Positions 1 through 64,000 of a stretch of DNA of 64,000 nucleotides are shown here, piece after piece. The stretch lies in assembly GCA_965219685.1 (NCBI GenBank), contig CBDCOH010000002.1, positions 768,001 to 832,000 of the forward strand. The letters run 5' to 3'. Position 1 is the stretch's first letter. Every line of letters starts with the position of its first letter. The notes beneath the pieces were generated by a model that saw only the letters and a program-made list of their open reading frames with translations, made no database searches and was not told the DNA's origin. The position numbers and the translations under genes are program-made. The stretch is from Candidatus Spongiisociaceae bacterium. Its GTDB lineage: Bacteria > Actinomycetota > Acidimicrobiia > Spongiisociales > Spongiisociaceae.

Positions 1-2568
1 CGCGGCCCGGCGTTCGGCGGGCGCCGTGTCCCCCTCGTAGAGGTACGAGGCAACGAACTCGAACAGGAGGGATGAGGAGAAGGGGCTGGCGCTGGTCGTG
101 TCCACCTCGACCACCCTTACCTTGCGGGACCTGATGTCGCCGAGGAGGCTCTTGGACGCGGGGAGGTCGAACACGTCCTGGAGGATCTCCCGGTAGGTCT
201 CGAGCACGATGGGGAACGAGCCGAAGCGTGTCACTATGGCCATGAGATCGGAGGCTCTGCGGCGCTGGAGCCAGAGAGGCGTCCGGCCGCCCGGCCGGCG
301 GCGGGGGAGCAGCAGGGCGCGCGCAGCCGCTTCCCGGAACCGGGCGGCGAACACAGCCGTGCCTGCGAGTTCCTCTACCAGGATCGATTCGAGTTCCTCG
401 GGATCGATCAGCAGGTCCTCGAGAGAGGGCAGATCGTCGGTGTCGACGAACCGGAAGGAGATGCCGTCGTCGCTCCAGATCACGTCGAGGTTGCGACCGT
501 ATCGGTTGCGGAGACTCTGGCTGATCGCCATGGCCCAGGGAGCGTGAACGCGACCACCCATGGGGGAAAGGATGGCTATCCGCCAGTCGCCTATCTCGTC
601 CCTGAAACGTTCCACGACCACGGTCCGGTCGGTGGGGAGCACCCCGGTGGCATCCTTCTGTTCCGAGATGAAGGCAGCCAGGTTGGTCGCCGCCCACGAG
701 TCGAGATGATGCCGTTCCTGCAGCGTCCGGGCAGCCTCCTCCCCCTCGAGTGCGCCGACGACGCGGATGAACCGTCCGATGGCTTGGCCTGTTTCCAGAG
801 TCCGTCCCGGACCGTCTCCTCTCCAGAACGGCATCCGTGCGGAGGGTTCCGCCGGGGCCGGAATCACCTCAACCCGGTCGGCGGTGATGTTGCTGATTCG
901 CCAGGTGGAGGTACCGAGAATGAACACGTCGCCGGGACGGGACTCGTAGACCATCTCCTCGTCCAGTTCACCAACCCGGCTGCCGTCGGGAAGGTTCACC
1001 GTGTAGAGACCGCGGTCGGGAATCGTTCCCGGATTGGTAACCGCTAGCCGCTGGGCGCCCGACCGCGCCGAGAGGGAGTGTGTCACCCGATCCCAGACAA
1101 GGCGTGGTCTCAATTCACCGAACAGCTCCGACGGGTAGCGTCCCGCGAGCATGTCGAGTATCGAATCGAAAGGTCCCCGGCCGAGGTCGCGATACGGTCC
1201 CGCCCGGCGAACCAGCCGGAACAGGTCATCGACCTGCCAGTCGTCCATGGCGACGGCTGCCACGATCTGCTGGGCGAGGACATCGAGGGGGCTCTGCGGC
1301 ACGGTGGTGGGTTCGACCGCTCCGGACAGCATGAGCCCGGTGACCACGGTCGCCTCCAGTAGATCCCCCCGGAACTTCGGGAAGACCTTCGCCAGGCTCG
1401 TCGCGCCGACCTGATGGCCGGCCCGGCCCACCCTTTGGAGGCCGGAGGCGACGCTAGTGGGTGACTCGATGTGGATGACAAGGTCGACAGCGCCCATGTC
1501 GATGCCGAGTTCCAGTGTCGAAGTGGCGACGACGGCGGGGAGTTCCCCCAGTTTCAACTGGTCCTCGATCAACACGCGCTGCTCGCGGGATACAGAGCCG
1601 TGGTGTGCTCGGGCGATCTCGTCGCCCGCCAGATTGTTCAGTTCGGTACACAGCCGCTCTGCGAGCCGGCGGGAGTTGGCGAACACGATCGTCGATCGGT
1701 GGTCCCTGATCAGGTCGAGCACTCTCGGATATACCGAAGGCCAGATCGAGCGGTAGCCGGCGTCGGTGGGTTCCGAGTTGAGAGGGTCCGGTGGTGTCGG
1801 CGCCGCCATGTCCGCCACGGGCACCACGATCTCCACCTCGAGCCGCCGGTCGCTGACCACGTCGATGATCGTCACGGGCCGCGGGTTCCAGTTGGGTCCG
1901 TGGGCGACCCCGCCGCCTAGGAATTCGGCGATCACAGGTAGGGGCCGCTGGGTCGCGGACAGACCGATGCGCTGGGGAGCGATGTCGGCTACCTCTTCGA
2001 GCCGCTCGAGGGAGAGGGCCAGGTGGGAGCCGCGCTTGGTGGATGCAACCGCATGCACCTCGTCGACAATCACCCATCGGACCGGCGCAAGGATTCGCCG
2101 GGCCTGGCTCGTGAGTATCAGGTAGAGCGACTCCGGCGTGGTGATCAAGATGTCCGGGGGGTGACGTTGCATGCGCCGCCGCTCGGATGCCGGGGTGTCG
2201 CCGGTGCGGATGGCTGCGACGACTTCCGATAGAGGGGCCATCTGGTGGCGGGCGGCAGCATGGTGGATCCCTGTGAGCGGGGCCTTCAGGTTGCGTTCAA
2301 CATCGTGGGCTAGCGCTTTCATCGGCGATATGTACAGCACCCTGCAGCGATCGGCTCGCTTTGGGACGGGTTCGGTCAGCAACCGGTCGAGCGTATAGAG
2401 GAACGCCGCCAGGGTCTTTCCCGATCCCGTCGGTGCGTGGATGAGGGTGTGGGTCCCGGAGGCGATGGCCGGCCAACCCCTCGACTGTGCAGGGGTGGGT
2501 CCCGCGAACGACTCCTCGAACCAGGTGGCCGTGGCGAGAGAGAACAGGTCGGTCAAGTCGCTGAGCAT
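1..2568 (-). CDS. lhr: Lhr-family DEAD/DEAH-box helicase (runs off window start)
   Basis: Not in the ORF track because its stop lies outside the window. Minus strand from ATG 2568 reads MLSDLTDLFSLATATWFEESF...HTLIHAPTGSGKTLAAF (Walker A), IVDEVHAVASTKRGSHLALSLERL (DEVH), ATSTLELGIDMG. Confidence 0.92.
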   Translation of the reverse strand, partial: MLSDLTDLFSLATATWFEESFAGPTPAQSRGWPAIASGTHTLIHAPTGSGKTLAAFLYTLDRLLTEPVPKRADRCRVLYISPMKALAHDVERNLKAPLTGIHHAAARHQMAPLSEVVAAIRTGDTPASERRRMQRHPPDILITTPESLYLILTSQARRILAPVRWVIVDEVHAVASTKRGSHLALSLERLEEVADIAPQRIGLSATQRPLPVIAEFLGGGVAHGPNWNPRPVTIIDVVSDRRLEVEIVVPVADMAAPTPPDPLNSEPTDAGYRSIWPSVYPRVLDLIRDHRSTIVFANSRRLAERLCTELNNLAGDEIARAHHGSVSREQRVLIEDQLKLGELPAVVATSTLELGIDMGAVDLVIHIESPTSVASGLQRVGRAGHQVGATSLAKVFPKFRGDLLEATVVTGLMLSGAVEPTTVPQSPLDVLAQQIVAAVAMDDWQVDDLFRLVRRAGPYRDLGRGPFDSILDMLAGRYPSELFGELRPRLVWDRVTHSLSARSGAQRLAVTNPGTIPDRGLYTVNLPDGSRVGELDEEMVYESRPGDVFILGTSTWRISNITADRVEVIPAPAEPSARMPFWRGDGPGRTLETGQAIGRFIRVVGALEGEEAARTLQERHHLDSWAATNLAAFISEQKDATGVLPTDRTVVVERFRDEIGDWRIAILSPMGGRVHAPWAMAISQSLRNRYGRNLDVIWSDDGISFRFVDTDDLPSLEDLLIDPEELESILVEELAGTAVFAARFREAAARALLLPRRRPGGRTPLWLQRRRASDLMAIVTRFGSFPIVLETYREILQDVFDLPASKSLLGDIRSRKVRVVEVDTTSASPFSSSLLFEFVASYLYEGDTAPAERRAA

Positions 2569-2578
2569 CGTTGCATTG

Positions 2579-2600
2579 AGCGTATCGCGCGCCCGTGACA
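2579..2600 (-). promoter_or_regulatory. PafBC-type (RecA-NDp) DNA-damage promoter of lhr
   Basis: Minus strand reads TGTCAC-GGGCGCGCGA-TACGCT (TGTC..-N10-TAnnnT), about 10 nt before the lhr ATG. The same motif precedes recA and ssb. Confidence 0.75.
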
Positions 2601-2607
2601 AGGTGGC

Positions 2608-2790
2608 TGGTGAGTGGTGAGTGGTGAGTGGTGAATGGTGAGTGGTGAATGGTGAATGGTGAATGGTGAAAGGTGAATGGTGAATGGTGAATGGTGAATG
2701 GTGAATGGTGAATGGTGAATGGTGAATGGTGAATGGTGAATGGTGAATGGTAGTCCGTTGTCTGTTGACCGTTGTCCGTTGTCCGTTGGT
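2608..2790. repeat. Heptamer tandem array: about 20 x TGGTGA(A/G), then about 5 x CCGTTGT-like units
   Basis: Directly visible 7-bp period between the btpA-like gene and lhr. Confidence 0.97.
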
Positions 2791-2849
2791 CGAGCTAGGT
2801 CGTGTCACGATGAGACCAGGTGTGGTTGCCGTTCACCGGCAACCGGTTT

Positions 2850-3623
2850 CTAGCCGCGCGCGGCCGTGACTATCCGCGCGGCGCGAGCGGGGTCCACGGG
2901 GCGGTGGACATCCCCCCGCTCTTTGGTGGCTGTGCCGACGATGATGCCGTCTACCCGTCCTGCCAGTATCCCGATCTGCCGCTCGATGACCCCTGACCCC
3001 ACGAGCAGCCGTGCATCCGGGACCGCCGCCCTGACCCTGTCGACGAGTTCCGGATCGGTCGGGCGGCCGGTTGCCGGTCCCGACAGGATCAGCCCGTCGC
3101 ACATCGCCCGGTGCCACAGGTCCGCGGCGGCTTCTTCTATGCGCATCCCCGGCGGTGGGGTCGCGTGTTTCACGAAGACGTCTGCGAGAATCTCGATCTT
3201 GGGGTTGAGCGTGGCGCGCAGGCGGGCCATCTGCGCAGCTCGACCTTCGACCAAGCCCTGATCGGTGTACATCACTCCGGAGAGCACGTTGACCCTGACG
3301 AAATTGGCATCGCAGGCAGCGGCGATCGAAAGGGCGGCGACACTGTCGTTGCGGAGCACATTGACCCCGACCGGTACTCTCACCGCCGTCCGGGTGGCCG
3401 CCACCACGCGGGTCATGGATGCGACCGTGATGTCGGGGACGTCGTCGGCGAAGTAGGGAGCATCGCCGTAGTTCTCGACCAGGACCGCGTCGAAGCCTGC
3501 CCTCTCGAGAGTCGAGGCATCGTCCACGGCCCGGTCGACCACACGCGAGAGCGGGGGCTGGTAGCGAGGGGAGCCCGGGAGAGGTCCGATGTGGACCATT
3601 CCGATCAGTTGGAGGGAGGCCAT
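2850..3623 (-). CDS. BtpA/SgcQ family TIM-barrel protein
   Basis: GMVHIGPLPGSPRY, ENYGDAPY, GVNVLRND, ADVFVKHA motifs. Confidence 0.9.
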   Translation of the reverse strand: MASLQLIGMVHIGPLPGSPRYQPPLSRVVDRAVDDASTLERAGFDAVLVENYGDAPYFADDVPDITVASMTRVVAATRTAVRVPVGVNVLRNDSVAALSIAAACDANFVRVNVLSGVMYTDQGLVEGRAAQMARLRATLNPKIEILADVFVKHATPPPGMRIEEAAADLWHRAMCDGLILSGPATGRPTDPELVDRVRAAVPDARLLVGSGVIERQIGILAGRVDGIIVGTATKERGDVHRPVDPARAARIVTAARG

Positions 3624-4360
3624 CAGTAGGTGCGCATCACCTGCAAGGCTGTCTCGGCTACTTCGCCCTTGACGACCAGGTTCTCCACATCATCCGGGTG
3701 GAGGCGGTGCATCCCCACGCGGCATATCTCACCTGCGGGTCCCCGGATGATCTGGTCGGTGTCCTCGGGACCCGCGGTGTACTTCGCATACATGGGTCCT
3801 ATGCCCTCGATGCGGACCGGCTCCTCGTACTCGTAGCCGGCCTGTTCGAACGACCAGGGAAGGATCTTCTGGATAATCACGATTATGTGCCTCAGGCGAT
3901 CCGTGTCCTGCGCCTCCTCACCGACTGCGGCATGGATGTCGAGCCCGTGTGCCCATGTCTCGGCCAAACGTAGGGTGGCGAAGCTGCGCGCCGACATCTC
4001 GCTGAAGAACCAGGGCACCCGATCACGGGCCGAAGCGCGGCTTAGGGCGTCGACGACCTTCGCCCTTCCCAGGCGCCACCATTCGATCACGTCCTGGGGG
4101 CGCATATCGCGGCCGCGCTCGACGCCCGCCTCCGTGAAATCGTCAAACGTCTCGTAATCGTCGAGATCGTCGAGCATGGAGCCGTCCTCGGCGAGCGCGT
4201 TGTGCGCGTACTCCTCGGTGTGAGCGAGGTGGGAGATCGTGTCGCGGATGTCCCACTCTTCCGAAGGGGTGAGCGCGGTCCAGTTGCGCACCTTGACTCG
4301 CTGCAAGAACTGGTCGAGTTGCTGCTGCTCTGCTACCAGGTCGGAGAGTATCTCGCGCAC
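3623..4360 (-). CDS. Maleylpyruvate isomerase-like (MDMPI/DinB-fold) metal-binding protein
   Basis: GTG start MREILSDLVAEQ; WDIRDTISHLA and RLAETWAHGLDI motifs. The ORF-track 5' extension overlaps the LOG gene. Confidence 0.8.
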   Translation of the reverse strand: MREILSDLVAEQQQLDQFLQRVKVRNWTALTPSEEWDIRDTISHLAHTEEYAHNALAEDGSMLDDLDDYETFDDFTEAGVERGRDMRPQDVIEWWRLGRAKVVDALSRASARDRVPWFFSEMSARSFATLRLAETWAHGLDIHAAVGEEAQDTDRLRHIIVIIQKILPWSFEQAGYEYEEPVRIEGIGPMYAKYTAGPEDTDQIIRGPAGEICRVGMHRLHPDDVENLVVKGEVAETALQVMRTY

Positions 4361-4448
4361 CCGCACAAGTCTACTATGTCGCGCCGGCCCCGAAGTCGTG
4401 TCCTGCCGGGCCGCCCAGGCTTCCGCCGGTGGCCTTTCCGCTGGGAGG

Positions 4449-5507
4449 TCAGCGGGTGAGGGGTCGGGGTAGCGGGCCCTCGAAACCGGGCGTACTGTAG
4501 GCGAAGCCGTTGAGACGGTTGATGAGGTTTCGCAGGCGCCCGTTCTTGCGCCGGTCGAAAGCCAGGCCCACCCTCGTGCAATCCAGGGCATCGTCGTCCC
4601 GTATCTCGGCGGGGGCGGCAGGGACGATCTCGATCCTTCCCTCGGTCACGATGTCGATGAACTCCTCGTTGATTGCCTCGATTTGACCGTGGGTCGGCGA
4701 ATGCCGCAGCCGGAGGATCAGGCGCCCTTCCACGTACCTCTGTGAGTGGTAGTTCACGTAGAAGCGGCATATTTCATCCGCCGCCTCCTCGACCGAACCG
4801 GTGATCCGGTACAGGGAGGGGTCTTCGGGGCTGATCATCCCGTTGGCCAGCAGCCGCTCCTCCACGAACCTCCGCCACCCGGGCCAGTACGAGTGGCCGG
4901 ACTCCATGAGCACCACCGGCTGGACCGGCGCCTTTCCGGTCTGGATCAGGGTCAGTAACTCGAAGGCCTCGTCCATCGTTCCGAACCCGCCGGGGAAGAT
5001 GGCGAACGCGTGGGACTCCTTGACGAACCCGAGCTTGCGGGTGAAGAAGTACTTGAAGTTTATGAGGCGGCGTTCCGGAACGTAGGGGTTGGCATGGGCC
5101 TCGAACGGGAGCCGTATGTTGACGCCGAACGATCCTTCGCTGCCGGCCCCACGGTTGCCGGCCTCCATGATTCCACCACCCGCACCCGTGACCACCATCC
5201 ATCCTCGTCGGCGCCACATGTGGTCGGCGAAGCGCTGGGCGAGGCGGTAGTCGGCATGGTGCCGCGGTGTCCTGGCCGAACCGAAGATCGTGACCTTCGG
5301 GATGTTGCCGTAGGACCGGAACACGCGGGCGGAGTACCGCATCTCCTTCAGGGCGCTGTTGAAGAGTTTCAACTCTCCCCGGTCGGGTTTGTCGCGGTGC
5401 AGCTTGAGGGCGGTGGTCATCAACTCTGCGATCAGGTCCGCGTTGCCACCGTCCCCGGTCCGTCTGATCAACTCTTCGATTCCCCGGTCGAGGTCCCGGT
5501 CTCCCAT
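4449..5507 (-). CDS. LOG family nucleotide monophosphate nucleosidase (long type)
   Basis: VTIFGSART, TGAGGGIMEAGN, FKYFFTRK, PGGFGTMDE. Confidence 0.9.
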   Translation of the reverse strand: MGDRDLDRGIEELIRRTGDGGNADLIAELMTTALKLHRDKPDRGELKLFNSALKEMRYSARVFRSYGNIPKVTIFGSARTPRHHADYRLAQRFADHMWRRRGWMVVTGAGGGIMEAGNRGAGSEGSFGVNIRLPFEAHANPYVPERRLINFKYFFTRKLGFVKESHAFAIFPGGFGTMDEAFELLTLIQTGKAPVQPVVLMESGHSYWPGWRRFVEERLLANGMISPEDPSLYRITGSVEEAADEICRFYVNYHSQRYVEGRLILRLRHSPTHGQIEAINEEFIDIVTEGRIEIVPAAPAEIRDDDALDCTRVGLAFDRRKNGRLRNLINRLNGFAYSTPGFEGPLPRPLTR

Positions 5508-5647
5508 CGCGTATCCACCCATGTTCGTTAGGGTAACCGGGTGGCGCATTCAGTTGGTCGAGTGAGGAGATCCGAGCGGCAACCGGCGGCGAGCGCGGGC
5601 TACCGCGGAGACATCCCCGCCATCGACCCCGATCCCACCGCTGACCC

Positions 5648-6976
5648 ATGATCGATGCGACGCATCGTTTGGGAAGCCCGCGCACCGAGAGCCGGATCGG
5701 ACCCGGCCGGATGGGATCACGGGAGTACCGGCGGGCCGTGGCGAACAACCGGCATTCGGTCGGATTGCCCGCCGAGACCCGCGCTGAGATCGAAGCCGCG
5801 GGCATCGTCCTTCCTGACCCGGATGCGGTGAGGCGTTACCGGCTTCAACGGGTGCGGGATCGTCTCAGCGACCTTGACTATGCAGGGATTATCCTCTACG
5901 ACCCCGTACATATCCGCTACGCGTGCGATACGACCAACATGACCCTGTGGTCCGCGCACAACCCTTGCCGTTACCTCTGGGTGGGCGCGGAGGGGCCCAT
6001 GATTCTCTTCGACTTCTCGGAGACTGCCTTCCTCGCAGGCCATAACCCCTTGGTGGACGAGGTCCGGCCGGCTACCCAATGGATGTACGAGCTCTCGGGG
6101 ATCGAGATGGAATGCCGTCTCCGTAGATGGTCTTCGGAGTTGGCGTCCCTGGTGGGGGAATACGGGTCCGGCAACCGGCGGGTGGCCATTGACCGAGCCG
6201 GCCCAGGTGCCATCCATGCTCTGGACCGGCGGGGACTCCAACTCCGTAGCGGGGGCGAGGTCATGGAGGTGGCTCGCTCGGTGAAGAGCCCGGAGGAGGT
6301 GACGTTGATGCGAGCCGCGCTGGTGGCCGCCGAGAAGTCCCTGGAGGCGATGAGGGCTTCACTCAAGCCCGGCATGACCGAGTTGGATCTGTGGGCAGTG
6401 CTCCATTCGGAGAACATCCGCCGCGGAGGTGAGTGGATCGAGAACCGTTTCCTCTGTTCCGGTCCGCGTACCAACCCCTGGTTCCACGAGGCCGCCGGGC
6501 GGGTCATCGAAGACGGGGATCTGGTGGCGTTCGACACCGACCTGATAGGCATCTTCGGGATGTGCGTCGACATCTCGCGCACGTGGATCGCAGGCTCGCG
6601 GCGTCCCAATGCCAACCAGCAGGATGTCTTTGCCCGGGCCGAGGAGACGATCCGGCGCAACATCGAGATGGTTCGCCCTGGTGTCACGTTCCGAGAGCTC
6701 ACATTCGATTCCTGGTCTCCCGATGTCGACGAGTTCCACCAGTACTCGAACCAGTACCACGGCGTGGGTATGGCCGACGAATGGCCGATGATCGTGTTTC
6801 CTCACACCTGGGACGAGGCCGGTTATGACGGTGTGATCGAGCCCGGAATGGTGCTCTGTGTTGAGTCCTTCGTGGCCAGGCGGGGTTGGGGAGAGGGGGT
6901 CAAGCTGGAGGAACAGGTGCTGGTGACCGAGCACGGTCACGAGCTTCTGTCCGGCTATCCGATAGGCCTCCGATGA
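5648..6976 (+). CDS. M24B metallopeptidase-fold protein, DddP (DMSP lyase)-like, copy 1
   Basis: YDPVHIRYACDTTNMTLW, WAVLHSENIRRGGEWIE, SGPRTNPWF, FDTDLIG..G.CVDISRTW, HGVGMADEWP, PGMVLCVE, KLEEQVLVT: the motif series of Roseobacter DddP. Confidence 0.8.
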   Translation: MIDATHRLGSPRTESRIGPGRMGSREYRRAVANNRHSVGLPAETRAEIEAAGIVLPDPDAVRRYRLQRVRDRLSDLDYAGIILYDPVHIRYACDTTNMTLWSAHNPCRYLWVGAEGPMILFDFSETAFLAGHNPLVDEVRPATQWMYELSGIEMECRLRRWSSELASLVGEYGSGNRRVAIDRAGPGAIHALDRRGLQLRSGGEVMEVARSVKSPEEVTLMRAALVAAEKSLEAMRASLKPGMTELDLWAVLHSENIRRGGEWIENRFLCSGPRTNPWFHEAAGRVIEDGDLVAFDTDLIGIFGMCVDISRTWIAGSRRPNANQQDVFARAEETIRRNIEMVRPGVTFRELTFDSWSPDVDEFHQYSNQYHGVGMADEWPMIVFPHTWDEAGYDGVIEPGMVLCVESFVARRGWGEGVKLEEQVLVTEHGHELLSGYPIGLR

Positions 6977-7037
6977 CCGCAACTCTTGGGTTCGAAGGGA
7001 CGGCTATCTGCGTCGAGGCTGGCGACCGCGACCCCCG

Positions 7038-8363
7038 ATGACGGCCGGCCCGCACCGGACCGGACCGCGAGTTCGCAGCCGGATCGGCCCTGGCGGAGGC
7101 AGAAGTGCCGAGTACCGGCGGGCCGTGACCGACAACTGGCACTCCATCGGACTGCCCCCGGATGCACTCTCGGAGATCGAGGCCGCCGGGTTAGACCTTC
7201 CCGATATCGACGCCGTGCGCAGCTACCGGCTCGACCGGGTCCGGAGCCGGATACGAGAGCTCGACTACGCGGGGATCATCCTCTACGACCCGGTTCATAT
7301 CCGCTACGCGTCCGACACCACCAACATGTCGCTCTGGACCGCTCACAACCCCTGCCGGTATCTCTGGGTCGGCGCAGAGGGTCCCATGATCCTGTTCGAC
7401 TACGGGGCGGCCGCATACCTGGCCGGGCACGCCGATCTGGTCCACGAGGTGCGGCCCGCGACCCAGTGGATGTACGAGCTGTCCGGGATCGAGATGGACC
7501 GGAACCTGCGGCGATGGTCCTCGGAGTTGGCTGCCCTGGTAGCGGAGCACGGGGGCGGAAACCGCCGGGTGGCGATCGACCGGGCGAGTCCCGATGCCAT
7601 CCATGCCCTCGAGGGGCGCGGCCTCGAACTCCGCAACGGTGGGGAGGTCATGGAGGTGGCCAGGTCAGTCAAGAGCGCCGGAGAGATCGCGCTGATGAGG
7701 GCGGCGATCGCCGTCACCGATCACTCCCTCGACGCCATGCGTTCGGCACTCGAGCCGGGTATCACCGAGCTCGAGCTGTGGGCCGTGCTCCACTCCGAGA
7801 ACATCAGACGCGGCGGCGAGTGGCTCGAGACGCGCCTCCTGTCGTCCGGTCCGCGCACCAACCCCTGGTTCCAGGAGGCCGCCCCCCGGGTGATCGAGAA
7901 CGGTGACCTCGTAGCGTTCGACACCGACCTGATCGGCCCGTACGGGATGTGCGTGGACATCTCGAGAACATGGATAGCCGGTGACAGACCTCCGAACGCC
8001 AACCAACTCGATGTCTTCGGGCGGGCGGAGGAGATGATCCATCGGAACATGGCGATGCTCCGGCCCGGCGTCACCTTCCGCGAGCTGACATTCGACACCT
8101 TCGTGCCCGACATCGAGGAGTTCCACCACTACACGACCCAGTTCCACGGGGTCGGCATGGCCGATGAGTGGCCCATGATCGGGTTCCCCCACACGTGGGA
8201 CCAGTCCGGATGGGATGGTGTGGTGGAGGCCGGAATGGTACTTTGCGTCGAGACGTTCGTGGGTCGGCGGGGTTGGGGGGAGGGCGTCAAGCTGGAGCAA
8301 CAGGTGCTGGTGACGGATAGCGGCGCCGAACTCCTTTCCGGCTACCCTCTCGACCTGCGATGA
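7038..8363 (+). CDS. M24B metallopeptidase-fold protein, DddP-like, copy 2 (tandem paralog)
   Basis: Same motifs (GGEWLETRLLSSGPRTNPWFQE, DTDLIGPYGMCVDISRTW, HGVGMADEWP); colinear with copy 1 over the full length. Confidence 0.82.
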   Translation: MTAGPHRTGPRVRSRIGPGGGRSAEYRRAVTDNWHSIGLPPDALSEIEAAGLDLPDIDAVRSYRLDRVRSRIRELDYAGIILYDPVHIRYASDTTNMSLWTAHNPCRYLWVGAEGPMILFDYGAAAYLAGHADLVHEVRPATQWMYELSGIEMDRNLRRWSSELAALVAEHGGGNRRVAIDRASPDAIHALEGRGLELRNGGEVMEVARSVKSAGEIALMRAAIAVTDHSLDAMRSALEPGITELELWAVLHSENIRRGGEWLETRLLSSGPRTNPWFQEAAPRVIENGDLVAFDTDLIGPYGMCVDISRTWIAGDRPPNANQLDVFGRAEEMIHRNMAMLRPGVTFRELTFDTFVPDIEEFHHYTTQFHGVGMADEWPMIGFPHTWDQSGWDGVVEAGMVLCVETFVGRRGWGEGVKLEQQVLVTDSGAELLSGYPLDLR

Positions 8364-8376
8364 CGTACCCGGCGCG

Positions 8377-10581
8377 GTGATCGACTTCGACGGGACGCAG
8401 GTCCCCATCGAGGATGGAGACACCGTTCTCACCGCTGTTCTCCGGGCCGGTCTGCGGCCGTGGCGCGGATGCCTCTGCGCCGAGGGTGACTGCCCCTACT
8501 GCCTGGTCACCCTGGAGGGAACCTCGTACGTGCGCGCCTGCCGGACACCGGCTTCGGACGGCGCGAAAGTCGAGTCGCATCCGAGCGACGGGTATCCGGC
8601 GCTCCGTCCATCCGACCATGCGGCCACCGGGGAGAGGGCTGTCGGGTTCGAAATGGTCCATTGCGACACCGTGGTGATCGGCCAGGGGCGTTCGGGGAGG
8701 GACGCGGCTGCCGAGGCGCTTGAACGAGGCCGCACCGTGGTCACCCTCGATACGTCGGTCGGCAGGGAGGCGGTCGGTGTCTACGCCGGTCCCGAGGTAG
8801 TAGCCCGAACCCCCGATGGCATGGTGAGGATCTTCTGCGAGGAGGTCGTAGTGGCGACCGGATCGGTGGAGGTGCAGCCGGTCTGCCCGGGGAACCAGTT
8901 GGCCAGCATCGTGACCAGGCGGGCAGCCGAACGGTTGGCGGCTGCCGGCGTGGATCTGGGAAGGGTGGTGTCGGTCGGTGTGCCACCGGATGGAGTCGAC
9001 CACGAGCCGGCCCGGGGCGAGTTGGTCCGCTTCGTCGGCGACGGGACCGTGCAGCGGGTGGTGACCCTTGACGAGGAGACCGGCGCCGAACGCACCTATC
9101 CCTGCGATACCGCCGTGATCGGTCTCGGATCCGGCCCGAGGGACACCCTCGCCCGGATGGCTCACGGTTTGCCGGGGGTGCGTACGGTGGGGAGCGCCGC
9201 CGGATCTCTCGACCAGCCGCCGGTGCCGCTAGCGGGCGTCATCTGTCCGTGTTCCGACGTCACCGTGGATGACCTGCGTTCGGTGTGGGATCGCGGGTTC
9301 CACGAGTTGGAGTTGATCAAGCGGTCCACGCTGGCAGGCACGGGCGCCTGCCAGGGGTCGGTCTGCATGCCGCACGTGCGCAGCTTCGTGGCCGCCGACG
9401 GGGGCGAGCTCCCACCGTCGTTCACCGCCCGCCCGGTGGTTACCCAGATCACACTGGGTGAGGCCGCCGCGGGCTGGTACCAACACACCGACCGGCGGAC
9501 CGCCCTCCACGACGAGCATCTCGCACAGGGAGCCGTGATGGAACGATCCGGGGGTTGGTGGAGACCCTGGACCTACGGCGATGCAGACCGCGAGTACTGG
9601 GCGGTTCGTTCGGGTGTGTCGATCTGTGACGTGAGCACCCTCGGGAAGATCCTGGTGTCGGGTCCGGACGCGGACGCATTCCTGGAGGGCATCTACCCGA
9701 CCACGATCACCCCGATCCGCGCCGGCCGGTCAAAGTACGTCCTGGTGCTCGACGAGCGCGGCTACGTGTTCGACGACGGGCTCGTCTGCCGTGAGAAGCC
9801 GGACCGGTTCCTGCTCACCACCACCTCCGCCGGCGCAGGCTACTTCGAGATGTGGCTGCGTGACTGGGCGGAGACCTGGGGTATGGACGTGCGGATCCTG
9901 GACCGGACCCTGTCCTGGGGGGCGATAAACGTGACCGGCCCCCGGTCGGGCGAGCTCCTCACCCGGCTGGGGGCCGCTGACCGGCTGCCGTCCTTCATGG
10001 GCCACACAGACATGGAGGTGGCGGGGGTGGCGTGCCGGGTTGTGAGAATGAGCTTCACCGGCGAGATCTCCTACGAACTGCACCACCAGGCGAGCCACTC
10101 GCGACGCCTATGGGGTGCTCTGATGGAGTTCGGCGCGGACCTGGGCGTGTGGCCGCACGGGATCGAGGTGCTCGAGGAGTTGCGGCTCGAGAAGGGCCAC
10201 ATTCTGGTGGGGCTGGACAGCCTGTCCGACTCCACGCCCCGCCGGCTGGGCCACGGGTGGGCGGTCCGGATGGACAAGGGGGACTTCGTGGGGCGCCCCG
10301 CGGTGTCCCGGACCTCCGGAATGGATCTGGACAGGTTGCTCGTGGGCTTGGAGATGGAGGGGGATCCGCCGCCTCAGGGCGCCATCCTGCGTGTGCAGGG
10401 TGACTACGCGGGATTCGTGACTTCCAGCACCTGGTCGCGGGTGTTGGGCCGCTCAGTGATGCTGGCCTGGTTGTACGCGCGGGACGGCGGGTTTGCGGAC
10501 GACATCCTGATCGAAGGGCGTCCGGCCCGGAGGGTGGCCGTGCCCTTCTACGATCCGGAGGGGCAGCGTGTCCGGGCCTGA
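8377..10581 (+). CDS. Sarcosine oxidase alpha-like subunit (2Fe-2S + BFD-like + GcvT folate-binding domains)
   Basis: N-terminal CLCAEGDCPYC; CPCSDV...GTGACQG; GcvT motifs DVSTLGKI, FDDG, SFTGEISYELH, LRLEKGH. Confidence 0.82.
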   Translation: MIDFDGTQVPIEDGDTVLTAVLRAGLRPWRGCLCAEGDCPYCLVTLEGTSYVRACRTPASDGAKVESHPSDGYPALRPSDHAATGERAVGFEMVHCDTVVIGQGRSGRDAAAEALERGRTVVTLDTSVGREAVGVYAGPEVVARTPDGMVRIFCEEVVVATGSVEVQPVCPGNQLASIVTRRAAERLAAAGVDLGRVVSVGVPPDGVDHEPARGELVRFVGDGTVQRVVTLDEETGAERTYPCDTAVIGLGSGPRDTLARMAHGLPGVRTVGSAAGSLDQPPVPLAGVICPCSDVTVDDLRSVWDRGFHELELIKRSTLAGTGACQGSVCMPHVRSFVAADGGELPPSFTARPVVTQITLGEAAAGWYQHTDRRTALHDEHLAQGAVMERSGGWWRPWTYGDADREYWAVRSGVSICDVSTLGKILVSGPDADAFLEGIYPTTITPIRAGRSKYVLVLDERGYVFDDGLVCREKPDRFLLTTTSAGAGYFEMWLRDWAETWGMDVRILDRTLSWGAINVTGPRSGELLTRLGAADRLPSFMGHTDMEVAGVACRVVRMSFTGEISYELHHQASHSRRLWGALMEFGADLGVWPHGIEVLEELRLEKGHILVGLDSLSDSTPRRLGHGWAVRMDKGDFVGRPAVSRTSGMDLDRLLVGLEMEGDPPPQGAILRVQGDYAGFVTSSTWSRVLGRSVMLAWLYARDGGFADDILIEGRPARRVAVPFYDPEGQRVRA

Positions 10582-10975
10582 ACGCTTCGAGCGGATCGGG
10601 GCCACCAGGATCGTGGCCGACCCTGCGGCACTCGACGAGATCGAGGCGCCGGACGGCGGGCACCTGTTCCGACTTGCGCCTGACGATCTGCTGGTGCTAC
10701 CGCCCCTGGCGGCTCCCGATGTGGCCGACCGGCACGCCATATTCGAACCCGAGGCAGGCTTCTCGGCGGCACGGTTCGACCGCTCCGAGCTGGCCCGGCT
10801 CCAAGCCGTGTCGGCATGGGAGTTCCCCCGGCGCCGTCCGGCTTTCGCCCAGGGCCATGTCGCCGGCATACCGGTCAAGGTGATGTTCGATGACGGCGCG
10901 GCGCTGGTACTGGTTCCGACGGTGCTGGTGCACCACTTGGCGGAGCGCCTCGGTCTTGAGGACCCGCAGCTGTGA
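10568..10975 (+). CDS. Probable sarcosine oxidase gamma-like subunit
   Basis: Overlaps both neighbours; RLAPDDLLV and FAQGHVAGIPV segments; operon context. Confidence 0.6.
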   Translation: MSGPERFERIGATRIVADPAALDEIEAPDGGHLFRLAPDDLLVLPPLAAPDVADRHAIFEPEAGFSAARFDRSELARLQAVSAWEFPRRRPAFAQGHVAGIPVKVMFDDGAALVLVPTVLVHHLAERLGLEDPQL

Positions 10976-12186
10976 ACGAGTTCATCGAAGCCCAGGTGGC
11001 CTTCGGTTGGAAGGACCTGCGATCGTCCTACGACGTGGTGATCGTGGGAGGCGGCGGGCACGGTCTGTCGACCGCCTACCACCTGGCCACCCGCCATGGG
11101 ATTACCAACGTGGCGGTGCTGGAACGCGGTTACATCGGGTCGGGCAACTCGGGTCGCAACACCACCGTGATCAGGGCCAACTACGGCATCCCCGAGGCGG
11201 TCCGCTTCTACCAGCGGAGCGTCGACCTCTACTCCAGGTTGGAGGAGGAGACCGGGCGCTGGATCATGCACGACCGCAAGGGCCTCCTGTGGCTGGTCCA
11301 CGGGATTCCCGGCACGCGCAACGAACGGGCCCGGGCCATCGTCAACCAGGCCTTCGGAGCCGACACCGTGTACGTGACGCCGGAGGAGGTGGGCGAGATC
11401 TGCCCGGAGGTGGACCTGAACGCGGGCGGAGGCGACTACCGGGTGACGGGAGGCTCCTACAGCCCCCACGCAGCGACGGCACGTCACGACCGGGTGGTGT
11501 GGGCCCTGGCAGAGGGCGCTATGAAGCGGGGTGTGCACGTCCATCAGCGCACCGCGGTAACCGGGTTGCTCAAATCCGGAGAGCGGGTAACGGGGGTGCT
11601 CACCGATCGAGGACCGGTGGCGGCCGGCGTCGTTGTGAGCGCCGTGGGAGGCCATGTGTCGACCCTGGCTGCGATGGCCGGGGTGAGGCTCCCGATCCGC
11701 ACCCATCCTCTCCAGGCCTTCGTCACCAACCACTACGCCCGTTCCTTCCGTCCCATCGTGGCCTCGGCGGACATGGGTTTCTACGTCAGCCAGACGCCGA
11801 GAGGGGAGATGCTCCTGGGTTCGGGCATCGACAGCCAGCCCAGCTACTCGTACCGTTCCAGCTACGAGTTCCTCTCGTACTGCTCACTCCCCGCGGTCAC
11901 CCTGCTCCCGTTCCTCCGGGACCTGACGATCCTGCGCCAGTGGGCCGGAGTCTGCGACATGTCGGTCGACATGTCCCCGATCATGGGATACACGGGAGTG
12001 GACGGGTTCCTGGTCACCACCGGATGGGGCACCTGGGGGTTCAAAGGAATCCCCGCCGGCGGCGAGCAGATGGCGGAACTGATAGCCACCAACCGCACGC
12101 CCGAGTTGATCGCCCCGTTCTCCCTGAACCGCTTCAAGAAGGACCGCCTGATGTTCGACCCCGGTTCGACCGGAACCACCCACTGA
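10972..12186 (+). CDS. soxB: Sarcosine oxidase beta subunit-like FAD oxidoreductase
   Basis: YDVVIVGGGGHGLSTAYHLA, GNSGRNTTVIRANY, ARHDRVVW, THPLQAFVT, GWGTWGFK. Confidence 0.88.
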   Translation: MNEFIEAQVAFGWKDLRSSYDVVIVGGGGHGLSTAYHLATRHGITNVAVLERGYIGSGNSGRNTTVIRANYGIPEAVRFYQRSVDLYSRLEEETGRWIMHDRKGLLWLVHGIPGTRNERARAIVNQAFGADTVYVTPEEVGEICPEVDLNAGGGDYRVTGGSYSPHAATARHDRVVWALAEGAMKRGVHVHQRTAVTGLLKSGERVTGVLTDRGPVAAGVVVSAVGGHVSTLAAMAGVRLPIRTHPLQAFVTNHYARSFRPIVASADMGFYVSQTPRGEMLLGSGIDSQPSYSYRSSYEFLSYCSLPAVTLLPFLRDLTILRQWAGVCDMSVDMSPIMGYTGVDGFLVTTGWGTWGFKGIPAGGEQMAELIATNRTPELIAPFSLNRFKKDRLMFDPGSTGTTH

Positions 12187-12413
12187 TGGTCCTCCGTCTT
12201 GACTGCCCCCACTGTGGCCCCCGCCCGGTCGACGAGTGGGTCTACGGCGAGGTTCCCGACCCTCCCGACGATCTGACCGGAGCCGACGAACGTGACGTGG
12301 ACAGGGGCTTCATGATGGGCAACACGGAGGGCCTCAAACACGAGCGCTGGTTCCACGCGGGAGGGTGCCGCCGCTGGCAGACCATCACGCGGGACACCAC
12401 CCTCGACTATTGA
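12186..12413 (+). CDS. soxD: Sarcosine oxidase delta subunit-like zinc protein
   Basis: ATG overlaps the soxB stop (TGATG); CPHCGPR...E.WFHAGGCRRW...RDT. Confidence 0.88.
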   Translation: MVLRLDCPHCGPRPVDEWVYGEVPDPPDDLTGADERDVDRGFMMGNTEGLKHERWFHAGGCRRWQTITRDTTLDY

Positions 12414-12552
12414 ATACCGAAGCCAGTCGATAGCCCACCTGATAGAACCAATCCTTAAGTGTTACAAATAGTTGTACTGACCATCAGAGTAGTGGTAGGC
12501 ATTGCTGGGGGATCATGCCTCTGCAGGTACGTATTACGGCTAGTTTGAAGGT

Positions 12553-12804
12553 ATGACAATGCTGAGTTTCAGAATGGCCGCAGAGGAGGTAGCTGAGGTC
12601 GGCAGGTGGGCCGAAAGGCTAGGGGTCGGGAGGTCGGAGTTGATACGCGAGTCATTGCGCCGGCACCTCAGGTGGTTGGGGTCGACGGACGACTCCGAGC
12701 GGTGGGACGCTGAGCCGCTGAGAGAGGAGGAGTCGGCACTCGCAGCGATCGCAGACTGGGGAGTTGCCGAGGACTGGTCGGATTGGAGCGATGCGGCGCG
12801 GTGA
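12553..12804 (+). CDS. Ribbon-helix-helix antitoxin (MazE-like)
   Basis: MTMLSFRM...GVGRSELIRESLRRHL, acidic C-terminus EDWSDW; overlaps the toxin start. Confidence 0.8.
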   Translation: MTMLSFRMAAEEVAEVGRWAERLGVGRSELIRESLRRHLRWLGSTDDSERWDAEPLREEESALAAIADWGVAEDWSDWSDAAR

Positions 12805-13099
12805 GATCTGGTTCGCCGCTACGCCCGGAGGAGGCCGCCCGGTTCTTGTCCTAGCTCGTGATCCGGTTGCCGGTCGGATCGGGTCCGTTGTGGTGGCAAC
12901 GTTGACCAGATCCCGCCGCGGACTCGTGTCCGAAATGTTCCTGACCGCCGAGCGGGACGGTGTGCCCACGGACTGTGTCGTGAACTTCGACAACATTCAT
13001 ACGATCCCGCGATCCTCCTTCCGTCGTTTGATCGTGAGGTTGCGGCCGGAACGCATCGTTGAAGCCTGCAGAGTTCTCCGCGACTCCGCGGGGTGCTGA
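12791..13099 (+). CDS. mazF: PemK/MazF family endoribonuclease toxin
   Basis: MRRGEIWFAATPGGGRPVLVLARD...CVVNFDNIHTIPR, resembling mycobacterial MazF toxins. Confidence 0.88.
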   Translation: MRRGEIWFAATPGGGRPVLVLARDPVAGRIGSVVVATLTRSRRGLVSEMFLTAERDGVPTDCVVNFDNIHTIPRSSFRRLIVRLRPERIVEACRVLRDSAGC

Positions 13100-13190
13100 T
13101 CGGGTACTGATGTAGGGCACCCTTAGACCATGCATCATCCGGTAGCCAACGGCTCTCGAACACGGGTCGAAAGCCCGGCCCTGATCTCTC

Positions 13191-14123
13191 CTACGAATGA
13201 CCGCCCACTGCCCACTGGCTGCTTCCCACTGACAGACACACCCCGTCCAGGATGTCGTGACCGGTCACGGTTATCCGCGACAGACCGAGCAACCGCAGCG
13301 CTGTCTCTGCTACGACCGCCCCACCGAGGATGATCGGCGCTCTTTTCGGGTTGAGGGAGGGAATGGCCTCCTTCTCCGCCAGGCTGAGTGAGCCCAGCCA
13401 TTCGACGATCCGCTCCGCCTCCTCGAGGCCGAGGGTGGTTCCCTCCACCTCGTGGGAGTCGTAGCTGTCCAGTCCCAGGTGCATCGCAGCGAGACTGGTC
13501 CACGTGCCCGCTGCTCCCATCGCCCCTGAGCGCCGCGGCAGATCGGAGGCGGTCATCACGCGGGTTGCTTCCCGGCGAGCCGCGGCGAGGTCGTGGACGG
13601 TGGCCGGGTGGTTGGGAAGGCAACGCTCGGTGAGCCGGATGGAACCGATGTCGGTGGAAACACCGCCCTCGTCGGTGACGATCTCGGTGCTTCCACCACC
13701 GATATCGACCACCACCGTGGCGCCGGGGTCGGGCATCCCTCCGGTGGCGCCCGCGAACACGAGGTCCGCTTCCTCCTCGCCGCTGATTATGTCCGGCCGG
13801 AATCCCAGCGCCTGAGTGGCGGCCTCGACGAACTCGTCCCGGTTGGAGGCGTCGCGAGTCGCGGAGGTCGCCACGGCTCTGGCCGCATGCACTCCAGCCT
13901 GCCGGATGCGCCGACCGTAGGACTGAAGCACCAGGGCGGTGCGCTCGATTCCGTCCGGCGCCAGCCGTCCCGATCGGTCGACCCCCCGGCCGAGCCCGGT
14001 CACTGTCTCGATGCGCTCCATATCCACGAGGCCGGATTCCGTACGGTCGGCTATCAGCAGCCGGGTGGAGTTGGTTCCCATATCCACCGCGGCAACCCGC
14101 CACGTGCCCCCGCCAGGGGTCAA
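13191..14123 (-). CDS. ppx: Ppx/GppA family exopolyphosphatase
   Basis: VAAVDMGTNSTRLLIA, ATSATRDASN, ISGEEEA, VVDIGGGSTE, GSIRLTER. The TTG start at 14123 overlaps the upstream stop (TTGA). Confidence 0.88.
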   Translation of the reverse strand: MTPGGGTWRVAAVDMGTNSTRLLIADRTESGLVDMERIETVTGLGRGVDRSGRLAPDGIERTALVLQSYGRRIRQAGVHAARAVATSATRDASNRDEFVEAATQALGFRPDIISGEEEADLVFAGATGGMPDPGATVVVDIGGGSTEIVTDEGGVSTDIGSIRLTERCLPNHPATVHDLAAARREATRVMTASDLPRRSGAMGAAGTWTSLAAMHLGLDSYDSHEVEGTTLGLEEAERIVEWLGSLSLAEKEAIPSLNPKRAPIILGGAVVAETALRLLGLSRITVTGHDILDGVCLSVGSSQWAVGGHS

Positions 14124-15127
14124 GGGTTGAATGGTGGAGCCGGCGGCCCCTTGCGGACGCATGCGGCCCACACCGTTTCGTAGTGGTCCACGTCGTAGGA
14201 GTCGATGTGCGGCAGCACCATGGCCTCCCAAGCACACCGAAGCGGGTCCGCACGGTTGCCGAACATCATGAGGCCCGCAGGAATCCGATCCAGAACTGTG
14301 CGTAGGCTGATCGGCGTCTCGACCCGGGCGCCGGGGTCGGTGGAGAGGAACGACGTGTTGACCTCAGTCGCCAGGCGGCTGATATGTTCGACGTAGGGTC
14401 CTCTCATCGAGGGGTAGCGCCGCAGCAGCATGGCCTCGATCTCCTCTCGGTCGGGGAAGTCCTTCTCCCAGATGACCCAGCGGTCGGCGAACGCCTTGTT
14501 GAGCGTCTGGGTACCGGCGTAGTCGCGCAGGTCGGTCGGGTTCATCGTCCCGAACAGCCGGACGTCGTCCCTCAGGTGCACCGACTCGCCGGTGGGAAGG
14601 TCGAGGGCCGAGTAACGGTCCAGCAGACCGTGCAAGGCGAACAGGGTCTCGGCGCCCGCCGCGTTCAGTTCGGACAGGTTGAGCAGCGCCGGTCCCCTGA
14701 GGGCTCTGGTGATGTCCCCGTCCTCCCAGCGGCTCTCAGTACCCCCCATGCCGTCTCCGTGCAGTTTCACCGAGCCGATGAGGGTGATGTCCCTCACCTC
14801 CCCGGTGAGTGGCACCCGGTAGTAGGGAAGGCGGAGCAGGGCTGCGAACTGTTCGATGTCATGGTCCTTTCCGGTACCCATGTGTCCCCTGACGGCAAGG
14901 TGGAGCGGGACGGTTCCCTCGGGTTTCTCCCTGCGGATGGTCTCCACCTGGGCGAAGCGGTAGAGCATGCCGACATCGACGTAGTGGGGGTCGGGCTCGG
15001 GTATCTTGGCCACGCGCTGGTGGTAGTCCCTGATGCCCTCGCTGGGTACCACCACCGTGTCCAGGGTGATCGGGTCGCCCCCTCCGGTGGGATCCGTGAA
15101 GGTGACAGTCTCTATTGGTTCAGGCAC
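14120..15127 (-). CDS. MoxR/CbbQ/CobS-like AAA+ ATPase
   Basis: GHMGTGKD (Walker A-like), LLNLSELN (Walker B-like), GTMNP...YAGTQTLNKAFADRW, ISLR. Confidence 0.8.
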   Translation of the reverse strand: MPEPIETVTFTDPTGGGDPITLDTVVVPSEGIRDYHQRVAKIPEPDPHYVDVGMLYRFAQVETIRREKPEGTVPLHLAVRGHMGTGKDHDIEQFAALLRLPYYRVPLTGEVRDITLIGSVKLHGDGMGGTESRWEDGDITRALRGPALLNLSELNAAGAETLFALHGLLDRYSALDLPTGESVHLRDDVRLFGTMNPTDLRDYAGTQTLNKAFADRWVIWEKDFPDREEIEAMLLRRYPSMRGPYVEHISRLATEVNTSFLSTDPGARVETPISLRTVLDRIPAGLMMFGNRADPLRCAWEAMVLPHIDSYDVDHYETVWAACVRKGPPAPPFNP

Positions 15128-17237
15128 TTCTTCGCTCCTGTGGGGTCATGGCAGGGCTCCGGTGATCGGCCTGCCGTCCTGCCCTGATCCACCATGTGTC
15201 CTCGCCGTACATGGCCAATCCCCGCCGCAGCGCCATGCTGACGCCTAACACCATCGAGTTGGCCAACTCGTCCGGTCTCGAGATCACCTGGTGGTGCCGG
15301 TAGGCGGAGACGACCGTGTCGTCGCCCACGCCGATTCCCAGGACGGTGGTGCCCCGTCCGTCTATCTCCTCCACCGATCGGGCCAGCGCCTTGACCGATC
15401 CCCGTGTCATCCCGTCGGCGAGTACCACCAACACCCTGACCTGGGCGCCGTGATTGGCAAGGCGCTCTGCGGCGTAGGTGATGTTGAACTCGTCGACGTT
15501 GGCGGCCTTCTCGAACAGCGAGACGGGCGGTGCCTCCCGAGGCGCCCGGCGGGCCTCCAAGCCGGCTTCCCCGGTCCGCGCCGCGGTCCAGAAGAGACCG
15601 GCGAGGACGTCGTCGGATCTCCGCCACGGCTCGGTGAAACCCGACAGGACGTAGTGGTTCACGGTGGACGTGAGGCGGTCGGCGGCCGCTCCATGGGTTC
15701 GGCGGAGTTGGCTGATAGCCGCGGTGCGGCGCCTGGAGTAGGTCCATTCGGTGTCGTCGACCTTGGCCGCGAAGGCCCGGTTGAAGATGGCCACCTCGAA
15801 ATCCACCTGCAGTTCATTGCACATGGCGGCGAGCGTCCACGCTCCCAGCATGGCGGCGGCCAGGCCCCAGGGTCGGCGGTCACGGGGAGCGGCCAGGCGG
15901 CGCGGTTGCAGCATGGAAGCCGATCCGTCCACGAGGACGCTCACCGCGTAGGAGCGCCGAGTGGAGATCGAGCGCCGTTCGAACATCCTCTGGTAGAGGC
16001 CCCCTCCGAGCAGCAATGCGGCATGGGGGGACAGGTCGCCCGCATCGTATCCGGAACGCAGCCCTCGTCGCTGGTTGGCCACGAACAGTGGGTGTAGTTC
16101 GCCGGCTATGTTGCGCTGGTGCACGTTCCACTCGCGCGCTGCGTCCATCAGGGCGCTCCGGCCCTGGCGGGCGAAACGCCGGAATGGTTCGGGCACGCGG
16201 CCCACGGTGAGCTTGCCGCTCTGGCCGGTGGGTAGATAGATCACGGGTGCCTGGCTGACCCTGAGGAGTTGGTCGGTTCCCTCCTCGGACGCCTGGTCCA
16301 ACTCGGCCGGGCGGCCGGTCGGGTCCATCTGATGCCGGTCGGGGCTGCGGGTGTCCCGGTAGTGCTCCGCATCCTGGACGATCGGCGAGTAGAGCCGAAC
16401 CCGGTCGAGTCCTTCGGTGATCGCATCCTTCTCTGCTTCCCTTAGGTCGCGCGGGCTCGGCTGCTCCTCTTCCGAGGCGCCGGAGACCAGTCCGTGCATC
16501 CTGGCTACGGCCAGCAAGCGCATCGCCAGCCCGGCTACTTCCCAGGGGTCGTCGGCGTCCCCTGCCTCCTCCAGGATTCCTAGGGCATCGCGCCAGGCCG
16601 TACCGGAGCGAGCGTCCAGCCCCCGTTCTAGGGCCGCGGGCTCCGCATAGTCGCCCACCGTCAGGAAGCACGCGATGGCGAACCGGGCGAGCGGACCGCT
16701 CCGGCGCAAGGCGTGGGCCATGGAGGTCCGGTACAGGTCTGCGAGCACCGAACGCGCTCCCGGGTAGGCCGCGAGTCCCCTCCGCTCCTGGCGAGAGTCC
16801 TCGATCGCGAAGAACAGGGCCTCGGCAGGTGGTCCGCCCGCGCCGACGAGCGCCTCCAGAAGGGTGGTCTTCTCATCGCCGGCCGGATCGTCGCTCTCCG
16901 GTTGCCACTCAGCGGGGACGGCACGTGCCTCGTCGAAGTCGGAGGACACCAGATGCACCACCTCGTGGAGTGCGGACGCGAGGGCGGTCTCTTCCGGTGT
17001 CACCGGGGCCCGCCGCCCGTAGGCCGCCTGGAACAGGCCGGGGTCGATAACCACTTCCGACTCGGACGAACGGCTCGAAGCGCCCAGCACCACCCGCAAA
17101 TCCTCCCGGCCGGTCAGGGTCCTCGCAACCCTCGTAACCGCGCCGGCCACCCGCTGGTACCGGCCCACCACCGCCTCGATAGCGCGTTCCTCCGGGGGAA
17201 GGATCTCGGTGAGGAACGACTTTTGCCTTGATGCCAC
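15120..17237 (-). CDS. CobT-like vWA-domain protein with N-terminal HExxH
   Basis: ALHEVVHL, AIEDSRQE, RSGYDAGDL, MIDAS VLVDGSASM...VLADG, VLGIGVG. Confidence 0.78.
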   Translation of the reverse strand: MASRQKSFLTEILPPEERAIEAVVGRYQRVAGAVTRVARTLTGREDLRVVLGASSRSSESEVVIDPGLFQAAYGRRAPVTPEETALASALHEVVHLVSSDFDEARAVPAEWQPESDDPAGDEKTTLLEALVGAGGPPAEALFFAIEDSRQERRGLAAYPGARSVLADLYRTSMAHALRRSGPLARFAIACFLTVGDYAEPAALERGLDARSGTAWRDALGILEEAGDADDPWEVAGLAMRLLAVARMHGLVSGASEEEQPSPRDLREAEKDAITEGLDRVRLYSPIVQDAEHYRDTRSPDRHQMDPTGRPAELDQASEEGTDQLLRVSQAPVIYLPTGQSGKLTVGRVPEPFRRFARQGRSALMDAAREWNVHQRNIAGELHPLFVANQRRGLRSGYDAGDLSPHAALLLGGGLYQRMFERRSISTRRSYAVSVLVDGSASMLQPRRLAAPRDRRPWGLAAAMLGAWTLAAMCNELQVDFEVAIFNRAFAAKVDDTEWTYSRRRTAAISQLRRTHGAAADRLTSTVNHYVLSGFTEPWRRSDDVLAGLFWTAARTGEAGLEARRAPREAPPVSLFEKAANVDEFNITYAAERLANHGAQVRVLVVLADGMTRGSVKALARSVEEIDGRGTTVLGIGVGDDTVVSAYRHHQVISRPDELANSMVLGVSMALRRGLAMYGEDTWWIRAGRQADHRSPAMTPQERRSA

Positions 17238-17295
17238 AAAGCTCTATTTTTGCATACGGCGACAGCCGGCGTTCACCCGGCGTGGACGGCCGGTC

Positions 17296-18120
17296 TCAGG
17301 CGACCACGATCGCCAGCAATGCCGCCAGTCCCAACCCGTAGACCACCAGGGCTCGCAGCAGCGGGGTTCTGGGCGTGGGCGGGATCCTCTGCCACAGCGC
17401 CGCCACGACCATTCCCATCACCAAGCCACCGACGTGCGCTTCCCAGGCGATGCCGGTTGCGAAGAGCGGCAGTGCGAGGTTGATGGCCAGCAGAAGGACG
17501 AGTTGGCGGAACTGGGCCGCCCCGTGAACCGTGCCTCGCAGAGGGAAGGTTCCAACGAGAACCGCCCCGAAGAGGCCGAATATCGCGCCCGAGGCGCCTA
17601 CCGCCCCACCGGCCGACAGGTACTGGAAGGCGACCCCCCCGGCGATCGCCGACGAAAGGTACAGACCCACGAAGGAGATGGCGCCCAGTTGGCGTTCGAG
17701 CCGGGGGCCGAACAGGTACAGGGCGTACATATTGAACAGGATGTGGAGCAGCGAACTGCGCGAGTGGAGGAACGCCGCCGTGATGACCCTCCACCACTCG
17801 CCGCGGCCGACCAGATCGGTGAGGTGGGCGTAGTCCAGCGTGAACTGTGGGTTCTGGCGCTGCAGCAGGTAGAACACCGCCGACACCACGATGATGGTCA
17901 GGACTGCGGGGGTGAATCCGGTGGACAGACCCCGGGCGGTGACCACCCGGGTGGCGGACCGGCCCGCTATGCACTGCGGGCACCTCTGCCCGACAGGGGA
18001 GTCATGCGAGCAGAACCCACAGATCGGCGTCTCGCATCGCGAGCACCGCAGCGCTGTGGCCCGTTCGGGGTGGCGGTAGCAGTGGACCGTATCCGGTGTC
18101 TGCGAGTCTCCGCTGTCCAT
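17296..18120 (-). CDS. Rhomboid intramembrane serine protease with N-terminal zinc finger
   Basis: CYRHP...CSRCETPICGFC, WWRVITAAFLH, HILFNMYAL, GASGAIFG, AHVGG. Confidence 0.92.
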   Translation of the reverse strand: MDSGDSQTPDTVHCYRHPERATALRCSRCETPICGFCSHDSPVGQRCPQCIAGRSATRVVTARGLSTGFTPAVLTIIVVSAVFYLLQRQNPQFTLDYAHLTDLVGRGEWWRVITAAFLHSRSSLLHILFNMYALYLFGPRLERQLGAISFVGLYLSSAIAGGVAFQYLSAGGAVGASGAIFGLFGAVLVGTFPLRGTVHGAAQFRQLVLLLAINLALPLFATGIAWEAHVGGLVMGMVVAALWQRIPPTPRTPLLRALVVYGLGLAALLAIVVA

Positions 18121-18210
18121 CGGGTCGATTGTAAGAGAAAGGCCGGTCAAGCGGAACCCATCCTCCGCGGCCGGATGGAGCGTGTATCTCATCTTGTACC
18201 ATCCGTCGTC

Positions 18211-19461
18211 GTGCAGGTAGAGATTTCCAGGACCTCCAACGGGATGACCGTGGTCACCGAGCCGGTTCCGGGGGTTCGGTCCGTGGCGATCGGGTGCTGG
18301 GTGGATACGGGTAGCAGGGACGAGCGGCCCAACGAGGCAGGCGCTGCCCACTTCCTGGAACACCTCCTGTTCAAGGGTTCGGACCGCCTGTCGGCGCGGG
18401 ACATCTCGGAGACTTTCGATGCCATCGGCGCGCAGAGCAACGCCTTCACGTCCAAGGAGTACACCTGTTTCTGGGCGCGGATGCTCGACTCCGAACTCGA
18501 CACCGGGCTAGACCTGCTGGCCGAGATGCTCCAGCGCCCGGCCTTCCGGACCGACGAGATCGATTCGGAACGCCGGGTCGTCATCGAGGAGATCAACATG
18601 AACGAGGACGACCCCTCGGACGTGGCGATGGAAGCCTTCATGAGGACCATCTTCGACGGTCACCCGTTGGGTCTGCCGGTGCTGGGTACACGGGACTCCA
18701 TCGGCGCCATGAGCCGTGACGACCTCCACGGTTACTGGCGCCGCCGTTACGGCTCGGGCACGGTGGCGGTGACGGTGGCCGGCAACACCGAGCATCGGCG
18801 GGTAGTCGATCTCGTGGAGGAACTGTTCGATTCTTGGGACGCTCATGAAGGTGACCACGACCTGGCTCCTCCGGGGATCGAGGCAAGGGTCGACGTGGTG
18901 CGGCGGGACACGGAGCAACTCCACCTGGTCTACGGCGGTGAGTCGGTGGACCGGACCGACGAGAGCCGCCTGGCGGACGGGGTGATGCATCACATCCTCG
19001 GGGGCGGGATGTCGTCGCGACTGTTCCAGAAGATCCGGGAGGAACGCGGTCTGGCCTACGCGGTGCACAGTTTCGCGATGCGGTTTGCCGAGACCGGCGC
19101 CTGGGGCGTCTACGTCGGGACTACCCCGGCAACCGCCCATACGGTGATGGAGATCCTGACCGAAGAACTGCAGCGACTCATATCCGATGGTGTGACCGAG
19201 GAGGAACTGGAGCGAGCCAAGGGTCACATGCGTGGCGCGCTCGCCCTGGCGATGGAGGACACCAACACACGCATGATCCGCCTGGGTCGTAACCACATCT
19301 TCGGCCTTCCCCATCTCACGCTCGACGAGCGGCTGGCCCGCATCGAAGGCATCACCCGCTCGGCGCTGGCCGAGAGCGCGGCCCGGACCCTTCAGGGACC
19401 TCGGGTCATGGGGGCGGTGGGTCCGTTCGAGAGCCGGGAGTTCGAGGAATACCTGTCATGA
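18211..19461 (+). CDS. M16 (pitrilysin-family) zinc peptidase
   Basis: AHFLEHLLFKG (HxxEH), NAFTSKEYT, GGGMSSRLFQKIREERGLAY; usual position before dapB. Start estimated. Confidence 0.92.
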   Translation: MQVEISRTSNGMTVVTEPVPGVRSVAIGCWVDTGSRDERPNEAGAAHFLEHLLFKGSDRLSARDISETFDAIGAQSNAFTSKEYTCFWARMLDSELDTGLDLLAEMLQRPAFRTDEIDSERRVVIEEINMNEDDPSDVAMEAFMRTIFDGHPLGLPVLGTRDSIGAMSRDDLHGYWRRRYGSGTVAVTVAGNTEHRRVVDLVEELFDSWDAHEGDHDLAPPGIEARVDVVRRDTEQLHLVYGGESVDRTDESRLADGVMHHILGGGMSSRLFQKIREERGLAYAVHSFAMRFAETGAWGVYVGTTPATAHTVMEILTEELQRLISDGVTEEELERAKGHMRGALALAMEDTNTRMIRLGRNHIFGLPHLTLDERLARIEGITRSALAESAARTLQGPRVMGAVGPFESREFEEYLS

Positions 19462-20228
19462 TCTCGGTGGGGATATCCGGAGCTCCGGGCCGGATGGGCC
19501 GGCTTTCACTCGGCGCTCTGCTCCCTCTGGAAGAGCTGGCGGTCGGGGGGCTCTATGCCCCTGGCCACGACGGTGAAGACCTCTCGGGCCACCGCTGCTC
19601 GGGCGATCCGGAGGCGCTGCGCGATTGCGACGTGATTCTCGAGTTCACCAATCCGGATGTCGCGCCGGCCAACGTCAGCCGATGGAGATCCTTCGGAGCG
19701 CACGTTGTGATCGGTACGTCGGGATACGACAGCGGACGGCTGGCCACTCTCGCCGACGAGTGGGCGGGGAGTGCCCGGAGGTGCCTGGTCGTACCCAACT
19801 TCTCGGTGGGCGCGGTCCTGATGATGCGGTTCGCTGAGTTGGCGGCGCCTCACTTCGCCTCGGCCGAGATCATCGAGCTGCACCACGAGGACAAGCCCGA
19901 TGCTCCGTCCGGCACGTCCCTCAACACGGCGGCCCGCATCGGAGCGGCCCGCAGGGGTGCCGGCCTCACCCCGCATGGCCGTGGCAGGGAGTTGGTGCCG
20001 GGCGCTCTGGGCGCCGAGGTCGAAGGGGTGCCGATCCATTCCGTGCGGGCTCACGGCTTCGTCGCCCACCAGGAGGTGATCCTCGGTGGGACCGGCGAGT
20101 ACCTGACCATCCGGCACGACACGACCGACTACATCGCGTTCGCCCCCGGCATCATCCTGGCCCTGAGGGCGGTGTCGTCGCTGGCTGAGCCGCTGACGGT
20201 GGGACTCGAGTCCGTCCTCGGTATCTGA
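19458..20228 (+). CDS. dapB: 4-hydroxy-tetrahydrodipicolinate reductase
   Basis: GAPGRMG, VPNFSVGAVL, EIIELHHEDKPDAPSGT. Confidence 0.95.
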   Translation: MISVGISGAPGRMGRLSLGALLPLEELAVGGLYAPGHDGEDLSGHRCSGDPEALRDCDVILEFTNPDVAPANVSRWRSFGAHVVIGTSGYDSGRLATLADEWAGSARRCLVVPNFSVGAVLMMRFAELAAPHFASAEIIELHHEDKPDAPSGTSLNTAARIGAARRGAGLTPHGRGRELVPGALGAEVEGVPIHSVRAHGFVAHQEVILGGTGEYLTIRHDTTDYIAFAPGIILALRAVSSLAEPLTVGLESVLGI

Positions 20229-20499
20229 GAGAAGTGTTCGGTTAGTCCTGACGCGTACCGCGCTGCGACTGTCCGGTCCCGGCCCACGATCCTGGCCGCC
20301 CGATGTGAGTCCACTGGCTGTGCAGCGCGCTGGAGACACAGGCCGGACAGGCCGACTGTCGCGAGGCGGCTACCGAGAGCGTTCACGGCCGGGTGGAGCC
20401 GCCCGGTACCATCTATGCTCTAGGGGGAGGCCCGGTCATTAGGCAGAGGCCCGGTCACTAGACACTGGAAGATCCCGTCAATGGGGTGAGGAGGAGAAC

Positions 20500-21381
20500 G
20501 TGGATCCGTTCGGCGCGTTGCTCACCGCCATGATCACCCCGTTCGCGGTCGATGGGTCGGTCGACTATGACAGGATGGCGCGCCTTGCGATCCATCTGGT
20601 CGACAACGGTCACGACGGTCTGCTCGTAACCGGGACGACCGGTGAGTCCCCCACCCTCACCGACAGTGAGAAACTGGCGCTTTACTCGACGGTCGTGGAG
20701 GCGGTTGGGAGCAAGGCCGCGGTGGTGGCGGGCACGGGCACCTACGACACACACCACTCCATAGAACTCTCGGTGCGGGCCGCTGAACTAGGAGTCGACG
20801 GGCTGATGGCGGTCACGCCCTACTACTCGAGGCCGCCCCAATCGGGCTTGGTCGCCCACTTCGTCGCGATCGCGGACTCCACCGGGCTGCCGCTCATCGT
20901 CTACAACATCCCTGGCCGGACCGCCACGTTGATAGAGGCTGAGACCCTTGCGGAGATAGCCGAGCACCCGAACATCGTCGCCACCAAGGACGCGGTTGGT
21001 GACCTCGGGTACACGAAGGCAAGTCTCGAGTTGCTCCCTGAGGACTTCCTCGTCTACTCGGGTGACGACTCGGCAACCCTGCCGATGCTGGAACTCGGAG
21101 GCGTCGGCGTGATCTCGGTGGCCGGCCACTTCGCAGGGCGCCAGATCAAGCGGATGGTCGAGGCACACCGGAGGGGCGACACGGAGGAGGCATGGCGCCT
21201 GCACGACGGGTTGATGCCGCTGTTCGACGCGTGTTTCGCCGAGCCCAACCCGATGCCCACGAAGGCGGGTCTCAACGCGCTGTGGGAGCCGGTGGGGGAT
21301 CCGCGACTCCCGTTGGTACCGGCATCGGTCGACACACGCGACGCGGTGGTCGCCGGGGTGGGCCTGGCCCAGAGGTTGTGA
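20500..21381 (+). CDS. dapA: 4-hydroxy-tetrahydrodipicolinate synthase
   Basis: TAMITPF, GTTGESPTL, VTPYYSRP, YNIPGRT, KDA, YSGDD. Confidence 0.95.
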   Translation: MDPFGALLTAMITPFAVDGSVDYDRMARLAIHLVDNGHDGLLVTGTTGESPTLTDSEKLALYSTVVEAVGSKAAVVAGTGTYDTHHSIELSVRAAELGVDGLMAVTPYYSRPPQSGLVAHFVAIADSTGLPLIVYNIPGRTATLIEAETLAEIAEHPNIVATKDAVGDLGYTKASLELLPEDFLVYSGDDSATLPMLELGGVGVISVAGHFAGRQIKRMVEAHRRGDTEEAWRLHDGLMPLFDACFAEPNPMPTKAGLNALWEPVGDPRLPLVPASVDTRDAVVAGVGLAQRL

Positions 21382-23030
21382 GCGTCCGCGTCACTTTTCT
21401 CGGCGGTCTCGGTGAGATCGGGCGGAACTGCGCTGCCATCGAGATCGAGGGCCAGATAGCCCTGATCGACTGCGGCCTGATGTTTCCCGAAGAGGACATG
21501 TGGGGCGTCGATCTGGTCCTCCCCGACTGGCGGTGGTTGGTGGAGCGGCGCGAGGACATCCGTTGCGTGGTGCTGACGCACGGTCACGAGGACCACATGG
21601 GCGGGCTCGGTTACTTTCTCGACGAGGTGAACGTGCCCGTGTTCGGCACCCGGCTGTCCCTGGCCATCGCGGCGGGCCGGGTTGACGAGATGGGTATCGA
21701 GAAGGACTTCCGACCCATCCCCGACGGTCGCTGGGTCATCGAAGGGCCTTTCGCCTTCCAACTCATCCCGGTGTCGCACTCGGTGCCCGAGGGGAGCGGC
21801 GTGGTCTTCGACACATCGGAAGGCCTGGTGGTCCACACCGGTGACTTCAAGCTCGACCCCACTCCGGTCGATGACCGCCGTACCGATCTACCGACGTTCG
21901 CCAGGTTCGGGCGCGAGGGCGTTCGCCTGCTCCTCTCCGACTCCACCAATGCCGAGCGGGATGGGGTCGTCCCGTCCGAGAAGTCCCTGGGTCCGTCGAT
22001 CCGATCCATCGTCCAGCAGGCGCCCGGCCGGGTGATAAGCACGTGCTTCTCCAGCCATCTCCACCGGGTCCAGCAACTGGCGGACGCCGGTCTCGACTCG
22101 GGCCGTTACCTGGCCTTCATCGGACGTTCCATGGAACGGAACGTCCGCATCGGGACCGACCTCGGGGTTCTTCATCTGCCCCAGCACCGGGTGGTCAAGA
22201 TCGGAGAGGCGATGGATCTGCCCCAAGAGGAGGTCATGATCATCACAACCGGGTCGCAGGGAGAGCCTTTCTCGGCACTTTCGCTTGTCGCCGGGGGGCG
22301 CCATCGCTGGGTCAAGCTCGACCAGGACGACACGGTCCTCATCTCCGCCACGCCCGTGCCCGGGAACGAGACCGCCGTTTCGAGGGTCATCTCCGACCTC
22401 ACCCGGAGCGGTGCCAGGGTCTTCCACGGTCGCAACGCCTACGTGCACGTGTCCGGGCACGCTACCGCCGAGGAACTCAAGACATTCCTCAACGTGGTCA
22501 GGCCAACGACCCTCGTCCCGATCCACGGCGAGTATCGCCATCTCAGTGCCCATGCCGACCTCGCGGTCGAGATGGGGGTGCCCGAGGTGCTGGTGCTCGA
22601 GGACGGGGACGCCGTGATTCTCGACGGGGATGAAACCCTCGTGGAGCGGAGTGCGGTGGAGTCGCGATACGTGTACGTGGACGGTTCGGGAGTGGGGGAC
22701 ATCCGCGAGTCCCTGCTCCGGGAGCGTGCCCAATTGGGTGACGACGGGGTTGTGGTGGTGTCGCTCATGCTCGATGCGGACACCGGACGGTTGGCCGCTC
22801 CGCCCGCGCTGACCAGCCACGGATTCATGGACGACGCCGCGGAGCTTCTGGACGATCTGTCCGCCGCGATCGAACGGGCCGTGGCCAAGGACCCGGGCCG
22901 GTTCGAGAAGGCTCCCCACGTCGCCGTTCGCCAGGTCGCCCGCCGGATGATCAAGGCCGAGACCGGGCGGCGGCCCGTCGTCCTACCCGTGATCAGCTCC
23001 CCGGAGCGGATGCCGCGCCGGCGGAGCTAG
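21378..23030 (+). CDS. rnj: Ribonuclease J
   Basis: FLGGLGEIGRN, THGHEDHMG, HTGDFKLD, TGSQGEP, HVSGHA, PIHGEYRH; GTG overlaps the dapA stop. Confidence 0.95.
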   Translation: MSVRVTFLGGLGEIGRNCAAIEIEGQIALIDCGLMFPEEDMWGVDLVLPDWRWLVERREDIRCVVLTHGHEDHMGGLGYFLDEVNVPVFGTRLSLAIAAGRVDEMGIEKDFRPIPDGRWVIEGPFAFQLIPVSHSVPEGSGVVFDTSEGLVVHTGDFKLDPTPVDDRRTDLPTFARFGREGVRLLLSDSTNAERDGVVPSEKSLGPSIRSIVQQAPGRVISTCFSSHLHRVQQLADAGLDSGRYLAFIGRSMERNVRIGTDLGVLHLPQHRVVKIGEAMDLPQEEVMIITTGSQGEPFSALSLVAGGRHRWVKLDQDDTVLISATPVPGNETAVSRVISDLTRSGARVFHGRNAYVHVSGHATAEELKTFLNVVRPTTLVPIHGEYRHLSAHADLAVEMGVPEVLVLEDGDAVILDGDETLVERSAVESRYVYVDGSGVGDIRESLLRERAQLGDDGVVVVSLMLDADTGRLAAPPALTSHGFMDDAAELLDDLSAAIERAVAKDPGRFEKAPHVAVRQVARRMIKAETGRRPVVLPVISSPERMPRRRS

Positions 23031-23043
23031 CGGCTGGTGGCGT

Positions 23044-23358
23044 TCCACCATTCACCACTGACCATTCACCATTCACCATTCACCACTCACCACTGACCAT
23101 TCACGACTCACCATTCACCACTCACCAATCACGACTCACCACTCACGACTCACCATTCACCATTCACCATTCACCACTGCCCATTCACCATTCACCATTC
23201 ACGACTCACCATTCACCACTGACCATTCACCACTCACCACTCACCACTCACCACTCACCACTGACCATTCACGATTCACCATTCACGATTCACCATTCAC
23301 GACTCACCATTCACCATTCACGACTCACCATTCACGACTCACCATTCACCACTCACCA
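23044..23358. repeat. Degenerate heptamer array, about 45 units (TTCACCA/CTCACCA/CTGACCA/TTCACGA)
   Basis: Strict 7-bp period filling the rnj-ftsK intergenic space. Confidence 0.97.
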
Positions 23359-23407
23359 CCGAAGGTCGTTGAGTAGTTCCCGCGGTTGGTGTAGTGTTTC
23401 CTCCCAC

Positions 23408-25951
23408 ATGACCAAGACGACATCCACCCGTGGGACCACGGGGCGGAGGCGGGTGTCTCAGGTACATGCAAGGAAGGCGACAGCCACGCGACCAGGTTCG
23501 CGTTCGGCAGGTCAGCGGCGGGCAAGGGCAGGTAGCTCCGGGCCGCGCCGCTCGCCCGACCCCAAACGAAGTTCCAGGGCCGGACGGTCCGGGAAGGCAT
23601 CGCGCGCCGGGGGCTCGGCACGTTCCGCACAGAGGTCGACCGGAAGGCAGGCCGAACCGGGCCGTGGACGCCCGCTGCCGGCGACCCTTTACCAGTGGGT
23701 GCGGTTCGGGCTGGGACGCCAGCCTCACGACGTGGTCGGCCTATGCATGGCGCTGGTCGGGGCTTTGATCACTCTGGCATTCTTCGGCGCGGCAGGTCCA
23801 CTGGGGGAGTGGGCGGTCGAAGGGCTTCGCTTCGTGGTAGGAGTATGGGTCTACGTGACTCCCGTGTTCCTGGTGGCACTCGGCGGTTACCTCGTTGTGG
23901 GCAGGCACCAGAACGGGTTCCGGCGGATTCTGGTTGGGGTGCTTTTCTGGTTTGTGGGGAGCCTGGCCCTCTTCCATCTCCTCACCGGCAGTGTTTCCCT
24001 GGCCGGGAACATCGACGGGGTCAAACAGTCGGGTGGGGTGCTGGGATCGCTTGTCGCGTATCCCCTCAACCGGTTGCTTGGATTCGCGGGTGCCTTCCTG
24101 GTGATATGCGTCCTGCTCGCTGCCGGCGTGATGCTGGTCGTGCGGGCGACCGTGCGGGAGGTAGTGGTCGCAGCAGCGGAGTCGCTCGCTCTCGCGGGCC
24201 GGGTCGTCAGGGCCAGGCTGACCACCCGCCCGGTCGGGCGCCGGCGTCCTTCCTCCGGCGGAGAGAAGGCTCCTGCGCCGAGGGTACAACCCCGTCCGGC
24301 CCCTTCCCACAAGGCTCCCCAACGGCCTCCTCCTCGTTCGTCCCCACCGCAGGAGTCCGTCGATCCTTCGCCGCAGGACGACAGGCCCCGCTCGTCCGGC
24401 AACAGGCGGAAGGCTCGACCCTCCCCGCCCCCCGCCGCCGAGAACAGCGTCCCCCACCTACGAGTCGTTCCGACCTCGGAACCCACCCCTCGAGCGTCGG
24501 GAACGAGCGACTACCAGCTTCCTCCCATCGACTTGCTCAAGACGGGTGGGCGGGAAGGCCAGAGCCGTCGCATGCTCGAGGAAACCGCTCGGCAACTCGA
24601 GGAGACCCTCCACCACCACGATGTGAACGCCCGACTCACCAATATCGTTCCCGGCCCTACCGTCACCCGCTACGAGATCGAGCTGGCCCCAGGAGTGAAG
24701 GTGGCGCGGGTCACCAACCTGGCGGGCGACATCGCCTACGCGCTCGCAACTCCCGACGTGCGGCTGCTGGCGCCGATCCCCGGAAGGTCCGCGATCGGGG
24801 TCGAGGTCCCTAACCGTGTCCGGCGCCTCGTCACGCTCGGTGACGTGCTCTCCTCCGACGAGGCCTCCCGGCTGTCGCATCCGCTGGTCGTCGGCCTGGG
24901 CGAGGACATATCGGGTCAGCCCGTGCTCCTGAACCTGGCGGAACTGCCCCACGTGTTGATCGCCGGGGCGACCGGGGCCGGCAAGTCGTCGTGTATCAAC
25001 TCGATCGTCACGTCCTTGCTGGCGCGCACCGAGCCGGATGACGTCCGGTTGATAATGGTCGACCCCAAACGGGTCGAGTTGGGCCAGTACAACGGGGTAC
25101 CCCACCTTCTCACCCGAGTAATCACCAAGCCGAAGAAGGCAGTGGACGCTCTCCAATGGGCGGTGGCGGAGATGGACCGCCGCTACGACCTGCTCGCCGA
25201 GGCGGGCGTCCGTGACATATCGGGCTACCGCGCCGCGTTCGACTCCGGCCGGCTCGGCGACGGTTCCTTTGACCGGTTCCCGTACCTGATCGTCCTCATC
25301 GACGAGTTGAACGACCTGATGATGGTGGCCGGAAGGGACGTGGAGAGCGCCGTCGTGAGGATCGCCCAGATGGCTCGGGCCGTTGGCATCCACCTGGTCA
25401 TCGCCACCCAGCGTCCGTCGGTCAACGTCATCACCGGCGTCATCAAAGCCAATGTTCCCAGCCGGCTGGCGTTCTCGGTGGCTTCCCAGACCGACTCGCG
25501 GGTCATCATCGACACCGTGGGTGCAGAGAAGCTGGTGGGCATGGGAGACATGCTGGTGGTGACTGCCCGGGAGCCGCGCGCCAAACGCGTCCAGGGTGCG
25601 TGGGTGAGCGAGGCCGAGATCGCTGCGGTGGTGGAGTGGGTCAAGGACCAGAAGGCGGCCGATTACCGACGGATCGCTGAGGAAGTGGCTGTGGAGCGCC
25701 GGGCCGCTGCCGAGGCCGACGTCGGGGAGGACGCCGATCTGGTCCGCAGGGCTACGGATTTGGTGGTCCGGTCGCAGTTGGGTTCCACCTCGATGCTGCA
25801 GAGGAAGCTACGGATCGGCTTCGCCCGGGCGGGCCGTATCATGGACATTCTCGAACAGAAGGGGATCGTCGGTCCGTCCGAAGGCTCCAAGGCCCGCGAG
25901 GTGCTCATGACCGTCGACGAGTTGGAGAGCCCGGTCGGCGCTCCGGTCTGA
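23408..25951 (+). CDS. ftsK: DNA translocase FtsK
   Basis: N-terminal TM helices, PHVLIAGATGAGKS, MVDPKRVEL, IDELNDLMM, ATQRPSV, gamma domain STSMLQRKLRIGFARAGR. Confidence 0.96.
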   Translation: MTKTTSTRGTTGRRRVSQVHARKATATRPGSRSAGQRRARAGSSGPRRSPDPKRSSRAGRSGKASRAGGSARSAQRSTGRQAEPGRGRPLPATLYQWVRFGLGRQPHDVVGLCMALVGALITLAFFGAAGPLGEWAVEGLRFVVGVWVYVTPVFLVALGGYLVVGRHQNGFRRILVGVLFWFVGSLALFHLLTGSVSLAGNIDGVKQSGGVLGSLVAYPLNRLLGFAGAFLVICVLLAAGVMLVVRATVREVVVAAAESLALAGRVVRARLTTRPVGRRRPSSGGEKAPAPRVQPRPAPSHKAPQRPPPRSSPPQESVDPSPQDDRPRSSGNRRKARPSPPPAAENSVPHLRVVPTSEPTPRASGTSDYQLPPIDLLKTGGREGQSRRMLEETARQLEETLHHHDVNARLTNIVPGPTVTRYEIELAPGVKVARVTNLAGDIAYALATPDVRLLAPIPGRSAIGVEVPNRVRRLVTLGDVLSSDEASRLSHPLVVGLGEDISGQPVLLNLAELPHVLIAGATGAGKSSCINSIVTSLLARTEPDDVRLIMVDPKRVELGQYNGVPHLLTRVITKPKKAVDALQWAVAEMDRRYDLLAEAGVRDISGYRAAFDSGRLGDGSFDRFPYLIVLIDELNDLMMVAGRDVESAVVRIAQMARAVGIHLVIATQRPSVNVITGVIKANVPSRLAFSVASQTDSRVIIDTVGAEKLVGMGDMLVVTAREPRAKRVQGAWVSEAEIAAVVEWVKDQKAADYRRIAEEVAVERRAAAEADVGEDADLVRRATDLVVRSQLGSTSMLQRKLRIGFARAGRIMDILEQKGIVGPSEGSKAREVLMTVDELESPVGAPV

Positions 25952-25987
25952 CGGTACCCAACCTCCAACGGCGTAGCATGGAGTCCG

Positions 25988-27169
25988 ATGGCTTACGTAT
26001 TCGAACTGCCGGACATAGGCGAGGGCCTCACCGAGGCGGACATCATTCGTTGGCACGTTCCGGTGGGTGACAGTGTCGCGATGGACCAGATCCTGGTAGA
26101 GGTCGAGACCGCCAAGGCGGTGGTGGAGATCCCGTCGCCGGCCGCCGGGACGCTGCTACATCACGGCGCCGGCGAAGGTACGACGCTCACGGTCGGAGCG
26201 GTCCTAGCCGTCATCGGCGATGCAGACGAGTCTTGGCGGGGCCACGACCTCGGTACGGATCTCTCAGGTTCCGGCCAAGCGGGCGGAACCGCGGATCCGG
26301 GAGCCCAGAAGCGGGGGCGGCGTCGTTCGGCCGGGGGAGACCGCCCGCAGGCGTTGCCGGTGGTCCGGAGGCTGGCGCGCGAGCACGGCGTCGACTTGGG
26401 ATCCATCGCCGGGTCAGGTCCGGGAGGACGGATCACCAGGGACGATGTCATGGCGGCGGCAAGCCCGGAGCCTCCGCGTGAAACTGTAGGTGGCGAGCGG
26501 GTGCGGCTCTCGATGCTCCGCCGCACCATCGCAGAGCACATGAGTTCCTCCTGGCGGGAGATCCCTCACGTGACCATCTTCCAGGATGTCGACGCCACGC
26601 GTCTGCTGACCGCGCGCCGCGCACTCGCGGGGCGGCACGAGCGGCAGATACCGATGGAGGCCCTCGTCGTCAAGGCGCTCACGCCCGTGCTGGGTCGCTT
26701 CAGGGAGTTCAACGCCACCCTCGACGGTGACGAACTGATCCTCCACAGTTCCCTGGATGTCGGGATTGCGGTCGACACGGCCGACGGGTTGCTAGTGCCC
26801 ACAATCCCGAACGCCGGGGAGATGGGCTTACTGTTGCTGGCGGAGGCTATATCGGATCTGGGGACCCGAGGCAAGGCCCGGACCCTCGCAGCCCACGAAC
26901 TGACCGGTGCCACTTTCACTGTCTCCAACTTCGGGGCTCTGGGAGGGGGTAGGGGAACACCGATCATTCCGTTGGGGACCACCGCCATCCTCGCAGTGGG
27001 ACGAGCCGAGGACACCCCGGTGGTGAGGAACGGCAGCGTGTCGATCGCGCCGATGATGCCGCTGTCGCTCGCATTCGATCACCGTGTGATAGACGGCGGC
27101 GCTGGTCAGCGTTTCGTCGCCATGCTGGTGGAGAACCTCGAGGAGCCGGCTCTGTTCCTGGCCGATTGA
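25988..27169 (+). CDS. 2-oxo-acid dehydrogenase E2 (dihydrolipoamide acyltransferase)
   Basis: Lipoyl domain LPDIGEGL...VETAKA, E3-binding GSGPGGRITRDDV, catalytic FDHRVIDG. Confidence 0.93.
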   Translation: MAYVFELPDIGEGLTEADIIRWHVPVGDSVAMDQILVEVETAKAVVEIPSPAAGTLLHHGAGEGTTLTVGAVLAVIGDADESWRGHDLGTDLSGSGQAGGTADPGAQKRGRRRSAGGDRPQALPVVRRLAREHGVDLGSIAGSGPGGRITRDDVMAAASPEPPRETVGGERVRLSMLRRTIAEHMSSSWREIPHVTIFQDVDATRLLTARRALAGRHERQIPMEALVVKALTPVLGRFREFNATLDGDELILHSSLDVGIAVDTADGLLVPTIPNAGEMGLLLLAEAISDLGTRGKARTLAAHELTGATFTVSNFGALGGGRGTPIIPLGTTAILAVGRAEDTPVVRNGSVSIAPMMPLSLAFDHRVIDGGAGQRFVAMLVENLEEPALFLAD

Positions 27170-27195
27170 TGGTGAATGGTGAATGGTGAATGGTG
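27170..27195. repeat. Short (TGGTGAA)n heptamer tract directly after the E2 stop
   Basis: tggtgaa x3 + tggtg. Confidence 0.85.
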
Positions 27196-27239
27196 TTATT
27201 GTCTACTAAGCTTATATTAGACTACTGACCAGTCCAGAA

Positions 27240-27758
27240 CTATCCATCCAGTTTCTTTTCGTACGTCACGGAGGTCCGCAGCCGGTCCTCGGGTATGTCG
27301 TAGTAGGTGCGCAGCACGGCCACCGGGTCCTCGGAGAGTGAATAACCGGCCTTCCCCAGGTTGCCCCTCGCCTTGTAGTTGGCGCTGTACGTTCCCGCTA
27401 TCAGGAGCGAACCTGGCGGGAGCCTCGCCTCCACGTGTTCCAGAAGCCGGGAACCGACTCCCTGCCGCTGGCAGCGGGGCAGGATGTAGGCATGGCGCAG
27501 GAGCACCACGTCCCCGATCGGCTCGCTACCCATCACGCCAACCAGTTCACCCTCCGCGAAGGCTCCCCACCATGTCATCCTTTGCGCCTCGGCTTCCCAA
27601 CCCGCCTCGTCCATCTCCGGGGAGTGCAACTCACCGTGAGGTATGAACTCCCGGTACCAATCCGCGGCGGCGTTGACAACCTCCACTGCTCGGACCCGAT
27701 CGGCCGAGGTCAACTCGCGGATGTCGATTCTCTCGATCACCGCCTCCCTCACCGGCAT
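27240..27758 (-). CDS. GNAT family N-acetyltransferase
   Basis: LRHAYILPRCQRQGVGSRLL (acetyl-CoA motif A). Start uncertain. Confidence 0.8.
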   Translation of the reverse strand: MPVREAVIERIDIRELTSADRVRAVEVVNAAADWYREFIPHGELHSPEMDEAGWEAEAQRMTWWGAFAEGELVGVMGSEPIGDVVLLRHAYILPRCQRQGVGSRLLEHVEARLPPGSLLIAGTYSANYKARGNLGKAGYSLSEDPVAVLRTYYDIPEDRLRTSVTYEKKLDG

Positions 27759-27973
27759 ACAGCAGGATAGTGCGGCATCGGTTCGATGCGCGGAACACCC
27801 CATGGGCATGGGTCCGGACGGAGGCCCGCATTCGGGGTGTGTTGCGCGGCGGGCAGGGTGATGTCCGACCTCACCAAGGTCCGACCGTTGCCCGGATGCC
27901 GCGTCTTGGCACCCCCGCCGCCTACTATCGTGACGAAGGAGTACCGGAGGGATGCTGGGAGGCGGAGCTCAGA

Positions 27974-29032
27974 ATGGCCGGAATCGTGCATATCGTGGGA
28001 ACGGGAACCATCGGTGAACCCCTGATCGGCCTCATGGCTGACAACCGGGACGCATTCGGGATCGACGAGGTCACGTTCCATAAGCGTACCCCCCTGCTGC
28101 AGGAGCGGGGCAAGGTGAACGACTTGGTCCGCCGGGGCGGGCATCTCTCGGTCGACGCCGACCGGTGGACCGGGTTCGAGGAGTTGGGTCACGCCCCCAA
28201 GCTGGAGGCTTGGGAGGCGATACAACGCGCAACAGTGGTGATCGACTGCACCCCCGCCGGGAACGAGAACAAGGAGAAGTTCTACCGCCATGCCTCCCAG
28301 GTGACCGGGTTCTTGGCTCAGGGTTCGGAGTTCGGCTTCGGAAAGATGTACGCGCGGGGGATCAACGACGCAGCGCTGGTCCCGGACGAGGACCGCTATC
28401 TCCACATAGTGTCGTGCAACACCCACAACATTGCCGTGCTTCTCAAGACGCTCGGGTTCGACTCCGACGGGACCAACCACATCGTCGAGGCGAAGTTCCT
28501 CTGCATCAGGCGGGCCAACGACATCAGCCAGGCGAAGAAGTTCATTCCCGCCCCCGAGGTCGGGACCCACCCGAAGGGACGCTTCGGGACCCACCATGCC
28601 AAGGATGCCCACCACCTGTTCCAGACGTTGGGCCATGAACTCGACCTGTTCTCTTCCGCTCTCAAAGTGAACAGCCAGTACATGCACGCTCTGCACTTCG
28701 AGATCGTCCTCGACCGCGAGATAACGGTCGAGGAAGCACAGAGCCGTCTGGAGGCCAATCCGCGCGTGGCCATCACCTACAAGAGGTCCGCCGGACAGAT
28801 CTTCTCGTTCGGCCGGGACCACGGCTACTACGGTCGCATCCTCAGCCAGACGGTCGTGCCGGTCGAGACCATGGTGGTGCGAGGAGGTAACCGGATCATC
28901 GGTTTCTGCTTCACCCCTCAGGACGGGAACCCGATGCTGTCCACAGTGGCGGCGACCCTCTGGTACCTGCATCCTGGCGGGTTCGAGGAAAGGCTGAATG
29001 TGATGCGGCGCTACTTCTTCGCCGAGGTCTGA
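27974..29032 (+). CDS. Type II (archaeal-type) GAPDH-like NAD(P)-dependent oxidoreductase
   Basis: IVGTGTIG Rossmann loop, VIDCTP, FLAQGSE, IVSCNTHN catalytic Cys, IRRAND, THHAKD. Confidence 0.7.
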   Translation: MAGIVHIVGTGTIGEPLIGLMADNRDAFGIDEVTFHKRTPLLQERGKVNDLVRRGGHLSVDADRWTGFEELGHAPKLEAWEAIQRATVVIDCTPAGNENKEKFYRHASQVTGFLAQGSEFGFGKMYARGINDAALVPDEDRYLHIVSCNTHNIAVLLKTLGFDSDGTNHIVEAKFLCIRRANDISQAKKFIPAPEVGTHPKGRFGTHHAKDAHHLFQTLGHELDLFSSALKVNSQYMHALHFEIVLDREITVEEAQSRLEANPRVAITYKRSAGQIFSFGRDHGYYGRILSQTVVPVETMVVRGGNRIIGFCFTPQDGNPMLSTVAATLWYLHPGGFEERLNVMRRYFFAEV

Positions 29033-29142
29033 TCAGCAAGGGAAGCCGTCACGAAACGTACGATCAAGATCCCCAGGTGTCGCATCGCCCTTTCTGTTCG
29101 CGGAATCACGCCTTAGGCGTGAGTAGACGCATCGGGCCGCTC

Positions 29143-30723
29143 ATGGCCGGTCGGGCGCGAGTTGCGCGGTCCCCCGCAGTGGTGTGGCGTCATCCGCTGA
29201 AGGCATTCGTCATAGTGCTGGCCGGGATCGCCGTCGCGGTTGTCCTGGCTTCAGGCGTAGGTGCGGAGGAGAAGGAGGGTCTCGGCGACGTGCCTGGGGA
29301 TGGATCCCACTCCGCGGCGATCGAGATCCTCGACGCTCTGGACATACTGCACGGTACGGGGTGCACCCCGGGCCTGCTCTGTCCGGACGAACCCGTGTGG
29401 CGCTGGGAGATGGCCGTGTGGCTTGTGCGCGCTCTCGACGGTGAGGAACCCTCGGGAGGAAGCGAGTGGGATTTCGTGGACGTGTACGACCGGCTCTGGT
29501 GGGCGCCCCACGTGGACCGGTTGGCAGATCTTGGCGTGACCGTCGGCTGCTCCTCCGAACCCGAGCGCTTCTGTCCGTACGATTCGGTCACGCGTGGCCA
29601 GATGGCAACCTTCCTGGCCAGGGCGTTCGACCTGGATCCTGCCGGTACCGGCGAGTTTGTCGACATCGGGGGCAGCGTGCACGCTCGCAACATCGGTGCT
29701 CTGGCGGCCGCCGACATAACGGCCGGATGTGCTACGCAACCCAGCCGGTACTGCCCGGCCGAGCCCGTGACCCGCGGCCAGATGGCGACCTTCCTGGCTC
29801 GAGCGCTGGGACTGGTGCCCTTGGCCCGGTTCGGCGACGTGGTCGCCGAGCGTGACATCCGTCACCTCGTGTCGAGCTACACGACCTATCACCCATGCTG
29901 CGCGGCGCGGGTGACCAACATTCAGCTGTTCGCCGACAAACTGAACGGTGCCGTCATAGCTCCCTGGGGCCGGTTCAGTCTCAACCGCCACGTCGGCAAG
30001 CGCACCCGCGAGGATGGCTTTGTACCGGCCGGTACCTTGATCGCCGGGGAACTCGTCAACACGGTCGGAGGCGGGGTCAGCCAGATGGCCACCACCTTCT
30101 ACAACGCCGTGTTCTGGGGTGGGTACAGGGATGTCTCCCACAAGCCTCACAGCTTCTACTTCCCGCGCTATCCGGAGGGTATCGAGGCCACCATCAACTG
30201 GCCGGACGTGGACCTGGTGTTCCGCAACGACACCCCGGCGTACGTGTTGATCGCAACGGAGTACACGGACACTTCCGTGACCGTGAAGTTCTTCGGCGAC
30301 AACGACGGGCGGATCGTCGTGGGGGACTGGAATACTGACGAGGGTACCTTGACGGTCGTCTCCGAGGGAGGTCCCCGGGCCCGGGTGGTGAGTGCCGACG
30401 TTTCCGGCCGTTCTCGCTGGACGAGTCCGCCCGCACCCCTGATACGCGGCAATCCGGAACTGGCCGAAGGCGAGGAGAAGCAGGTGCAGTCGGCCAGAAA
30501 GGGCTGGACGGTGCTCGTCACCCGTACCATCGACCAGGGAGGAAGGAGGAATGTCCGGGAGTGGACAGTCCGGTACTCCCCTAGGCGACCGATCGTCGAG
30601 GTACATCCCTGCGTGCTGTCCGGCTCGTGTCCCGGGTCGGACGAGGCCCCCGAGAATACCGGGCCACCGGTTGGGGCAGCGGAGCATAGGATCCCGACGG
30701 GTATCGGTTCCGGCGTCTCTTAG
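29143..30723 (+). CDS. Secreted SLH-like repeat protein fused to a VanW domain
   Basis: Signal/TM segment, three GC...CP...TR.QMA.FLARA-type repeats, VanW motifs RVTNIQL, GGGVSQMATTFYNA, PHSFYFPRYPEGIEATI. Start uncertain. Confidence 0.82.
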   Translation: MAGRARVARSPAVVWRHPLKAFVIVLAGIAVAVVLASGVGAEEKEGLGDVPGDGSHSAAIEILDALDILHGTGCTPGLLCPDEPVWRWEMAVWLVRALDGEEPSGGSEWDFVDVYDRLWWAPHVDRLADLGVTVGCSSEPERFCPYDSVTRGQMATFLARAFDLDPAGTGEFVDIGGSVHARNIGALAAADITAGCATQPSRYCPAEPVTRGQMATFLARALGLVPLARFGDVVAERDIRHLVSSYTTYHPCCAARVTNIQLFADKLNGAVIAPWGRFSLNRHVGKRTREDGFVPAGTLIAGELVNTVGGGVSQMATTFYNAVFWGGYRDVSHKPHSFYFPRYPEGIEATINWPDVDLVFRNDTPAYVLIATEYTDTSVTVKFFGDNDGRIVVGDWNTDEGTLTVVSEGGPRARVVSADVSGRSRWTSPPAPLIRGNPELAEGEEKQVQSARKGWTVLVTRTIDQGGRRNVREWTVRYSPRRPIVEVHPCVLSGSCPGSDEAPENTGPPVGAAEHRIPTGIGSGVS

Positions 30724-30732
30724 ACTGATCTC

Positions 30733-32106
30733 GTGAGAACCCGCTCCGCTCCGACTGTCCATATCACGACGCTCGGGTGTTCGAAGAACCAGGTCGACTC
30801 CGAGAAGGTGGCGGCCATGCTGGACGAGGCAGGTTACCGGGAGGCGCGATCGCCCGGTACGGCTGACGTGGTGATGGTGAACACCTGCGCCTTCATAGAG
30901 GCCGCCCGCCAGGAGTCCGTCGAGACGATTCTCGACCTGCGGGAATCCAAGGGGGAGGATGCCGGATTGGTGGTGATGGGCTGCATGGCACAACGCTACG
31001 GCGCCGAACTCGAGGAGGCCCTCGACGATGTCGATGCGGTGGTCGGTCTCGACCGTTACGGCGAGCTCGTCGGGATGCTCGACTCGATTACCCGTTGGAC
31101 CCCGGTGCGTCTCGTGCCGCGCCGACCGGCGATGGACCTCCTCGACATGGTGAGCCGACCCGCTCCTACCTTCCCCTATGCCTACGTAAAGGTCGCCGAG
31201 GGTTGCGACAAGACGTGCGCGTTCTGCGCCATCCCGCTCATCCGAGGCCCCCAGCGGTCAAGGCGGCCGACCGCTATCCGGGAGGAGATGGCCCGCCTCT
31301 GCGGCGCGGGAGTATCCGAGGTGATCCTCGTGGCGCAGGATCTGGCGGCCTACGGCCGGGACATCGGGGCTCCGTCGGATGAGAACATCGTCGATCTCCT
31401 CCGGTTCGTATCCGACGTGGAAGGTCTGGTGAGGGTCCGTCTCCTCTACCTCTACCCGACGGAGATCCGCCCGGCCCTGATCGAGGAGATCGCCTCCAAC
31501 CCGAAGCTGGCTCCCTACTTCGACCTGAGCCTCCAGCACGCGTCCCGGCGGCTCCTCCGCTCGATGCGACGCCCTGGCAGCACCAGCAGCCACCTGCGCC
31601 TGATCGACAGGATACAGGCTGCCGAGCCCGAGGCGGCCCTGCGGTCCTCCTTCATAGTGGGATACCCGGGCGAGACTGACGATGACGTCGAGGAGTTGGC
31701 CCGTTTCCTGGAGGAGGCGGACCTCGACTGGGCCGGCTTCTTCCCGTACTCAGCGGAGGAGGGCACGATGGCCGTGGAGCTTGCGGACCGGATCGCTGCC
31801 GCTGAGGTGGCGGCCCGGGTACGGGAACTGTCCCGGATCCAGGATGGGATCACCGCCCGGCGGAACGCCGAACAGGTCGGAACGATCCATACAGTGCTGG
31901 TCGACCAGGTCGAGGACGGTGTTCCGGTCGGAAGGTCGTATCGCGAGGCTCCCGATATCGACGGCATGATCTGCCTGGACACCGGCTTGCCGGGCGATTG
32001 GTGGGAAGTCGAGGTGACGGGCAGTTACGAGACTGATCTGGTGGCGCAGGTGCGCCGACCTGCCGAAGCGGGCGTGCCGGTGGGGGCGGTGGGGAGGCCG
32101 GCATGA
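30733..32106 (+). CDS. rimO: Ribosomal protein S12 methylthiotransferase
   Basis: LGCSKNQVDSE, NTCAFIEAARQES, radical SAM CDKTCAFC, TRAM domain EAPDIDG. Confidence 0.95.
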   Translation: MRTRSAPTVHITTLGCSKNQVDSEKVAAMLDEAGYREARSPGTADVVMVNTCAFIEAARQESVETILDLRESKGEDAGLVVMGCMAQRYGAELEEALDDVDAVVGLDRYGELVGMLDSITRWTPVRLVPRRPAMDLLDMVSRPAPTFPYAYVKVAEGCDKTCAFCAIPLIRGPQRSRRPTAIREEMARLCGAGVSEVILVAQDLAAYGRDIGAPSDENIVDLLRFVSDVEGLVRVRLLYLYPTEIRPALIEEIASNPKLAPYFDLSLQHASRRLLRSMRRPGSTSSHLRLIDRIQAAEPEAALRSSFIVGYPGETDDDVEELARFLEEADLDWAGFFPYSAEEGTMAVELADRIAAAEVAARVRELSRIQDGITARRNAEQVGTIHTVLVDQVEDGVPVGRSYREAPDIDGMICLDTGLPGDWWEVEVTGSYETDLVAQVRRPAEAGVPVGAVGRPA

Positions 32107-33350
32107 TCGTCGAGGTCGTGGCGGTCGGAACCGAGCTGTTGCTCGGCCAGATCGTCAACACCAATGCCGCCCACCTGGGGGAGCGGCTAGCCGAACTTGG
32201 CCTCGACGCACATCACCAGGTGGTGGTCGGTGACAACCATGACCGCATGGTGCAGACGATACGAACTGCGATGGGCCGCGCCGACGCGGTGATAATCACG
32301 GGAGGGCTCGGGCCCACACAGGACGACATAACCCGGGAGGCGATCTGCGCCGCTACCGGCCGGGCCATGCTCTTCAGCGAGGCGCACGCTTCAGAGTTGC
32401 GCGAGTTCTGGAGGAGGTTGGGCAGGGAGTTTCCCGAGAGCAATCTGTGCCAGGCCGAGTATCCGGAAGGCGCCGAGCAACTCTCCAACCCGCGCGGCAC
32501 GGCCCCCGGCCTGTTCCTCGACCACGACGGAACCATGATCTTCGCGGTTCCGGGAGTTCCCGCGGAGCTGCACCAGATGCTCGACGAACACGTGGTGCCC
32601 CGCCTGCGCCGGGGAACCGGAAGCGACGAGGTCCTGGTCAGCAGGGTCCTGCGCACCTGGGGCTATGGCGAGTCTGCAGTCGCCGACCTGCTCGACGATC
32701 TCTACCACGCTTCTCTCAACCCTTCCATGGCCTTCCTGGCGTCCGCGGGAGAGGTCAAGGTCCGCCTGTCGGCCAAGGCGGGTTCGGAGGATGAGGCCCG
32801 TTCGATAATCGAGCCGGTCGAGCGGGAGGTGCGACGGCGGTTGGGGGCCGCGGTGTTTGCCGTCGACGACCAGATCCTGGAGCAGATAATCCTTGACGAA
32901 CTCGGACGCAGAGGATGGACGATCGGCACGGCGGAGTCCCTGACCGCCGGGATGCTGGCCACCCGCCTCAGCCTTCTTCCCGGTTCGTCGGCGGTGTTCC
33001 GCGGCAGCGTGATCCCCTACGCGACCGATCTCAAGCCGACCCTGCTAGGGGTTCCTCGACAGGTGGTCGAAGACCACGGGGTGGTCAGTTCCGAGACTGC
33101 CATGGCAATGGCGGAGGGAGCCGCCAAGGTCATGGGGGTCGACGTGGCCACCGCTCTGACCGGGGTGGCCGGTCCAGCGGTGCTCGAGCACCCACCGGGA
33201 ACCGTCTTCGTCGCAGTCCGGACGCCTATGGACAACAGGTCCAGGTTGTTGAAGATGCCCGGTGACCGGGAGCGGGTCCGGGCCTACACCACCACCACCG
33301 CCCTGCAACTGACCAGGCTGGCAGTAATCGGCGAGTGGTGGAAGGAGTGA
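32103..33350 (+). CDS. cinA: Competence/damage-inducible protein A (MoCF + PncC domains)
   Basis: VGTELLLGQIVNTNA, TGGLGPTQDDITR, TAESLTAG, TGVAGP. Confidence 0.93.
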   Translation: MIVEVVAVGTELLLGQIVNTNAAHLGERLAELGLDAHHQVVVGDNHDRMVQTIRTAMGRADAVIITGGLGPTQDDITREAICAATGRAMLFSEAHASELREFWRRLGREFPESNLCQAEYPEGAEQLSNPRGTAPGLFLDHDGTMIFAVPGVPAELHQMLDEHVVPRLRRGTGSDEVLVSRVLRTWGYGESAVADLLDDLYHASLNPSMAFLASAGEVKVRLSAKAGSEDEARSIIEPVEREVRRRLGAAVFAVDDQILEQIILDELGRRGWTIGTAESLTAGMLATRLSLLPGSSAVFRGSVIPYATDLKPTLLGVPRQVVEDHGVVSSETAMAMAEGAAKVMGVDVATALTGVAGPAVLEHPPGTVFVAVRTPMDNRSRLLKMPGDRERVRAYTTTTALQLTRLAVIGEWWKE

Positions 33351-33901
33351 TGTCCGTAACCCGGGACAGATTCTTCGTAGCTATTCCCTTGGCGCCGGAG
33401 GTCCGGTTGGCGGTAGATGGATGGAGGAACGGGCTGGCCCTGCCCGGACGGCTCGTACCTCTGGAGAAGTTCCATGTCACGTTGAGGTTCGTGGGTCCGG
33501 CCGGCCGGGTCGGGCGGGAGAGGATCGTCGCGGCGCTCGATGTGGCCGCTCTGGGAGGTCCGTTCGGCTTCCGTGTCGGCGGCCTCGGTGGGTTTCCGAG
33601 GCTCCGGAAGGCAACCGTGGCATGGGCTGCACTGGAAGGGGACGGGGGGAGGATCTCGCGCCTGGCGGAGGTGGTGGACGATACGGTGTCGTCGGCGGGG
33701 TTCGGCTACGAGGAGCGACCCTTCAGTGCCCATCTGACCCTGGCGAGGATACGGCCACCGCGCGATATCCGGGGATCGGCGAATAGTGGTCCCGCGGGGG
33801 TACCGGTCCGGGCCACCGAGGTGGTCTTCTACCGGAGTCGTACCGAGGGCTCGTCCACCGAGTACCGCCGGTTGGAGTCCTTCCCGCTCCGGGATGGCTG
33901 A
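33350..33901 (+). CDS. thpR: RNA 2',3'-cyclic phosphodiesterase (2H family)
   Basis: RFFVAI, HVTLRF and HLTLAR HxT motifs; usual position between cinA and recA. Confidence 0.9.
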   Translation: MSVTRDRFFVAIPLAPEVRLAVDGWRNGLALPGRLVPLEKFHVTLRFVGPAGRVGRERIVAALDVAALGGPFGFRVGGLGGFPRLRKATVAWAALEGDGGRISRLAEVVDDTVSSAGFGYEERPFSAHLTLARIRPPRDIRGSANSGPAGVPVRATEVVFYRSRTEGSSTEYRRLESFPLRDG

Positions 33902-33951
33902 GGGATAACGTTCTCACAGCCGGGCGCCGGTCCTTCACAACAGCAAAGTGC

Positions 33952-33980
33952 TTGACTGCGAACACACGTTCGATTATCGT
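33952..33980 (+). promoter_or_regulatory. Distal recA promoter overlapped by a LexA (SOS) box
   Basis: TTGACT-N17-TATCGT with CGAAC-ACAC-GTTCG (33959-33972, GAAC-N4-GTTC) in the spacer. Confidence 0.88.
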
Positions 33981-34093
33981 CATAGGCGTGTATTCCATGG
34001 ATAACATGGATGTAATCGGGTGTGTGTAATTCGGTACTTCGAGCTAACGCCCCAGAGTCCGGAAACAACCGAGCTAGGAGGAGTTCACGGTTC

Positions 34094-34115
34094 TGTCACT
34101 GCCGGCCCGTACCTT
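34094..34115 (+). promoter_or_regulatory. Proximal PafBC-type (RecA-NDp) recA promoter
   Basis: TGTCAC-TGCCGGCCCG-TACCTT. Confidence 0.78.
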
Positions 34116-34174
34116 GTGGGTGAGGCAACCGCACGAGAGACGAGCCACCGGCTCGGCAAGACGAAGGAGCGACC

Positions 34175-35233
34175 ATGAAGGATCGAGAGCAGGCCCTGGA
34201 CACGGCGATGTTGCAGATCGAGCGTCAGTTCGGCAAGGGCTCCATCATGAAGCTGGGTGACAGCGCACACCGGCGGATCGAACACATATCGACCGGTGCG
34301 CTGGCGCTCGACCTGGCGTTGGGGATCGGTGGAGTGCCCCGCGGGCGCATCGTGGAGGTATACGGGCCGGAGTCGAGCGGCAAGACAACCCTCGCTCTGC
34401 ACATCGTTGCGGAGGCTCAGCGCAACGGGGGGATCGCCGCGTTCGTGGATGCGGAACACGCTCTCGATCCGATCTATGCGAAGGCTGTGGGGGTGGACAT
34501 CGACGAGTTGCTGATCTCGCAGCCCGATACCGGGGAGCAGGCACTCGAGATCACCGACATGCTGATCCGTTCAGGAGCCCTCGACGTGGTGGTGGTCGAC
34601 TCGGTGGCCGCGTTGGTGCCCAGGGCCGAGATCGAAGGCGAGATGGGCGATACCCACGTCGGCCTCCAGGCCCGGTTGATGTCGCAGGCGCTTCGCAAGC
34701 TGACCGCGAACATCAACCGCTCCAAGACCACGGCGGTCTTCATCAACCAGCTCCGTGAGAAGATCGGAGTGATGTTCGGCTCGCCGGAGGTCACCCCGGG
34801 CGGCCGGGCCTTGAAGTTCTACTCCAGCGTACGTCTGGACATCCGGCGGATCGAGTCGATCAAGGACGGCCGGGAGCAGGTCGGGAACCGGGTGAGGGTC
34901 AAGGTAGTCAAGAACAAGTTGGCGCCCCCCTTCCGGATGGCTGAATTCGACATTATGTTCGGGCAGGGCATCTCCAGGGAGGGAAGCCTGCTCGATGTGG
35001 CGGTCAGCGCCGGTATCGTCAGGAAGAGCGGCGCCTGGTACACGTATGAGACCGACCAACTGGGTCAGGGGAGGGAGAAGGCCAAGCGTTTCCTGCGGGA
35101 GAACCCGGGCTTGGCGTTGCAACTCCAGGCCAGAGTGCTCAAGGCGGTGGGCATCGCCGACGCCGAAGAGTCCGAGGGGACGAAAGCCAAGCCGAAGTCC
35201 GGTTCCAAGAAAAAGCCGCGTGGTTCCGCGTAG
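34175..35233 (+). CDS. recA: Recombinase RecA
   Basis: [55 protein letters not shown]; no intein. Confidence 0.99.
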
Positions 35234-35388
35234 GCCGGTGTCTGGTTGAGCCGGGGCAGGGTTCTACGCATCCCGTGTAGTTCTGTACGCTGACACATCA
35301 GCGGGTGTCGTGCCCGTGGCCCGCTAGCGGAACGTTGCGTACACGGGTCGAAGACCGGATGTTCAGGTTTGGCGGGAGGCCCTGATCC

Positions 35389-36753
35389 ATGGCTGCTGAC
35401 AATCGGAAGAAGCCAGGTAATAGAGGGCAGCGCCGGATGTCCGGATCGTCGGCCCGGAGCAGCCGATCGCCGCACGGCAAGCGCGGTGCCCCGGGTCGAC
35501 GTTCGCAGACGGCCTCCAGGAGACGGGATGCCGGATCAGGGGCCACGCGCCGCGGCAGGGCGCAGGGACCGTCGGACAGGGCCAAGGGCAAGCCAGGCGC
35601 GAAGGGCAGACGGAGACCCGCCGGCCAGGGCTCCGGCAGCCAGCCGCGATCCTCCGGCCGTCCCCGGGGGAAACCTGGAGGGGCGTCCCGGAGGACGGAT
35701 GGTGGGGGACCACGAGGCCGGACCGGCGGTGCCAAGGGCAGGCCAGGCGCGAAGGGCAGACGGAGACCCGCCGGCCAGGGCTCCGGCAGCCAGCCGCGAT
35801 CCTCCGGCCGTCCCCGGGGGAAACCTGGAGGGGCGTCCCGGAGGACGGATGGTGGGGGACCACGAGGCCGGACCGGCGGTGCCAAGGGCAGGCCAGGCGC
35901 GAAGGGCAGACGGAGACCCGCCGGCCAGGGTTCCGGCAGCCAGCCGCGATCCTCCGGCCGTCCCCGGGGGAAACCTGGAGGGGCGTCCCGGAGGACGGAT
36001 GGTGGGGGACCACGAGGCCGAGCCGGCGGTACGCGGGGTCCGGGTGACCGCCATCGTCCAGCCGGGAAGCCCGGTCGCAGAGCCCCGCACACCGGGGTCG
36101 GGCCCGGCAACCTACCCGGATGGTTGCGTGACGAGATCCGCCGCGTAACTCGAAGTGACCGCCAGGCGGCGGCGTTGCGGGTGTTGTCTGAGGCCGTGGA
36201 CGCATATGGCGACGACGAGTTCGGAGCCGCCCGCCGCAAGCTGCTGAAGGCCAAGGAGCTCAGCCCCCGGGCGTCTGCGGTGCGTGAGTTGCTGGGACTG
36301 AGCGCCTACCACAGCCGGGCATGGGGCGAAGCCCTCGCGGAACTCCGGGCCTACCGTCGGCTTACCGGAGACACCACGCACATGCCGGTGGAGATGGACT
36401 CGCTACGGGCTCTTGGGCGGGGCGCCGATGTCGAGAAGACCTGGGAGCGGTTCGTCGAGTTGGGAGGCAACCGTCCGACGTACGCGGAAGGGCGTGTGGT
36501 CTACGCCTCGTTCCTGCTCGACCAGGGCCGCGCAGCCGATGCATGGCGCGTCACGAATCCGTCCCGGATTCCCCACGACGCCAAGCCGTACGAGCTAAGG
36601 GTGTGGTTCGTGGCCGCCCGGGCTGCGCTGGCCCTCGGTGAGATTCCGGCCGCGAAGCAGTTGACCGAAGCCATCCGGAGACTCGATCCGGACATGACGG
36701 GCCTAGGGGACCTCATGGCCGGCATCGCCACCGAGCGACGGCGCCGGTCATAA
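35389..36753 (+). CDS. TPR-like helical protein with a long Arg/Gly/Pro-rich repetitive N-terminus
   Basis: C-terminal AVRELLGLSAYHSRAWGEALAELRAYRRLTG...MDSLRALGR, typical of an actinobacterial TPR family. Confidence 0.75.
   Translation: MAADNRKKPGNRGQRRMSGSSARSSRSPHGKRGAPGRRSQTASRRRDAGSGATRRGRAQGPSDRAKGKPGAKGRRRPAGQGSGSQPRSSGRPRGKPGGASRRTDGGGPRGRTGGAKGRPGAKGRRRPAGQGSGSQPRSSGRPRGKPGGASRRTDGGGPRGRTGGAKGRPGAKGRRRPAGQGSGSQPRSSGRPRGKPGGASRRTDGGGPRGRAGGTRGPGDRHRPAGKPGRRAPHTGVGPGNLPGWLRDEIRRVTRSDRQAAALRVLSEAVDAYGDDEFGAARRKLLKAKELSPRASAVRELLGLSAYHSRAWGEALAELRAYRRLTGDTTHMPVEMDSLRALGRGADVEKTWERFVELGGNRPTYAEGRVVYASFLLDQGRAADAWRVTNPSRIPHDAKPYELRVWFVAARAALALGEIPAAKQLTEAIRRLDPDMTGLGDLMAGIATERRRRS
35581..36030 (+). 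repeat. 3 x 150-bp in-frame tandem repeat (50-aa unit)
   Basis: Units start gccaagggca at 35581, 35731 and 35881 and differ by only a few nt. Confidence 0.97.
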
Positions 36754-36757
36754 CGAT

Positions 36758-36785
36758 CTAAACGCTAACTACCAACTACGAACCA
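36758..36785. repeat. Degenerate heptamer tract (CTAACTA/CCAACTA)
   Basis: ctaaacg ctaacta ccaacta cgaacca. Confidence 0.6.
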
Positions 36786-36965
36786 GTCATCTAACCGGCC
36801 AAGGCGGCCAGCGTGTCGCTCTTCCTGATGAGAGCCACCCCCAGCAGCGTGGTCCATGCAACCTGCACGAGTGCCAGGAGATTACCCACGAAGTACACAA
36901 GAAGACTGTCGTGGCTGTGGGAACCTAATATGAGCCGAGTTGCCGTCGGCGAGTCGTGTAGGGCT

Positions 36966-37241
36966 CTACCTAGCCACACTGTCGAGGACCGTCAGAGCCT
37001 GCTTGGCCACGTCGGCATACTGGACCAGGTCGGCCATGGCTCTGCGCTCGGTCGGTACCTCCGGGCTGTCGGTCAAGATGGAGAGAACCCTCTGAGCGTC
37101 CTCTCCACCGACCTTGGCTGCGATCTCGCTGGCTGCCCTGGCTCGGTTACCGATCCGCATCACTTCCGTTAGCGCGATACGCGCCTCGGTCAGCGTTTCC
37201 CGCACCTCGGCGGCTTCCAATTCGAGGTTTCGTTCTGCCAT
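36966..37241 (-). CDS. Small helical hypothetical protein
   Basis: 91 aa, GAGGAG RBS upstream, amphipathic helical composition. Confidence 0.6.
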   Translation of the reverse strand: MAERNLELEAAEVRETLTEARIALTEVMRIGNRARAASEIAAKVGGEDAQRVLSILTDSPEVPTERRAMADLVQYADVAKQALTVLDSVAR

Positions 37242-37494
37242 CGGTCGATCCGCTCTCCTCGGTCGGTACTAGGTCAGAACGATACTCGATTCACAAAGCC
37301 CCTGGGCAGGTGGTTTGGCGAAAACACCACGCTATCGCCCGGGCAGGATGTTCCGTGCGGTCGGACCTCCGAGGATCACCCACCAGCTCGTCGACGACGT
37401 ATGTGAGCGATCCGGCCGGCGGACGAAGCAGACCGTGGGCGGGGACCCGGGACATCGAAAAACGCCGAACTCGACATCGTTACATAACGATGTA

Positions 37495-37516
37495 TGTCAC
37501 AGCCAATCCTTACATT
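37495..37516 (+). promoter_or_regulatory. PafBC-type promoter of ssb, preceded by a 20-bp palindrome (37474-37493)
   Basis: TGTCAC-AGCCAATCCT-TACATT; upstream ACATCGTTA-CA-TAACGATGT. Confidence 0.75.
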
Positions 37517-37555
37517 GATATTTCCTCCGCGCTTCCCTTGATGAAGGAGCAGCAT

Positions 37556-37909
37556 ATGACCAAGGACCAAGCAGACCGCATGGACGACCAGACCCCGCCC
37601 CGTGACCGTAACGAGGTAGTTCTGAGAGGGACGCTCGCAACCGCGCCCGAGCACCGGACGTTCGGTTCGGGCGCTTCTCTCGCCCGTCTACTCGTGACTG
37701 TCCGCCTCACGTCTCCGAGCCGGACAGACGTGCTTCCGGTCACCGTGTGGGAACCCGATCCCGAACTGCTGAGCGCGGTGCGTGGTGTGCCCGTCGAGGT
37801 GACCGGACAGGTACACCGGCGTTTCTGGACGGATGCCGAAGGACGCCATAGCCGAGTGGAGGTGGTTGCCGACTCCGTCGAGTTGGGCGAGGTTCCGCCC
37901 GCGGAGTGA
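37556..37909 (+). CDS. ssb: Short single-stranded DNA-binding protein (SsbB-like)
   Basis: AAGGAG RBS; NEVVLRGTLATAPEHR, TDVLPVTVW, VEVTGQVHRRFW, SRVEVVADSV OB-fold; no acidic tail. Confidence 0.85.
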   Translation: MTKDQADRMDDQTPPRDRNEVVLRGTLATAPEHRTFGSGASLARLLVTVRLTSPSRTDVLPVTVWEPDPELLSAVRGVPVEVTGQVHRRFWTDAEGRHSRVEVVADSVELGEVPPAE

Positions 37910-38022
37910 AGCACACCCATACTGAAGGTGCTCGGATCGTGTCCGGCCGGAATCAGATACGCGAAGACTGCGCGGTGGCTGCGGATGGCCGGACACGATT
38001 CCCGGGAGGGGATAATGGGTAG

Positions 38023-38790
38023 ATGAGAGTTCCGGTTCGCCCGCGCTGGATCGTATTCTCGGCGCTGGTGGTGTTAGTCGCAGTCGCCTGTGCTGTGCTC
38101 GGGTTCTGGCAACTCGGGCGTCTCGAGGAGCGGCGAGCATCCAACGCGGTGCTGGAAAGCCGCTTGGGCCGGGAACCCGTGTCGCTCGACGAGGTGAGGA
38201 GTGCTCTGCAACCTGTCGAGGGAATGGAACCGGATCCGTCCGACTACGAGTTCACCCCGCTGACCGCCCGGGGTGTTCTTGTGGACGAGGGGAGGGTCGT
38301 TGTCCGTTCCCAGGTAGTGAACGGCCAGGCGGGGGTCCACGCGGTCTTGCCGCTCGCGCTCGAGGACGGCAGTGCGGTGCTGGTGAACGTAGGGTGGTTC
38401 CCGCTCGGGGTCGACCCCGGCCCGGCCACCGTCCTGTTTCCGCCTTCGGGCCGGATCGAGTTGACTGGGCTGCTACGCGCCGACCAGCAGCGCCCCGCCT
38501 TCGGACGACGGGAGACGGAGGGAACCCTGGAGACAGTGGCCCGGATCGACGTAGGACGGATCCAGGAACAGGTTGGTCTCCCACTGCTGCCATTCTGGAT
38601 ACAACTGGTCGGACCTGACGACCCGCAGCGTCTACCGATCCCTGTGACGCTCCCGGCCGTGGACGACGGACCCCACCTCTCCTACGCGGTCCAGTGGTTC
38701 TCGTTCGGATCGATCGCGCTCGTCGGCTACGTGGCCCTGATGAGGAGGGAACTGGGACTCGGCGGGCGCCGGCGTGTGAAGGGATGCTGA
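38023..38790 (+). CDS. SURF1 family membrane protein
   Basis: LGFWQLGRLEERRASN, VLVNVGW, GPHLSYAVQWFSF. Confidence 0.92.
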   Translation: MRVPVRPRWIVFSALVVLVAVACAVLGFWQLGRLEERRASNAVLESRLGREPVSLDEVRSALQPVEGMEPDPSDYEFTPLTARGVLVDEGRVVVRSQVVNGQAGVHAVLPLALEDGSAVLVNVGWFPLGVDPGPATVLFPPSGRIELTGLLRADQQRPAFGRRETEGTLETVARIDVGRIQEQVGLPLLPFWIQLVGPDDPQRLPIPVTLPAVDDGPHLSYAVQWFSFGSIALVGYVALMRRELGLGGRRRVKGC

Positions 38791-39264
38791 ACGCCGGGCC
38801 TCCTATGACCTGGGCGACTCCACGCGACGAGGGACTACCGGTCCACGAATAGCCTGGTGGATCGGTCGCCACACCTCGGCGTGTCTCTCTTCGAGTGGTA
38901 GGGAGAGAGAGAGGAGTTCGTTGGGAGTCCGAACAGGGCTGTTCCACCTGCTTGCATCCTTGTGAACCTCCCACTGAGGCCGTCTATGGCCCGGCGTAGC
39001 CGGTATCCGTTTGGTTCAGCCTGGCCGACCGTCGCCAGGATCTGGTCTCGCACGGGCACTTCTCCTCATCTTCACAATCCGCCGGCCCGTGTCTCCGGGC
39101 TTTCTGTAATCGGCACACCGCATTATGATGAAGATCAATTCACTATCCGAGTAAGAGACATGACGAATTGTTGACAGGATTTGAGGTATGACTGGGGATG
39201 TGCCGGTCTCCCGCATACCGCGCTCAACGACCGGACCTAGACCGCGCGATTTCTCGCCCGAGAG

Positions 39265-42200
39265 TTGAGTTGCGGGTCGGTGTATCGGCAAGGCGTCACG
39301 TCCCGGGTGTTGGCCGCCGTGCTGTCCGCGCTGGTGGTGGGATCAGGTCTGGCTTCCGTGCCGGGTGCTGCCGCACAGTCCGCCAGCTTTGATGATGTCG
39401 CGCCCGACAACGTCCACACGCCCCATATCGAGGGGTTGGACCGGTTGGGAGTTTTCGAGGGTACGGAGTGCGGCGAGAGCCTGTTCTGCCCGCAGAAGCC
39501 GTTACCGCGCTGGGTGATGGCTGTGTGGATGGTGCGGTTGCTGGCCACCGGCGAGCCGGCTAAGGAGTCAGGCGGTTCGCGGTTCGCGGACGTGGACGCC
39601 GACGAGTGGTGGGTGCCCTATGTGGAGCGGTTCGATGATCTGGGGATCACCGTGGGCTGTGACGCGGGGCCGCCGCGGCGGTACTGTCCGGATGAATTCG
39701 TGAGCCGGGGGCAGATGGCGACCTTCCTGGCGAGAGCGTTCGATCTGCAGTCCGGGGCCGAGGCGGGGTTCGCTGACGTTTCGGGCGGTGTCCATGCCCC
39801 TCAGATCAACGCGTTGGCGGCTTCGGGCATCACCGTGGGTTGTGACGTGGGGCCGCCGCGGCGGTACTGTCCGGATGAATTCGTGAGCCGGGGGCAGATG
39901 GCCTCCTTCCTCAAGCGGGCTCGAACCGCCTTCATGGGGCCGTGTCCCGATGCAGAGTCTCAGGAAGCCACCGGCGGCGGGGATGGCGGCTCGGGAGGAG
40001 GGTCCGGAACAAGCACCGGTTCCGGTGGCTCGGGCCCCGCTGGTCCGGGCGGCCCGCCGCAGGGTCCTCCGCCTTCCCTGCCTGCTCCGGTCCAACCTCC
40101 CCCGGACGCGCCGCAGTCGCTGGAAGTCGATCCCGGTGAGGCAAGCTTGAGGGTTAGCTGGAGTCCGCCCGATCACAGCGGGCCGGGCGTCGTCGGGTAC
40201 CGACTGCGGTGGAAGGGTCCCGGCCAGGGGTACAGCGACACCGACAGGTCGGACGCCACCACCGCTTTGAGCTACGAGATCACCGATCTGGCCAATGGCG
40301 CAAAGTACGACGTTCAGGTCGCGGCCGGCATCCGGGGCATAGGTTTCGGGGGTTGGTCCGAGGCTTCCGGCACACCCCGTACGGTGCCCCATGCGCCAAG
40401 GTCGCCAAGAGTGTCCAACGGTGACGAGAAGCTCACGGTGAGCTGGACGGCGCCGGCGGCGAACGGCGGGGCGCCGGTGACCGGCTACCGCGTGGAGTGG
40501 TCCTCCGACGGCGTGACACTCGGCGAAGAGAGCGCGACCGGCCTGAACCATGAAATCGAGGACCTGACCAACGGCACCGACTATGTGGTGCGAGTGGCCG
40601 CAGTGAATGCAGCGGGTGCGGGACCCTGGTCGGTTGAGGCCGAGGGCTCGCCGGTCGGAACCCCGGACGCCCCCCAGGTTGTCAGTACCGAGCCGGGAGA
40701 CAGGTCGGTGACGATCGAGTGGTCGCCACCGACCGACGATGGCAGTTCGGCGATCACCGGGTACAAGGTGCAGTGGCGTTCCGGCACGCAGGAGTACAGC
40801 TCGAGCCGCCAGAGGGGGGTGGCCGCGGACGTCTCGGAGTACGAGGTCACCGGTCTGGTCAATGGCACGGAGTACGAGGTTCGGGTGGTCGCGGTGAACG
40901 CGGTGGGCGACGGCGAGCCCTCGATGGGAGCATCCGCCACCCCCGCAACCACGCCCGGACCACCGCGCACGGTGCTAGTGGCGCGGGGTGACGCGTCGGG
41001 GACGGTGGCGTGGTCGTCACCGTCCGCAGCCGGAGGCAAACCGGTCACCGGTTACGTCGTCCAGTGGTCCGACGACGAGTTCGACCAATCTGTCAACGAG
41101 GCTCAGGTAGCGGCGGACGTCTCGGAGTACGAGATCTCCGGTCTGGTCAATGGCACGGAGTACGAGGTTCGGGTGGTCGCGGTGAACGCGGTGGGCGACG
41201 GCGAGCCGTCGCAGGGCGCGTCCCTGACCCCGGCGACTGTTCCGGGCGCGCCCGCTGATCTGGACGTCGCCCGTGGCGTCCGATCCGTGACCGTTTCGTG
41301 GGGAGCGCCCAGCGATGGCGGATCGGCTATCACGGCTTACCGGGTGCAGTGGCGCGCCGACGACGGCGACTTCGAGGACTCGGATACACAGGCTTCGGTC
41401 GCCGGCGGTTCTTTGAGCCGCCGGATCACCGGTTTGGTCAACGGCACGGAGTACTTTGTTCGGGTGGTCGCGGTGAACGCTGTGGGTGAGGGGCCCTGGT
41501 CCTCGGTCGCTTCGTCCACCCCGGCGGTGGTGCCCGGACCGCCGCAGAACGTCGCAGTCACACCGGCCAACGGGTCGGTCACAGCAACCTGGCAGGTCCC
41601 TGCGAGCACCGGCGGCTCGCCGATCACCAGTTACAAGGTGCAGTGGCGGGCCGAGAGCGAAGGGTACGACTCCGGGCGTCAGGCCGCCGTGACCGACCTG
41701 GACGATCTGAGTTACGAGATCACCGGCCTGAGCAACGGGACGAAGTATTTCATTCGGGTGGTCGCGGTCAACGCGGTCGGCGATGGGGCCGCGCCCAAGG
41801 AGCTTGCGGCCACGCCTGTCACCAGTCCGGAAGCTCCCGGGAAGGTTGCCGCCGAGCGGGGGGACCGCGCCGTGACGGCAACCTGGGAGGCTGCCGACGA
41901 CGGTGGCTCGGACATAACGCGGTACAGGGTGCAGTGGCGCGCGGGCGATGACAAGTTCAAGGATTCGGATTCTCAGGCCACGGTCGGTGGGAGCGTTTCG
42001 AGCCGGCGGATCACGGGTCTCACCAATGGCACCGAGTACTGGGTGCGGGTGCAGGCGACCAACAGTGTGGGTGACGGGCCGTGGTCGGCGTCGGCGTCCG
42101 CGGTGGCGGCGACCGTCCCGGGCGCGCCCGGCAGCGTTGTCGCCGGGCGGGGCGACCGTTCGATAACCGTGACGTGGCAGGCGCCGTCCGCCACTGGCGG

Positions 42201-43836
42201 TCTGGCGATCACGGCGTACAAGGTGCAGTGGCGCACCGAGGACGAGACGTACGGAGAGGAGGGTCGCGAGGCCGATGTGACCGATGTGACCGATCTGAGT
42301 TACGAGATCACCGGTTTGGTCAACGGTACGAAGTACTTCGTGCAGGTGTTTGCGGTCAACGACGCCGGCGACAGCGCAGCGTCCGCGCAACGGTCGGCCA
42401 CGCCGGCGACCCTTCCGGGTGCGCCGGATGATGTGACGCTCCAGACGCGGGACCGGTCGCTCGACGTGTCCTGGGAGGCTGCCGACGACGGCGGCTCGGA
42501 CATAACGCGGTACAGGGTGCAGTGGCGCGCGGGCGATGACAAGTTCAAGGATTCGGACTCTCAGGCCACGGTCGGTGGGAGCGTTTCGAGCCGGCGGATC
42601 ACGGGTCTCACCAATGGCACCGAGTACTGGGTGCGGGTGCAGGCGACCAACAGTGTGGGTGACGGGCCGTGGTCGGCGTCGGCGTCCGCGGTGGCGGCGA
42701 CCGTCCCGGGCACCCCTCTGAGCATCTCCGCGGTTCCGGACGACGGGTCGGTCACGGTGAGCTGGCAGGCGCCGGACGACGGCGGCTCCGACATCACCGG
42801 GTACCTCGTGGAGTGGCGCGGCGCCGACGAGAAGTTCAGCGAGACCGAACGCCGGCTCACCACCACCGATGTCTCCCAGCAGATCACGGGTCTCACCAAT
42901 GGCGACGAGTACTCGGCGCGGGTCCGGGCGGTGAACGCCGCCGGCACCGGCCCTGCCGCGACTGCTTCGGCGACTCCCCGCACCGTGCCTGCCGCTCCCG
43001 GCGACATCAGCATCACGATCTCGACCGCCCTGGTCATGCTGGTGTCGTGGGATCCACCGGACGACGACGGCGGGTCGTCGATCACCGGCTACGGAGTGGA
43101 GTGGAAGGGTCCCGACGAGGAGTACAGCGCGACAGAGCGCCAAGCGACCGTGACGAGCCCGCGCCATCAGATCTCGGGCCTGACCAAGGGTGAGGAGTAC
43201 ACCCTGAGGATCGCCGCGAGGAACGTCGCCGGATCAGGTCCGGCAGCCGAGGCTTCTGCGGTAGTGGCTGATCCGCCGGGCGCGCCGCGCTCGCAGACCG
43301 TGACGGCACACCACGGCGCCCTGGAAGTGTCATGGCAAGCGCCGTCCGATGCCGGTGGATCCGCGATAACCGAGTACCGCGTGCTGTGGAAGGGTCCGGG
43401 CCAGAACTTCGACGACTCGAAGTGCTCGTTCCGGCGGATCAGGATCTCGGCCAGCGAGACTTTGACCGCCGCGATAGGAGAGCTCCGGAACGGTACGACG
43501 TACAGCATTCGGGTCGTGGCCGTGAACGACAGCGGCCCCGGGGCGCCCCTGGACTTCTCGGGTACGCCCGCGGCGCCCTCGGGACTGAGGCTTGGTCCGG
43601 TTGCTTCGCTCCGGGACCGAAGCCTGGCAGTGGGCCGGAACCAACCGCGCCACATTGGGTCGCCGGCCACCGGCAACCGGGTGGAGTGGACAGGAGTGGA
43701 GCGGTACTACCGCGCCTCGGATCGTTTGGCCACGGTCGGCCCAACTCTGAGACGAACAATCAACGGCACTCGACAAGGGAGGCGACATGAGTCAAGAAGC
43801 ACCCGGCCCCGCGGGCGGAGGCCTGTCCGACCGTGA
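39265..43836 (+). CDS. Large surface protein: signal peptide, 3 SLH-like repeats, Gly/Pro linker, 12 fibronectin type III domains and a degenerate 13th
   Basis: GC...YCP...SRGQMA.FL repeats; twelve P.AP...V.W..P...GG..ITGY.VQW...GL.NGT.Y.VRV.A.N..G units. Start codon uncertain. Confidence 0.9.
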   Translation: MSCGSVYRQGVTSRVLAAVLSALVVGSGLASVPGAAAQSASFDDVAPDNVHTPHIEGLDRLGVFEGTECGESLFCPQKPLPRWVMAVWMVRLLATGEPAKESGGSRFADVDADEWWVPYVERFDDLGITVGCDAGPPRRYCPDEFVSRGQMATFLARAFDLQSGAEAGFADVSGGVHAPQINALAASGITVGCDVGPPRRYCPDEFVSRGQMASFLKRARTAFMGPCPDAESQEATGGGDGGSGGGSGTSTGSGGSGPAGPGGPPQGPPPSLPAPVQPPPDAPQSLEVDPGEASLRVSWSPPDHSGPGVVGYRLRWKGPGQGYSDTDRSDATTALSYEITDLANGAKYDVQVAAGIRGIGFGGWSEASGTPRTVPHAPRSPRVSNGDEKLTVSWTAPAANGGAPVTGYRVEWSSDGVTLGEESATGLNHEIEDLTNGTDYVVRVAAVNAAGAGPWSVEAEGSPVGTPDAPQVVSTEPGDRSVTIEWSPPTDDGSSAITGYKVQWRSGTQEYSSSRQRGVAADVSEYEVTGLVNGTEYEVRVVAVNAVGDGEPSMGASATPATTPGPPRTVLVARGDASGTVAWSSPSAAGGKPVTGYVVQWSDDEFDQSVNEAQVAADVSEYEISGLVNGTEYEVRVVAVNAVGDGEPSQGASLTPATVPGAPADLDVARGVRSVTVSWGAPSDGGSAITAYRVQWRADDGDFEDSDTQASVAGGSLSRRITGLVNGTEYFVRVVAVNAVGEGPWSSVASSTPAVVPGPPQNVAVTPANGSVTATWQVPASTGGSPITSYKVQWRAESEGYDSGRQAAVTDLDDLSYEITGLSNGTKYFIRVVAVNAVGDGAAPKELAATPVTSPEAPGKVAAERGDRAVTATWEAADDGGSDITRYRVQWRAGDDKFKDSDSQATVGGSVSSRRITGLTNGTEYWVRVQATNSVGDGPWSASASAVAATVPGAPGSVVAGRGDRSITVTWQAPSATGGLAITAYKVQWRTEDETYGEEGREADVTDVTDLSYEITGLVNGTKYFVQVFAVNDAGDSAASAQRSATPATLPGAPDDVTLQTRDRSLDVSWEAADDGGSDITRYRVQWRAGDDKFKDSDSQATVGGSVSSRRITGLTNGTEYWVRVQATNSVGDGPWSASASAVAATVPGTPLSISAVPDDGSVTVSWQAPDDGGSDITGYLVEWRGADEKFSETERRLTTTDVSQQITGLTNGDEYSARVRAVNAAGTGPAATASATPRTVPAAPGDISITISTALVMLVSWDPPDDDGGSSITGYGVEWKGPDEEYSATERQATVTSPRHQISGLTKGEEYTLRIAARNVAGSGPAAEASAVVADPPGAPRSQTVTAHHGALEVSWQAPSDAGGSAITEYRVLWKGPGQNFDDSKCSFRRIRISASETLTAAIGELRNGTTYSIRVVAVNDSGPGAPLDFSGTPAAPSGLRLGPVASLRDRSLAVGRNQPRHIGSPATGNRVEWTGVERYYRASDRLATVGPTLRRTINGTRQGRRHESRSTRPRGRRPVRP

Positions 43837-44131
43837 GGAGCCTTCCGCGTCAGTACGGGAGTCGGGTACGTACGAGGCCGACGCCGACCCGGATCACGTC
43901 TGGGTGAAGCGCGATGCCAACGGTGAGACCATTCGAGCGAGGTTCAGGGGCTATCCCGTCGACTTCGCATTCGAGGCCGGGGATGCGACCGGAATCGAGC
44001 TCGTGGACGGGGAGTGGCACACCATTCCCTCGGTCTTTCACACCGTCCGGCTCGGCAGCCGTATCGAGTGGTGGACGATGAACCGCCGCACGGGCTTCTT
44101 CCGGCTGCTGTCCGAGAGGACTCTCGATTGA
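43787..44131 (+). CDS. Hypothetical protein, first gene of the Cys-peptide/mau-like operon
   Basis: GGGAGG RBS before ATG 43787; 114 aa, aromatic and beta-rich; no recognised family. Confidence 0.65.
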   Translation: MSQEAPGPAGGGLSDREEPSASVRESGTYEADADPDHVWVKRDANGETIRARFRGYPVDFAFEAGDATGIELVDGEWHTIPSVFHTVRLGSRIEWWTMNRRTGFFRLLSERTLD

Positions 44132-44168
44132 GCTGCCATCTGCTCCACCCCGCGCATCTTCCCGGGCC

Positions 44169-44489
44169 GTGCCCGACATGACGGCTGTACGAGACCCGAG
44201 AGACAGGCGATGGTTCCTGCGCTCAGTCGCCGGCGCGGCGCTGGGCCTGGTGACCGTAGGGGCCCAGGCCCTGTTCGGGGCTTCTCCCGCCTTGGCCCGG
44301 TATTCGTGTTGTGTGCTATTGCACGGCAACGACCCGTGGTGCCCCGTGACCTGCGCCGGGTTGGGTCACCACATCAGGTGCTGGACGTGTTGGGAAAACT
44401 CGTGTAAATGCTGTGAGTGCACCAACGGCAACTCTTGTTGGGGATCCGAGACCTTCTGCTCGTACGAATTCGAGTGTTGTCCGGGATGA
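44169..44489 (+). CDS. Tat-exported cysteine-rich peptide (14 Cys, 4 Trp in an ~63-aa mature region)
   Basis: DRRWFL Tat motif, hydrophobic stretch, SPALA cleavage site, then RYSCC...CWTCWENSCKCCECTNGNSCWGSETFCSYEFECCPG. Start may be ATG 44178. Confidence 0.85.
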   Translation: MPDMTAVRDPRDRRWFLRSVAGAALGLVTVGAQALFGASPALARYSCCVLLHGNDPWCPVTCAGLGHHIRCWTCWENSCKCCECTNGNSCWGSETFCSYEFECCPG

Positions 44490-44541
44490 TGGCGTTCAGG
44501 CGCCGGCGCTGCACACCATGTCGCCCGGGAGGTTACTGACG

Positions 44542-45126
44542 ATGCCAATTCTGGCTGATCTGGCCGTGATGGGGTCTGCTTCGATCCTGCTGCTCACCGG
44601 ATCCTCCAAGCTCGTGCGGCCGAGCCCCATCGCCGCGACCCTGGCCATGCTCTGGAATACGGTGACCGGGCAGGATCGCGAGGCTGCGCCACCGATGCTG
44701 GGCCGGCTTCTGGGCGTGGGTGAGATGGGTCTGGCGGCGGCCACGGTCGTCGGGCGTTCTCCCGCCACAGCGGTTGCCCTCGCTCTGTTCGCCATTGGCC
44801 TGGCGGGCGCCGGGGTGATCGGTGTGATGAGCGACGGGAAGCTTCCGTGCGCCTGTTTCGGCGCGTCCGACCGCTCTCTCGGCTATCCGCACATCCTCCA
44901 ACTCCCGCTGTGGTTGGTAACTGCCTGGGCGGTCACGGGAGACCCGGCGCTGTTCGGGACCGGCGCAGGGCTCGAGCAGGGACTCGCCATGCTCGCAGTC
45001 TGCGCCATCGCGTCGACGGCGTTCCACGTGGCGAAAATGTGGCACGCGGTCTACCCGATCGTGCGACAAGGGAGGCGCGGCACGGCTGATCGTGCTGCAT
45101 TCCAGGCAGGCTCGGGAGGGTCGTAG
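44542..45126 (+). CDS. MauE/DoxX-family membrane protein
   Basis: GGAGG RBS; LLLTGSSKL, GVGEMGLA, LPCACFG (MauE C-x-C-F-G). Confidence 0.8.
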   Translation: MPILADLAVMGSASILLLTGSSKLVRPSPIAATLAMLWNTVTGQDREAAPPMLGRLLGVGEMGLAAATVVGRSPATAVALALFAIGLAGAGVIGVMSDGKLPCACFGASDRSLGYPHILQLPLWLVTAWAVTGDPALFGTGAGLEQGLAMLAVCAIASTAFHVAKMWHAVYPIVRQGRRGTADRAAFQAGSGGS

Positions 45127-45719
45127 TGGTGCTCGCCGCCCTACTTATCTCGATCGTGGCGCTGCTGTTGTCCGGCTTGGTCGCGTTGGCGGTAATGGAG
45201 TTGGCGGCTGACCGGTCCCCTGCCCAGAGCGAGCCCGCCGCCGACGTGGTGGAGGGATTCGAACTCCCCCCGGAAGCTGAGGGGACTGCCGCCAGCAGGC
45301 ACGGGCTGCCCCGGTCTATCGACGAGACGGCCACCCACCTGGTGCTTGTCGTCTCTCCGGTTTGCGCCACGTGCCAGAAGCTGGTCGCCTCCTTCGACGG
45401 TGCCATACCCGACGGTCTGACGGTCGTGGTCACCGCCTCCGACCCGCTCCGGATGCGCAGGTGGGCTACGGGCCATGGGCTGTCGACCGGGGATCTGGTC
45501 TTCGACGACGACATGTCCATCGTGAACGGACTAGGCGTTTCCTCAAGCCCTGCTGCAGTCGGGTTCATCCGTGGAAAGGCGGCATTCGCAGTCAATCTGG
45601 GCGGGCGTCCGGCTCTCGACGACCTGCTGGCGCGGCGCGCCACGATCCCGGAGGAGGTTACGAGTCAGGCTGCCTCCGATCCGGACTCGCGCCCGGACAG
45701 CAAGGGCCACGGCCGGTGA
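45126..45719 (+). CDS. MauD-like membrane-anchored thioredoxin-fold protein
   Basis: N-terminal TM helix; VSPVCATCQKL (CxxC); LGVSSSPAAV cis-Pro loop; start overlaps the mauE-like stop. Confidence 0.78.
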   Translation: MVLAALLISIVALLLSGLVALAVMELAADRSPAQSEPAADVVEGFELPPEAEGTAASRHGLPRSIDETATHLVLVVSPVCATCQKLVASFDGAIPDGLTVVVTASDPLRMRRWATGHGLSTGDLVFDDDMSIVNGLGVSSSPAAVGFIRGKAAFAVNLGGRPALDDLLARRATIPEEVTSQAASDPDSRPDSKGHGR

Positions 45720-46414
45720 CAGGGACTTGGGCAACGATGCCGGAGATCCTGTCCGCAGGCACCCTGCTGGTGGGCGGCCTCTTGCAGCGTTACAGCCCTT
45801 GAGGCATTTCCTTCGTGGGCCAGTTCGGCCCCACCTTCGCGGCTGCCAGGGGCGCTCGACGGTTCTCGGACAGCGGGGTCTACGTGCTCGGGGTGCTGGC
45901 GTCCTCGGCGGTGTTCATGTTCGCGCTGGATGCGGTCGGGATCAGCTTCCGGGGGGCCACGGGCGTCCGGGGCGCCCTGGTCGCAGCGCTTACCCTGACA
46001 TGCCTGCTGCTGGTGGTGGACGCGGTCAGGTTGTGGGGCGGACGTGTCACCTCCGTCGGACTCCACCGGCAGACCCCGTACGGTTGGCGCTTGAAGGGTC
46101 CCATCGGTGTTCTCGGCTGGGGTCTCGACACCGGCCTGCCCGTCTCGACGGTCAGGGTCACGTCACTGCCCGTGCTTGGCGTGATCCTCGCCGCCACGGG
46201 CCACGCGGGACCGTTCCACGGGCTGTTCTACGGCTGCGGCCTGGCGCTCGGGGTCTTCGCCGGGATGATGTCGGTACGCTCAGGCGTGCGCGCCGACCGG
46301 GCCGTCGACGAGCTCCTGCGAAGGTACCGGGGGCTGAGACCCGTCCCTCTCGTACTCGGACCGAGCGGCATGACGTCAGCCGTCCTGGCCGGGTCCCTGG
46401 TGTTCTTGCCCTAG
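45716..46414 (+). CDS. MauF-like membrane protein with in-frame UGA at 45800-45802 (candidate selenocysteine)
   Basis: GTG start overlaps the previous stop (GTGA). The frame reads ...GGLLQRYSP-TGA-GISFVGQFGP... and continues to 46414. MauF has WSPCG.S at this position, and HRQTPYGW...GWGLDTG matches the MauF C-terminal motif. Confidence 0.7.
45803..45847 (+). promoter_or_regulatory. Candidate bacterial SECIS hairpin directly 3' of the UGA
   Basis: GTGGGCC-AGTTC-GGCCCCAC upper stem-loop (45815-45834); loop starts 19 nt after the UGA with G second in the loop; possible lower pair GGCA/TGCC. Confidence 0.5.
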
Positions 46415-46643
46415 CGGGTGTTCCTGCCGATCAACCGACGGTGTGTCGCCGATGCCGTAGTGCGGGTGGTTGACCGACGACCAACGGAAGAGGAAACCAT
46501 CTGAGACTGCGGCGCGATCGACCGTGGGCGATCCAGGGACAGAGCGGCTGTCCGAATTTGGCTCTCGCACGCTGTGCAGCGGTCCTGGCCAGGATTGATC
46601 GCCCTCGTTGCTCGCCTGTCCGCGATGAGTACGGGGCAGGGAC

Positions 46644-47153
46644 CTATCCGCCGGCAGGATCCGGAGGGGTGGTCGCCAGACCCTCGATGACCTGGGCTGA
46701 CTTCATACGGCTAAAGACCTCCGGGTCCACGAAGATCTTGGTGGATCGGTTACCACCACCTACGAGAATCTCCTTGAGGGCGACGACTCTCGAGTCCACA
46801 AAGACCGGGAGTCCCTCGGGGAGCCCGAACGGCGTCACGCCGCCGGTCTCCATCCCGGTCAGTTCCGAGGCAAGCTCGGCCGAAGCGAACGACAGCTTCT
46901 TCACACCGAGCAGCCCGCGGACGCGGCGGTTGACGTCGAGGCGCGTGGTGGCCAGGACCACGCAGACCGCATTGCGTCCGCGGGGCCGTTTGGAGGCCAC
47001 GAGGATTGCGTTGGCGGACTGTTCCATCGGGTAGCCGTAGTGGGCACAGTATGCCGCAGTGTGGGTGAAGGCGGGATCGATGTCCACCACCCTGAAGGTG
47101 GCGTTCAGCGCAGTAAGAGCTGCCCGGACCTGTTGTGCGGATTCGTTCTCCAT
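46644..47153 (-). CDS. YbaK/EbsC aminoacyl-tRNA deacylase family protein
   Basis: SANAILVASK, VLATTRLDVN, TGMETGGVTPFGLP, GGGNRSTKI. Confidence 0.88.
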   Translation of the reverse strand: MENESAQQVRAALTALNATFRVVDIDPAFTHTAAYCAHYGYPMEQSANAILVASKRPRGRNAVCVVLATTRLDVNRRVRGLLGVKKLSFASAELASELTGMETGGVTPFGLPEGLPVFVDSRVVALKEILVGGGNRSTKIFVDPEVFSRMKSAQVIEGLATTPPDPAGG

Positions 47154-47343
47154 CAGATCCCCCAATAGTGGCACACGAGACTCGAAGGCCGAGAATCGCC
47201 GGCAAAGGGGGAGCGCGCCCGCCCGTGGTCACCCGGGATTCCGGGCGGAGGGGTACCGCGCAGGAGGCCGGGGCGCCCATGGCCACGATGCAGCAGTCCG
47301 AAGCTGTGTACTCCTAGGCCTGCCCTTCTGCGATACTCGCGGG

Positions 47344-47547
47344 ATGCCCATCGATCCCGTGCTGCTCGAGATCCTCGTCTGCCCGCTCAGCAAGGCGCCG
47401 TTGCGGGAGGTTGACGGGACTCTGGTCTCCACCGACCCCGAAACCCGGATGCGTTACCGGATCGACGGAACCGTCCCGGTCATGATGGTCGAAGAGGCGG
47501 AGCAGTTGACCGAGGTGGAATGGAAGGCGGTGATGGGCCGTGGCTGA
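47344..47547 (+). CDS. Trm112-like protein
   Basis: MPIDPVLLEILVCPLSKAPL...YRIDGTVPVMMVEEA. Confidence 0.85.
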   Translation: MPIDPVLLEILVCPLSKAPLREVDGTLVSTDPETRMRYRIDGTVPVMMVEEAEQLTEVEWKAVMGRG

Positions 47548-47893
47548 CAGGAACGACACGATCTTCGGGATGATCCTCAGGGGCGAGATACCGGCCGATA
47601 TCGTCTACGAGGACGAACTCGCCATCGCCTTCCGGGACATCGCTCCCCAGGCCGACGTCCACGTCCTGGTGATCCCCAGAGACCCGATCCGTAGCCTGGC
47701 CGATGCCGGTCCGGGCGATCGTGCGCTGCTCGGCCATCTCCTAGGTGTGTGCACATCAATAGCTGAGCAGGAGGGCATCGCAGACTCCGGCTACCGCGTG
47801 GTGACCAACATCGGTGGCGACGGCGGCCAATCCGTGGACCATCTCCACTTCCACGTCCTCGGAGGGCGCCGGATGGGCTGGCCTCCGGGATGA
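47540..47893 (+). CDS. HIT family nucleotide-binding protein (HinT-like)
   Basis: TIFGMILRGEIPAD, FRDIAPQA.VHVLVIP, GGQSVDHLHFHVLGGR. Confidence 0.93.
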   Translation: MADRNDTIFGMILRGEIPADIVYEDELAIAFRDIAPQADVHVLVIPRDPIRSLADAGPGDRALLGHLLGVCTSIAEQEGIADSGYRVVTNIGGDGGQSVDHLHFHVLGGRRMGWPPG

Positions 47894-50019
47894 TCCCCCG
47901 TTGCCCCGGTGCGCCGGCCGGGCATGGCGGCGGGGAACCTGCGCCCCGGTGGCCGCGCACGTACCTCCCGGCCGCGCTATGGCTGTGCATCCTTCTGCTC
48001 ATAGCGTGCGGATCCGACGAGGAGCAGCCGGCGGAGACCTCCGGCGCGGTGACCGTCACAGAGGTGACGACGGCGGGTACGACACCTGGGGACGCAACGG
48101 AGGTACCGGGATCCGGGGATGAGCCCGCCGCCACTGAGCCGGACCCGCTCCCCACCGAAGGGGTGACGACCACGGCTGTGGCCGGTCACGCCGAGCCCTC
48201 CTTCAGCCCCGCCGTTTGCCCGTTTACCGCTCCCCCCGGCACCGATCCCTCCTGTGGCTATGTCTCCGTGCCGGAGAACCGGGGCCGGCCCGATGGGGGC
48301 CGGATCCGCCTGGCCGTTGCGGTCTTCCCGGCAAGGTTGGCCGAGAACCACCCGCCGCTTGTCTACCTGGAGGGGGGGCCCGGTGGCGAGGCCCTGGAAG
48401 GGATTCCCTACGCCTACGACGAGACGCTCTCCTTTTTCAACGAGGAACGTACCGTGGTTGTGTTCGACCAGAGGGGTGTGGGCTTCTCTGAACCCGGCCT
48501 GTCCTGCCCCGAACTCCTGGATCTGAGCTTCGACCTGCTCGACGAGGATCTGTCGGCCGACGAATGGCAGGCCCGGCAGCTAGTCGTCCTCGACGGCTGC
48601 AGGGATCGATGGGTGGACGCCGGGGTCGACTTCTCCGCCTACAACAGTTCCGAGTCCGCAGCCGACGTGGCAGACCTCAGAGTGGCCCTCGGATTCGACG
48701 AATGGGATCTATACGGAGTGTCGTACGGCACCCGGCTCGCCCTGACCGTCATGCGGGACCAGCCCGAGGGCGTACGAAGCGTCATCCTCGACTCGACCTA
48801 TCCGCCCGAGATCGACGGAGTGGCGAACATCCTTCCGAACGCGGCCCGCGCCCTCGACGAACTCTTCTCCGCCTGCGCGTCCGATCCGGAGTGCCGCTCC
48901 ACTCACGGTGACCTCGAGTCCGCCCTGTTCCAGGTAGTCGACCACCTCAACGCGTCCCCGGCGGAGCTCTGGGTCATCGACTACCGGTCCTACCAGGGTC
49001 ACCCTGCCTTGCTCACCGGCGACGACTTCCTCTCGCTGGTGTTCCAGAGCCTGTACCTGGACGTGTTGGTCCCGGACATCCCCAGGTTGATATCCGATGT
49101 CGGAGGCGGTCACTACTTCGGCGCCCAGGCCCTCCTGTCCGCGTTCCTGGCCAACCAGGCCTTCTTCTCCATCGGGCAATTCCTGTCGGTGGAGTGCCAT
49201 GAGGAGGTTCCCTTCTCGGATCCAGCCCGAGTCCGTTCGGTCGGCGAGAAGTTCCCGCGCCTGACGTCCCTGGTCGACGGTGCGCTGGTCCAGTCGGAAT
49301 ACGCGTTCGAGTTCTGCTCCTCATGGAGGGCGGGTATCGCCGACCCGATCGAGAACGAGCCGGTGACGAGCGACATCCCAGCCCTGGTGCTGGCAGGTCG
49401 GTTCGACCCCATCACGCCTCCGGCGGACGGGCATGGCGTGGCGGGCCGGTTGGAGAATTCCTGGTACATCGAGTTCCCCACTCTCTCGCACGGGACGGCC
49501 TTCGTGGAGGGTTGTCCCCGTTCGATCACGCTGGCCTTCCTGGCCGATCCCCGCACCGAGCCGGATCGGAGTTGTGTGGCCGGAATGCCGGACATCGAGT
49601 TCGGAGTGTTCACCCCCGTGTCCGACGTCCAACTGGTGGAGGCCGGGGTCGGCGGATACACCATCCTGGTTCCCGACGGATGGGAGGGCGAGGGGGGTAT
49701 CTACCAGAGGGGAACGGGTCTGGACCCCACCACTCTGCTAATCGTTCCCATACCGGCGGGCAGCGGCGATGTCGTCATAGGCGGGATGGCACAGACATTC
49801 TCAGGTGTTGCCATCGAGGAGACCGCGGAACTGGCCGTCGGTGATGGCGTCTGGCGCAGGTTCTCGGCCAACGCCGGAGGCGTTCAGGTCGAGGCTGCTC
49901 TGTCCGACGACGGCGAACAGTCCGTGGTAGTAGCTCTGGTCTCCGATCCCAGGGAAGCCCCGCACCTGATCGAACGGGTGCTGCGTCCCGTTCTGGAAAG
50001 CTTCGGTGCCGCCGGCTAG
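47890..50019 (+). CDS. Lipoprotein alpha/beta hydrolase (TAP-like, S33 peptidase)
   Basis: LLIAC lipobox, YLEGGPG, FDQRGVG, GVSYGT nucleophile, GRFDPITPP, SHG. Confidence 0.88.
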   Translation: MIPRCPGAPAGHGGGEPAPRWPRTYLPAALWLCILLLIACGSDEEQPAETSGAVTVTEVTTAGTTPGDATEVPGSGDEPAATEPDPLPTEGVTTTAVAGHAEPSFSPAVCPFTAPPGTDPSCGYVSVPENRGRPDGGRIRLAVAVFPARLAENHPPLVYLEGGPGGEALEGIPYAYDETLSFFNEERTVVVFDQRGVGFSEPGLSCPELLDLSFDLLDEDLSADEWQARQLVVLDGCRDRWVDAGVDFSAYNSSESAADVADLRVALGFDEWDLYGVSYGTRLALTVMRDQPEGVRSVILDSTYPPEIDGVANILPNAARALDELFSACASDPECRSTHGDLESALFQVVDHLNASPAELWVIDYRSYQGHPALLTGDDFLSLVFQSLYLDVLVPDIPRLISDVGGGHYFGAQALLSAFLANQAFFSIGQFLSVECHEEVPFSDPARVRSVGEKFPRLTSLVDGALVQSEYAFEFCSSWRAGIADPIENEPVTSDIPALVLAGRFDPITPPADGHGVAGRLENSWYIEFPTLSHGTAFVEGCPRSITLAFLADPRTEPDRSCVAGMPDIEFGVFTPVSDVQLVEAGVGGYTILVPDGWEGEGGIYQRGTGLDPTTLLIVPIPAGSGDVVIGGMAQTFSGVAIEETAELAVGDGVWRRFSANAGGVQVEAALSDDGEQSVVVALVSDPREAPHLIERVLRPVLESFGAAG

Positions 50020-51250
50020 GAACGTGCTGGAAAGCCCCCAACCAGGAGGCGGGCCGAGTCGGTCACAATTCTCGGATAGGTTGCGTTCGGCGACCGCCAA
50101 AGTCAGCGGGACTCGTCGCTCAGGACCTTCGGCAGCGACGGGAGCCGTTGAAGCACCGTACCGGACGCTGGCGCTCCTGGCCGCCGTGCTCGCGCTGGTT
50201 GCGGGGGCGTGCAGCATCGAGCAGGCACAGCCGGAGCGGCTGCGTGCGCCGGTGTGCGCTGCGGGCCAGATCGACGGGGAGGTGGTCCTGCTGAGCCGGC
50301 CCGACCAGATATCGCCTGAGGTCATCGACTTATTCGAGCGTCGCTACGCAGTGGACGTGGTGGAACGGGTCTACGAGAACGAGGACGACCTCCTGTCCAG
50401 GGTGACTGCAGGGGCCGACGACTTCGACGTCGTGGTGGTAGCCGACTATCTGGCGGAGACGCTGCAGCGGGGCGGGCAACTGTTCCCGCTCGATCCGATC
50501 GCTCTCCCCGGTCGGGTTCATCTGGATCCGAAGTTCGATCGGCACCAGAGTGCGGAAGATGACTTCTACGCGGTCCCCTTCCTCTGGGGCACGGTGGGCA
50601 TAGGACTCAATCTGAACGTGGTGGGGGAGGATGCCGAGCCGACCTGGGGGCTCGTCTTCGACACCGAGCGGGCCTGGATCTACGCGGGCCGCGTGTCGGT
50701 GCTGGAGGAGGGTCGGCAGGTGCTGGCCGCGGCGATGCTCTACCTCGGACACTCGCCCAACCTGGCGGACAGCGACCGGGCGCGCGAAGCCGCCGAGGTG
50801 GCTGCAGCGGCGAAGGCCCATCTACGCGGCTTCGACTCCGAGACATACGGGGTAAGGCTGGCGGAAGGCGTGCTGGATGTGGCCCACGGAAGGTCCGACG
50901 TGTTCATCGAGGCCTTGCCCCCCGAGTCGACGGACTTCCGTTACATCATCCCGCAGGAAGGGGCAGTGGCATGGGTGGACACGCTGGCCGTTCCCACCAC
51001 GGCCCTGCATCCGTGCAGCGCCCATTCGTTCATCGACTTCGTTCTCGAGCCGGAGAACGGAGCGAACGTTGCGAACTACGCGGGAGTCGCCACTCCGAAT
51101 CTGGCCGCGATACAGCACGTGTCGCTGGAACTGGCGGCCAATCCCCACATCTACCCGCCTCCGGATGTCCGGGACCGGATCACGCTCCTCAACTACTCCG
51201 AGGACCTGAACAGGCTCTACGCGGAGGAGTTCGTGATCGTGGATTCCTAG
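50006..51250 (+). CDS. PotD/PotF-like polyamine ABC substrate-binding lipoprotein (true start probably ~50.17-50.19 kb)
   Basis: LVAGAC lipobox, YAVPFLWGTVGIG, YIIPQEGAVAWVDTLAVP, AHSFIDFVLEPEN, IYPP. Confidence 0.85.
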   Translation: MPPARNVLESPQPGGGPSRSQFSDRLRSATAKVSGTRRSGPSAATGAVEAPYRTLALLAAVLALVAGACSIEQAQPERLRAPVCAAGQIDGEVVLLSRPDQISPEVIDLFERRYAVDVVERVYENEDDLLSRVTAGADDFDVVVVADYLAETLQRGGQLFPLDPIALPGRVHLDPKFDRHQSAEDDFYAVPFLWGTVGIGLNLNVVGEDAEPTWGLVFDTERAWIYAGRVSVLEEGRQVLAAAMLYLGHSPNLADSDRAREAAEVAAAAKAHLRGFDSETYGVRLAEGVLDVAHGRSDVFIEALPPESTDFRYIIPQEGAVAWVDTLAVPTTALHPCSAHSFIDFVLEPENGANVANYAGVATPNLAAIQHVSLELAANPHIYPPPDVRDRITLLNYSEDLNRLYAEEFVIVDS

Positions 51251-51275
51251 TTGGTAGTTGATAGTTGGTAGTGGG
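51248..51275. repeat. Heptamer tract (TAGTTGG)-like x4, starting in the potD-like stop codon
   Basis: tagttgg tagttga tagttgg tagtggg. Confidence 0.85.
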
Positions 51276-51598
51276 AAATCGTGGTTATCATTAAGACAGG
51301 TCACTTTCCGGTCTCTGTGGAGCCGCCTGGGTTTGGCGGCCGCTCCGAGAGGGTTTCACGAAGTAGAGGTGAGCGGATCCGGGTCCGCGGACAGATGCAC
51401 GCAAGCCAAGGATCTGCCGAGAAGCGACCATACTCTACGATCGCGACACAAGGCTGTGACAATACATCTGCAACTCGTGCGCATCCAGCCCTGGACCCGG
51501 ACCCCAGGGCTGCCACTCGTTGAAGAGCAACCTCGGCGTCAACGCGACGCCCAATAGTGCAAAGATAAATGATTCACCCTCACGTTAACCTCCGCTTA

Positions 51599-51633
51599 CC
51601 AACTAGCAACTAGCAACTGGCAACTAGCAACTA
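51599..51633. repeat. Heptamer tract (GCAACTA)-like x5, inverted relative to the 51248 tract
   Basis: ccaacta gcaacta gcaactg gcaacta gcaacta. Confidence 0.88.
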
Positions 51634-51673
51634 ATTCCGGCAGCGCCCGGCCCCGAACGGTTATCCTGGCCGG

Positions 51674-52384
51674 GTGGTCTCTACGGTTCCCAAGCTCCGT
51701 CCTTCTCTCAGGAGACGCGCTCCCAACCTGAAGGTCGAGAAGCATCTCTGGGAGCAGGGCCACGAAGTCGTCGTCGGCGTCGACGAGGTGGGCAGGGGGG
51801 CATGGGCGGGACCGCTCTCGGTCGGTGCCGCCGTGGTGCCCAAGAATCGACGCATCTACAAGCTGCGGGACTCCAAGATGTTGACCGAGGAGGAGAGGGA
51901 GTGCCTTTTCGATCGGGTGGCCGACTGGTGTACCCAGTGGGCGGTCGGCCACGCCACCAACGAGGAGTGTGACCGCCTCGGCATGTCGGACGCCCAGCGG
52001 CTGGCGGCCCGCCGGGCGCTGGACGGTCTCGGTGTCGTACCGGACCGGGTGCTGGTGGACGGTCGGTGGGACTTCGTCGGTACGTACACGACCATCCGGC
52101 TCGTACGTGGGGACGCCACTTCGGTGTCCATCTCGGCCGCCTCCATCCTTGCCAAGGTCGTGCGGGACCGCATCATGCGCGACCTGTCCGCCTCCTACCC
52201 CAACTACGGCTTCGAGGCCAACAAGGGCTATCCGTGCCCCCGGCACAAGTCCGCTCTCCAGGCTTGGGGCCCATCGTGCATCCACAGGCGGAGCTGGGTG
52301 TTCATGGATCACCTGCCGTGGACGGGCATCCCCCGCTACATCCGTCCTGATCCCCAGGGCGTCCTGTTCGATCCCGCCTCGTAG
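51674..52384 (+). CDS. rnhB: Ribonuclease HII
   Basis: GVDEVGRGAWAGP, LRDSKML, VLVDG, GDATSVSISAASILAKVVRD, NKGY, HRRSW. Confidence 0.95.
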   Translation: MVSTVPKLRPSLRRRAPNLKVEKHLWEQGHEVVVGVDEVGRGAWAGPLSVGAAVVPKNRRIYKLRDSKMLTEEERECLFDRVADWCTQWAVGHATNEECDRLGMSDAQRLAARRALDGLGVVPDRVLVDGRWDFVGTYTTIRLVRGDATSVSISAASILAKVVRDRIMRDLSASYPNYGFEANKGYPCPRHKSALQAWGPSCIHRRSWVFMDHLPWTGIPRYIRPDPQGVLFDPAS

Positions 52385-52394
52385 CCGGCCTGAA

Positions 52395-53252
52395 CTACCC
52401 CGGTCGAGCCGGATCCTGCTGCCCGGAGTCCGTGACAGGGGCCGATCGTGAGGATGGCAAGTCCGCCAGGAAGGCGGCGAGCGCATCGATGACCGGGTCG
52501 GGCTGCTCGACGATCATGATGTGGCCGGCGCCTTCGATGACCCTCTCCCGCACTTCTGCCACGTTGCTGCGCAGGGGCGCCGCGGCTCTGCGGGGGGTCA
52601 TGATGTCCAGGGATCCGCTGATCAGCAGGGAAGGGCACCGGACCGCGGCGGCCGCTTCGGGACCCCGGCGGTACGCGTTGCATGCGTGCAGGTCTGCCGC
52701 AAGCACTCCGGGCCCGGCCCGTTCCCAGAGCCGGATGGTCGACCCCATCATCCATATGCCCGGGGTCTGATGGCCCCCGAGGTGCGACCGCCGTCCATGG
52801 CCCCACGAGGCCATGAGTTCGTACGCGATGTGGTCGCCCGCCTCGGCCGCCGAGAGGAGTGCAGGGTGGACGGGGATGGCGGCCGCCGGACCGAGCATGG
52901 TCAAGGTGGACACGAGACCGGGTTGGCGAGCGGCGGTCTCGAGGGCGATCAGCCCGCCCATCGAGTGACCCACGAGGTGGGCGCTCGCGTACCCGGCGCT
53001 CCCCAGCAGCGACGCCACCCAGGCGGCGTAGGCTTCGACCGAGCGGAGGGGGGCGCCCTCCGACTGTCCATGGCCGGGGAGATCGACCGCCATCACCGAG
53101 TAGCCGTGGTGGGAGAAGTAGCGGGTCTGGAGTTGCCACACGGTCTTGTCGAGAGCCGCGCCGTGCAGAAACAGGATCAGCGGCTGGCCGGGATCGGGAA
53201 GGCGGCCTCCGGTGGTGGCCGAAACGATGGCGCCGTCGACCGCGAGTCTCAT
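52395..53252 (-). CDS. Alpha/beta hydrolase
   Basis: FLHGA, DLPGHGQS, GHSMGG, D..TP, GAGH. Confidence 0.9.
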   Translation of the reverse strand: MRLAVDGAIVSATTGGRLPDPGQPLILFLHGAALDKTVWQLQTRYFSHHGYSVMAVDLPGHGQSEGAPLRSVEAYAAWVASLLGSAGYASAHLVGHSMGGLIALETAARQPGLVSTLTMLGPAAAIPVHPALLSAAEAGDHIAYELMASWGHGRRSHLGGHQTPGIWMMGSTIRLWERAGPGVLAADLHACNAYRRGPEAAAAVRCPSLLISGSLDIMTPRRAAAPLRSNVAEVRERVIEGAGHIMIVEQPDPVIDALAAFLADLPSSRSAPVTDSGQQDPARPG

Positions 53253-53256
53253 CTCC

Positions 53257-54549
53257 CTACCTCCGGGACGCCCGTAGCCCTGCGGCGAGATCGCCGATCA
53301 GGTCGGTGGGATCCTCCAACCCGATGGAGAGCCGGACCAGGTCCTCGCCGACGCCCGCCCTGGCCAGTTGCTCGGCGTCCATGGTCGAATGGGTGGTGGA
53401 AGCCGGGTGGATGACCAGCGACTTGGCGTCGCCCACATTGGCGAGATGGGAGAAGACCCGGAGCCGCTCGATGAACCGGCGGCCGGCCTCCCGGCCTCCG
53501 CTGATGCCGAACGCCAGGATCGCCCCGCATCCGGCGGGCATCAACTGCGCCGCCCGTTCGTGGTCGGGATGGCTGGGCAACTCCGGGTAGCTGATCCAGG
53601 CGACCTCGTCGCGCCCGTCGAGGAAGTCGACCACCTTGCGTGTATTCTCGATGTGCTTCTGCATCCGGATGGACAGGGTCTCGGTTCCCTGCAGGATGTA
53701 GAAGGCGTTCTGCGGCGCCAGCGGCGCGCCGAAGTCCCGCAACCCCTCCACTCGCGCCCTGATGATGAAGGCCTGGGTGCCGAACTCCTCGGTGAACTTG
53801 AGCCCGTGGTAGCTGGGATAGGGATCTGTGAGGGTCGGAAAGCGTCCGGAGGCCTCCCAGTCGAAGGTTCCCCCATCCACGAGCGCTCCGCCGATCGCCA
53901 CCCCGTGGCCGCCGATGAACTTGGTGATCGAGTGATAGATCAGGTCCACGCCCCACTCGAAGGGCCGGAACAGGTAGGGGGTGGCGAAGGTGTTGTCCAG
54001 CATGAACGGGACCCCGGCCGCGTGGGCGATCTCGGCCACCGCGGTCACGTCCATGATCTCGAGGCCAGGGTTGCCGAGCGTCTCGCCGAACAACAGACGG
54101 GTCTCGGGGCGGATGGCGTCGCGGAAGCCGTCGGTGTCCCGCGGGTGGACGAAGGTAGTCTCGATCCCGAAGCGGGGGAGGGTGGTTGCCAGCAGGTTGT
54201 TGGATCCCCCGTAAAGGGAGGAGGACGAGACGATGTGCGAGCCGGCCCCCATCAGCGTTGCTATCCCCAGGAACATCGCGGACATGCCCGAGGCCGTGGC
54301 GATGGCCCCGACCCCGCCCTCGAGGGCCGCCAGCCGCTCCTCGAGCGCCGCCACGGTCGGGTTGGATATCCGGCTGTAGATGTGGCCCTGACGTTCCAAG
54401 TTGAACAGACCGGCGGCGTGCTCCACGTCGCGGAAGACATAGGAGGTGGTCTGGTATATCGGGATGGCCCGCGCTCCGAAGTCCGAGTCGGGATGGTGCC
54501 CGGCGTGGACGCTGAGCGTGTCGAACTTGGGGAATCCGGGGTCAACCAT
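53257..54549 (-). CDS. metY: O-acetylhomoserine aminocarboxypropyltransferase
   Basis: PIYQTTSYVF, IYSRISNPT, DNTFATPYL, HSITKFIGGHG (PLP Lys), HLANVGDAKSLVIHPASTTH. Confidence 0.92.
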   Translation of the reverse strand: MVDPGFPKFDTLSVHAGHHPDSDFGARAIPIYQTTSYVFRDVEHAAGLFNLERQGHIYSRISNPTVAALEERLAALEGGVGAIATASGMSAMFLGIATLMGAGSHIVSSSSLYGGSNNLLATTLPRFGIETTFVHPRDTDGFRDAIRPETRLLFGETLGNPGLEIMDVTAVAEIAHAAGVPFMLDNTFATPYLFRPFEWGVDLIYHSITKFIGGHGVAIGGALVDGGTFDWEASGRFPTLTDPYPSYHGLKFTEEFGTQAFIIRARVEGLRDFGAPLAPQNAFYILQGTETLSIRMQKHIENTRKVVDFLDGRDEVAWISYPELPSHPDHERAAQLMPAGCGAILAFGISGGREAGRRFIERLRVFSHLANVGDAKSLVIHPASTTHSTMDAEQLARAGVGEDLVRLSIGLEDPTDLIGDLAAGLRASRR

Positions 54550-54699
54550 GGGGGAACTCCTAGGTGCGAGTGCCAGCCTACCCGTACAGGTCAAGGTCTC
54601 CCGCACGCGATCGAGGCATCAACCACCCCGGCTGTTCCCGCTCCTGTCCCCCGCGTGACCCGTGTAGGTCAACTGGCGTGTTGATCGGAATCAGCGAGC

Positions 54700-55305
54700 G
54701 TCGGAGCCTTCGGACCTCTTCTGGCTACGGGTCATTACCTTGTCGCTGCGGGCATCGGGTAGTTGAGCCGACTCCGGGGCGATCACCGCTCGCGGCGCAG
54801 TAACGGCAGAGTCACACGCTGTCGGCGCTGAAGCCGCCACACGGTCGGTCCTAGCGGGAACGCTCGACCGCGGTTCCCAAGACCGCTGATGGGCTGGCGG
54901 ATTTGATACGCCAGGTGATAGTGGCTTGAGACACCGCCTGCAAGGGCGAACCACTCGCTGAGAGCGCTAGCACGCCGCTGGCGGCACCTCGACGCCGAGG
55001 TGCGCCCCTACGACGCCGTCCTCGACGACGTCGCCCCCCAGGCGTCGCCGACGCTACGAGACGCCTATGGCATCGGAGCCCGACTCCGCGGCGGAGCTCC
55101 TCATCGTTTCGGCGACCACCCCGAACGGATCCACTCAGAGGCCGCCTTCGCGAAACTCTGCGGCACCTGCCCCGTCTCAGCGTCGCTAAGACAAACCAGC
55201 CGGCACCGCCTCTACCGAGGCGGGCACCGCCAAGCCAACGCGGTGCTCTACCGAGTCGCGATCGTACGAATGCGTTTCCACCAAAGCACACCCCAGCCCC
55301 ACTAG
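54700..55305 (+). pseudogene. Decayed IS110-family transposase remnant
   Basis: Frameshifted fragments: GHRVVE..., AEAA.RSVLAG, VPKTADG...IRQVIVA, LRALARRWRHLDAEV, GDHPERIHSEAAFAKLCG.CPV.AS...RHRLYRGGHRQANAVLYRVAIVRMR. Internal deletions and no intact ends. Confidence 0.88.
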
Positions 55306-55440
55306 CTGGTATCAAGTACGATGTGGGAATATCTTCACTATAGACTTCGATGGCCTCATGAAACCAGCACCTACGGTCGACCCACGATTTGGTCGCCACC
55401 GTCGAAGATCTTGTCCGGCTTCCCCGGGGAGGTGACCATC

Positions 55441-58134
55441 GTGTTGTTACGTGCCCTGGTTGTGGTGGTGGTTGTTGCGGTGAGTGCAGCAGTCGCGGTG
55501 GTGGCGCCTGCGGTTGCGTTGGCGCAGTCCAGCCGGTTCGGTGATGTGGCTGAAGATGCCTTTTACAAAGACGCGGTCACTCAGTTAGACCGTGTAGGCG
55601 TCTTCACGGGCACCGAATGTGAGGAGGGGTTCTGTCCCGGCGGTGTGATGGACCGCAAGACCATGGCGGTGTGGGTGGTGCGAGTCCTCGGACGTCAGGA
55701 CCCGCCCACGGTCGCAGAGTCGAGGTTCGAAGATGTGGATGCCGATGGTTTCTTCGCGCCGTTCATCGAGAAACTGGCCGATCTCGGAGTGACCACCGGC
55801 TGCGGCGACGGCACTAGATTCTGTCCCGACAGTTCGGTGACCCGCGCCCAGATGGCTGTGTTCCTGTCTCGTACCTATCAACTGGCGGAAGGCCCCGACC
55901 CGGGATTCATGGATGTGAGTCCTGGTAACTGGTTCGCCGATCATGTCGCGAGGCTGGCTGCTTCGGGCATTACCACCGGCTGTGGCGACGGCACCAGATT
56001 CTGTCCCGGTCGAGACACCACCCGGGCGCAGATGGCTGTCTTCTTGTGGCGAGCCGAGACAACTCCCGTGGTGCTGGCCGCGGGCACGTGCGGTGTCGTC
56101 GAAGACGAAGCGCGACTGCTCGTGGACGGGTCCGATGGGGCCGATTGGTCACCTGATTGCAGCCGCATCGTGTACGCGTACGGCGGGTCGCTGTGGGTGA
56201 TGGACAACGATGGCCGCAGCCGGCAGCGCATCGTGAGCGACAACGATGCGTGGCTGCGCACGCCTGCGTGGTCCCCTGACGGTACCCGGATCGCGTATGG
56301 ACGCACGTCGGAAAGCAATGGAAGCTTGTTTTCCCATATTTGGACCGTAGACGCGGACGGCACCGACAGGACGCGGGTTTCCCGCGGTGACGTTTACGAT
56401 TCTTGGCCGTCGTGGTCTCCACTGGGAGACCGCATCACGTTTCAGCGTTACTCAGGGGATGGCCGAGACGAGGGTGGTGATGTTGTCAACCCCGAACAGA
56501 ATATCTTCGTCGCGAACGCCGCAGGAGGCGACGAAATGGTGCTAACCGAAAGAACCGGCCGCTGGGAGAGTACGCCGGCGTGGTCGCCGGATGGTAGCCG
56601 CATTGCGTATTTGTCTGGTGGAGCGGTGTGGCTGATCGACCCGGATGGCGCCGATGCGCCATGGGTAGTAGCAGGTGCGTTGTGGGACGGCGGTTTGTCG
56701 TGGTCTCCCGACGGCACCCGCATAGCTTTCGTCCGGCCTGATGGCGACGGATCGTCCATAGTAATCGCGGATATCAATGGACTTAACGCAGAGACGATCA
56801 CCGGCAGCGACGAGCTTGACACTGCGCCGCGATGGTCACCGGACGGCCAGCGCATCCTTTTCACCAGAAGCCTGGCTGGAGACAGGCAGCAGTTGCACGT
56901 GGTCGGGGCGAGCGGTGTAGGAGTACCAGTACCGGTCGACTGCCGACCCGTGGGACCGGCGTCTCATTGGAACACGGCCGGCTTTCCGCTCCACCCGGAC
57001 TTGGTACGCGCGAACGGCACCGTGCGCATCGCGGTGCTGTTCATGGACTTCCCCGACGCCGAAGCTGCCCACACAACCCAAGCGGAGGCGATGCTGGGCC
57101 TGCCCTGGGCCGAGGCCTACCTCGAAACCGCCAGCTACGGCAAACTCGACATCGAGTTCGTGCCGTTGCATCGCTGGCTGCGCGCCACCAAGGACTCCGC
57201 CCACTACACCAACGCCAGCCTCGGCGGCGCGCAGAGTCTCGAGTTAGACGCGTCGGTTGAAGCCGTGGCTCTGGCTGACGAAGAGTTCGACTTCTCAGCC
57301 GTGAACATGGTCCTGACGGTGTTCCCGAGCTCCCACTTCAGCGGGGGCAACGCTACAGGCCAGGCCACCGCCGATGATGTCACGCTGCAGACGACGAGGG
57401 CCAACACGTTCGGACACGACGAAGAGCAGCCGCCCGAACAATGGGGGTTTGTTGGCGCGCACGAGATCGCGCACATCTTCGGTCTGGCTGATCTGTATTC
57501 CTACAGCCCGAAGGATCCACCCGAACCTCCCGACGGATCGGTGTGGGCGCAGACCGATTGGGGACTCATGCACCTCCACGGATGGTTCCAAACCCGTCCT
57601 GACGATGCGCGGCTAAGTATCACTTTGCGCTCGCCCTACGGCGACAATTCCAGCGCCACCGGAGATAGGATTGATATGCTGGAGATGCTCGCTTGGAGCC
57701 GCTGGCAGACCGGATGGCTCCAAGAGGCTCAGGTCCTATGCATGACCCAACCGGAGGCCACGGTCACGCTGGCACCCATAGCCATGCCGGGTGCGCATCT
57801 GGCCATGGTCGCAGTCCCGCTCAATTCCCATGAAGTCATCGTGATCGAGAGCCGCCGCAAACTCGGATACGACAACGGCTTCGAATACTCCCTACCCGAC
57901 GGATACCATTACACAGCTCCCGGACTCCCCACCGAAGGCGTCTTGGTGTACACCGTCGACTCGCTTATCGAGACCGGCTCCCTGCCCATCAAGCTCGCCG
58001 GCGACAGCGACCGCCAACTGGACCGATTTCCCGTGCTACAGCCCGGCGACTCGATCACCCTGCACGGCTACACCATCACTGTCATAGCCGACAACGGCCG
58101 CACCCACACTGTCACGATCACTCAGCACAGCTAG
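55441..58134 (+). CDS. Secreted SLH-like + TolB/PD40 beta-propeller + M6-like zinc metalloprotease
   Basis: GGAGG RBS, signal peptide, GC.DGTRFCP...TRAQMAVFL repeats, multiple P.WSPDG.RIA repeats, VLFMDFPDA, HEIAHIFGLADLY, ESRRKLGYD, EGVLVYTVD. Confidence 0.85.
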   Translation: MLLRALVVVVVVAVSAAVAVVAPAVALAQSSRFGDVAEDAFYKDAVTQLDRVGVFTGTECEEGFCPGGVMDRKTMAVWVVRVLGRQDPPTVAESRFEDVDADGFFAPFIEKLADLGVTTGCGDGTRFCPDSSVTRAQMAVFLSRTYQLAEGPDPGFMDVSPGNWFADHVARLAASGITTGCGDGTRFCPGRDTTRAQMAVFLWRAETTPVVLAAGTCGVVEDEARLLVDGSDGADWSPDCSRIVYAYGGSLWVMDNDGRSRQRIVSDNDAWLRTPAWSPDGTRIAYGRTSESNGSLFSHIWTVDADGTDRTRVSRGDVYDSWPSWSPLGDRITFQRYSGDGRDEGGDVVNPEQNIFVANAAGGDEMVLTERTGRWESTPAWSPDGSRIAYLSGGAVWLIDPDGADAPWVVAGALWDGGLSWSPDGTRIAFVRPDGDGSSIVIADINGLNAETITGSDELDTAPRWSPDGQRILFTRSLAGDRQQLHVVGASGVGVPVPVDCRPVGPASHWNTAGFPLHPDLVRANGTVRIAVLFMDFPDAEAAHTTQAEAMLGLPWAEAYLETASYGKLDIEFVPLHRWLRATKDSAHYTNASLGGAQSLELDASVEAVALADEEFDFSAVNMVLTVFPSSHFSGGNATGQATADDVTLQTTRANTFGHDEEQPPEQWGFVGAHEIAHIFGLADLYSYSPKDPPEPPDGSVWAQTDWGLMHLHGWFQTRPDDARLSITLRSPYGDNSSATGDRIDMLEMLAWSRWQTGWLQEAQVLCMTQPEATVTLAPIAMPGAHLAMVAVPLNSHEVIVIESRRKLGYDNGFEYSLPDGYHYTAPGLPTEGVLVYTVDSLIETGSLPIKLAGDSDRQLDRFPVLQPGDSITLHGYTITVIADNGRTHTVTITQHS

Positions 58135-58180
58135 AAAGACTGCAGCTCTGCCAAATGGGACCTGCTGAACCAGCGTGAAA

Positions 58181-58201
58181 TGAACCGCCCCGGGCGGTTC
58201 A
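58181..58201. mobile_element. Fused IS3-family (IS6110-like) terminal inverted repeats, empty scar
   Basis: TGAACCGCCC-C-GGGCGGTTCA; TGAACCGCCCCGG is the IS6110-type terminus. Confidence 0.6.
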
Positions 58202-58392
58202 GTAGAAGGGGACGGGTTGGGCAAGCGTCCGGCTCCAAGCCACGAGCCGGAACAATCTGCGGGGCCGACGGGGGTCCCGCTCGTGCATGAAGGTGATCGA
58301 TCCGGTTGAACAGGCCGGGCTGCGTCGGGACCGGCAATAGACTGACACGACAATCACGGGAACTCGAAGGGACCGCGGTACGTCCTAGGCAT

Positions 58393-59355
58393 ATGAACAG
58401 AACTAACACACTACCCGTAGCCCGAAAGCGGCTGTCCCTTGGAGTCCTTGCCGTAGTCGGCGTGCTCGCTCTCACGGCGTGTTTCGGAGGACATGACGAG
58501 GAGAGCGCGTCACCAATGACCGCAGCGGCGGCCGCCGTGATGATGGAGGAGGACGCCGCGGGATTCGCCACCGGCGAAGAAGGCGCCAGCGACCTGTACT
58601 CGAGTGGAGGGTTCGACATCGGCGTCATCGGGCGCGATGTCATCATCGAGATACAGGTACTGATCGGCACCGACAACATCCAGCGCACCGTCGCATCGAT
58701 CATGGCCGACGTTGCGGCTTTGGGAGGCGGTGTCGCCTTCTCGAATATCGACTACGGCGTCGAGTGGGCCGAGGGCGGCGGGACCGGGTACGCCACGCTG
58801 GTCGTGAAAGTTCCACCTGAAGGTATAGACCGGTTGCTGGCGGGACTCGACGATACCGGCACCGTGCATTCGATGAGCCAGAGCGCCCAGGATGTCACCG
58901 AGCAGTTGGTGGACCTCGATGTCAGGATCAGGAACGCACGGCAGAGTGTTGCCAGGGTTCGAGAGTTCATGGGTCGCACCGAGAAGCTCAGCGATCTCGT
59001 GGTTCTCGAAGGGGAGTTGACCCGCCGCCAGACCGATCTCGAACGACTCGAGGCGCAGCAGCGAAACCTCAGCGAACGGGTTGCGCTATCGACAGTGACG
59101 ATCGATATCGTGCCGACTGGCTCGGTGGACGACGATGACCCCGGCACGATCGGTGACGCCTTGAATACCGGTTGGGTCGTGTTCGTAGCAACTCTCTACA
59201 GGACCGCTCTCGTGCTCGCGCTGCTCGTTCCCTTCCTTGTCGTAGCGGCGCTACTGGTGCTAATCGTGAGGTTCGTGTTGCGTCGCCGCAGAGCCAAGCG
59301 CGGCACCGCGGCCAGAGGACCGTCCCCGGTCGAAGGGACCGATGAGTCCGGATAG
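58393..59355 (+). CDS. DUF4349 lipoprotein
   Basis: LALTAC lipobox, AQDVTEQLVDLDVRI, LEGELTRRQTDLERLE...LSERVALSTVTI, C-terminal TM. Confidence 0.88.
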   Translation: MNRTNTLPVARKRLSLGVLAVVGVLALTACFGGHDEESASPMTAAAAAVMMEEDAAGFATGEEGASDLYSSGGFDIGVIGRDVIIEIQVLIGTDNIQRTVASIMADVAALGGGVAFSNIDYGVEWAEGGGTGYATLVVKVPPEGIDRLLAGLDDTGTVHSMSQSAQDVTEQLVDLDVRIRNARQSVARVREFMGRTEKLSDLVVLEGELTRRQTDLERLEAQQRNLSERVALSTVTIDIVPTGSVDDDDPGTIGDALNTGWVVFVATLYRTALVLALLVPFLVVAALLVLIVRFVLRRRRAKRGTAARGPSPVEGTDESG

Positions 59356-59443
59356 CTACCGCTGGCCTGTGCGCCGCAGCGGCAAGCACGAAGGTCGGGG
59401 CGGTTGATCCCCGAGCCCCTGGAGCGGTTACCCTTCGGCCCGC

Positions 59444-60223
59444 ATGAGCGAAGTATCCCTGGTCTTCCCGGCTGATGACCGGGCCGTGATCACCATCGAG
59501 CGGCCAGCAACGCTGAACTCGTTAGACGTCGCCACTCTCCGAGCCCTCAGGGTGGTAGCAGGGGAAGTGGTGGGGCGGTCCACGACGAAGGTGGTGGTAC
59601 TGCGGGGCCGGGGCCGGGCTTTCTCGTCGGGAGTCGACCTTGGCCTCCTGGACGGTGGCGGCGATATCGATCCACGTCTCGTACCCGAGTTGGGCCGGAC
59701 GATTGTGGAGGCGCTCGACTCGATACCGGCGGTCACTGTGGCGGAGCTCCGGGGGGCGGTTGTCGGAGGCGGGTTGGTCCTGGCGGCGGCATGCGATCTG
59801 CGGGTCGCGGCCGAAGACACCTACTTCTCGATCCCCGAGGTGGATCTAGGTCTTCCGGTGGGTTGGGGTGGGGTTCCCAGGATGGTCCGCGAGATCGGTC
59901 CGGCACTCACCAGGGAGCTGATCATGACCTGCCGGCCGTTCAGCGCCCGGGAGGCCAGGGATGCCGGGTTCTTGAACCGGGTGGTTCCTGCATCGGATCT
60001 CGACGCCACGGTGGACGAGTTGGTGTCGACCCTCTGCGCCAAGCCGCGCTACGCATTGCTGGCGGTCAAGCAGAGTGTCGCCGAGGCAGCCGAGGAGATG
60101 CTGGCCGCTCGGGGACGGACCGGGGAGGCCGACATACTCGCCGGAGCGGCCCGGGACGCCGGGAGCCGCCGGGCAGCCGTCGACTATATCGCCCGATACA
60201 GGAGGGACCGGGGATCAGAGTGA
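59444..60223 (+). CDS. Enoyl-CoA hydratase/isomerase family protein
   Basis: AFSSGVDL, GAVVGGGLVLAAACDLRVA, PEVDLG. Confidence 0.9.
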   Translation: MSEVSLVFPADDRAVITIERPATLNSLDVATLRALRVVAGEVVGRSTTKVVVLRGRGRAFSSGVDLGLLDGGGDIDPRLVPELGRTIVEALDSIPAVTVAELRGAVVGGGLVLAAACDLRVAAEDTYFSIPEVDLGLPVGWGGVPRMVREIGPALTRELIMTCRPFSAREARDAGFLNRVVPASDLDATVDELVSTLCAKPRYALLAVKQSVAEAAEEMLAARGRTGEADILAGAARDAGSRRAAVDYIARYRRDRGSE

Positions 60224-61969
60224 GGCGGCGTCGATGGCGAACAGGTCGCCTGCGCCTGCCTTGACGGCCGGGAGCAGACCGGTGGCCGTGGGCAGCACCT
60301 GCTCGAGGTAGAAACGGGTGGTGACCTGCTTGCGGCGGTGTCCCGTCCGGACCGCGGCCAGTGCCGCCTCGGCCATCATGGCCCCTCCTGCCACGATCCC
60401 GAACATGGTGCAGTAGGGGGTGGCCCCGGCCAGTTGCTGGTTGGGATCACCGGCCTTCGACAGCAGGTGGTCGGTTGCTTCGGCCAGCGCGTCGAGCGCC
60501 GCGGAGAGCGAACGGGCGGTTCGGTCCCATCCGAGTTCGTGAAGGCCGGCGACCGGGGCGCGCAGGGAGTGGATGTAACGGTGGACGAACCTGCCGCCGT
60601 CGATGGGTAGCTTGCGCATCACGAGGTCGATCGACTGGATGCCGTTGGTTCCCTCGTAGATGGGTGTGATGCGGGCATCCCGCCAGTGCTGGGCGGCGCC
60701 GGTCTCCTCGATGTAGCCCATTCCTCCGTGGATCTGGATGCCCAGCGACGCCATCTCCACCCCCAGGTCTGTGCACCATGTCTTGACCACCGGGGTGAGC
60801 AGAGCGAGGCAATCGGCGTGCCATCCGCGTTCTGCGTCCGTTCGGGCGTGTTCGGCCAGATCCTGGTGCATGGCGGCCCGGTAGAGGAGGGCACGCATCG
60901 CTTCGGTGTTGGACCGCATGGTCATCAGCATCCGCCGCACGTCCGGATGGTCGATGATCGGCGAAGTCTCCGAGGCGCCCACCGCCCGTCCCTGGCGTCG
61001 CTCCCGGGCGAAGGCAGCCGCCTGCTGGTAGGCCCTCTCGGCCACCGCCATTCCCTGGATCGCGACCGAGATGCGGGCGGTGTTCATCATCGTGAACATG
61101 TTGCGCATGCCCTTGTTGACGGTCCCGAGCAGGAAACCGACCGCGCCGCCCGCAGCGTCGCCATAGGCCATCACGCAAGTGGGCGCGGCGTGGATGCCGA
61201 CCTTGTGCTCGAGCGAAACGACCTTGAGGTCGTTCGGCTCTCCCGGCTCTCCGCTCGCATCGGGAAGGAACTTCGGCACGATGAACATCGATATTCCCCT
61301 GGTTCCCGGAGGGGATCCCGGAACCCGGGCCAGTACCAGGTGGACGACGTTGGAGGCCATGTCATGGTCGCCGTAGGTGATGAAGATCTTGTTGCCGGTC
61401 AACCGGTAGGTCCCGTCGTCGGCGGGGATGGCCCGCATGGTGAGGGCCCCGACATCGGATCCGGCCTGGGGCTCGGTGAGGTTCATGGCCGCTGACCACT
61501 CGCCGGTGATCAGCTTGGGCAGGTAGCGGTCCTGCTGGTCCTTGGTGCCGTGGGCTGCGAGAGCGGTGACGGCTCCGGCGGTCAGCAGAGGGCAATTGCT
61601 GAAGGCCAGGTTGGCCGCGGTGAACATCTCCTCGAACGCCACCCCGACGACCCGGGGCATCTGATGGCCTCCCCATTCGGCGGGAGCGTCGATCCCTCCC
61701 CACCCGGCGTTCACGAAGGTCTTGTAAGCCTCCTTGAACCCGGACGGCGTCCGTACCTCGCCTTCCACCAGCGAGGAACCCTCGATGTCACCAGACCGGT
61801 TGAGAGGAGCGACCAAGTCCTGTACGAACCGGGCGCCTTCATCGAGCACCGCCGACACGAGATCAGCTTCGGCGTGGCGGAATTCCTCCAGAGAGGTGAG
61901 GTCGCCAAGCCCTCCGATGTGATCGAGCGCGAAGCGGATGTCGTCGAGCGGCGCGGCGTAGCCGGACAT
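60215..61969 (-). CDS. Long-type acyl-CoA dehydrogenase (DmdC-like subfamily)
   Basis: YAAPLDDIRF, MNLTEPQAGSDVG, KIFITYGDHD, EHKVGIHAAPTC, FTMMNTAR, GGMGYIEETG, IYEGTNGIQ. Confidence 0.9.
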   Translation of the reverse strand: MSGYAAPLDDIRFALDHIGGLGDLTSLEEFRHAEADLVSAVLDEGARFVQDLVAPLNRSGDIEGSSLVEGEVRTPSGFKEAYKTFVNAGWGGIDAPAEWGGHQMPRVVGVAFEEMFTAANLAFSNCPLLTAGAVTALAAHGTKDQQDRYLPKLITGEWSAAMNLTEPQAGSDVGALTMRAIPADDGTYRLTGNKIFITYGDHDMASNVVHLVLARVPGSPPGTRGISMFIVPKFLPDASGEPGEPNDLKVVSLEHKVGIHAAPTCVMAYGDAAGGAVGFLLGTVNKGMRNMFTMMNTARISVAIQGMAVAERAYQQAAAFARERRQGRAVGASETSPIIDHPDVRRMLMTMRSNTEAMRALLYRAAMHQDLAEHARTDAERGWHADCLALLTPVVKTWCTDLGVEMASLGIQIHGGMGYIEETGAAQHWRDARITPIYEGTNGIQSIDLVMRKLPIDGGRFVHRYIHSLRAPVAGLHELGWDRTARSLSAALDALAEATDHLLSKAGDPNQQLAGATPYCTMFGIVAGGAMMAEAALAAVRTGHRRKQVTTRFYLEQVLPTATGLLPAVKAGAGDLFAIDAASL

Positions 61970-61981
61970 ACCGTGATGATA

Positions 61982-62066
61982 GGTCAGCGGTCAGCGGTCA
62001 GCGGTCAGCCGACCGCGAGCTTCCACTCACCATTCACCATTCACCATTCACCATTCACCATTCACC
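61982..62066. repeat. Paired heptamer tracts: (GGTCAGC)x4 and (TTCACCA)-like x~6, the latter overlapping the metB-like stop
   Basis: Directly visible; the last codons of the upstream minus-strand gene (G-E-W-stop) come from the repeat. Confidence 0.92.
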
Positions 62067-63215
62067 GAGTTGATCGAGGCCCTGTGCCAGGTCGTCGATC
62101 AGGTCCTCGGCGTCCTCCATTCCCACGGAGATACGCACCAGGCCGTCGGTGATGCCGACCCGTAGGCGCTCTTGGGGCTCGACGTCGGCGTGGGTCATCG
62201 TGACCGGGTGGGTGACGAGGGACTCCACCGACCCGAGGTTCTCGGCCAGGGTCCACACGCGGAGGGACTGCATCAGCCTCTTCCCGGCCTCGACCCCGCC
62301 CTCCACCTCGAACCAGGCCATGGCGCCGAAACCGGAGGCCTGCTTGACGGCGAGATCGTGTTGCGGGAATGATGCGAGTCCGGGGTAGGTCACAGAGATC
62401 ACGCGGGGGTGAGCCTCGAGGAACTCCGCCACCGCCAGGGCGTTGGCGGACTGGCGCTCCATCCGCTCGCTCAGGGTCTTGCTGCCCTGGAGCGTCAGCC
62501 ACGCCACCAGGGGCGACATGATCAGCCCGGCCGCGTTCTGGACGAACGCGATCTCTTCCGACTGCTTCTCGTCGCGGCACACCACCGCGCCGCCCACCGT
62601 GGCGTTGTGCCCGTCGAAGTACTTGGTGGTGGAATGCACCACCAGATCGGCGCCGAGTTCCAGGGGACGCTGGAAGTAGGGGGTGAGGAAGGTGTTGTCC
62701 ACCGCGTGCGGTATGCCGCGGGAGGAGGCGATCTCGGACACACCGGCGATGTCGGTGTACTTGAGGGTCGGGTTGGCCGGGGTCTCGGTGAAGATAAGCC
62801 GGGTGCGCTCGTTGACGGAAGCGACTACCTCGTCGAGGTCGGAGGTGTCGGCGAAGGTGAAGTCCACGCCGAATCGGGAGAACACCTTGGTGGCCAGGCG
62901 GTAGGTTCCGCCGTAGGCGACATCGCTGATCAACGCGTGATCCCCGGCGTTCAGCAGGGCCATGAACACCCCGTTGGTGGCGGCCATGCCGGTGGCGAAC
63001 GCCCAGGCCGAAACACCGCCTTCGAGAATGGCCAGACGTTCCTGCAATGCCGAGACCGTGGGGTTGGCCGACCGCGAGTACGAGTAGCCCTTGGCCATGT
63101 ACTCCTCCACGGACGGCTGAGCGAAGGTGGTCGACTGATGGATCGGGGTGAGGATGGCGCCGGTTGTGGGGTCAGGGGAGACGCCCGCGTGTATCTGGTC
63201 GGTCCTGAAGCCCAT
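62055..63215 (-). CDS. Cystathionine gamma-synthase/lyase (Cys/Met PLP family)
   Basis: PIHQSTTF, YSRSANPT, ETPANP, DNTFLTP, HSTTKYFDGH, AENLGSVESLVTHP. Confidence 0.9.
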   Translation of the reverse strand: MGFRTDQIHAGVSPDPTTGAILTPIHQSTTFAQPSVEEYMAKGYSYSRSANPTVSALQERLAILEGGVSAWAFATGMAATNGVFMALLNAGDHALISDVAYGGTYRLATKVFSRFGVDFTFADTSDLDEVVASVNERTRLIFTETPANPTLKYTDIAGVSEIASSRGIPHAVDNTFLTPYFQRPLELGADLVVHSTTKYFDGHNATVGGAVVCRDEKQSEEIAFVQNAAGLIMSPLVAWLTLQGSKTLSERMERQSANALAVAEFLEAHPRVISVTYPGLASFPQHDLAVKQASGFGAMAWFEVEGGVEAGKRLMQSLRVWTLAENLGSVESLVTHPVTMTHADVEPQERLRVGITDGLVRISVGMEDAEDLIDDLAQGLDQLGEW

Positions 63216-63288
63216 AAACCTCCGATTCGTGCGGCGTCAGGTTACCGCGACCGAGCGGCTACCAAGCCCCTCGGTAGACTGGGCGACC

Positions 63289-64000
63289 GTGGGAGCAGAA
63301 CGCCGGGTGGCGATAACGACCACCGAGATGCACACGGGGGGTGAGCCGGTCCGCATCGTCGAGTCCGGATATCCGCCGATACCGGGCGAGACCATCCTCG
63401 ACAAGCGCCGTTACGTCAGGGAGAACCTGGACCACCTCCGAAAAGTCCTGATGCACGAGCCGCGCGGCCACTTCGACATGTACGGGGTGATCCCGGTGGA
63501 ACCCGACCTTCCGGAGGCTGATCTGGCCGTGCTGTTCATGCACAACGAGGGCTACTCGACCATGTGCGGTCACGCCACCATCGCCTTGGGTCGCTACGCC
63601 GTCGACCGCGGCCTGGTTCCCAAGGTCGAGCCCGAGACCAGGGTTGTCATCCAGTGCCCCTGCGGGCCCGTTGTCGCGTTGGTGGAGGTGACGGACGGTG
63701 AGGCAGGAAGGGTCCGGTTCCGGAGCGTGGAATCCTTCGCCCCTGCCCTTGACTACAAAGTGCAGGTTGAAGGTTATGGTTCCATCCGCTATGACATCGG
63801 GTACGGAGGTACTTTCTACGCGGTGGCGGACGCATCGGAATTCGGTCTCGACGTGCGCGCGTCTCCGGCCCGAGAACTCGTAGCCGCGGCCACAGCCCTG
63901 ACCGAGGCCGTCCGGCGTGTGCTGGTCCTGACCCATCCGGACCACGAGGACCTGGCGGATCTGTACGGCTCGATCCTGACCGACGGGGTGGAGGAGGCCG
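63289..64000 (+). CDS. Proline racemase family, trans-3-hydroxy-L-proline dehydratase-like (runs off window end)
   Basis: Not in the ORF track. Reads EMHTGGEPVRIV, KRRYVRENLDHLRKVLMHEPRGHFDMYG, LFMHNEGYSTMCGHATIALGRYAVD, DIGYGGTFYA. Confidence 0.88.
   Translation, partial: MGAERRVAITTTEMHTGGEPVRIVESGYPPIPGETILDKRRYVRENLDHLRKVLMHEPRGHFDMYGVIPVEPDLPEADLAVLFMHNEGYSTMCGHATIALGRYAVDRGLVPKVEPETRVVIQCPCGPVVALVEVTDGEAGRVRFRSVESFAPALDYKVQVEGYGSIRYDIGYGGTFYAVADASEFGLDVRASPARELVAAATALTEAVRRVLVLTHPDHEDLADLYGSILTDGVEEA

Follow-up and report, generated by a model that had tools for sequence, protein, structure and literature searches.

In DsbA/DsbB and in the actinobacterial MdbA/VKOR pairs, a soluble or anchored carrier with a thioredoxin fold is re-oxidised by a quinone-linked membrane partner, and Dsb paralogue pairs dedicated to particular substrates, such as DsbL/DsbI, also exist. 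The mau cluster of Paracoccus denitrificans plasmid 1 (mauFBEDACJGMN) places a Tat-exported, Cys-rich protein, MauA, beside MauE and the membrane-anchored CxxC protein MauD. In the part of a 2026 preprint drawn on here, MauE is described as a generalist DsbB-like oxidase or disulfide generator that replaced Escherichia coli DsbB in two assays, with a CXC-F motif as its active site and conserved Lys and Glu residues in its quinone region; MauA is reported in only 10.2% of MauE-bearing species, and reductase activity, proposed earlier for MauE, is also mentioned (bioRxiv 10.64898/2026.03.05.709764). The decRiPPter study of 2020, as excerpted here, lists three Streptomyces candidate RiPP families with mauE, one of them also with mauD, whose precursors carry at least eight Cys; it reports no other mau genes in those genomes and proposes that MauE modifies the peptide (PMC7794033).

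The locus described here lies in a 64,000-nucleotide stretch of DNA (the window) and consists of five co-oriented ORFs, as an earlier note on this DNA had listed them, with a giant surface-protein gene directly upstream and a 21-codon ORF, overlooked in that note, between genes 4 and 5 (Table 1). As in Paracoccus, MauE is followed by a CxxC protein, but the cassette has no counterparts of MauB, MauG, amicyanin, MauJ or MauF, and three orphan genes and the giant FN3 gene are found instead. That mauB, mauG and amicyanin genes are missing from the window held among its 53 ORFs of about 115 aa or more, none of which matched models of the methylamine dehydrogenase (MADH) heavy chain, MauG or cupredoxins at E ≤ 1e-5. 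The single radical-SAM ORF in the window (30733-32106; UPF0004 and TRAM domains) is not part of the cassette, being situated some 12 kb upstream.

Table 1. Features of the cassette and its upstream neighbour, in window coordinates.
Feature	Coordinates	Strand	Length	Characteristics
Giant surface protein	39265..43836	+	1523 aa	Pfam fn3 (12 stretches) and SLH
Gene 1	43787..44131	+	114 aa	Orphan family, conserved in 4/4 cassettes
Tat-signal Cys-rich mini-protein precursor (peptide)	44169..44489	+	106 aa	Likely start ATG 44178
Gene 3, MauE-family membrane protein	44542..45126	+	194 aa	PF07291, 33.3 bits (cut-off 27)
Gene 4, CxxC protein	45126..45719	+	197 aa	N-terminal TM anchor, acidic linker, CATC domain, Ser-Ser-Pro loop
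Hydrophobic micro-protein	45737..45802	+	21 codons	Conserved ORF; same register open in 4/4 loci
Gene 5, membrane protein	45815..46414	+	199 aa	Orphan family, about 5 predicted TM segments

Four copies of the cassette in three genomes (the window and two others, L001 and L002) show directly which genes occur together, which motifs they carry and how well they are conserved. A homologous giant gene lies upstream in all four, so that its position ahead of the cassette, already remarked on in the earlier note, is real synteny, while the flanks beyond the giant gene and gene 5 have nothing in common between genomes. L001 carries two copies each of gene 1, gene 4, the peptide gene and the giant gene but one each of MauE and gene 5, a pattern compatible with a single generator for two carrier-substrate pairs. 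With equal longest-contig size as the only proxy for the same contig, 15 sizes were common to the 51 gene-5 rows and 47 gene-1 rows, and three of six peptide rows had a size also found among the gene-1 rows. Translational coupling of the last three genes, as first proposed, holds for genes 3 and 4, which share the only overlap among the accessory genes (TAGTG at 45124-45128), but not for gene 5, which is separated from gene 4 (45719 to the GTG at 45815). The micro-ORF in this gap stops 12 nt upstream of the gene 5 start and encodes a C terminus of the form Q-R-Y/F-S-P; by inspection, eight synonymous and four conservative codon changes separate the window and L002 versions.

Of the three mau labels originally given to the accessory genes, only that of gene 3 holds, although all the genes are real and conserved. 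Gene 3, which probably starts at ATG 44542 behind GGGAGG, is on its sequence a true MauE: it scores above the Pfam cut-off, it has the CACFG motif, and Paracoccus MauE has aligned counterparts of its K23, E61 and C103-x-C105-F106. It shares with the generalist MauE proteins the CXC-F-G loop after TM3, the conserved Lys and Glu, a thioredoxin-family partner and a setting in which MauA is mostly absent; as characterized in the preprint excerpt, however, those are stand-alone housekeeping genes, whereas the window MauE is operonic with one very Cys-rich putative substrate and a private CxxC partner (bioRxiv 10.64898/2026.03.05.709764). A role as a quinone-linked, DsbB-like disulfide generator would fit these features. 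The description of gene 4 as MauD-like stood as regards its CATC motif, its membrane anchor and weak signs of a thioredoxin fold. Anchor, acidic linker, CxxC and a cis-Pro-like loop are kept in all four copies, with C80, C83 and P142 retained in each of the four aligned sequences. A MauD equivalog, in contrast, was rejected: gene 4 matched no MauD- or thioredoxin-type Pfam or NCBIfam model at E ≤ 1, whereas true MauD scores 383.7 bits. Three weak signals, namely an hhalign match to MauD (E 0.0043, probability 8%, CxxC motifs aligned), the SOQ1 thioredoxin-like domain (E 0.72) and PF00085 (E 0.089, in one of four copies), suggest that the domain is probably thioredoxin-fold, and gene 4 is a likely DsbA/MauD-like disulfide carrier.

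The remaining accessory genes belong to families of their own. Gene 5 had been called MauF-like, a label that finds no support: likeness to MauF was undetected and conserved Cys are absent; it matched nothing in comparisons with MauF, MauE, Pfam and the PDB. Its homologues form 51 clusters with identities of 51% or more and lengths near 199 aa, without a Pfam domain in any of them, and their invariant motifs include RQTP, W-R, WG-DTG-P and HGL-YG-G. Gene 1, whose ATG is preceded by AAGGGAGG, has no signal peptide, TM segment or Cys and no match in Pfam, NCBIfam or the PDB, and none of its 47 homologue clusters carries a Pfam domain; it could act in the cytoplasm as the peptide's partner or chaperone.

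The peptide defines a previously unnamed family: a profile search of 1.84 billion proteins returned 42 representative clusters at E ≤ 1e-3 and 21 at E ≤ 1e-10. Judged by its homologues, translation probably begins at ATG 44178 rather than GTG 44169. In the signal, DRRWFLR is accompanied by a run of hydrophobic residues and by ALA just ahead of R44; of the 63 residues in the predicted mature chain, 14 are Cys, 4 Trp and 3 His, the counts first reported for it. An RR motif is present in 42 of 49 family members, and RR and Ala-x-Ala each reach a conservation of 90% or more; eight of the 49 match TIGR01409, a Tat signal model. The family core comprises nine Cys with Trp72 and Glu83 invariant in 49/49, the invariant residues being C48, C58, C62, W72, C81, E83 and C90. 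Two pairs of Cys positions covary across the 49 members (71/82: 22 with both, 1 with a single one, 26 with neither; 79/104: 34, 4 and 11, respectively), and the Cys classes cluster on the family tree (7 changes versus a shuffled mean of 27.9); such paired gain and loss is compatible with disulfides. Cys counts are odd in 27 of the 49, so many members have at least one Cys outside an intramolecular disulfide. Mean pairwise identity among ten close members is 71.5% in the signal region versus 48.9% in the mature part (38.4% versus 37.3% across all 49), and conservation of the signal region above that of the mature part is unexplained by plain targeting. Kinship with MauA, which the earlier note had left to an HMM comparison, was rejected, as none of the 49 members matched PF02975 or TIGR02659 and an hhalign comparison with Paracoccus MauA aligned the Tat signal alone (probability 3%); the mature chain is also about half as large (63 residues versus a 113-position Pfam domain). 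Across the family, the only Pfam or NCBIfam matches were to Tat-signal-type models and weak, scattered, single-member ones, with no quinoprotein small-subunit model among them.

With moderate confidence, we read the cassette as a self-contained, dedicated oxidative-folding operon in which a single small secreted protein is produced, exported and oxidatively folded. Sequence by itself is neutral between oxidase, isomerase and reductase as the redox direction; we infer this direction, how the peptide is exported, how its Cys pair and all roles beyond that of MauE as follows. The RRWFLR motif would direct the precursor to the Tat pathway. In passages of a review, this pathway is said to tolerate unstructured hydrophilic chains as long as about 100-120 residues (PMC6708511), and a chain still reduced could plausibly be exported by it. 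Cleavage after Ala-x-Ala would release the chain of about 63 residues and 14 Cys, into which the anchored gene 4 protein would insert disulfides outside the membrane; MauE would then re-oxidise gene 4 through its CAC motif and pass electrons to the quinone pool. Gene 1, the micro-protein and gene 5 would most likely take part in processing the precursor or in holding or escorting its reduced form, either ahead of export or in the course of it. The proposed division of labour between gene 4 and MauE is that of DsbA/DsbB and MauD/MauE, but in contrast to DsbA/DsbB and MdbA/VKOR the membrane partner comes from another protein family and the genes of the pair share an operon with that of the presumed substrate.

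The same genes might instead produce a RiPP-like or defensin-like peptide, secreted as an antimicrobial or a signal, that is folded by MauE and gene 4, with gene 5 and the micro-protein conferring self-protection or processing. A small, secreted, disulfide-rich product, accessory membrane proteins from orphan families and a cassette that appears island-like because its outer flanks differ between genomes would suit this, as would the Streptomyces precedent, in which an actinobacterial mauE homologue likewise adjoins a small Cys-rich precursor. By inspection and unaligned, however, those precursors are shorter (57-66 residues in total), lack a twin-arginine motif and have another Cys pattern, and gene 1, gene 5, the micro-protein and an FN3 giant do not figure in the excerpted account of them (PMC7794033). 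We regard an antimicrobial or signalling role as unlikely: family net charge centres on 0 (-13 to +9) and the peptide family is therefore not consistently cationic, the window peptide being acidic; genes for a protease, an ABC exporter or a regulator are missing from the cassette; instead of a leader the peptide carries a Tat signal and Ala-x-Ala; and bacteriocins are not typically linked so closely to a giant surface protein. That linkage could mean that MauE and gene 4 mainly serve the giant protein, the peptide being a separate small subunit or bystander. The giant protein has a Sec-type signal, an SLH wall-anchor region and 12 FN3 domains, the last of them degenerate or truncated relative to relatives; its ORF as listed contains nine Cys (position 3 precedes the likely signal), seven within the anchor region, six of these as three closely spaced pairs. 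Its gene precedes every cassette and gene 4 is doubled along with it in L001, but the peptide and gene 1 are doubled too, 9 Cys in 1523 residues compare with 14 in 63, and L002 retains the cassette although its giant protein has a CWB2 anchor instead of the SLH module of the window and L001, which together make the giant protein quite improbable as the main client.

Two further readings turn on a cofactor or metal. A cross-linked or quinone cofactor formed from Trp72 and a core Cys (CTQ-like), or another Cys cross-link, would make the peptide a small extracellular redox subunit like MauA in MADH. The accessory logic would be that of MauA (Tat signal, many Cys, MauE, CxxC protein), Trp72 and Glu83 are invariant, the core Cys number is odd, like the total in more than half of the members, and gene 1, the micro-protein and gene 5 could supply the required chemistry. 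Against this, no member resembles MauA or matches a quinoprotein small-subunit model, Cys103 makes the count even in the window peptide's own clade, and MauG-type peroxidase, flavoprotein and radical-SAM genes were not found in or near the cassettes; a Trp-Trp quinone is unlikely because the second Trp (W57) is kept in just 25 of 49 members, and we consider a mini cofactor protein very unlikely overall. The usual export route of cofactor-loaded proteins is Tat, and the peptide could accordingly be a metal-binding or iron-sulfur mini-protein loaded in the cytoplasm, perhaps with gene 1 as insertion chaperone, and exported folded, with the CxxC protein and MauE guarding or resetting its thiols. 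The 9-14 Cys plus His and the unusually conserved signal would agree with this, but Cys gained and lost in pairs suit disulfides over cluster ligands, Pfam ferredoxin and HiPIP models match none of the 49 members, and neither a known cluster motif in the peptide nor a metal-handling gene nearby was seen. MauE, reported as an oxidase in the preprint excerpt, would moreover destroy thiolate ligation (bioRxiv 10.64898/2026.03.05.709764), and metal loading seems to us highly improbable.

Dedicated oxidative folding remains the reading we prefer, and the earlier note was right in part: its idea of extracytoplasmic folding of a small, disulfide-rich, non-MADH Tat product stands, and peptide and accessory genes do co-occur beyond the window, even though its labels were one-third right and the idea is less new than it assumed, given the 2026 preprint and the 2020 paper. 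The finished mini-protein would most likely act at the cell surface with the upstream giant FN3 protein. The locus represents a conserved gene set of Acidimicrobiia-type actinobacteria, in which an exported Cys-rich mini-protein is accompanied by a likely disulfide-forming pair, three helpers and a giant surface protein.

Six short plus-strand genes lie directly 3′ of the gene for a 1523-aa giant surface protein in which Pfam recognizes SLH and 12 FN3 stretches: gene 1, the gene of a Tat-signal Cys-rich mini-protein (the peptide), gene 3, gene 4, a small open reading frame (ORF) and gene 5, together called the cassette. An earlier note, made from the sequence alone, had described a mauE/mauD/mauF-like cassette maturing a Tat-exported 14-Cys peptide here. 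The surroundings are ordinary chromosome, with recA, ftsK, dapAB and RNase J among the genes of the window; scans of the window for Rfam families and tRNAs found nothing, and a promoter and terminator scan was uninformative. That mauB, mauG and amicyanin genes are missing from the window, as had been noted, was borne out by models of the methylamine dehydrogenase (MADH) heavy chain, MauG and cupredoxins, which matched none of its 53 large ORFs (E ≤ 1e-5), and MauB and MauG were likewise not found in the cassette flanks of L001 and L002, the two loci from other genomes that carry the cassette. The bin at 44001-46000 has the strongest negative AT skew of the window (−0.197) at ordinary GC (0.67). 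At 30 kb from the cassette, and with no sign of a link to it, GCV_T/2Fe-2S and SoxD domains in ORFs point to a sarcosine-oxidase-type methylated-amine enzyme.

Features discussed in the text, in window coordinates
Feature	Position	Strand	Remarks
ORFs with GCV_T/2Fe-2S and SoxD domains	8377-12413		
Giant surface protein gene	39265-43836		
SLH region of the giant protein	39265-40200		
Degenerate final FN3 of the giant protein	43560-43836		
Gene 1	43787-44131	+	114 aa; strong AAGGGAGG ahead of it
Peptide gene	44169-44489	+	Probable start ATG 44178, from homologues
Gene 3 (MauE)	44542-45126	+	Likely ATG 44542, nine bases past GGGAGG
Gene 4 (CxxC protein)	45126-45719	+	GTG shares one base with the TAG of gene 3
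Small ORF	45737-45802	+	21 codons
Small-ORF stop, GAGG and gene 5 GTG	45795-45822		
Gene 5	45815-46414	+	GTG 12 bases past the small-ORF stop, 10 bases past GAGG
Second SLH-anchored surface protein	55321-58134		

Reference sequences were taken from the mau cluster of Paracoccus denitrificans (mauR-FBEDA-amicyanin-JG), which is located on plasmid 1 (PMC4543880); tblastn against plasmids with the MauE protein and with gene 5 of the cassette returned nothing usable. Gene 3 scores 33.3 bits against PF07291 (cut-off 27; E = 6.6e-8; profile positions 3-126 of 128), on which Paracoccus MauE, as a control, reaches 101.6 bits. K23, E61 and C103-A-C105-F106-G of gene 3 are invariant in an alignment with Paracoccus MauE and two relatives, and the CXC loop is placed after a predicted transmembrane (TM) helix at residues 78-96. 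Judged by the description in a 2026 MauE preprint (CXC and Phe-Gly after the third TM helix, a Lys in TM1 and a Glu in TM2; bioRxiv 10.64898/2026.03.05.709764), the sequence of gene 3 shows every feature of MauE, and this label of the earlier note holds. The same preprint reports that MauE proteins of two phyla take over from DsbB in E. coli motility and alkaline phosphatase assays, that the CXC motif is needed for MauE function and that quinone binding is predicted near the conserved Lys and Glu; by its counts, 8.2% of MauE entries carry a fused thioredoxin-family domain and MauA is present in only 10.2% of MauE-bearing species.

The MauD label survives for gene 4 as an architecture. A membrane anchor, CATC and adjacency to the MauE gene are directly seen, and conserved in all four copies of the protein are a TM helix at the N terminus, an acidic linker, the motif Ser-Pro-x-Cys-Ala-x-Cys and a loop with Ser-Ser-Pro, which by sequence is the architecture of the carrier partner of MauE. 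The family assignment did not stand: gene 4 gave no match at E ≤ 1 to TIGR02661, Pfam or NCBIfam, while true MauD scored 383.7 bits on TIGR02661 (cut-off 188.6) and matched several thioredoxin-type Pfam models. Three weak signals hint at a thioredoxin fold, namely an hhalign alignment with MauD in which the CxxC motifs align (E = 0.0043, probability 8%), a match to the thioredoxin-like domain of SOQ1 in the PDB across the cis-Pro half (E = 0.72) and a match to PF00085 in one of the four copies (E = 0.089); apart from the SOQ1 signal, PDB sequence searches with gene 4 yielded chance-level matches only.

The substrate encoded beside these genes belongs to a family of its own. As previously counted, 63 residues follow ALA43 in the peptide, with 14 Cys, 4 Trp and 3 His. 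Its N terminus reads as a Tat signal, with an S/T-R-R-x-F-L-K-type motif (DRRWFLR), a hydrophobic stretch (residues 20-38) and Ala-x-Ala (ALA, 41-43); a lipoprotein reading was rejected because no lipobox lies ahead of the first Cys. A word-based search found 6 relatives. When 1.84 billion representative proteins were searched with a profile, 42 came up (E ≤ 1e-3), of which 21 lie at E ≤ 1e-10; each is 74-166 aa long, and nearly all span the signal as well as the Cys-rich part. Across an alignment of 49 sequences, C48, C58, C62, W72, C81, E83 and C90 are invariant and R13, R14, A41, A43, C47, L50, C74, C84, C97 and S98 are at least 90% conserved; the mature part has a median length of 67 residues (range 62-86) and the net charge a median of 0 (range −13 to +9). 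The comparison with MauA, the MADH small subunit, that had been proposed for the peptide gave no likeness: none of the 49 members matches PF02975 (E ≤ 5) or TIGR02659 (E ≤ 1), on which true MauA scores 180.1 and 399 bits, hhalign aligns the Tat signal alone, and a PDB profile search returned no amine-dehydrogenase chain at E ≤ 10. Among the 49, Pfam and NCBIfam matches are confined to Tat-signal-type models (TIGR01409 in 8 members) and weak, scattered ones in single members, and PDB sequence searches with the peptide gave chance-level matches only.

Cysteine content varies within this family in an ordered way. The mature part holds 14 Cys in 16 members, 9 in 10, 11 in eight, 13 in seven, 12 in five, and 15, 10 and 7 in one member each, so the number is odd in 27 of 49. 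Positions 71 and 82 covary (both Cys in 22 members, a single one in 1, neither in 26), as do 79 and 104 (both in 34, a single one in 4, neither in 11), and Cys103, present in 23 members, varies independently. On a maximum-likelihood tree built from few columns and with many forks unresolved, the Cys classes cluster, with 7 changes compared with a shuffled mean of 27.9. From the covariation, disulfides 71-82 and 79-104 appear to have been gained stepwise on a nine-Cys core, and Cys103 probably caps one core Cys in the clade of the window, a Cys that would be unpaired in about half of the family.

The MauF label for gene 5 had to be given up: a 22-sequence profile aligned with Paracoccus MauF at an hhalign probability of 0.6%, BLASTP gave E = 3.5, and the proteins differ in length (199 aa versus 277 aa for Paracoccus MauF); true MauF, as a control, matches no Pfam or NCBIfam model, none existing for MauF. 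Gene 5 has no likeness to MauE either, and no Cys is conserved across 22 aligned relatives, so a CcdA/DsbD-like thiol-redox role was rejected. A crude hydropathy and charge count predicts a cytoplasmic position for the best-conserved loop of gene 5 (residues 72-107). All 51 relatives of gene 5 are at least 51% identical to it and about 199 aa long, and neither they nor the 47 relatives of gene 1 include any with a Pfam domain; where a source name is given for relatives of these two genes, which is seldom, it is 'hypothetical protein', in one case from a Candidatus Poriferisodalis record. Gene 1 is without a signal peptide and has no likeness to MauJ or to the Tat chaperone NapD, and PDB sequence searches with genes 1 and 5 gave only chance-level matches. 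The small ORF, which the earlier note did not list, is open in the same register in all four loci, and by our own reading of the alignment it differs between the window and L002 by 8 synonymous and 4 conservative codon changes, which argues for a translated hydrophobic micro-protein. The stretch from its stop through GAGG to the gene 5 GTG is nearly invariant in DNA, and a hairpin is possible between the stop and the gene 5 ribosome site that would hide the latter. No covariation was found for this hairpin, every pair being invariant, so that conservation is all that speaks for the structure; it suggests termination-reinitiation coupling of the small ORF and gene 5.

A genome scan with the peptide gave two true loci, L001 (Candidatus Aldehydirespirator sp.) and L002, both Acidimicrobiales; two further loci, L003 and L004, were dropped, their match being confined to the signal peptide. 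L002 has the order of the window (giant FN3 gene, gene 1, peptide, MauE, gene 4, small ORF, gene 5). L001 (4570-18679) has two tandem cassettes, the first consisting of giant gene, gene 1, peptide, MauE, gene 4, small ORF and a gene-5 stub, cut short at about 11760 by a copy of the giant gene's 5′ end with the region ahead of it, and the second of gene 1′, gene 4′, peptide′, small ORF and an intact gene 5, with a second giant gene ahead. By six-frame HMM scan, peptide, gene 1, gene 4, MauE and gene 5 occur once each in the window and in L002; L001 has two copies of peptide, gene 1 and gene 4 and one each of MauE, in the first cassette only, and of intact gene 5, in the second only. Peptide and accessory genes thus co-occur in the window, L001 and L002, as the earlier note had expected, the neighbourhoods covering four cassettes and, among representative peptide clusters, 3 of 42. 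Indirect signs of co-occurrence are that 15 longest-contig sizes are common to the gene-5 and gene-1 tables and that three of six peptide rows share a longest-contig size with gene-1 rows.

Beyond the giant gene on one side and gene 5 on the other, L001 and L002 have no sequence in common with the window, and the giant protein carries an SLH wall anchor in the window and in L001 but three CWB2 repeats in L002 (4140-5501). Since the outer flanks are not common and the wall anchors differ, the unit travelling together is, on this sequence comparison, the FN3 array plus the cassette. The giant protein of the window ends inside a degenerate FN3, without the one to two final FN3 of L001 and L002, and its ORF runs 50 bases into gene 1; the 3′ end of this giant gene may have suffered a deletion. 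A second SLH-anchored surface protein of 937 aa, with PD40/DPPIV-type beta-propeller repeats, is encoded 9 kb downstream and does not match the MADH heavy-chain model at E ≤ 1e-5.

As for how the cassette might work, we infer both the redox direction and the function of the product. A review (PMC6708511) puts at about 100-120 residues the length up to which an unstructured hydrophilic chain can pass Tat, and the 63-residue chain could therefore be exported reduced and unfolded and then be oxidised outside. The duplication pattern of L001 fits one generator, MauE, serving two carrier-substrate pairs. Our suspicion is that the precursor is bound ahead of export by gene 1 and perhaps by gene 5, because mean pairwise identity is higher in the signal region than in the mature part (71.5% versus 48.9% among 10 close members, and 38.4% versus 37.3% among all 49). 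Gene 1 would then be a chaperone or a signal-less partner carried out with the peptide, a hitchhiker mechanism being known for Tat. A bolder alternative is that the invariant Trp72 and Glu83 and the unpaired core Cys form a covalent cross-link or a quinone-type cofactor, made without MauG by gene 1, the micro-protein and gene 5, for which the unusually conserved Tat signal would double as recognition leader, and that the product docks on the giant FN3 protein as an extracellular redox or catalytic tip. We regard this as very improbable. Two conserved cofactor Trp are not found, only W72 being invariant (Trp is found at position 57 in 25 of 49 members and at position 91 in 21 of 49) and no alignment with MauA being available that would locate them, and no quinoprotein small-subunit model is among the Pfam and NCBIfam matches of the 49.

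On the preferred reading, oxidative folding of the peptide by MauE and its carrier, the principle is already known. In the mau cluster, too, the gene of a MauE-type generator shares an operon with those of a CxxC carrier and of a Cys-rich Tat substrate, and the same principle is found in Streptomyces mauE clusters without MauA, which PMC7794033 flags as candidate RiPP clusters; these precede the present case, whose MauE context the earlier note had assumed to be unprecedented. What is new is, first, a peptide family marked by a nine-Cys core and an invariant Trp and Glu, on which we found no literature; second, its orphan partners gene 1, gene 5 and the micro-protein; and third, the fixed link of the cassette to giant FN3 surface proteins.

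Neither Pfam nor NCBIfam has a model for the three families that the analysis defines, those of the Tat Cys-rich peptide, of gene 1 and of gene 5; a conserved micro-protein is defined as well. If the proposed working is true, the cassette would be an operon-encoded case of the newly described MauE disulfide pathway acting on one extreme substrate, in whose 63 residues up to seven disulfides would form, and would be convenient for studying MauE with a carrier partner; the production of knotted peptides could also benefit from so compact an operon for folding a dense disulfide peptide. To our knowledge, the Acidimicrobiia have seen little experimental work, and it is to the giant FN3 surface proteins of this class that the cassette genes are tied.

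Follow-up and report, generated by a model that had tools for sequence, protein, structure and literature searches.

Small polytopic membrane proteins of the CcdA/DsbD type carry a Pro-Cys motif in a transmembrane segment and transfer reducing power to extracytoplasmic thioredoxin-like proteins; CcdA uses two conserved cysteines. The replacement of a cysteine by selenocysteine (Sec) is an accepted sign that the residue is redox-active. In Paracoccus denitrificans PD1222 the membrane protein MauF (NC_008688.1, 216737-217570) is encoded in a cluster with MauE and MauD and served here as the genuine MauF reference. No description of the biochemical role of MauF was found in the searchable literature. 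We analysed a gene in a window of 64,000 nucleotides (the whole stretch of DNA examined, positions 768001-832000 of its contig) which, judged from its sequence, very probably encodes a Sec-containing homologue of MauF.

A reading frame interrupted by UGA

The gene was split in two by the ORF list, with one part at 45362..45802, ending in QRYSP*, and the other at 45815..46414. As had been stated in a preliminary description of this DNA, both parts belong to one frame (45815 - 45716 = 99), and reading through the UGA gives a protein of 232 residues that ends at the TAG 46412-46414.

45716..46414, + strand: putative Sec-containing MauF homologue, 232 residues with U at residue 29, from the read-through translation
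45800..45802, + strand: in-frame UGA in the motif Y-S-P-U-G-I-S, from the comparison of TGA and Cys codons across homologues
45815..46414, + strand: truncated ORF of 199 residues with a GTG start, recorded publicly instead of the full gene

Translation over the UGA, ...QRYSP-U-GISFVGQFGPTFAAAR, confirmed the proposed motif. The start codon is either the GTG at 45716 or, alternatively, the ATG at 45737. The GTG is coupled to the preceding gene as described, since the GTGA at 45716-45719 overlaps the TGA stop of the ORF 45126..45719. The upstream part encodes the hydrophobic helix that had been proposed (residues 8-26, before the UGA), and this helix was conserved in all homologues read. An AF2 model of the 232-residue protein was all-helical with a pLDDT of 92.2 and a pTM of 0.89. 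Only one Cys/Sec is invariant in the MauF-like family, and it is the sole conserved redox residue. TGA is otherwise the usual stop codon and ends 14 of the 21 long ORFs.

It had been predicted that gene callers would truncate such a gene, and the exact 199-residue protein was indeed found in the protein collection (sources NCBI and ENA). This product starts at V34. The public gene calls lack residues 1-33 and with them the probable active site, because the key Cys is replaced by the presumed Sec at the in-frame UGA. Of the 98 relatives found, almost all have alignments that begin no earlier than query residue 32-35, and query residues 1-31 are matched by none.

Relation to MauF, the neighbouring genes and a putative relay

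Pfam and NCBIfam scans gave no family for the read-through protein, for a Cys form or for genuine MauF, and the link to MauF was therefore made by profile comparison. The family profile aligned to P. denitrificans MauF over 156 columns with an hhalign probability of 96.8% (E 2.5e-10), in agreement with the earlier label 'MauF-like'. Both proteins have a W/Y-S-P-C/U-G-x-S motif after the first helix. The WSPCGxS motif that had been ascribed to MauF is real (TWSPCGYSS in PD1222), whereas the later R-Q-x-P motif stood only in part: the homologue has HRQTPYGW at residues 117-124 and PD1222 has RRAQVPHD, such that Q-x-P is common to both and the R is not. In contrast to P. denitrificans MauF, the homologue has a putative Sec instead of the Cys and a shorter N-terminus (232 versus 277 residues). 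MauA (TIGR02659) and MauB (TIGR02658) had no match in the genome (2 contigs, 96.7% complete); as a positive control, the MauA search recovered its target in the P. denitrificans plasmid. The gene was therefore filed as a MauF homologue and not as a methylamine-utilisation gene.

Four genes precede it in the cassette:

45126..45719, + strand: membrane-anchored thioredoxin-like protein with a CxxC (SPVCATCQ) and MauD-like architecture, from the translation
44413..45126, + strand: MauE-family membrane protein with an invariant C-x-C-F (Pfam PF07291 MauE, E 6.6e-8)
44169..44489, + strand: precursor of 106 residues that has the twin-arginine signal RRWFLRS and, in its mature part (about 60 residues), 14 Cys, from the translation
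43787..44131, + strand: cassette-linked protein of 114 residues, from tblastn matches beside the cassette in L057, L058 and L059

The MauE gene lies two genes upstream of the MauF homologue and probably starts at the ATG at 44518 or 44542. Its CxC was invariant in 11 of 11 aligned MauE sequences, including P. denitrificans MauE and fused domains. The clustering with MauE and MauD genes recalls P. denitrificans, although the CxxC protein is only weakly MauD-like: it had no Pfam or NCBIfam match, and its alignment to P. denitrificans MauD, which includes the CxxC, was weak (hhalign probability 16%, E 0.0015). Its gene is conserved beside the Sec gene in relatives. Clear MauD neighbours (TIGR02661, E 7e-29) and MauE neighbours were observed in relatives, and in two of them, L051 and L053, MauF and MauE are fused (PF07291 at E 2.6e-19 in L051, which was scanned).

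The cassette may act on the Cys-rich peptide, its candidate substrate. Nine Cys columns were invariant in an alignment of 5 homologues, and four loci (L004, L057, L058 and L059) have the peptide gene and the Sec gene together. Here the locus departs from the mau cluster, in that its apparent substrate, the 14-Cys peptide, is unrelated; a relationship to MauA was considered and rejected at an hhalign probability of 3.7%. The 114-residue protein had no Pfam or NCBIfam match above threshold.

These neighbours suggest a selenol/thiol relay. The selenol of the MauF homologue would have two partners, the invariant CxC cysteine pair of MauE and the CxxC of the MauD-like, membrane-anchored thioredoxin from the gene directly upstream, and the relay would set or repair the disulfide state of the co-encoded, twin-arginine-exported 14-Cys peptide. 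The cassette would then be a MauD-E-F-like module used without methylamine dehydrogenase. This mechanism for a Cys-rich exported protein has, in our estimate, an even chance of being right. It is strengthened by the conserved MauE and CxxC neighbours, by the overlap of stop and start codons in the cassette, by the invariant CxC of MauE, by the MauF-MauE fusions and by the co-encoded Cys-rich peptide with its twin-arginine signal, whereas the single conserved redox residue, the weak MauD likeness of the upstream CxxC protein and the lack of a similar solved structure count against it.

Like CcdA/DsbD (DsbD_TM PF02683, DsbD_2 PF13386), the MauF homologue is small and polytopic and has a Pro-Cys/Sec motif. 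Unlike CcdA, the MauF-like family has one invariant Cys/Sec, and it was not assigned to CcdA/DsbD. DsbD_TM and DsbD_2 gave no Pfam match at E values up to 1-5. When the AF2 model was compared to the PDB with Foldseek, the top TM-score belonged to CcdA 5vkv (0.36/0.37) and was not significant (E 1.1); there was no match at E <= 0.001 and no solved structure resembling the model, and a profile search of the PDB sequences yielded no meaningful match. MauE may contribute the second and third cysteines here.

The protein could also be a genuine selenoprotein that acts as a carrier or channel, where the Sec/Cys binds and hands over a metal, a metalloid or a sulphur or selenium species, for example to load the Cys-rich peptide with a cofactor. 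We regard this as rather unlikely. Twin-arginine export is typical of cofactor-bearing proteins, the 14-Cys peptide could bind metal, and the single conserved redox residue fits such a function. A language-model neighbour search listed clusters with DsbD_2 (PF13386), one of an ArsG-type efflux permease among them, with scores of 0.88 and 0.82, which we take as leads only. Against this, the constant partners of the protein, one with a thioredoxin fold and CxxC and the other MauE with its invariant CxC, point to thiol-disulfide chemistry, and no metal-transport family matched.

Decoding of the UGA codon

The conservation of the UGA was tested by reading the codon at the SP-x-G column directly. 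TGA was found in 65 homologous loci and a Cys codon (TGC or TGT) in 12 other loci and in P. denitrificans MauF; the TGA of the window is thus no one-off. Six of 61 related genomes contained a homologue, all six with TGA at SP*G. In the further sets, TGA was read in 25 of 29, 30 of 40 and 4 of 4 loci, with 4 Cys codons in the 29-locus and 8 in the 40-locus set; no motif was seen in the stretch examined of L069 (G075) or L071 (G179), and both were excluded from the Sec/Cys counts. A profile search of 401 sampled genomes of the phylum gave matches in 72. An in-frame TGA was present in 59 of the 74 matches (57 genomes) and absent from 15; the matches in G268, G445, G345 and G339 lie outside the direct codon reads. 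The TGA stayed in a single alignment column even among relatives of about 30% identity, and the aligned residue in the non-TGA homologues was always Cys. On the tree at least 4 changes between Sec and Cys are needed, 2 of them forced by well-supported branches. A pattern scan of genome contigs with a downstream motif gave 4 named Acidimicrobiales loci, whereas a scan with the back-translated SPCG pattern gave no match, because the Cys codon position is TGA in these genes. One relative, G007 (L002), looks decayed: a second TGA replaces a conserved Trp and the frame is disturbed.

The base itself was checked in the contigs of four public runs, X1, X2, X4 and X5, all of which have TGA. X1, X2 and X4 are from one sample, possibly the source, and X5 is independent and from another study; its contig shows 4 differences, none of them in the TGA. 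With the conservation in 65 loci and the presence in the contigs of four runs, the TGA is neither chance nor error.

A possible signal for Sec insertion follows the UGA:

45815..45834, + strand: candidate bacterial SECIS hairpin, GUGGGCC (45815-45821), loop AGUUC (45822-45826) and GGCCCCAC (45827-45834)

Its geometry was as previously proposed, with 19 nt from the UGA to the loop and G as the second loop base. On folding, the 24-nt hairpin reached -10.7 kcal/mol (z -2.19, matched by 7 of 200 shuffles); the 64-nt stretch after the UGA, taken whole, was unremarkable (z +0.59). In the clade of the window, all 8 members have the hairpin 3' of the UGA. It is kept in L004 by changed bases on both arms, the only compensating changes in this clade, and in L058 by a G-U pair. 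The hairpin overlaps the conserved peptide VGQFGP, and coding constraint therefore accounts for part of its conservation. The sister clade has a hairpin of 6 bp, spaced 8 nt from the UGA on its 3' side. On average 5.34 of its 6 pairs were formed in 61 Sec forms versus 3.08 in 13 Cys forms, from which the hairpin is missing. Pair 16-23 covaries (GC in 29 and CG in 23 sequences), and 85.4% of the hairpin cells were paired versus 74.9% in shuffles, with none of 500 shuffles reaching 85.4%. Since the two covarying hairpin types track two subclades, few independent events stand behind these counts. An Rfam scan of 45600-46000 gave no family and one chance-level match only.

The Sec machinery was then searched in the genome, and selA (435.7 bits), the adjoining selB (322.7 bits), selD (366.9 bits) and a tRNA-Sec (77 bits, anticodon TCA, also found by ARAGORN) all scored above the curated cut-offs. 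SelD is itself a selenoprotein, with U in GAG-U-ASK. The window is without sel genes, as had been noted; they are located at 2.56-2.82 Mb of contig C2. Among the sampled genomes, selA was present in 52 of 57 with the TGA form, 6 of 15 with the Cys form and 209 of 329 others. Three of the 5 TGA-form genomes without selA have a tRNA-Sec (77-81 bits) near a contig end and another has a selA fragment; neither selA nor a convincing tRNA-Sec was found in the fifth, G229 (96% complete, unpublished).

Taken together, the conserved column, the Cys counterparts, the hairpin, the Sec machinery and the co-occurrence with selA argue that the UGA is recoded as Sec, as the preliminary description had suggested. 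The in-frame UGA, the Cys homologues and the presence of selA, selB, selC and selD in the genome are shared with bacterial selenoproteins such as FdhA and SelD, and a downstream hairpin with a G early in the loop, here a candidate, with those decoded by SelB. On this comparative evidence, the codon at 45800-45802 is very probably read by the SelA/SelB/tRNA-Sec/SelD system of the organism itself, with the candidate hairpin at 45815-45834 as its guide, and Sec takes the place of the single invariant Cys where the first transmembrane helix ends (S-P-C/U-G-x-S).

The UGA could instead be read without the Sec machinery, by a near-cognate tRNA for Trp, Cys or Arg, or could be a leaky regulatory stop. 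The 64-nt region downstream, which is not unusually stable, would fit this, but we consider it highly improbable: the TGA form tracks selA, the covarying hairpin after the UGA in the sister clade is specific to the Sec forms, and the other homologues always have Cys. More improbable still is a pair of separate genes, the first for a short peptide that stops at 45802 and the second for an independent 199-residue protein from the GTG at 45815, 12 nt past the stop, which is the form that gene callers report. The Cys forms and true MauF run continuously through the UGA point, every homologue keeps the upstream helix and the SP-U-G motif, and the first start codon after the TGA is differently placed in many relatives. 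The decayed relative could be cited for a decaying gene in which the TGA arose by nonsense mutation or by sequencing error. This reading is already refuted by the same codon in 65 loci from many genera and in contigs of four runs from two studies, and the remaining frame is intact with a confident AF2 model.

Place among selenoproteins and implications

Table 1 of a 2026 review (PMC13188914) lists 119 prokaryotic selenoprotein families and subfamilies. The MauF-like family is absent from this table, though the supplementary lists of BSepDB and other surveys could contain it. Integral membrane proteins are uncommon in the table, and in this respect the MauF homologue differs from most of its entries. 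None of the NCBIfam selenoprotein models matched the read-through protein. Taken as a whole, a Sec-decoded MauF-family protein, with the selenol/thiol relay as its less certain part, is the best explanation of the locus, to which we assign a probability of roughly 0.85.

Of the 401 species sampled in the phylum, 57 have putative selenoprotein members of the MauF-like family. Since the public collections record a truncated hypothetical protein, the selenoproteome counts of the Acidimicrobiia and related lineages are probably too low, and annotation pipelines could be corrected by one profile. Through the substitution of Sec for Cys, MauF gains a definite candidate catalytic residue, and its partnership with MauE and MauD becomes testable. 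The MauD-E-F module is also present where methylamine dehydrogenase is absent, and there it is associated with different Cys-rich proteins that are exported. We tentatively propose, as a speculation that may well not hold, that MauE (CxC), MauF (Cys/Sec) and MauD (CxxC) form a three-protein transmembrane thiol/selenol relay, a further redox system of the envelope beside DsbB/VKOR and DsbD/CcdA. It would be found widely across Actinomycetota, mostly in a selenium-using form, and its clients would be Cys-rich proteins that take the twin-arginine export route, methylamine dehydrogenase being only one of them. If this is true, the 14-Cys peptide in the window would represent a new class of relay client.

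Decoding of the in-frame TGA

The Sec gene lies in a genome of 4.42 Mb in 2 contigs, within the high-GC DNA of contig C2, 768001-832000. The ORF list divides it into two halves in the frame of GTG 45716, a codon that overlaps, in GTGA, with the stop codon TGA of the ORF before it. ATG 45737 may serve as an alternative start. Translation through the TGA yields 232 residues; Y-S-P-U-G-I-S falls at 26-32 and HRQTPYGW at 117-124. The split gene, shared frame, GTGA coupling, YSP-UGA-GIS, hairpin and HRQTPYGW of the preliminary description were all right on re-reading. Otherwise TGA is the commonest stop in the window and ends 14 of 21 long ORFs with high GC3, which shows that the genetic code is standard.

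Features of the Sec gene (window positions)
45362-45802, + strand: upstream half-ORF, ends QRYSP-stop
45815-46414, + strand: downstream half-ORF, 199 aa
45815-45834, + strand: candidate hairpin GUGGGCC/AGUUC/GGCCCCAC, gap from UGA to loop 19 nt

The base itself was checked in public sequencing runs, and TGA was present in the contigs of all four (X1, X2, X4 and X5). The contigs of X1, X2 and X4, one sample and possibly the source of the assembly, were identical to the window over the gene; that of X5, from another study, had 4 differences, none of them in the TGA. A stretch of 34 nt inside the gene (46239-46272) also matched a second, deeper-covered contig of X1, X2 and X4 with 4 differences and may be a short sequence common to another place in that sample.

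The proposed genome search for selA, selB, selC and selD found all four. The genome's own SelD is a selenoprotein, which means that Sec decoding is actively used.

Sec machinery of the genome
G000 contig C2 2564589-2565512, - strand (locus L007): selD, 366.9 bits, in-frame TGA in SPGAG-U-ASK
Same genome: selA, 435.7 bits
Directly adjoining selA: selB, 322.7 bits
tRNA-Sec, 77 bits: tRNA-SeC with anticodon TCA by ARAGORN

Conservation of the codon and of the hairpins

With the read-through protein as query, a homologue was found in 6 of 61 related genomes (31-100% identity), each with SP-TGA-G. The four-sequence family profile A1 was searched against 401 sampled genomes, Actinomycetota by their labels, and matched 72; 59 of the 74 matches (57 genomes) had an in-frame TGA and 15 had none. 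Direct codon reading, which leaves out 4 of the 74 matches, gave 25 TGA and 4 Cys in a first set of 29 loci, 30 TGA and 8 Cys in a second set of 40 (motif not found in 2) and TGA in 4 of 4 named Acidimicrobiales loci. The suggested tabulation thus returned a conserved TGA with Cys in the minority. Two matches, L039 (G335) and L041 (G110), were reported with 2 in-frame TGAs each, one of which was located, at the motif. In the apparently decaying orthologue L002 of a congeneric genome (G007:C12:29834-30427), the frame is disturbed and a conserved Trp is replaced by a second TGA.

In a FastTree phylogeny of 76 rows (63 Sec, 13 Cys; L002 and L006 excluded), the window fell within an all-Sec clade of 8. 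At least 4 switches between Sec and Cys are required by the tree, and well-supported branches force 2 of these. P. denitrificans MauF stands beside a long branch and its placement is unreliable.

selA (E <= 1e-30) was present in 52 of the 57 TGA-form genomes, 6 of the 15 Cys-form genomes and 209 of the 329 others, where Fisher p-values for the co-occurrence are too strong because the genomes are related. Five TGA-form genomes lacked selA. Three of them (G039, G164 and G445) have a tRNA-Sec scoring 77-81 bits near the end of a contig, and G290 holds a C-terminal fragment of selA. G229 (unpublished) had neither and is the sole exception without Sec machinery. Of the 57 TGA-form genomes, nine carry an unpublished flag (G106, G322, G281, G229, G177, G293, G061, G077, G445; loci L044, L055, L072, L084, L088, L092, L094, L099), as do G204, G372, G390, G397 and G146, used in the selA tally only. 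Without unpublished genomes, 48 TGA-form genomes remain and all conclusions stand.

A SECIS-like hairpin had been described just 3' of the UGA. Folding supported the hairpin alone (-10.7 kcal/mol, z -2.19, equalled by 7 of 200 shuffles), but not its surroundings, as the wider 64 nt showed no unusual stability (z +0.59). The hairpin was present in 8 of 8 loci of the window's own clade (L001-L004, L057-L060), retained through a G-U pair in L058 and as a stem of 7-9 bp despite changes on both arms in L004 (z -4.41). The stem also codes for the conserved peptide VGQFGP, so that the hairpin counts as moderate evidence only.

The larger sister clade is a cleaner test of the RNA element. There, a 6-bp hairpin, GAUG[C/G]U-NNNN-A[G/C]CAUC, begins 8 nt past the UGA. 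On average 5.34 of its 6 pairs were formed in 61 Sec forms, including six window-clade sequences whose hairpin uses another register, compared with 3.08 in 13 Cys forms (Mann-Whitney p 3e-7). The Cys forms have the same or similar residues at this place, but through non-pairing codons. Among 55 Sec sequences, pair 16-23 was GC in 29 and CG in 23, and 85.4% of the cells were paired versus 74.9% in shuffled ones (reached by 0 of 500 shuffles; slid controls all lower); these covariation counts rest on few independent events because two hairpin types follow two subclades. A second hairpin, +29 to +47, covaries too and is also found in some Cys forms. Rfam held no family matching the RNA element.

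MauF homology and gene neighbourhood

Pfam and NCBIfam scans of the protein returned no family, which is explained by the lack of an NCBIfam model for MauF itself. A genuine mau cluster was found via its MauD on plasmid 1 of P. denitrificans PD1222, and its MauF includes LLSTWSPCGYSSISLL and later RRAQVPHDARQRF. A1 aligned with this MauF at a probability of 96.8% (E 2.5e-10, 156 columns). Cys/Sec occupies one invariant position in the family. The AlphaFold model (pLDDT 92.2, pTM 0.89) is all-helical, with a predicted helix break exactly at S27-P28, preceding U29. No solved structure matched significantly (best TM-score CcdA, 5vkv, 0.36/0.37, E 1.1), a PDB sequence search gave nothing, and a language-model protein atlas gave weak leads to DsbD_2.

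The predicted truncation by gene callers was borne out. The public record (NCBI, ENA) is the 199-aa form, and nearly all of 98 relatives in a library of 1.84 billion proteins start at query residue 32-35 or later, none aligning to residues 1-31. Cys forms are abundant (941 proteins at E <= 0.001 among 8000 candidates scored); among those shown, almost all are named 'hypothetical protein', a few 'MFS family permease', and Pfam domains are absent throughout.

Cassette of the window (+ strand)
43787-44131: unknown-family protein, 114 aa, with the cassette in L057, L058 and L059
44169-44489: Cys-rich precursor, 106 aa, twin-arginine signal RRWFLRS, 14 Cys in about 60 mature residues
44413-45126: MauE (PF07291, E 6.6e-8)
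45126-45719: CxxC protein with N-terminal anchor
45716-46414: Sec gene, last of the cassette

The stop and start codons of the last three genes overlap in series, and the gene set accompanies the Sec gene, in varying order, in L003, L004 and L057-L060. Four further loci keep the Cys-rich precursor next to the Sec gene. The mature pattern of the precursor is CC..WCP..C..RCWTC..CxCCEC..C..CS..CC, and it had no Pfam or NCBIfam family. A relationship to MauA was rejected on comparison. MauA and MauB were not found in the genome, in a search whose positive control detected its target. Directly upstream of the cassette, a 1523-aa ORF (39265-43836, +) has 12 fibronectin type III repeats and a weak S-layer-homology match near its N-terminus.

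Sister-clade neighbours are MauE (E 3e-11), a conserved protein of about 165 aa, a twin-arginine-signal protein and an anchored thioredoxin-like protein weakly matching MauD (TIGR02661). The 165-aa protein (start ...GHGI..LPxGWEG...) lies downstream of the Sec gene in L032, L033, L037, L038, L040, L045, L049 and L052; the twin-arginine-signal protein comes next in L032, L045 and L052, with LGFP repeats in L045. Two loci encode a fusion of the Sec MauF homologue with a C-terminal MauE part (L051:1570-2685, G452; L053:1564-2691, G251), with 372 and 376 aa after the TGA, respectively. This part matched PF07291 in L051 (E 2.6e-19), and in L053 it aligned with MauE and carries CxC. The fusions link the MauF and MauE families. 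The second gene upstream of the L051 fusion encodes a clear MauD (E 7e-29), and the gene between encodes a twin-arginine-signal protein. The MauE C-x-C-F was invariant in 11 of 11 aligned sequences, among them those of P. denitrificans MauE and of the two fusions.

Proposed relay and place among selenoproteins

In genetic work of the 1990s, mauF, mauE and mauD mutants reportedly did not produce the methylamine dehydrogenase small subunit. From the neighbourhood, the fusions and the conserved cysteines, the Sec of the MauF homologue would exchange with the CxC of MauE, this with the CxxC of the MauD-like protein, and the latter with the exported Cys-rich client. The order is a sequence of partners and implies neither the direction of electron flow nor the membrane side of the Sec.

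The full text of the 2026 prokaryotic selenoproteome review (PMC13188914) contains no Mau, methylamine, transmembrane or Acidimicrobi, and neither MauF nor any motif of SPUG type appears among the 119 families and subfamilies of its Table 1. Nothing relevant to a MauF-type selenoprotein was found in passages of the 2006 survey and of the 2008 GOS survey, in the 2016 survey's passages on novel selenoproteins, membrane and Actinobacteria, or in term searches of the main texts of the deep-Sep and BSepDB papers. Full-text literature that mentions selenoprotein or selenocysteine together with MauE or methylamine utilization gave nothing relevant, and none of the 25 top-ranked among 41 papers naming 'MauF' appeared to deal with selenium. 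A 2026 preprint on Actinomarina, of another Acidimicrobiia order, reports about 5 deep-Sep selenoprotein candidates per genome, mostly uncharacterised; its passages on these do not name the family. As neither Table 1 nor the survey passages list it, the MauF homologue was rated a new family of ordinary bacterial selenoproteins, in a comparison excluding 'Hypothetical protein GOS_A'. The MauF-type family is not categorically new; it is an unlisted, widespread and mis-annotated selenoprotein family.
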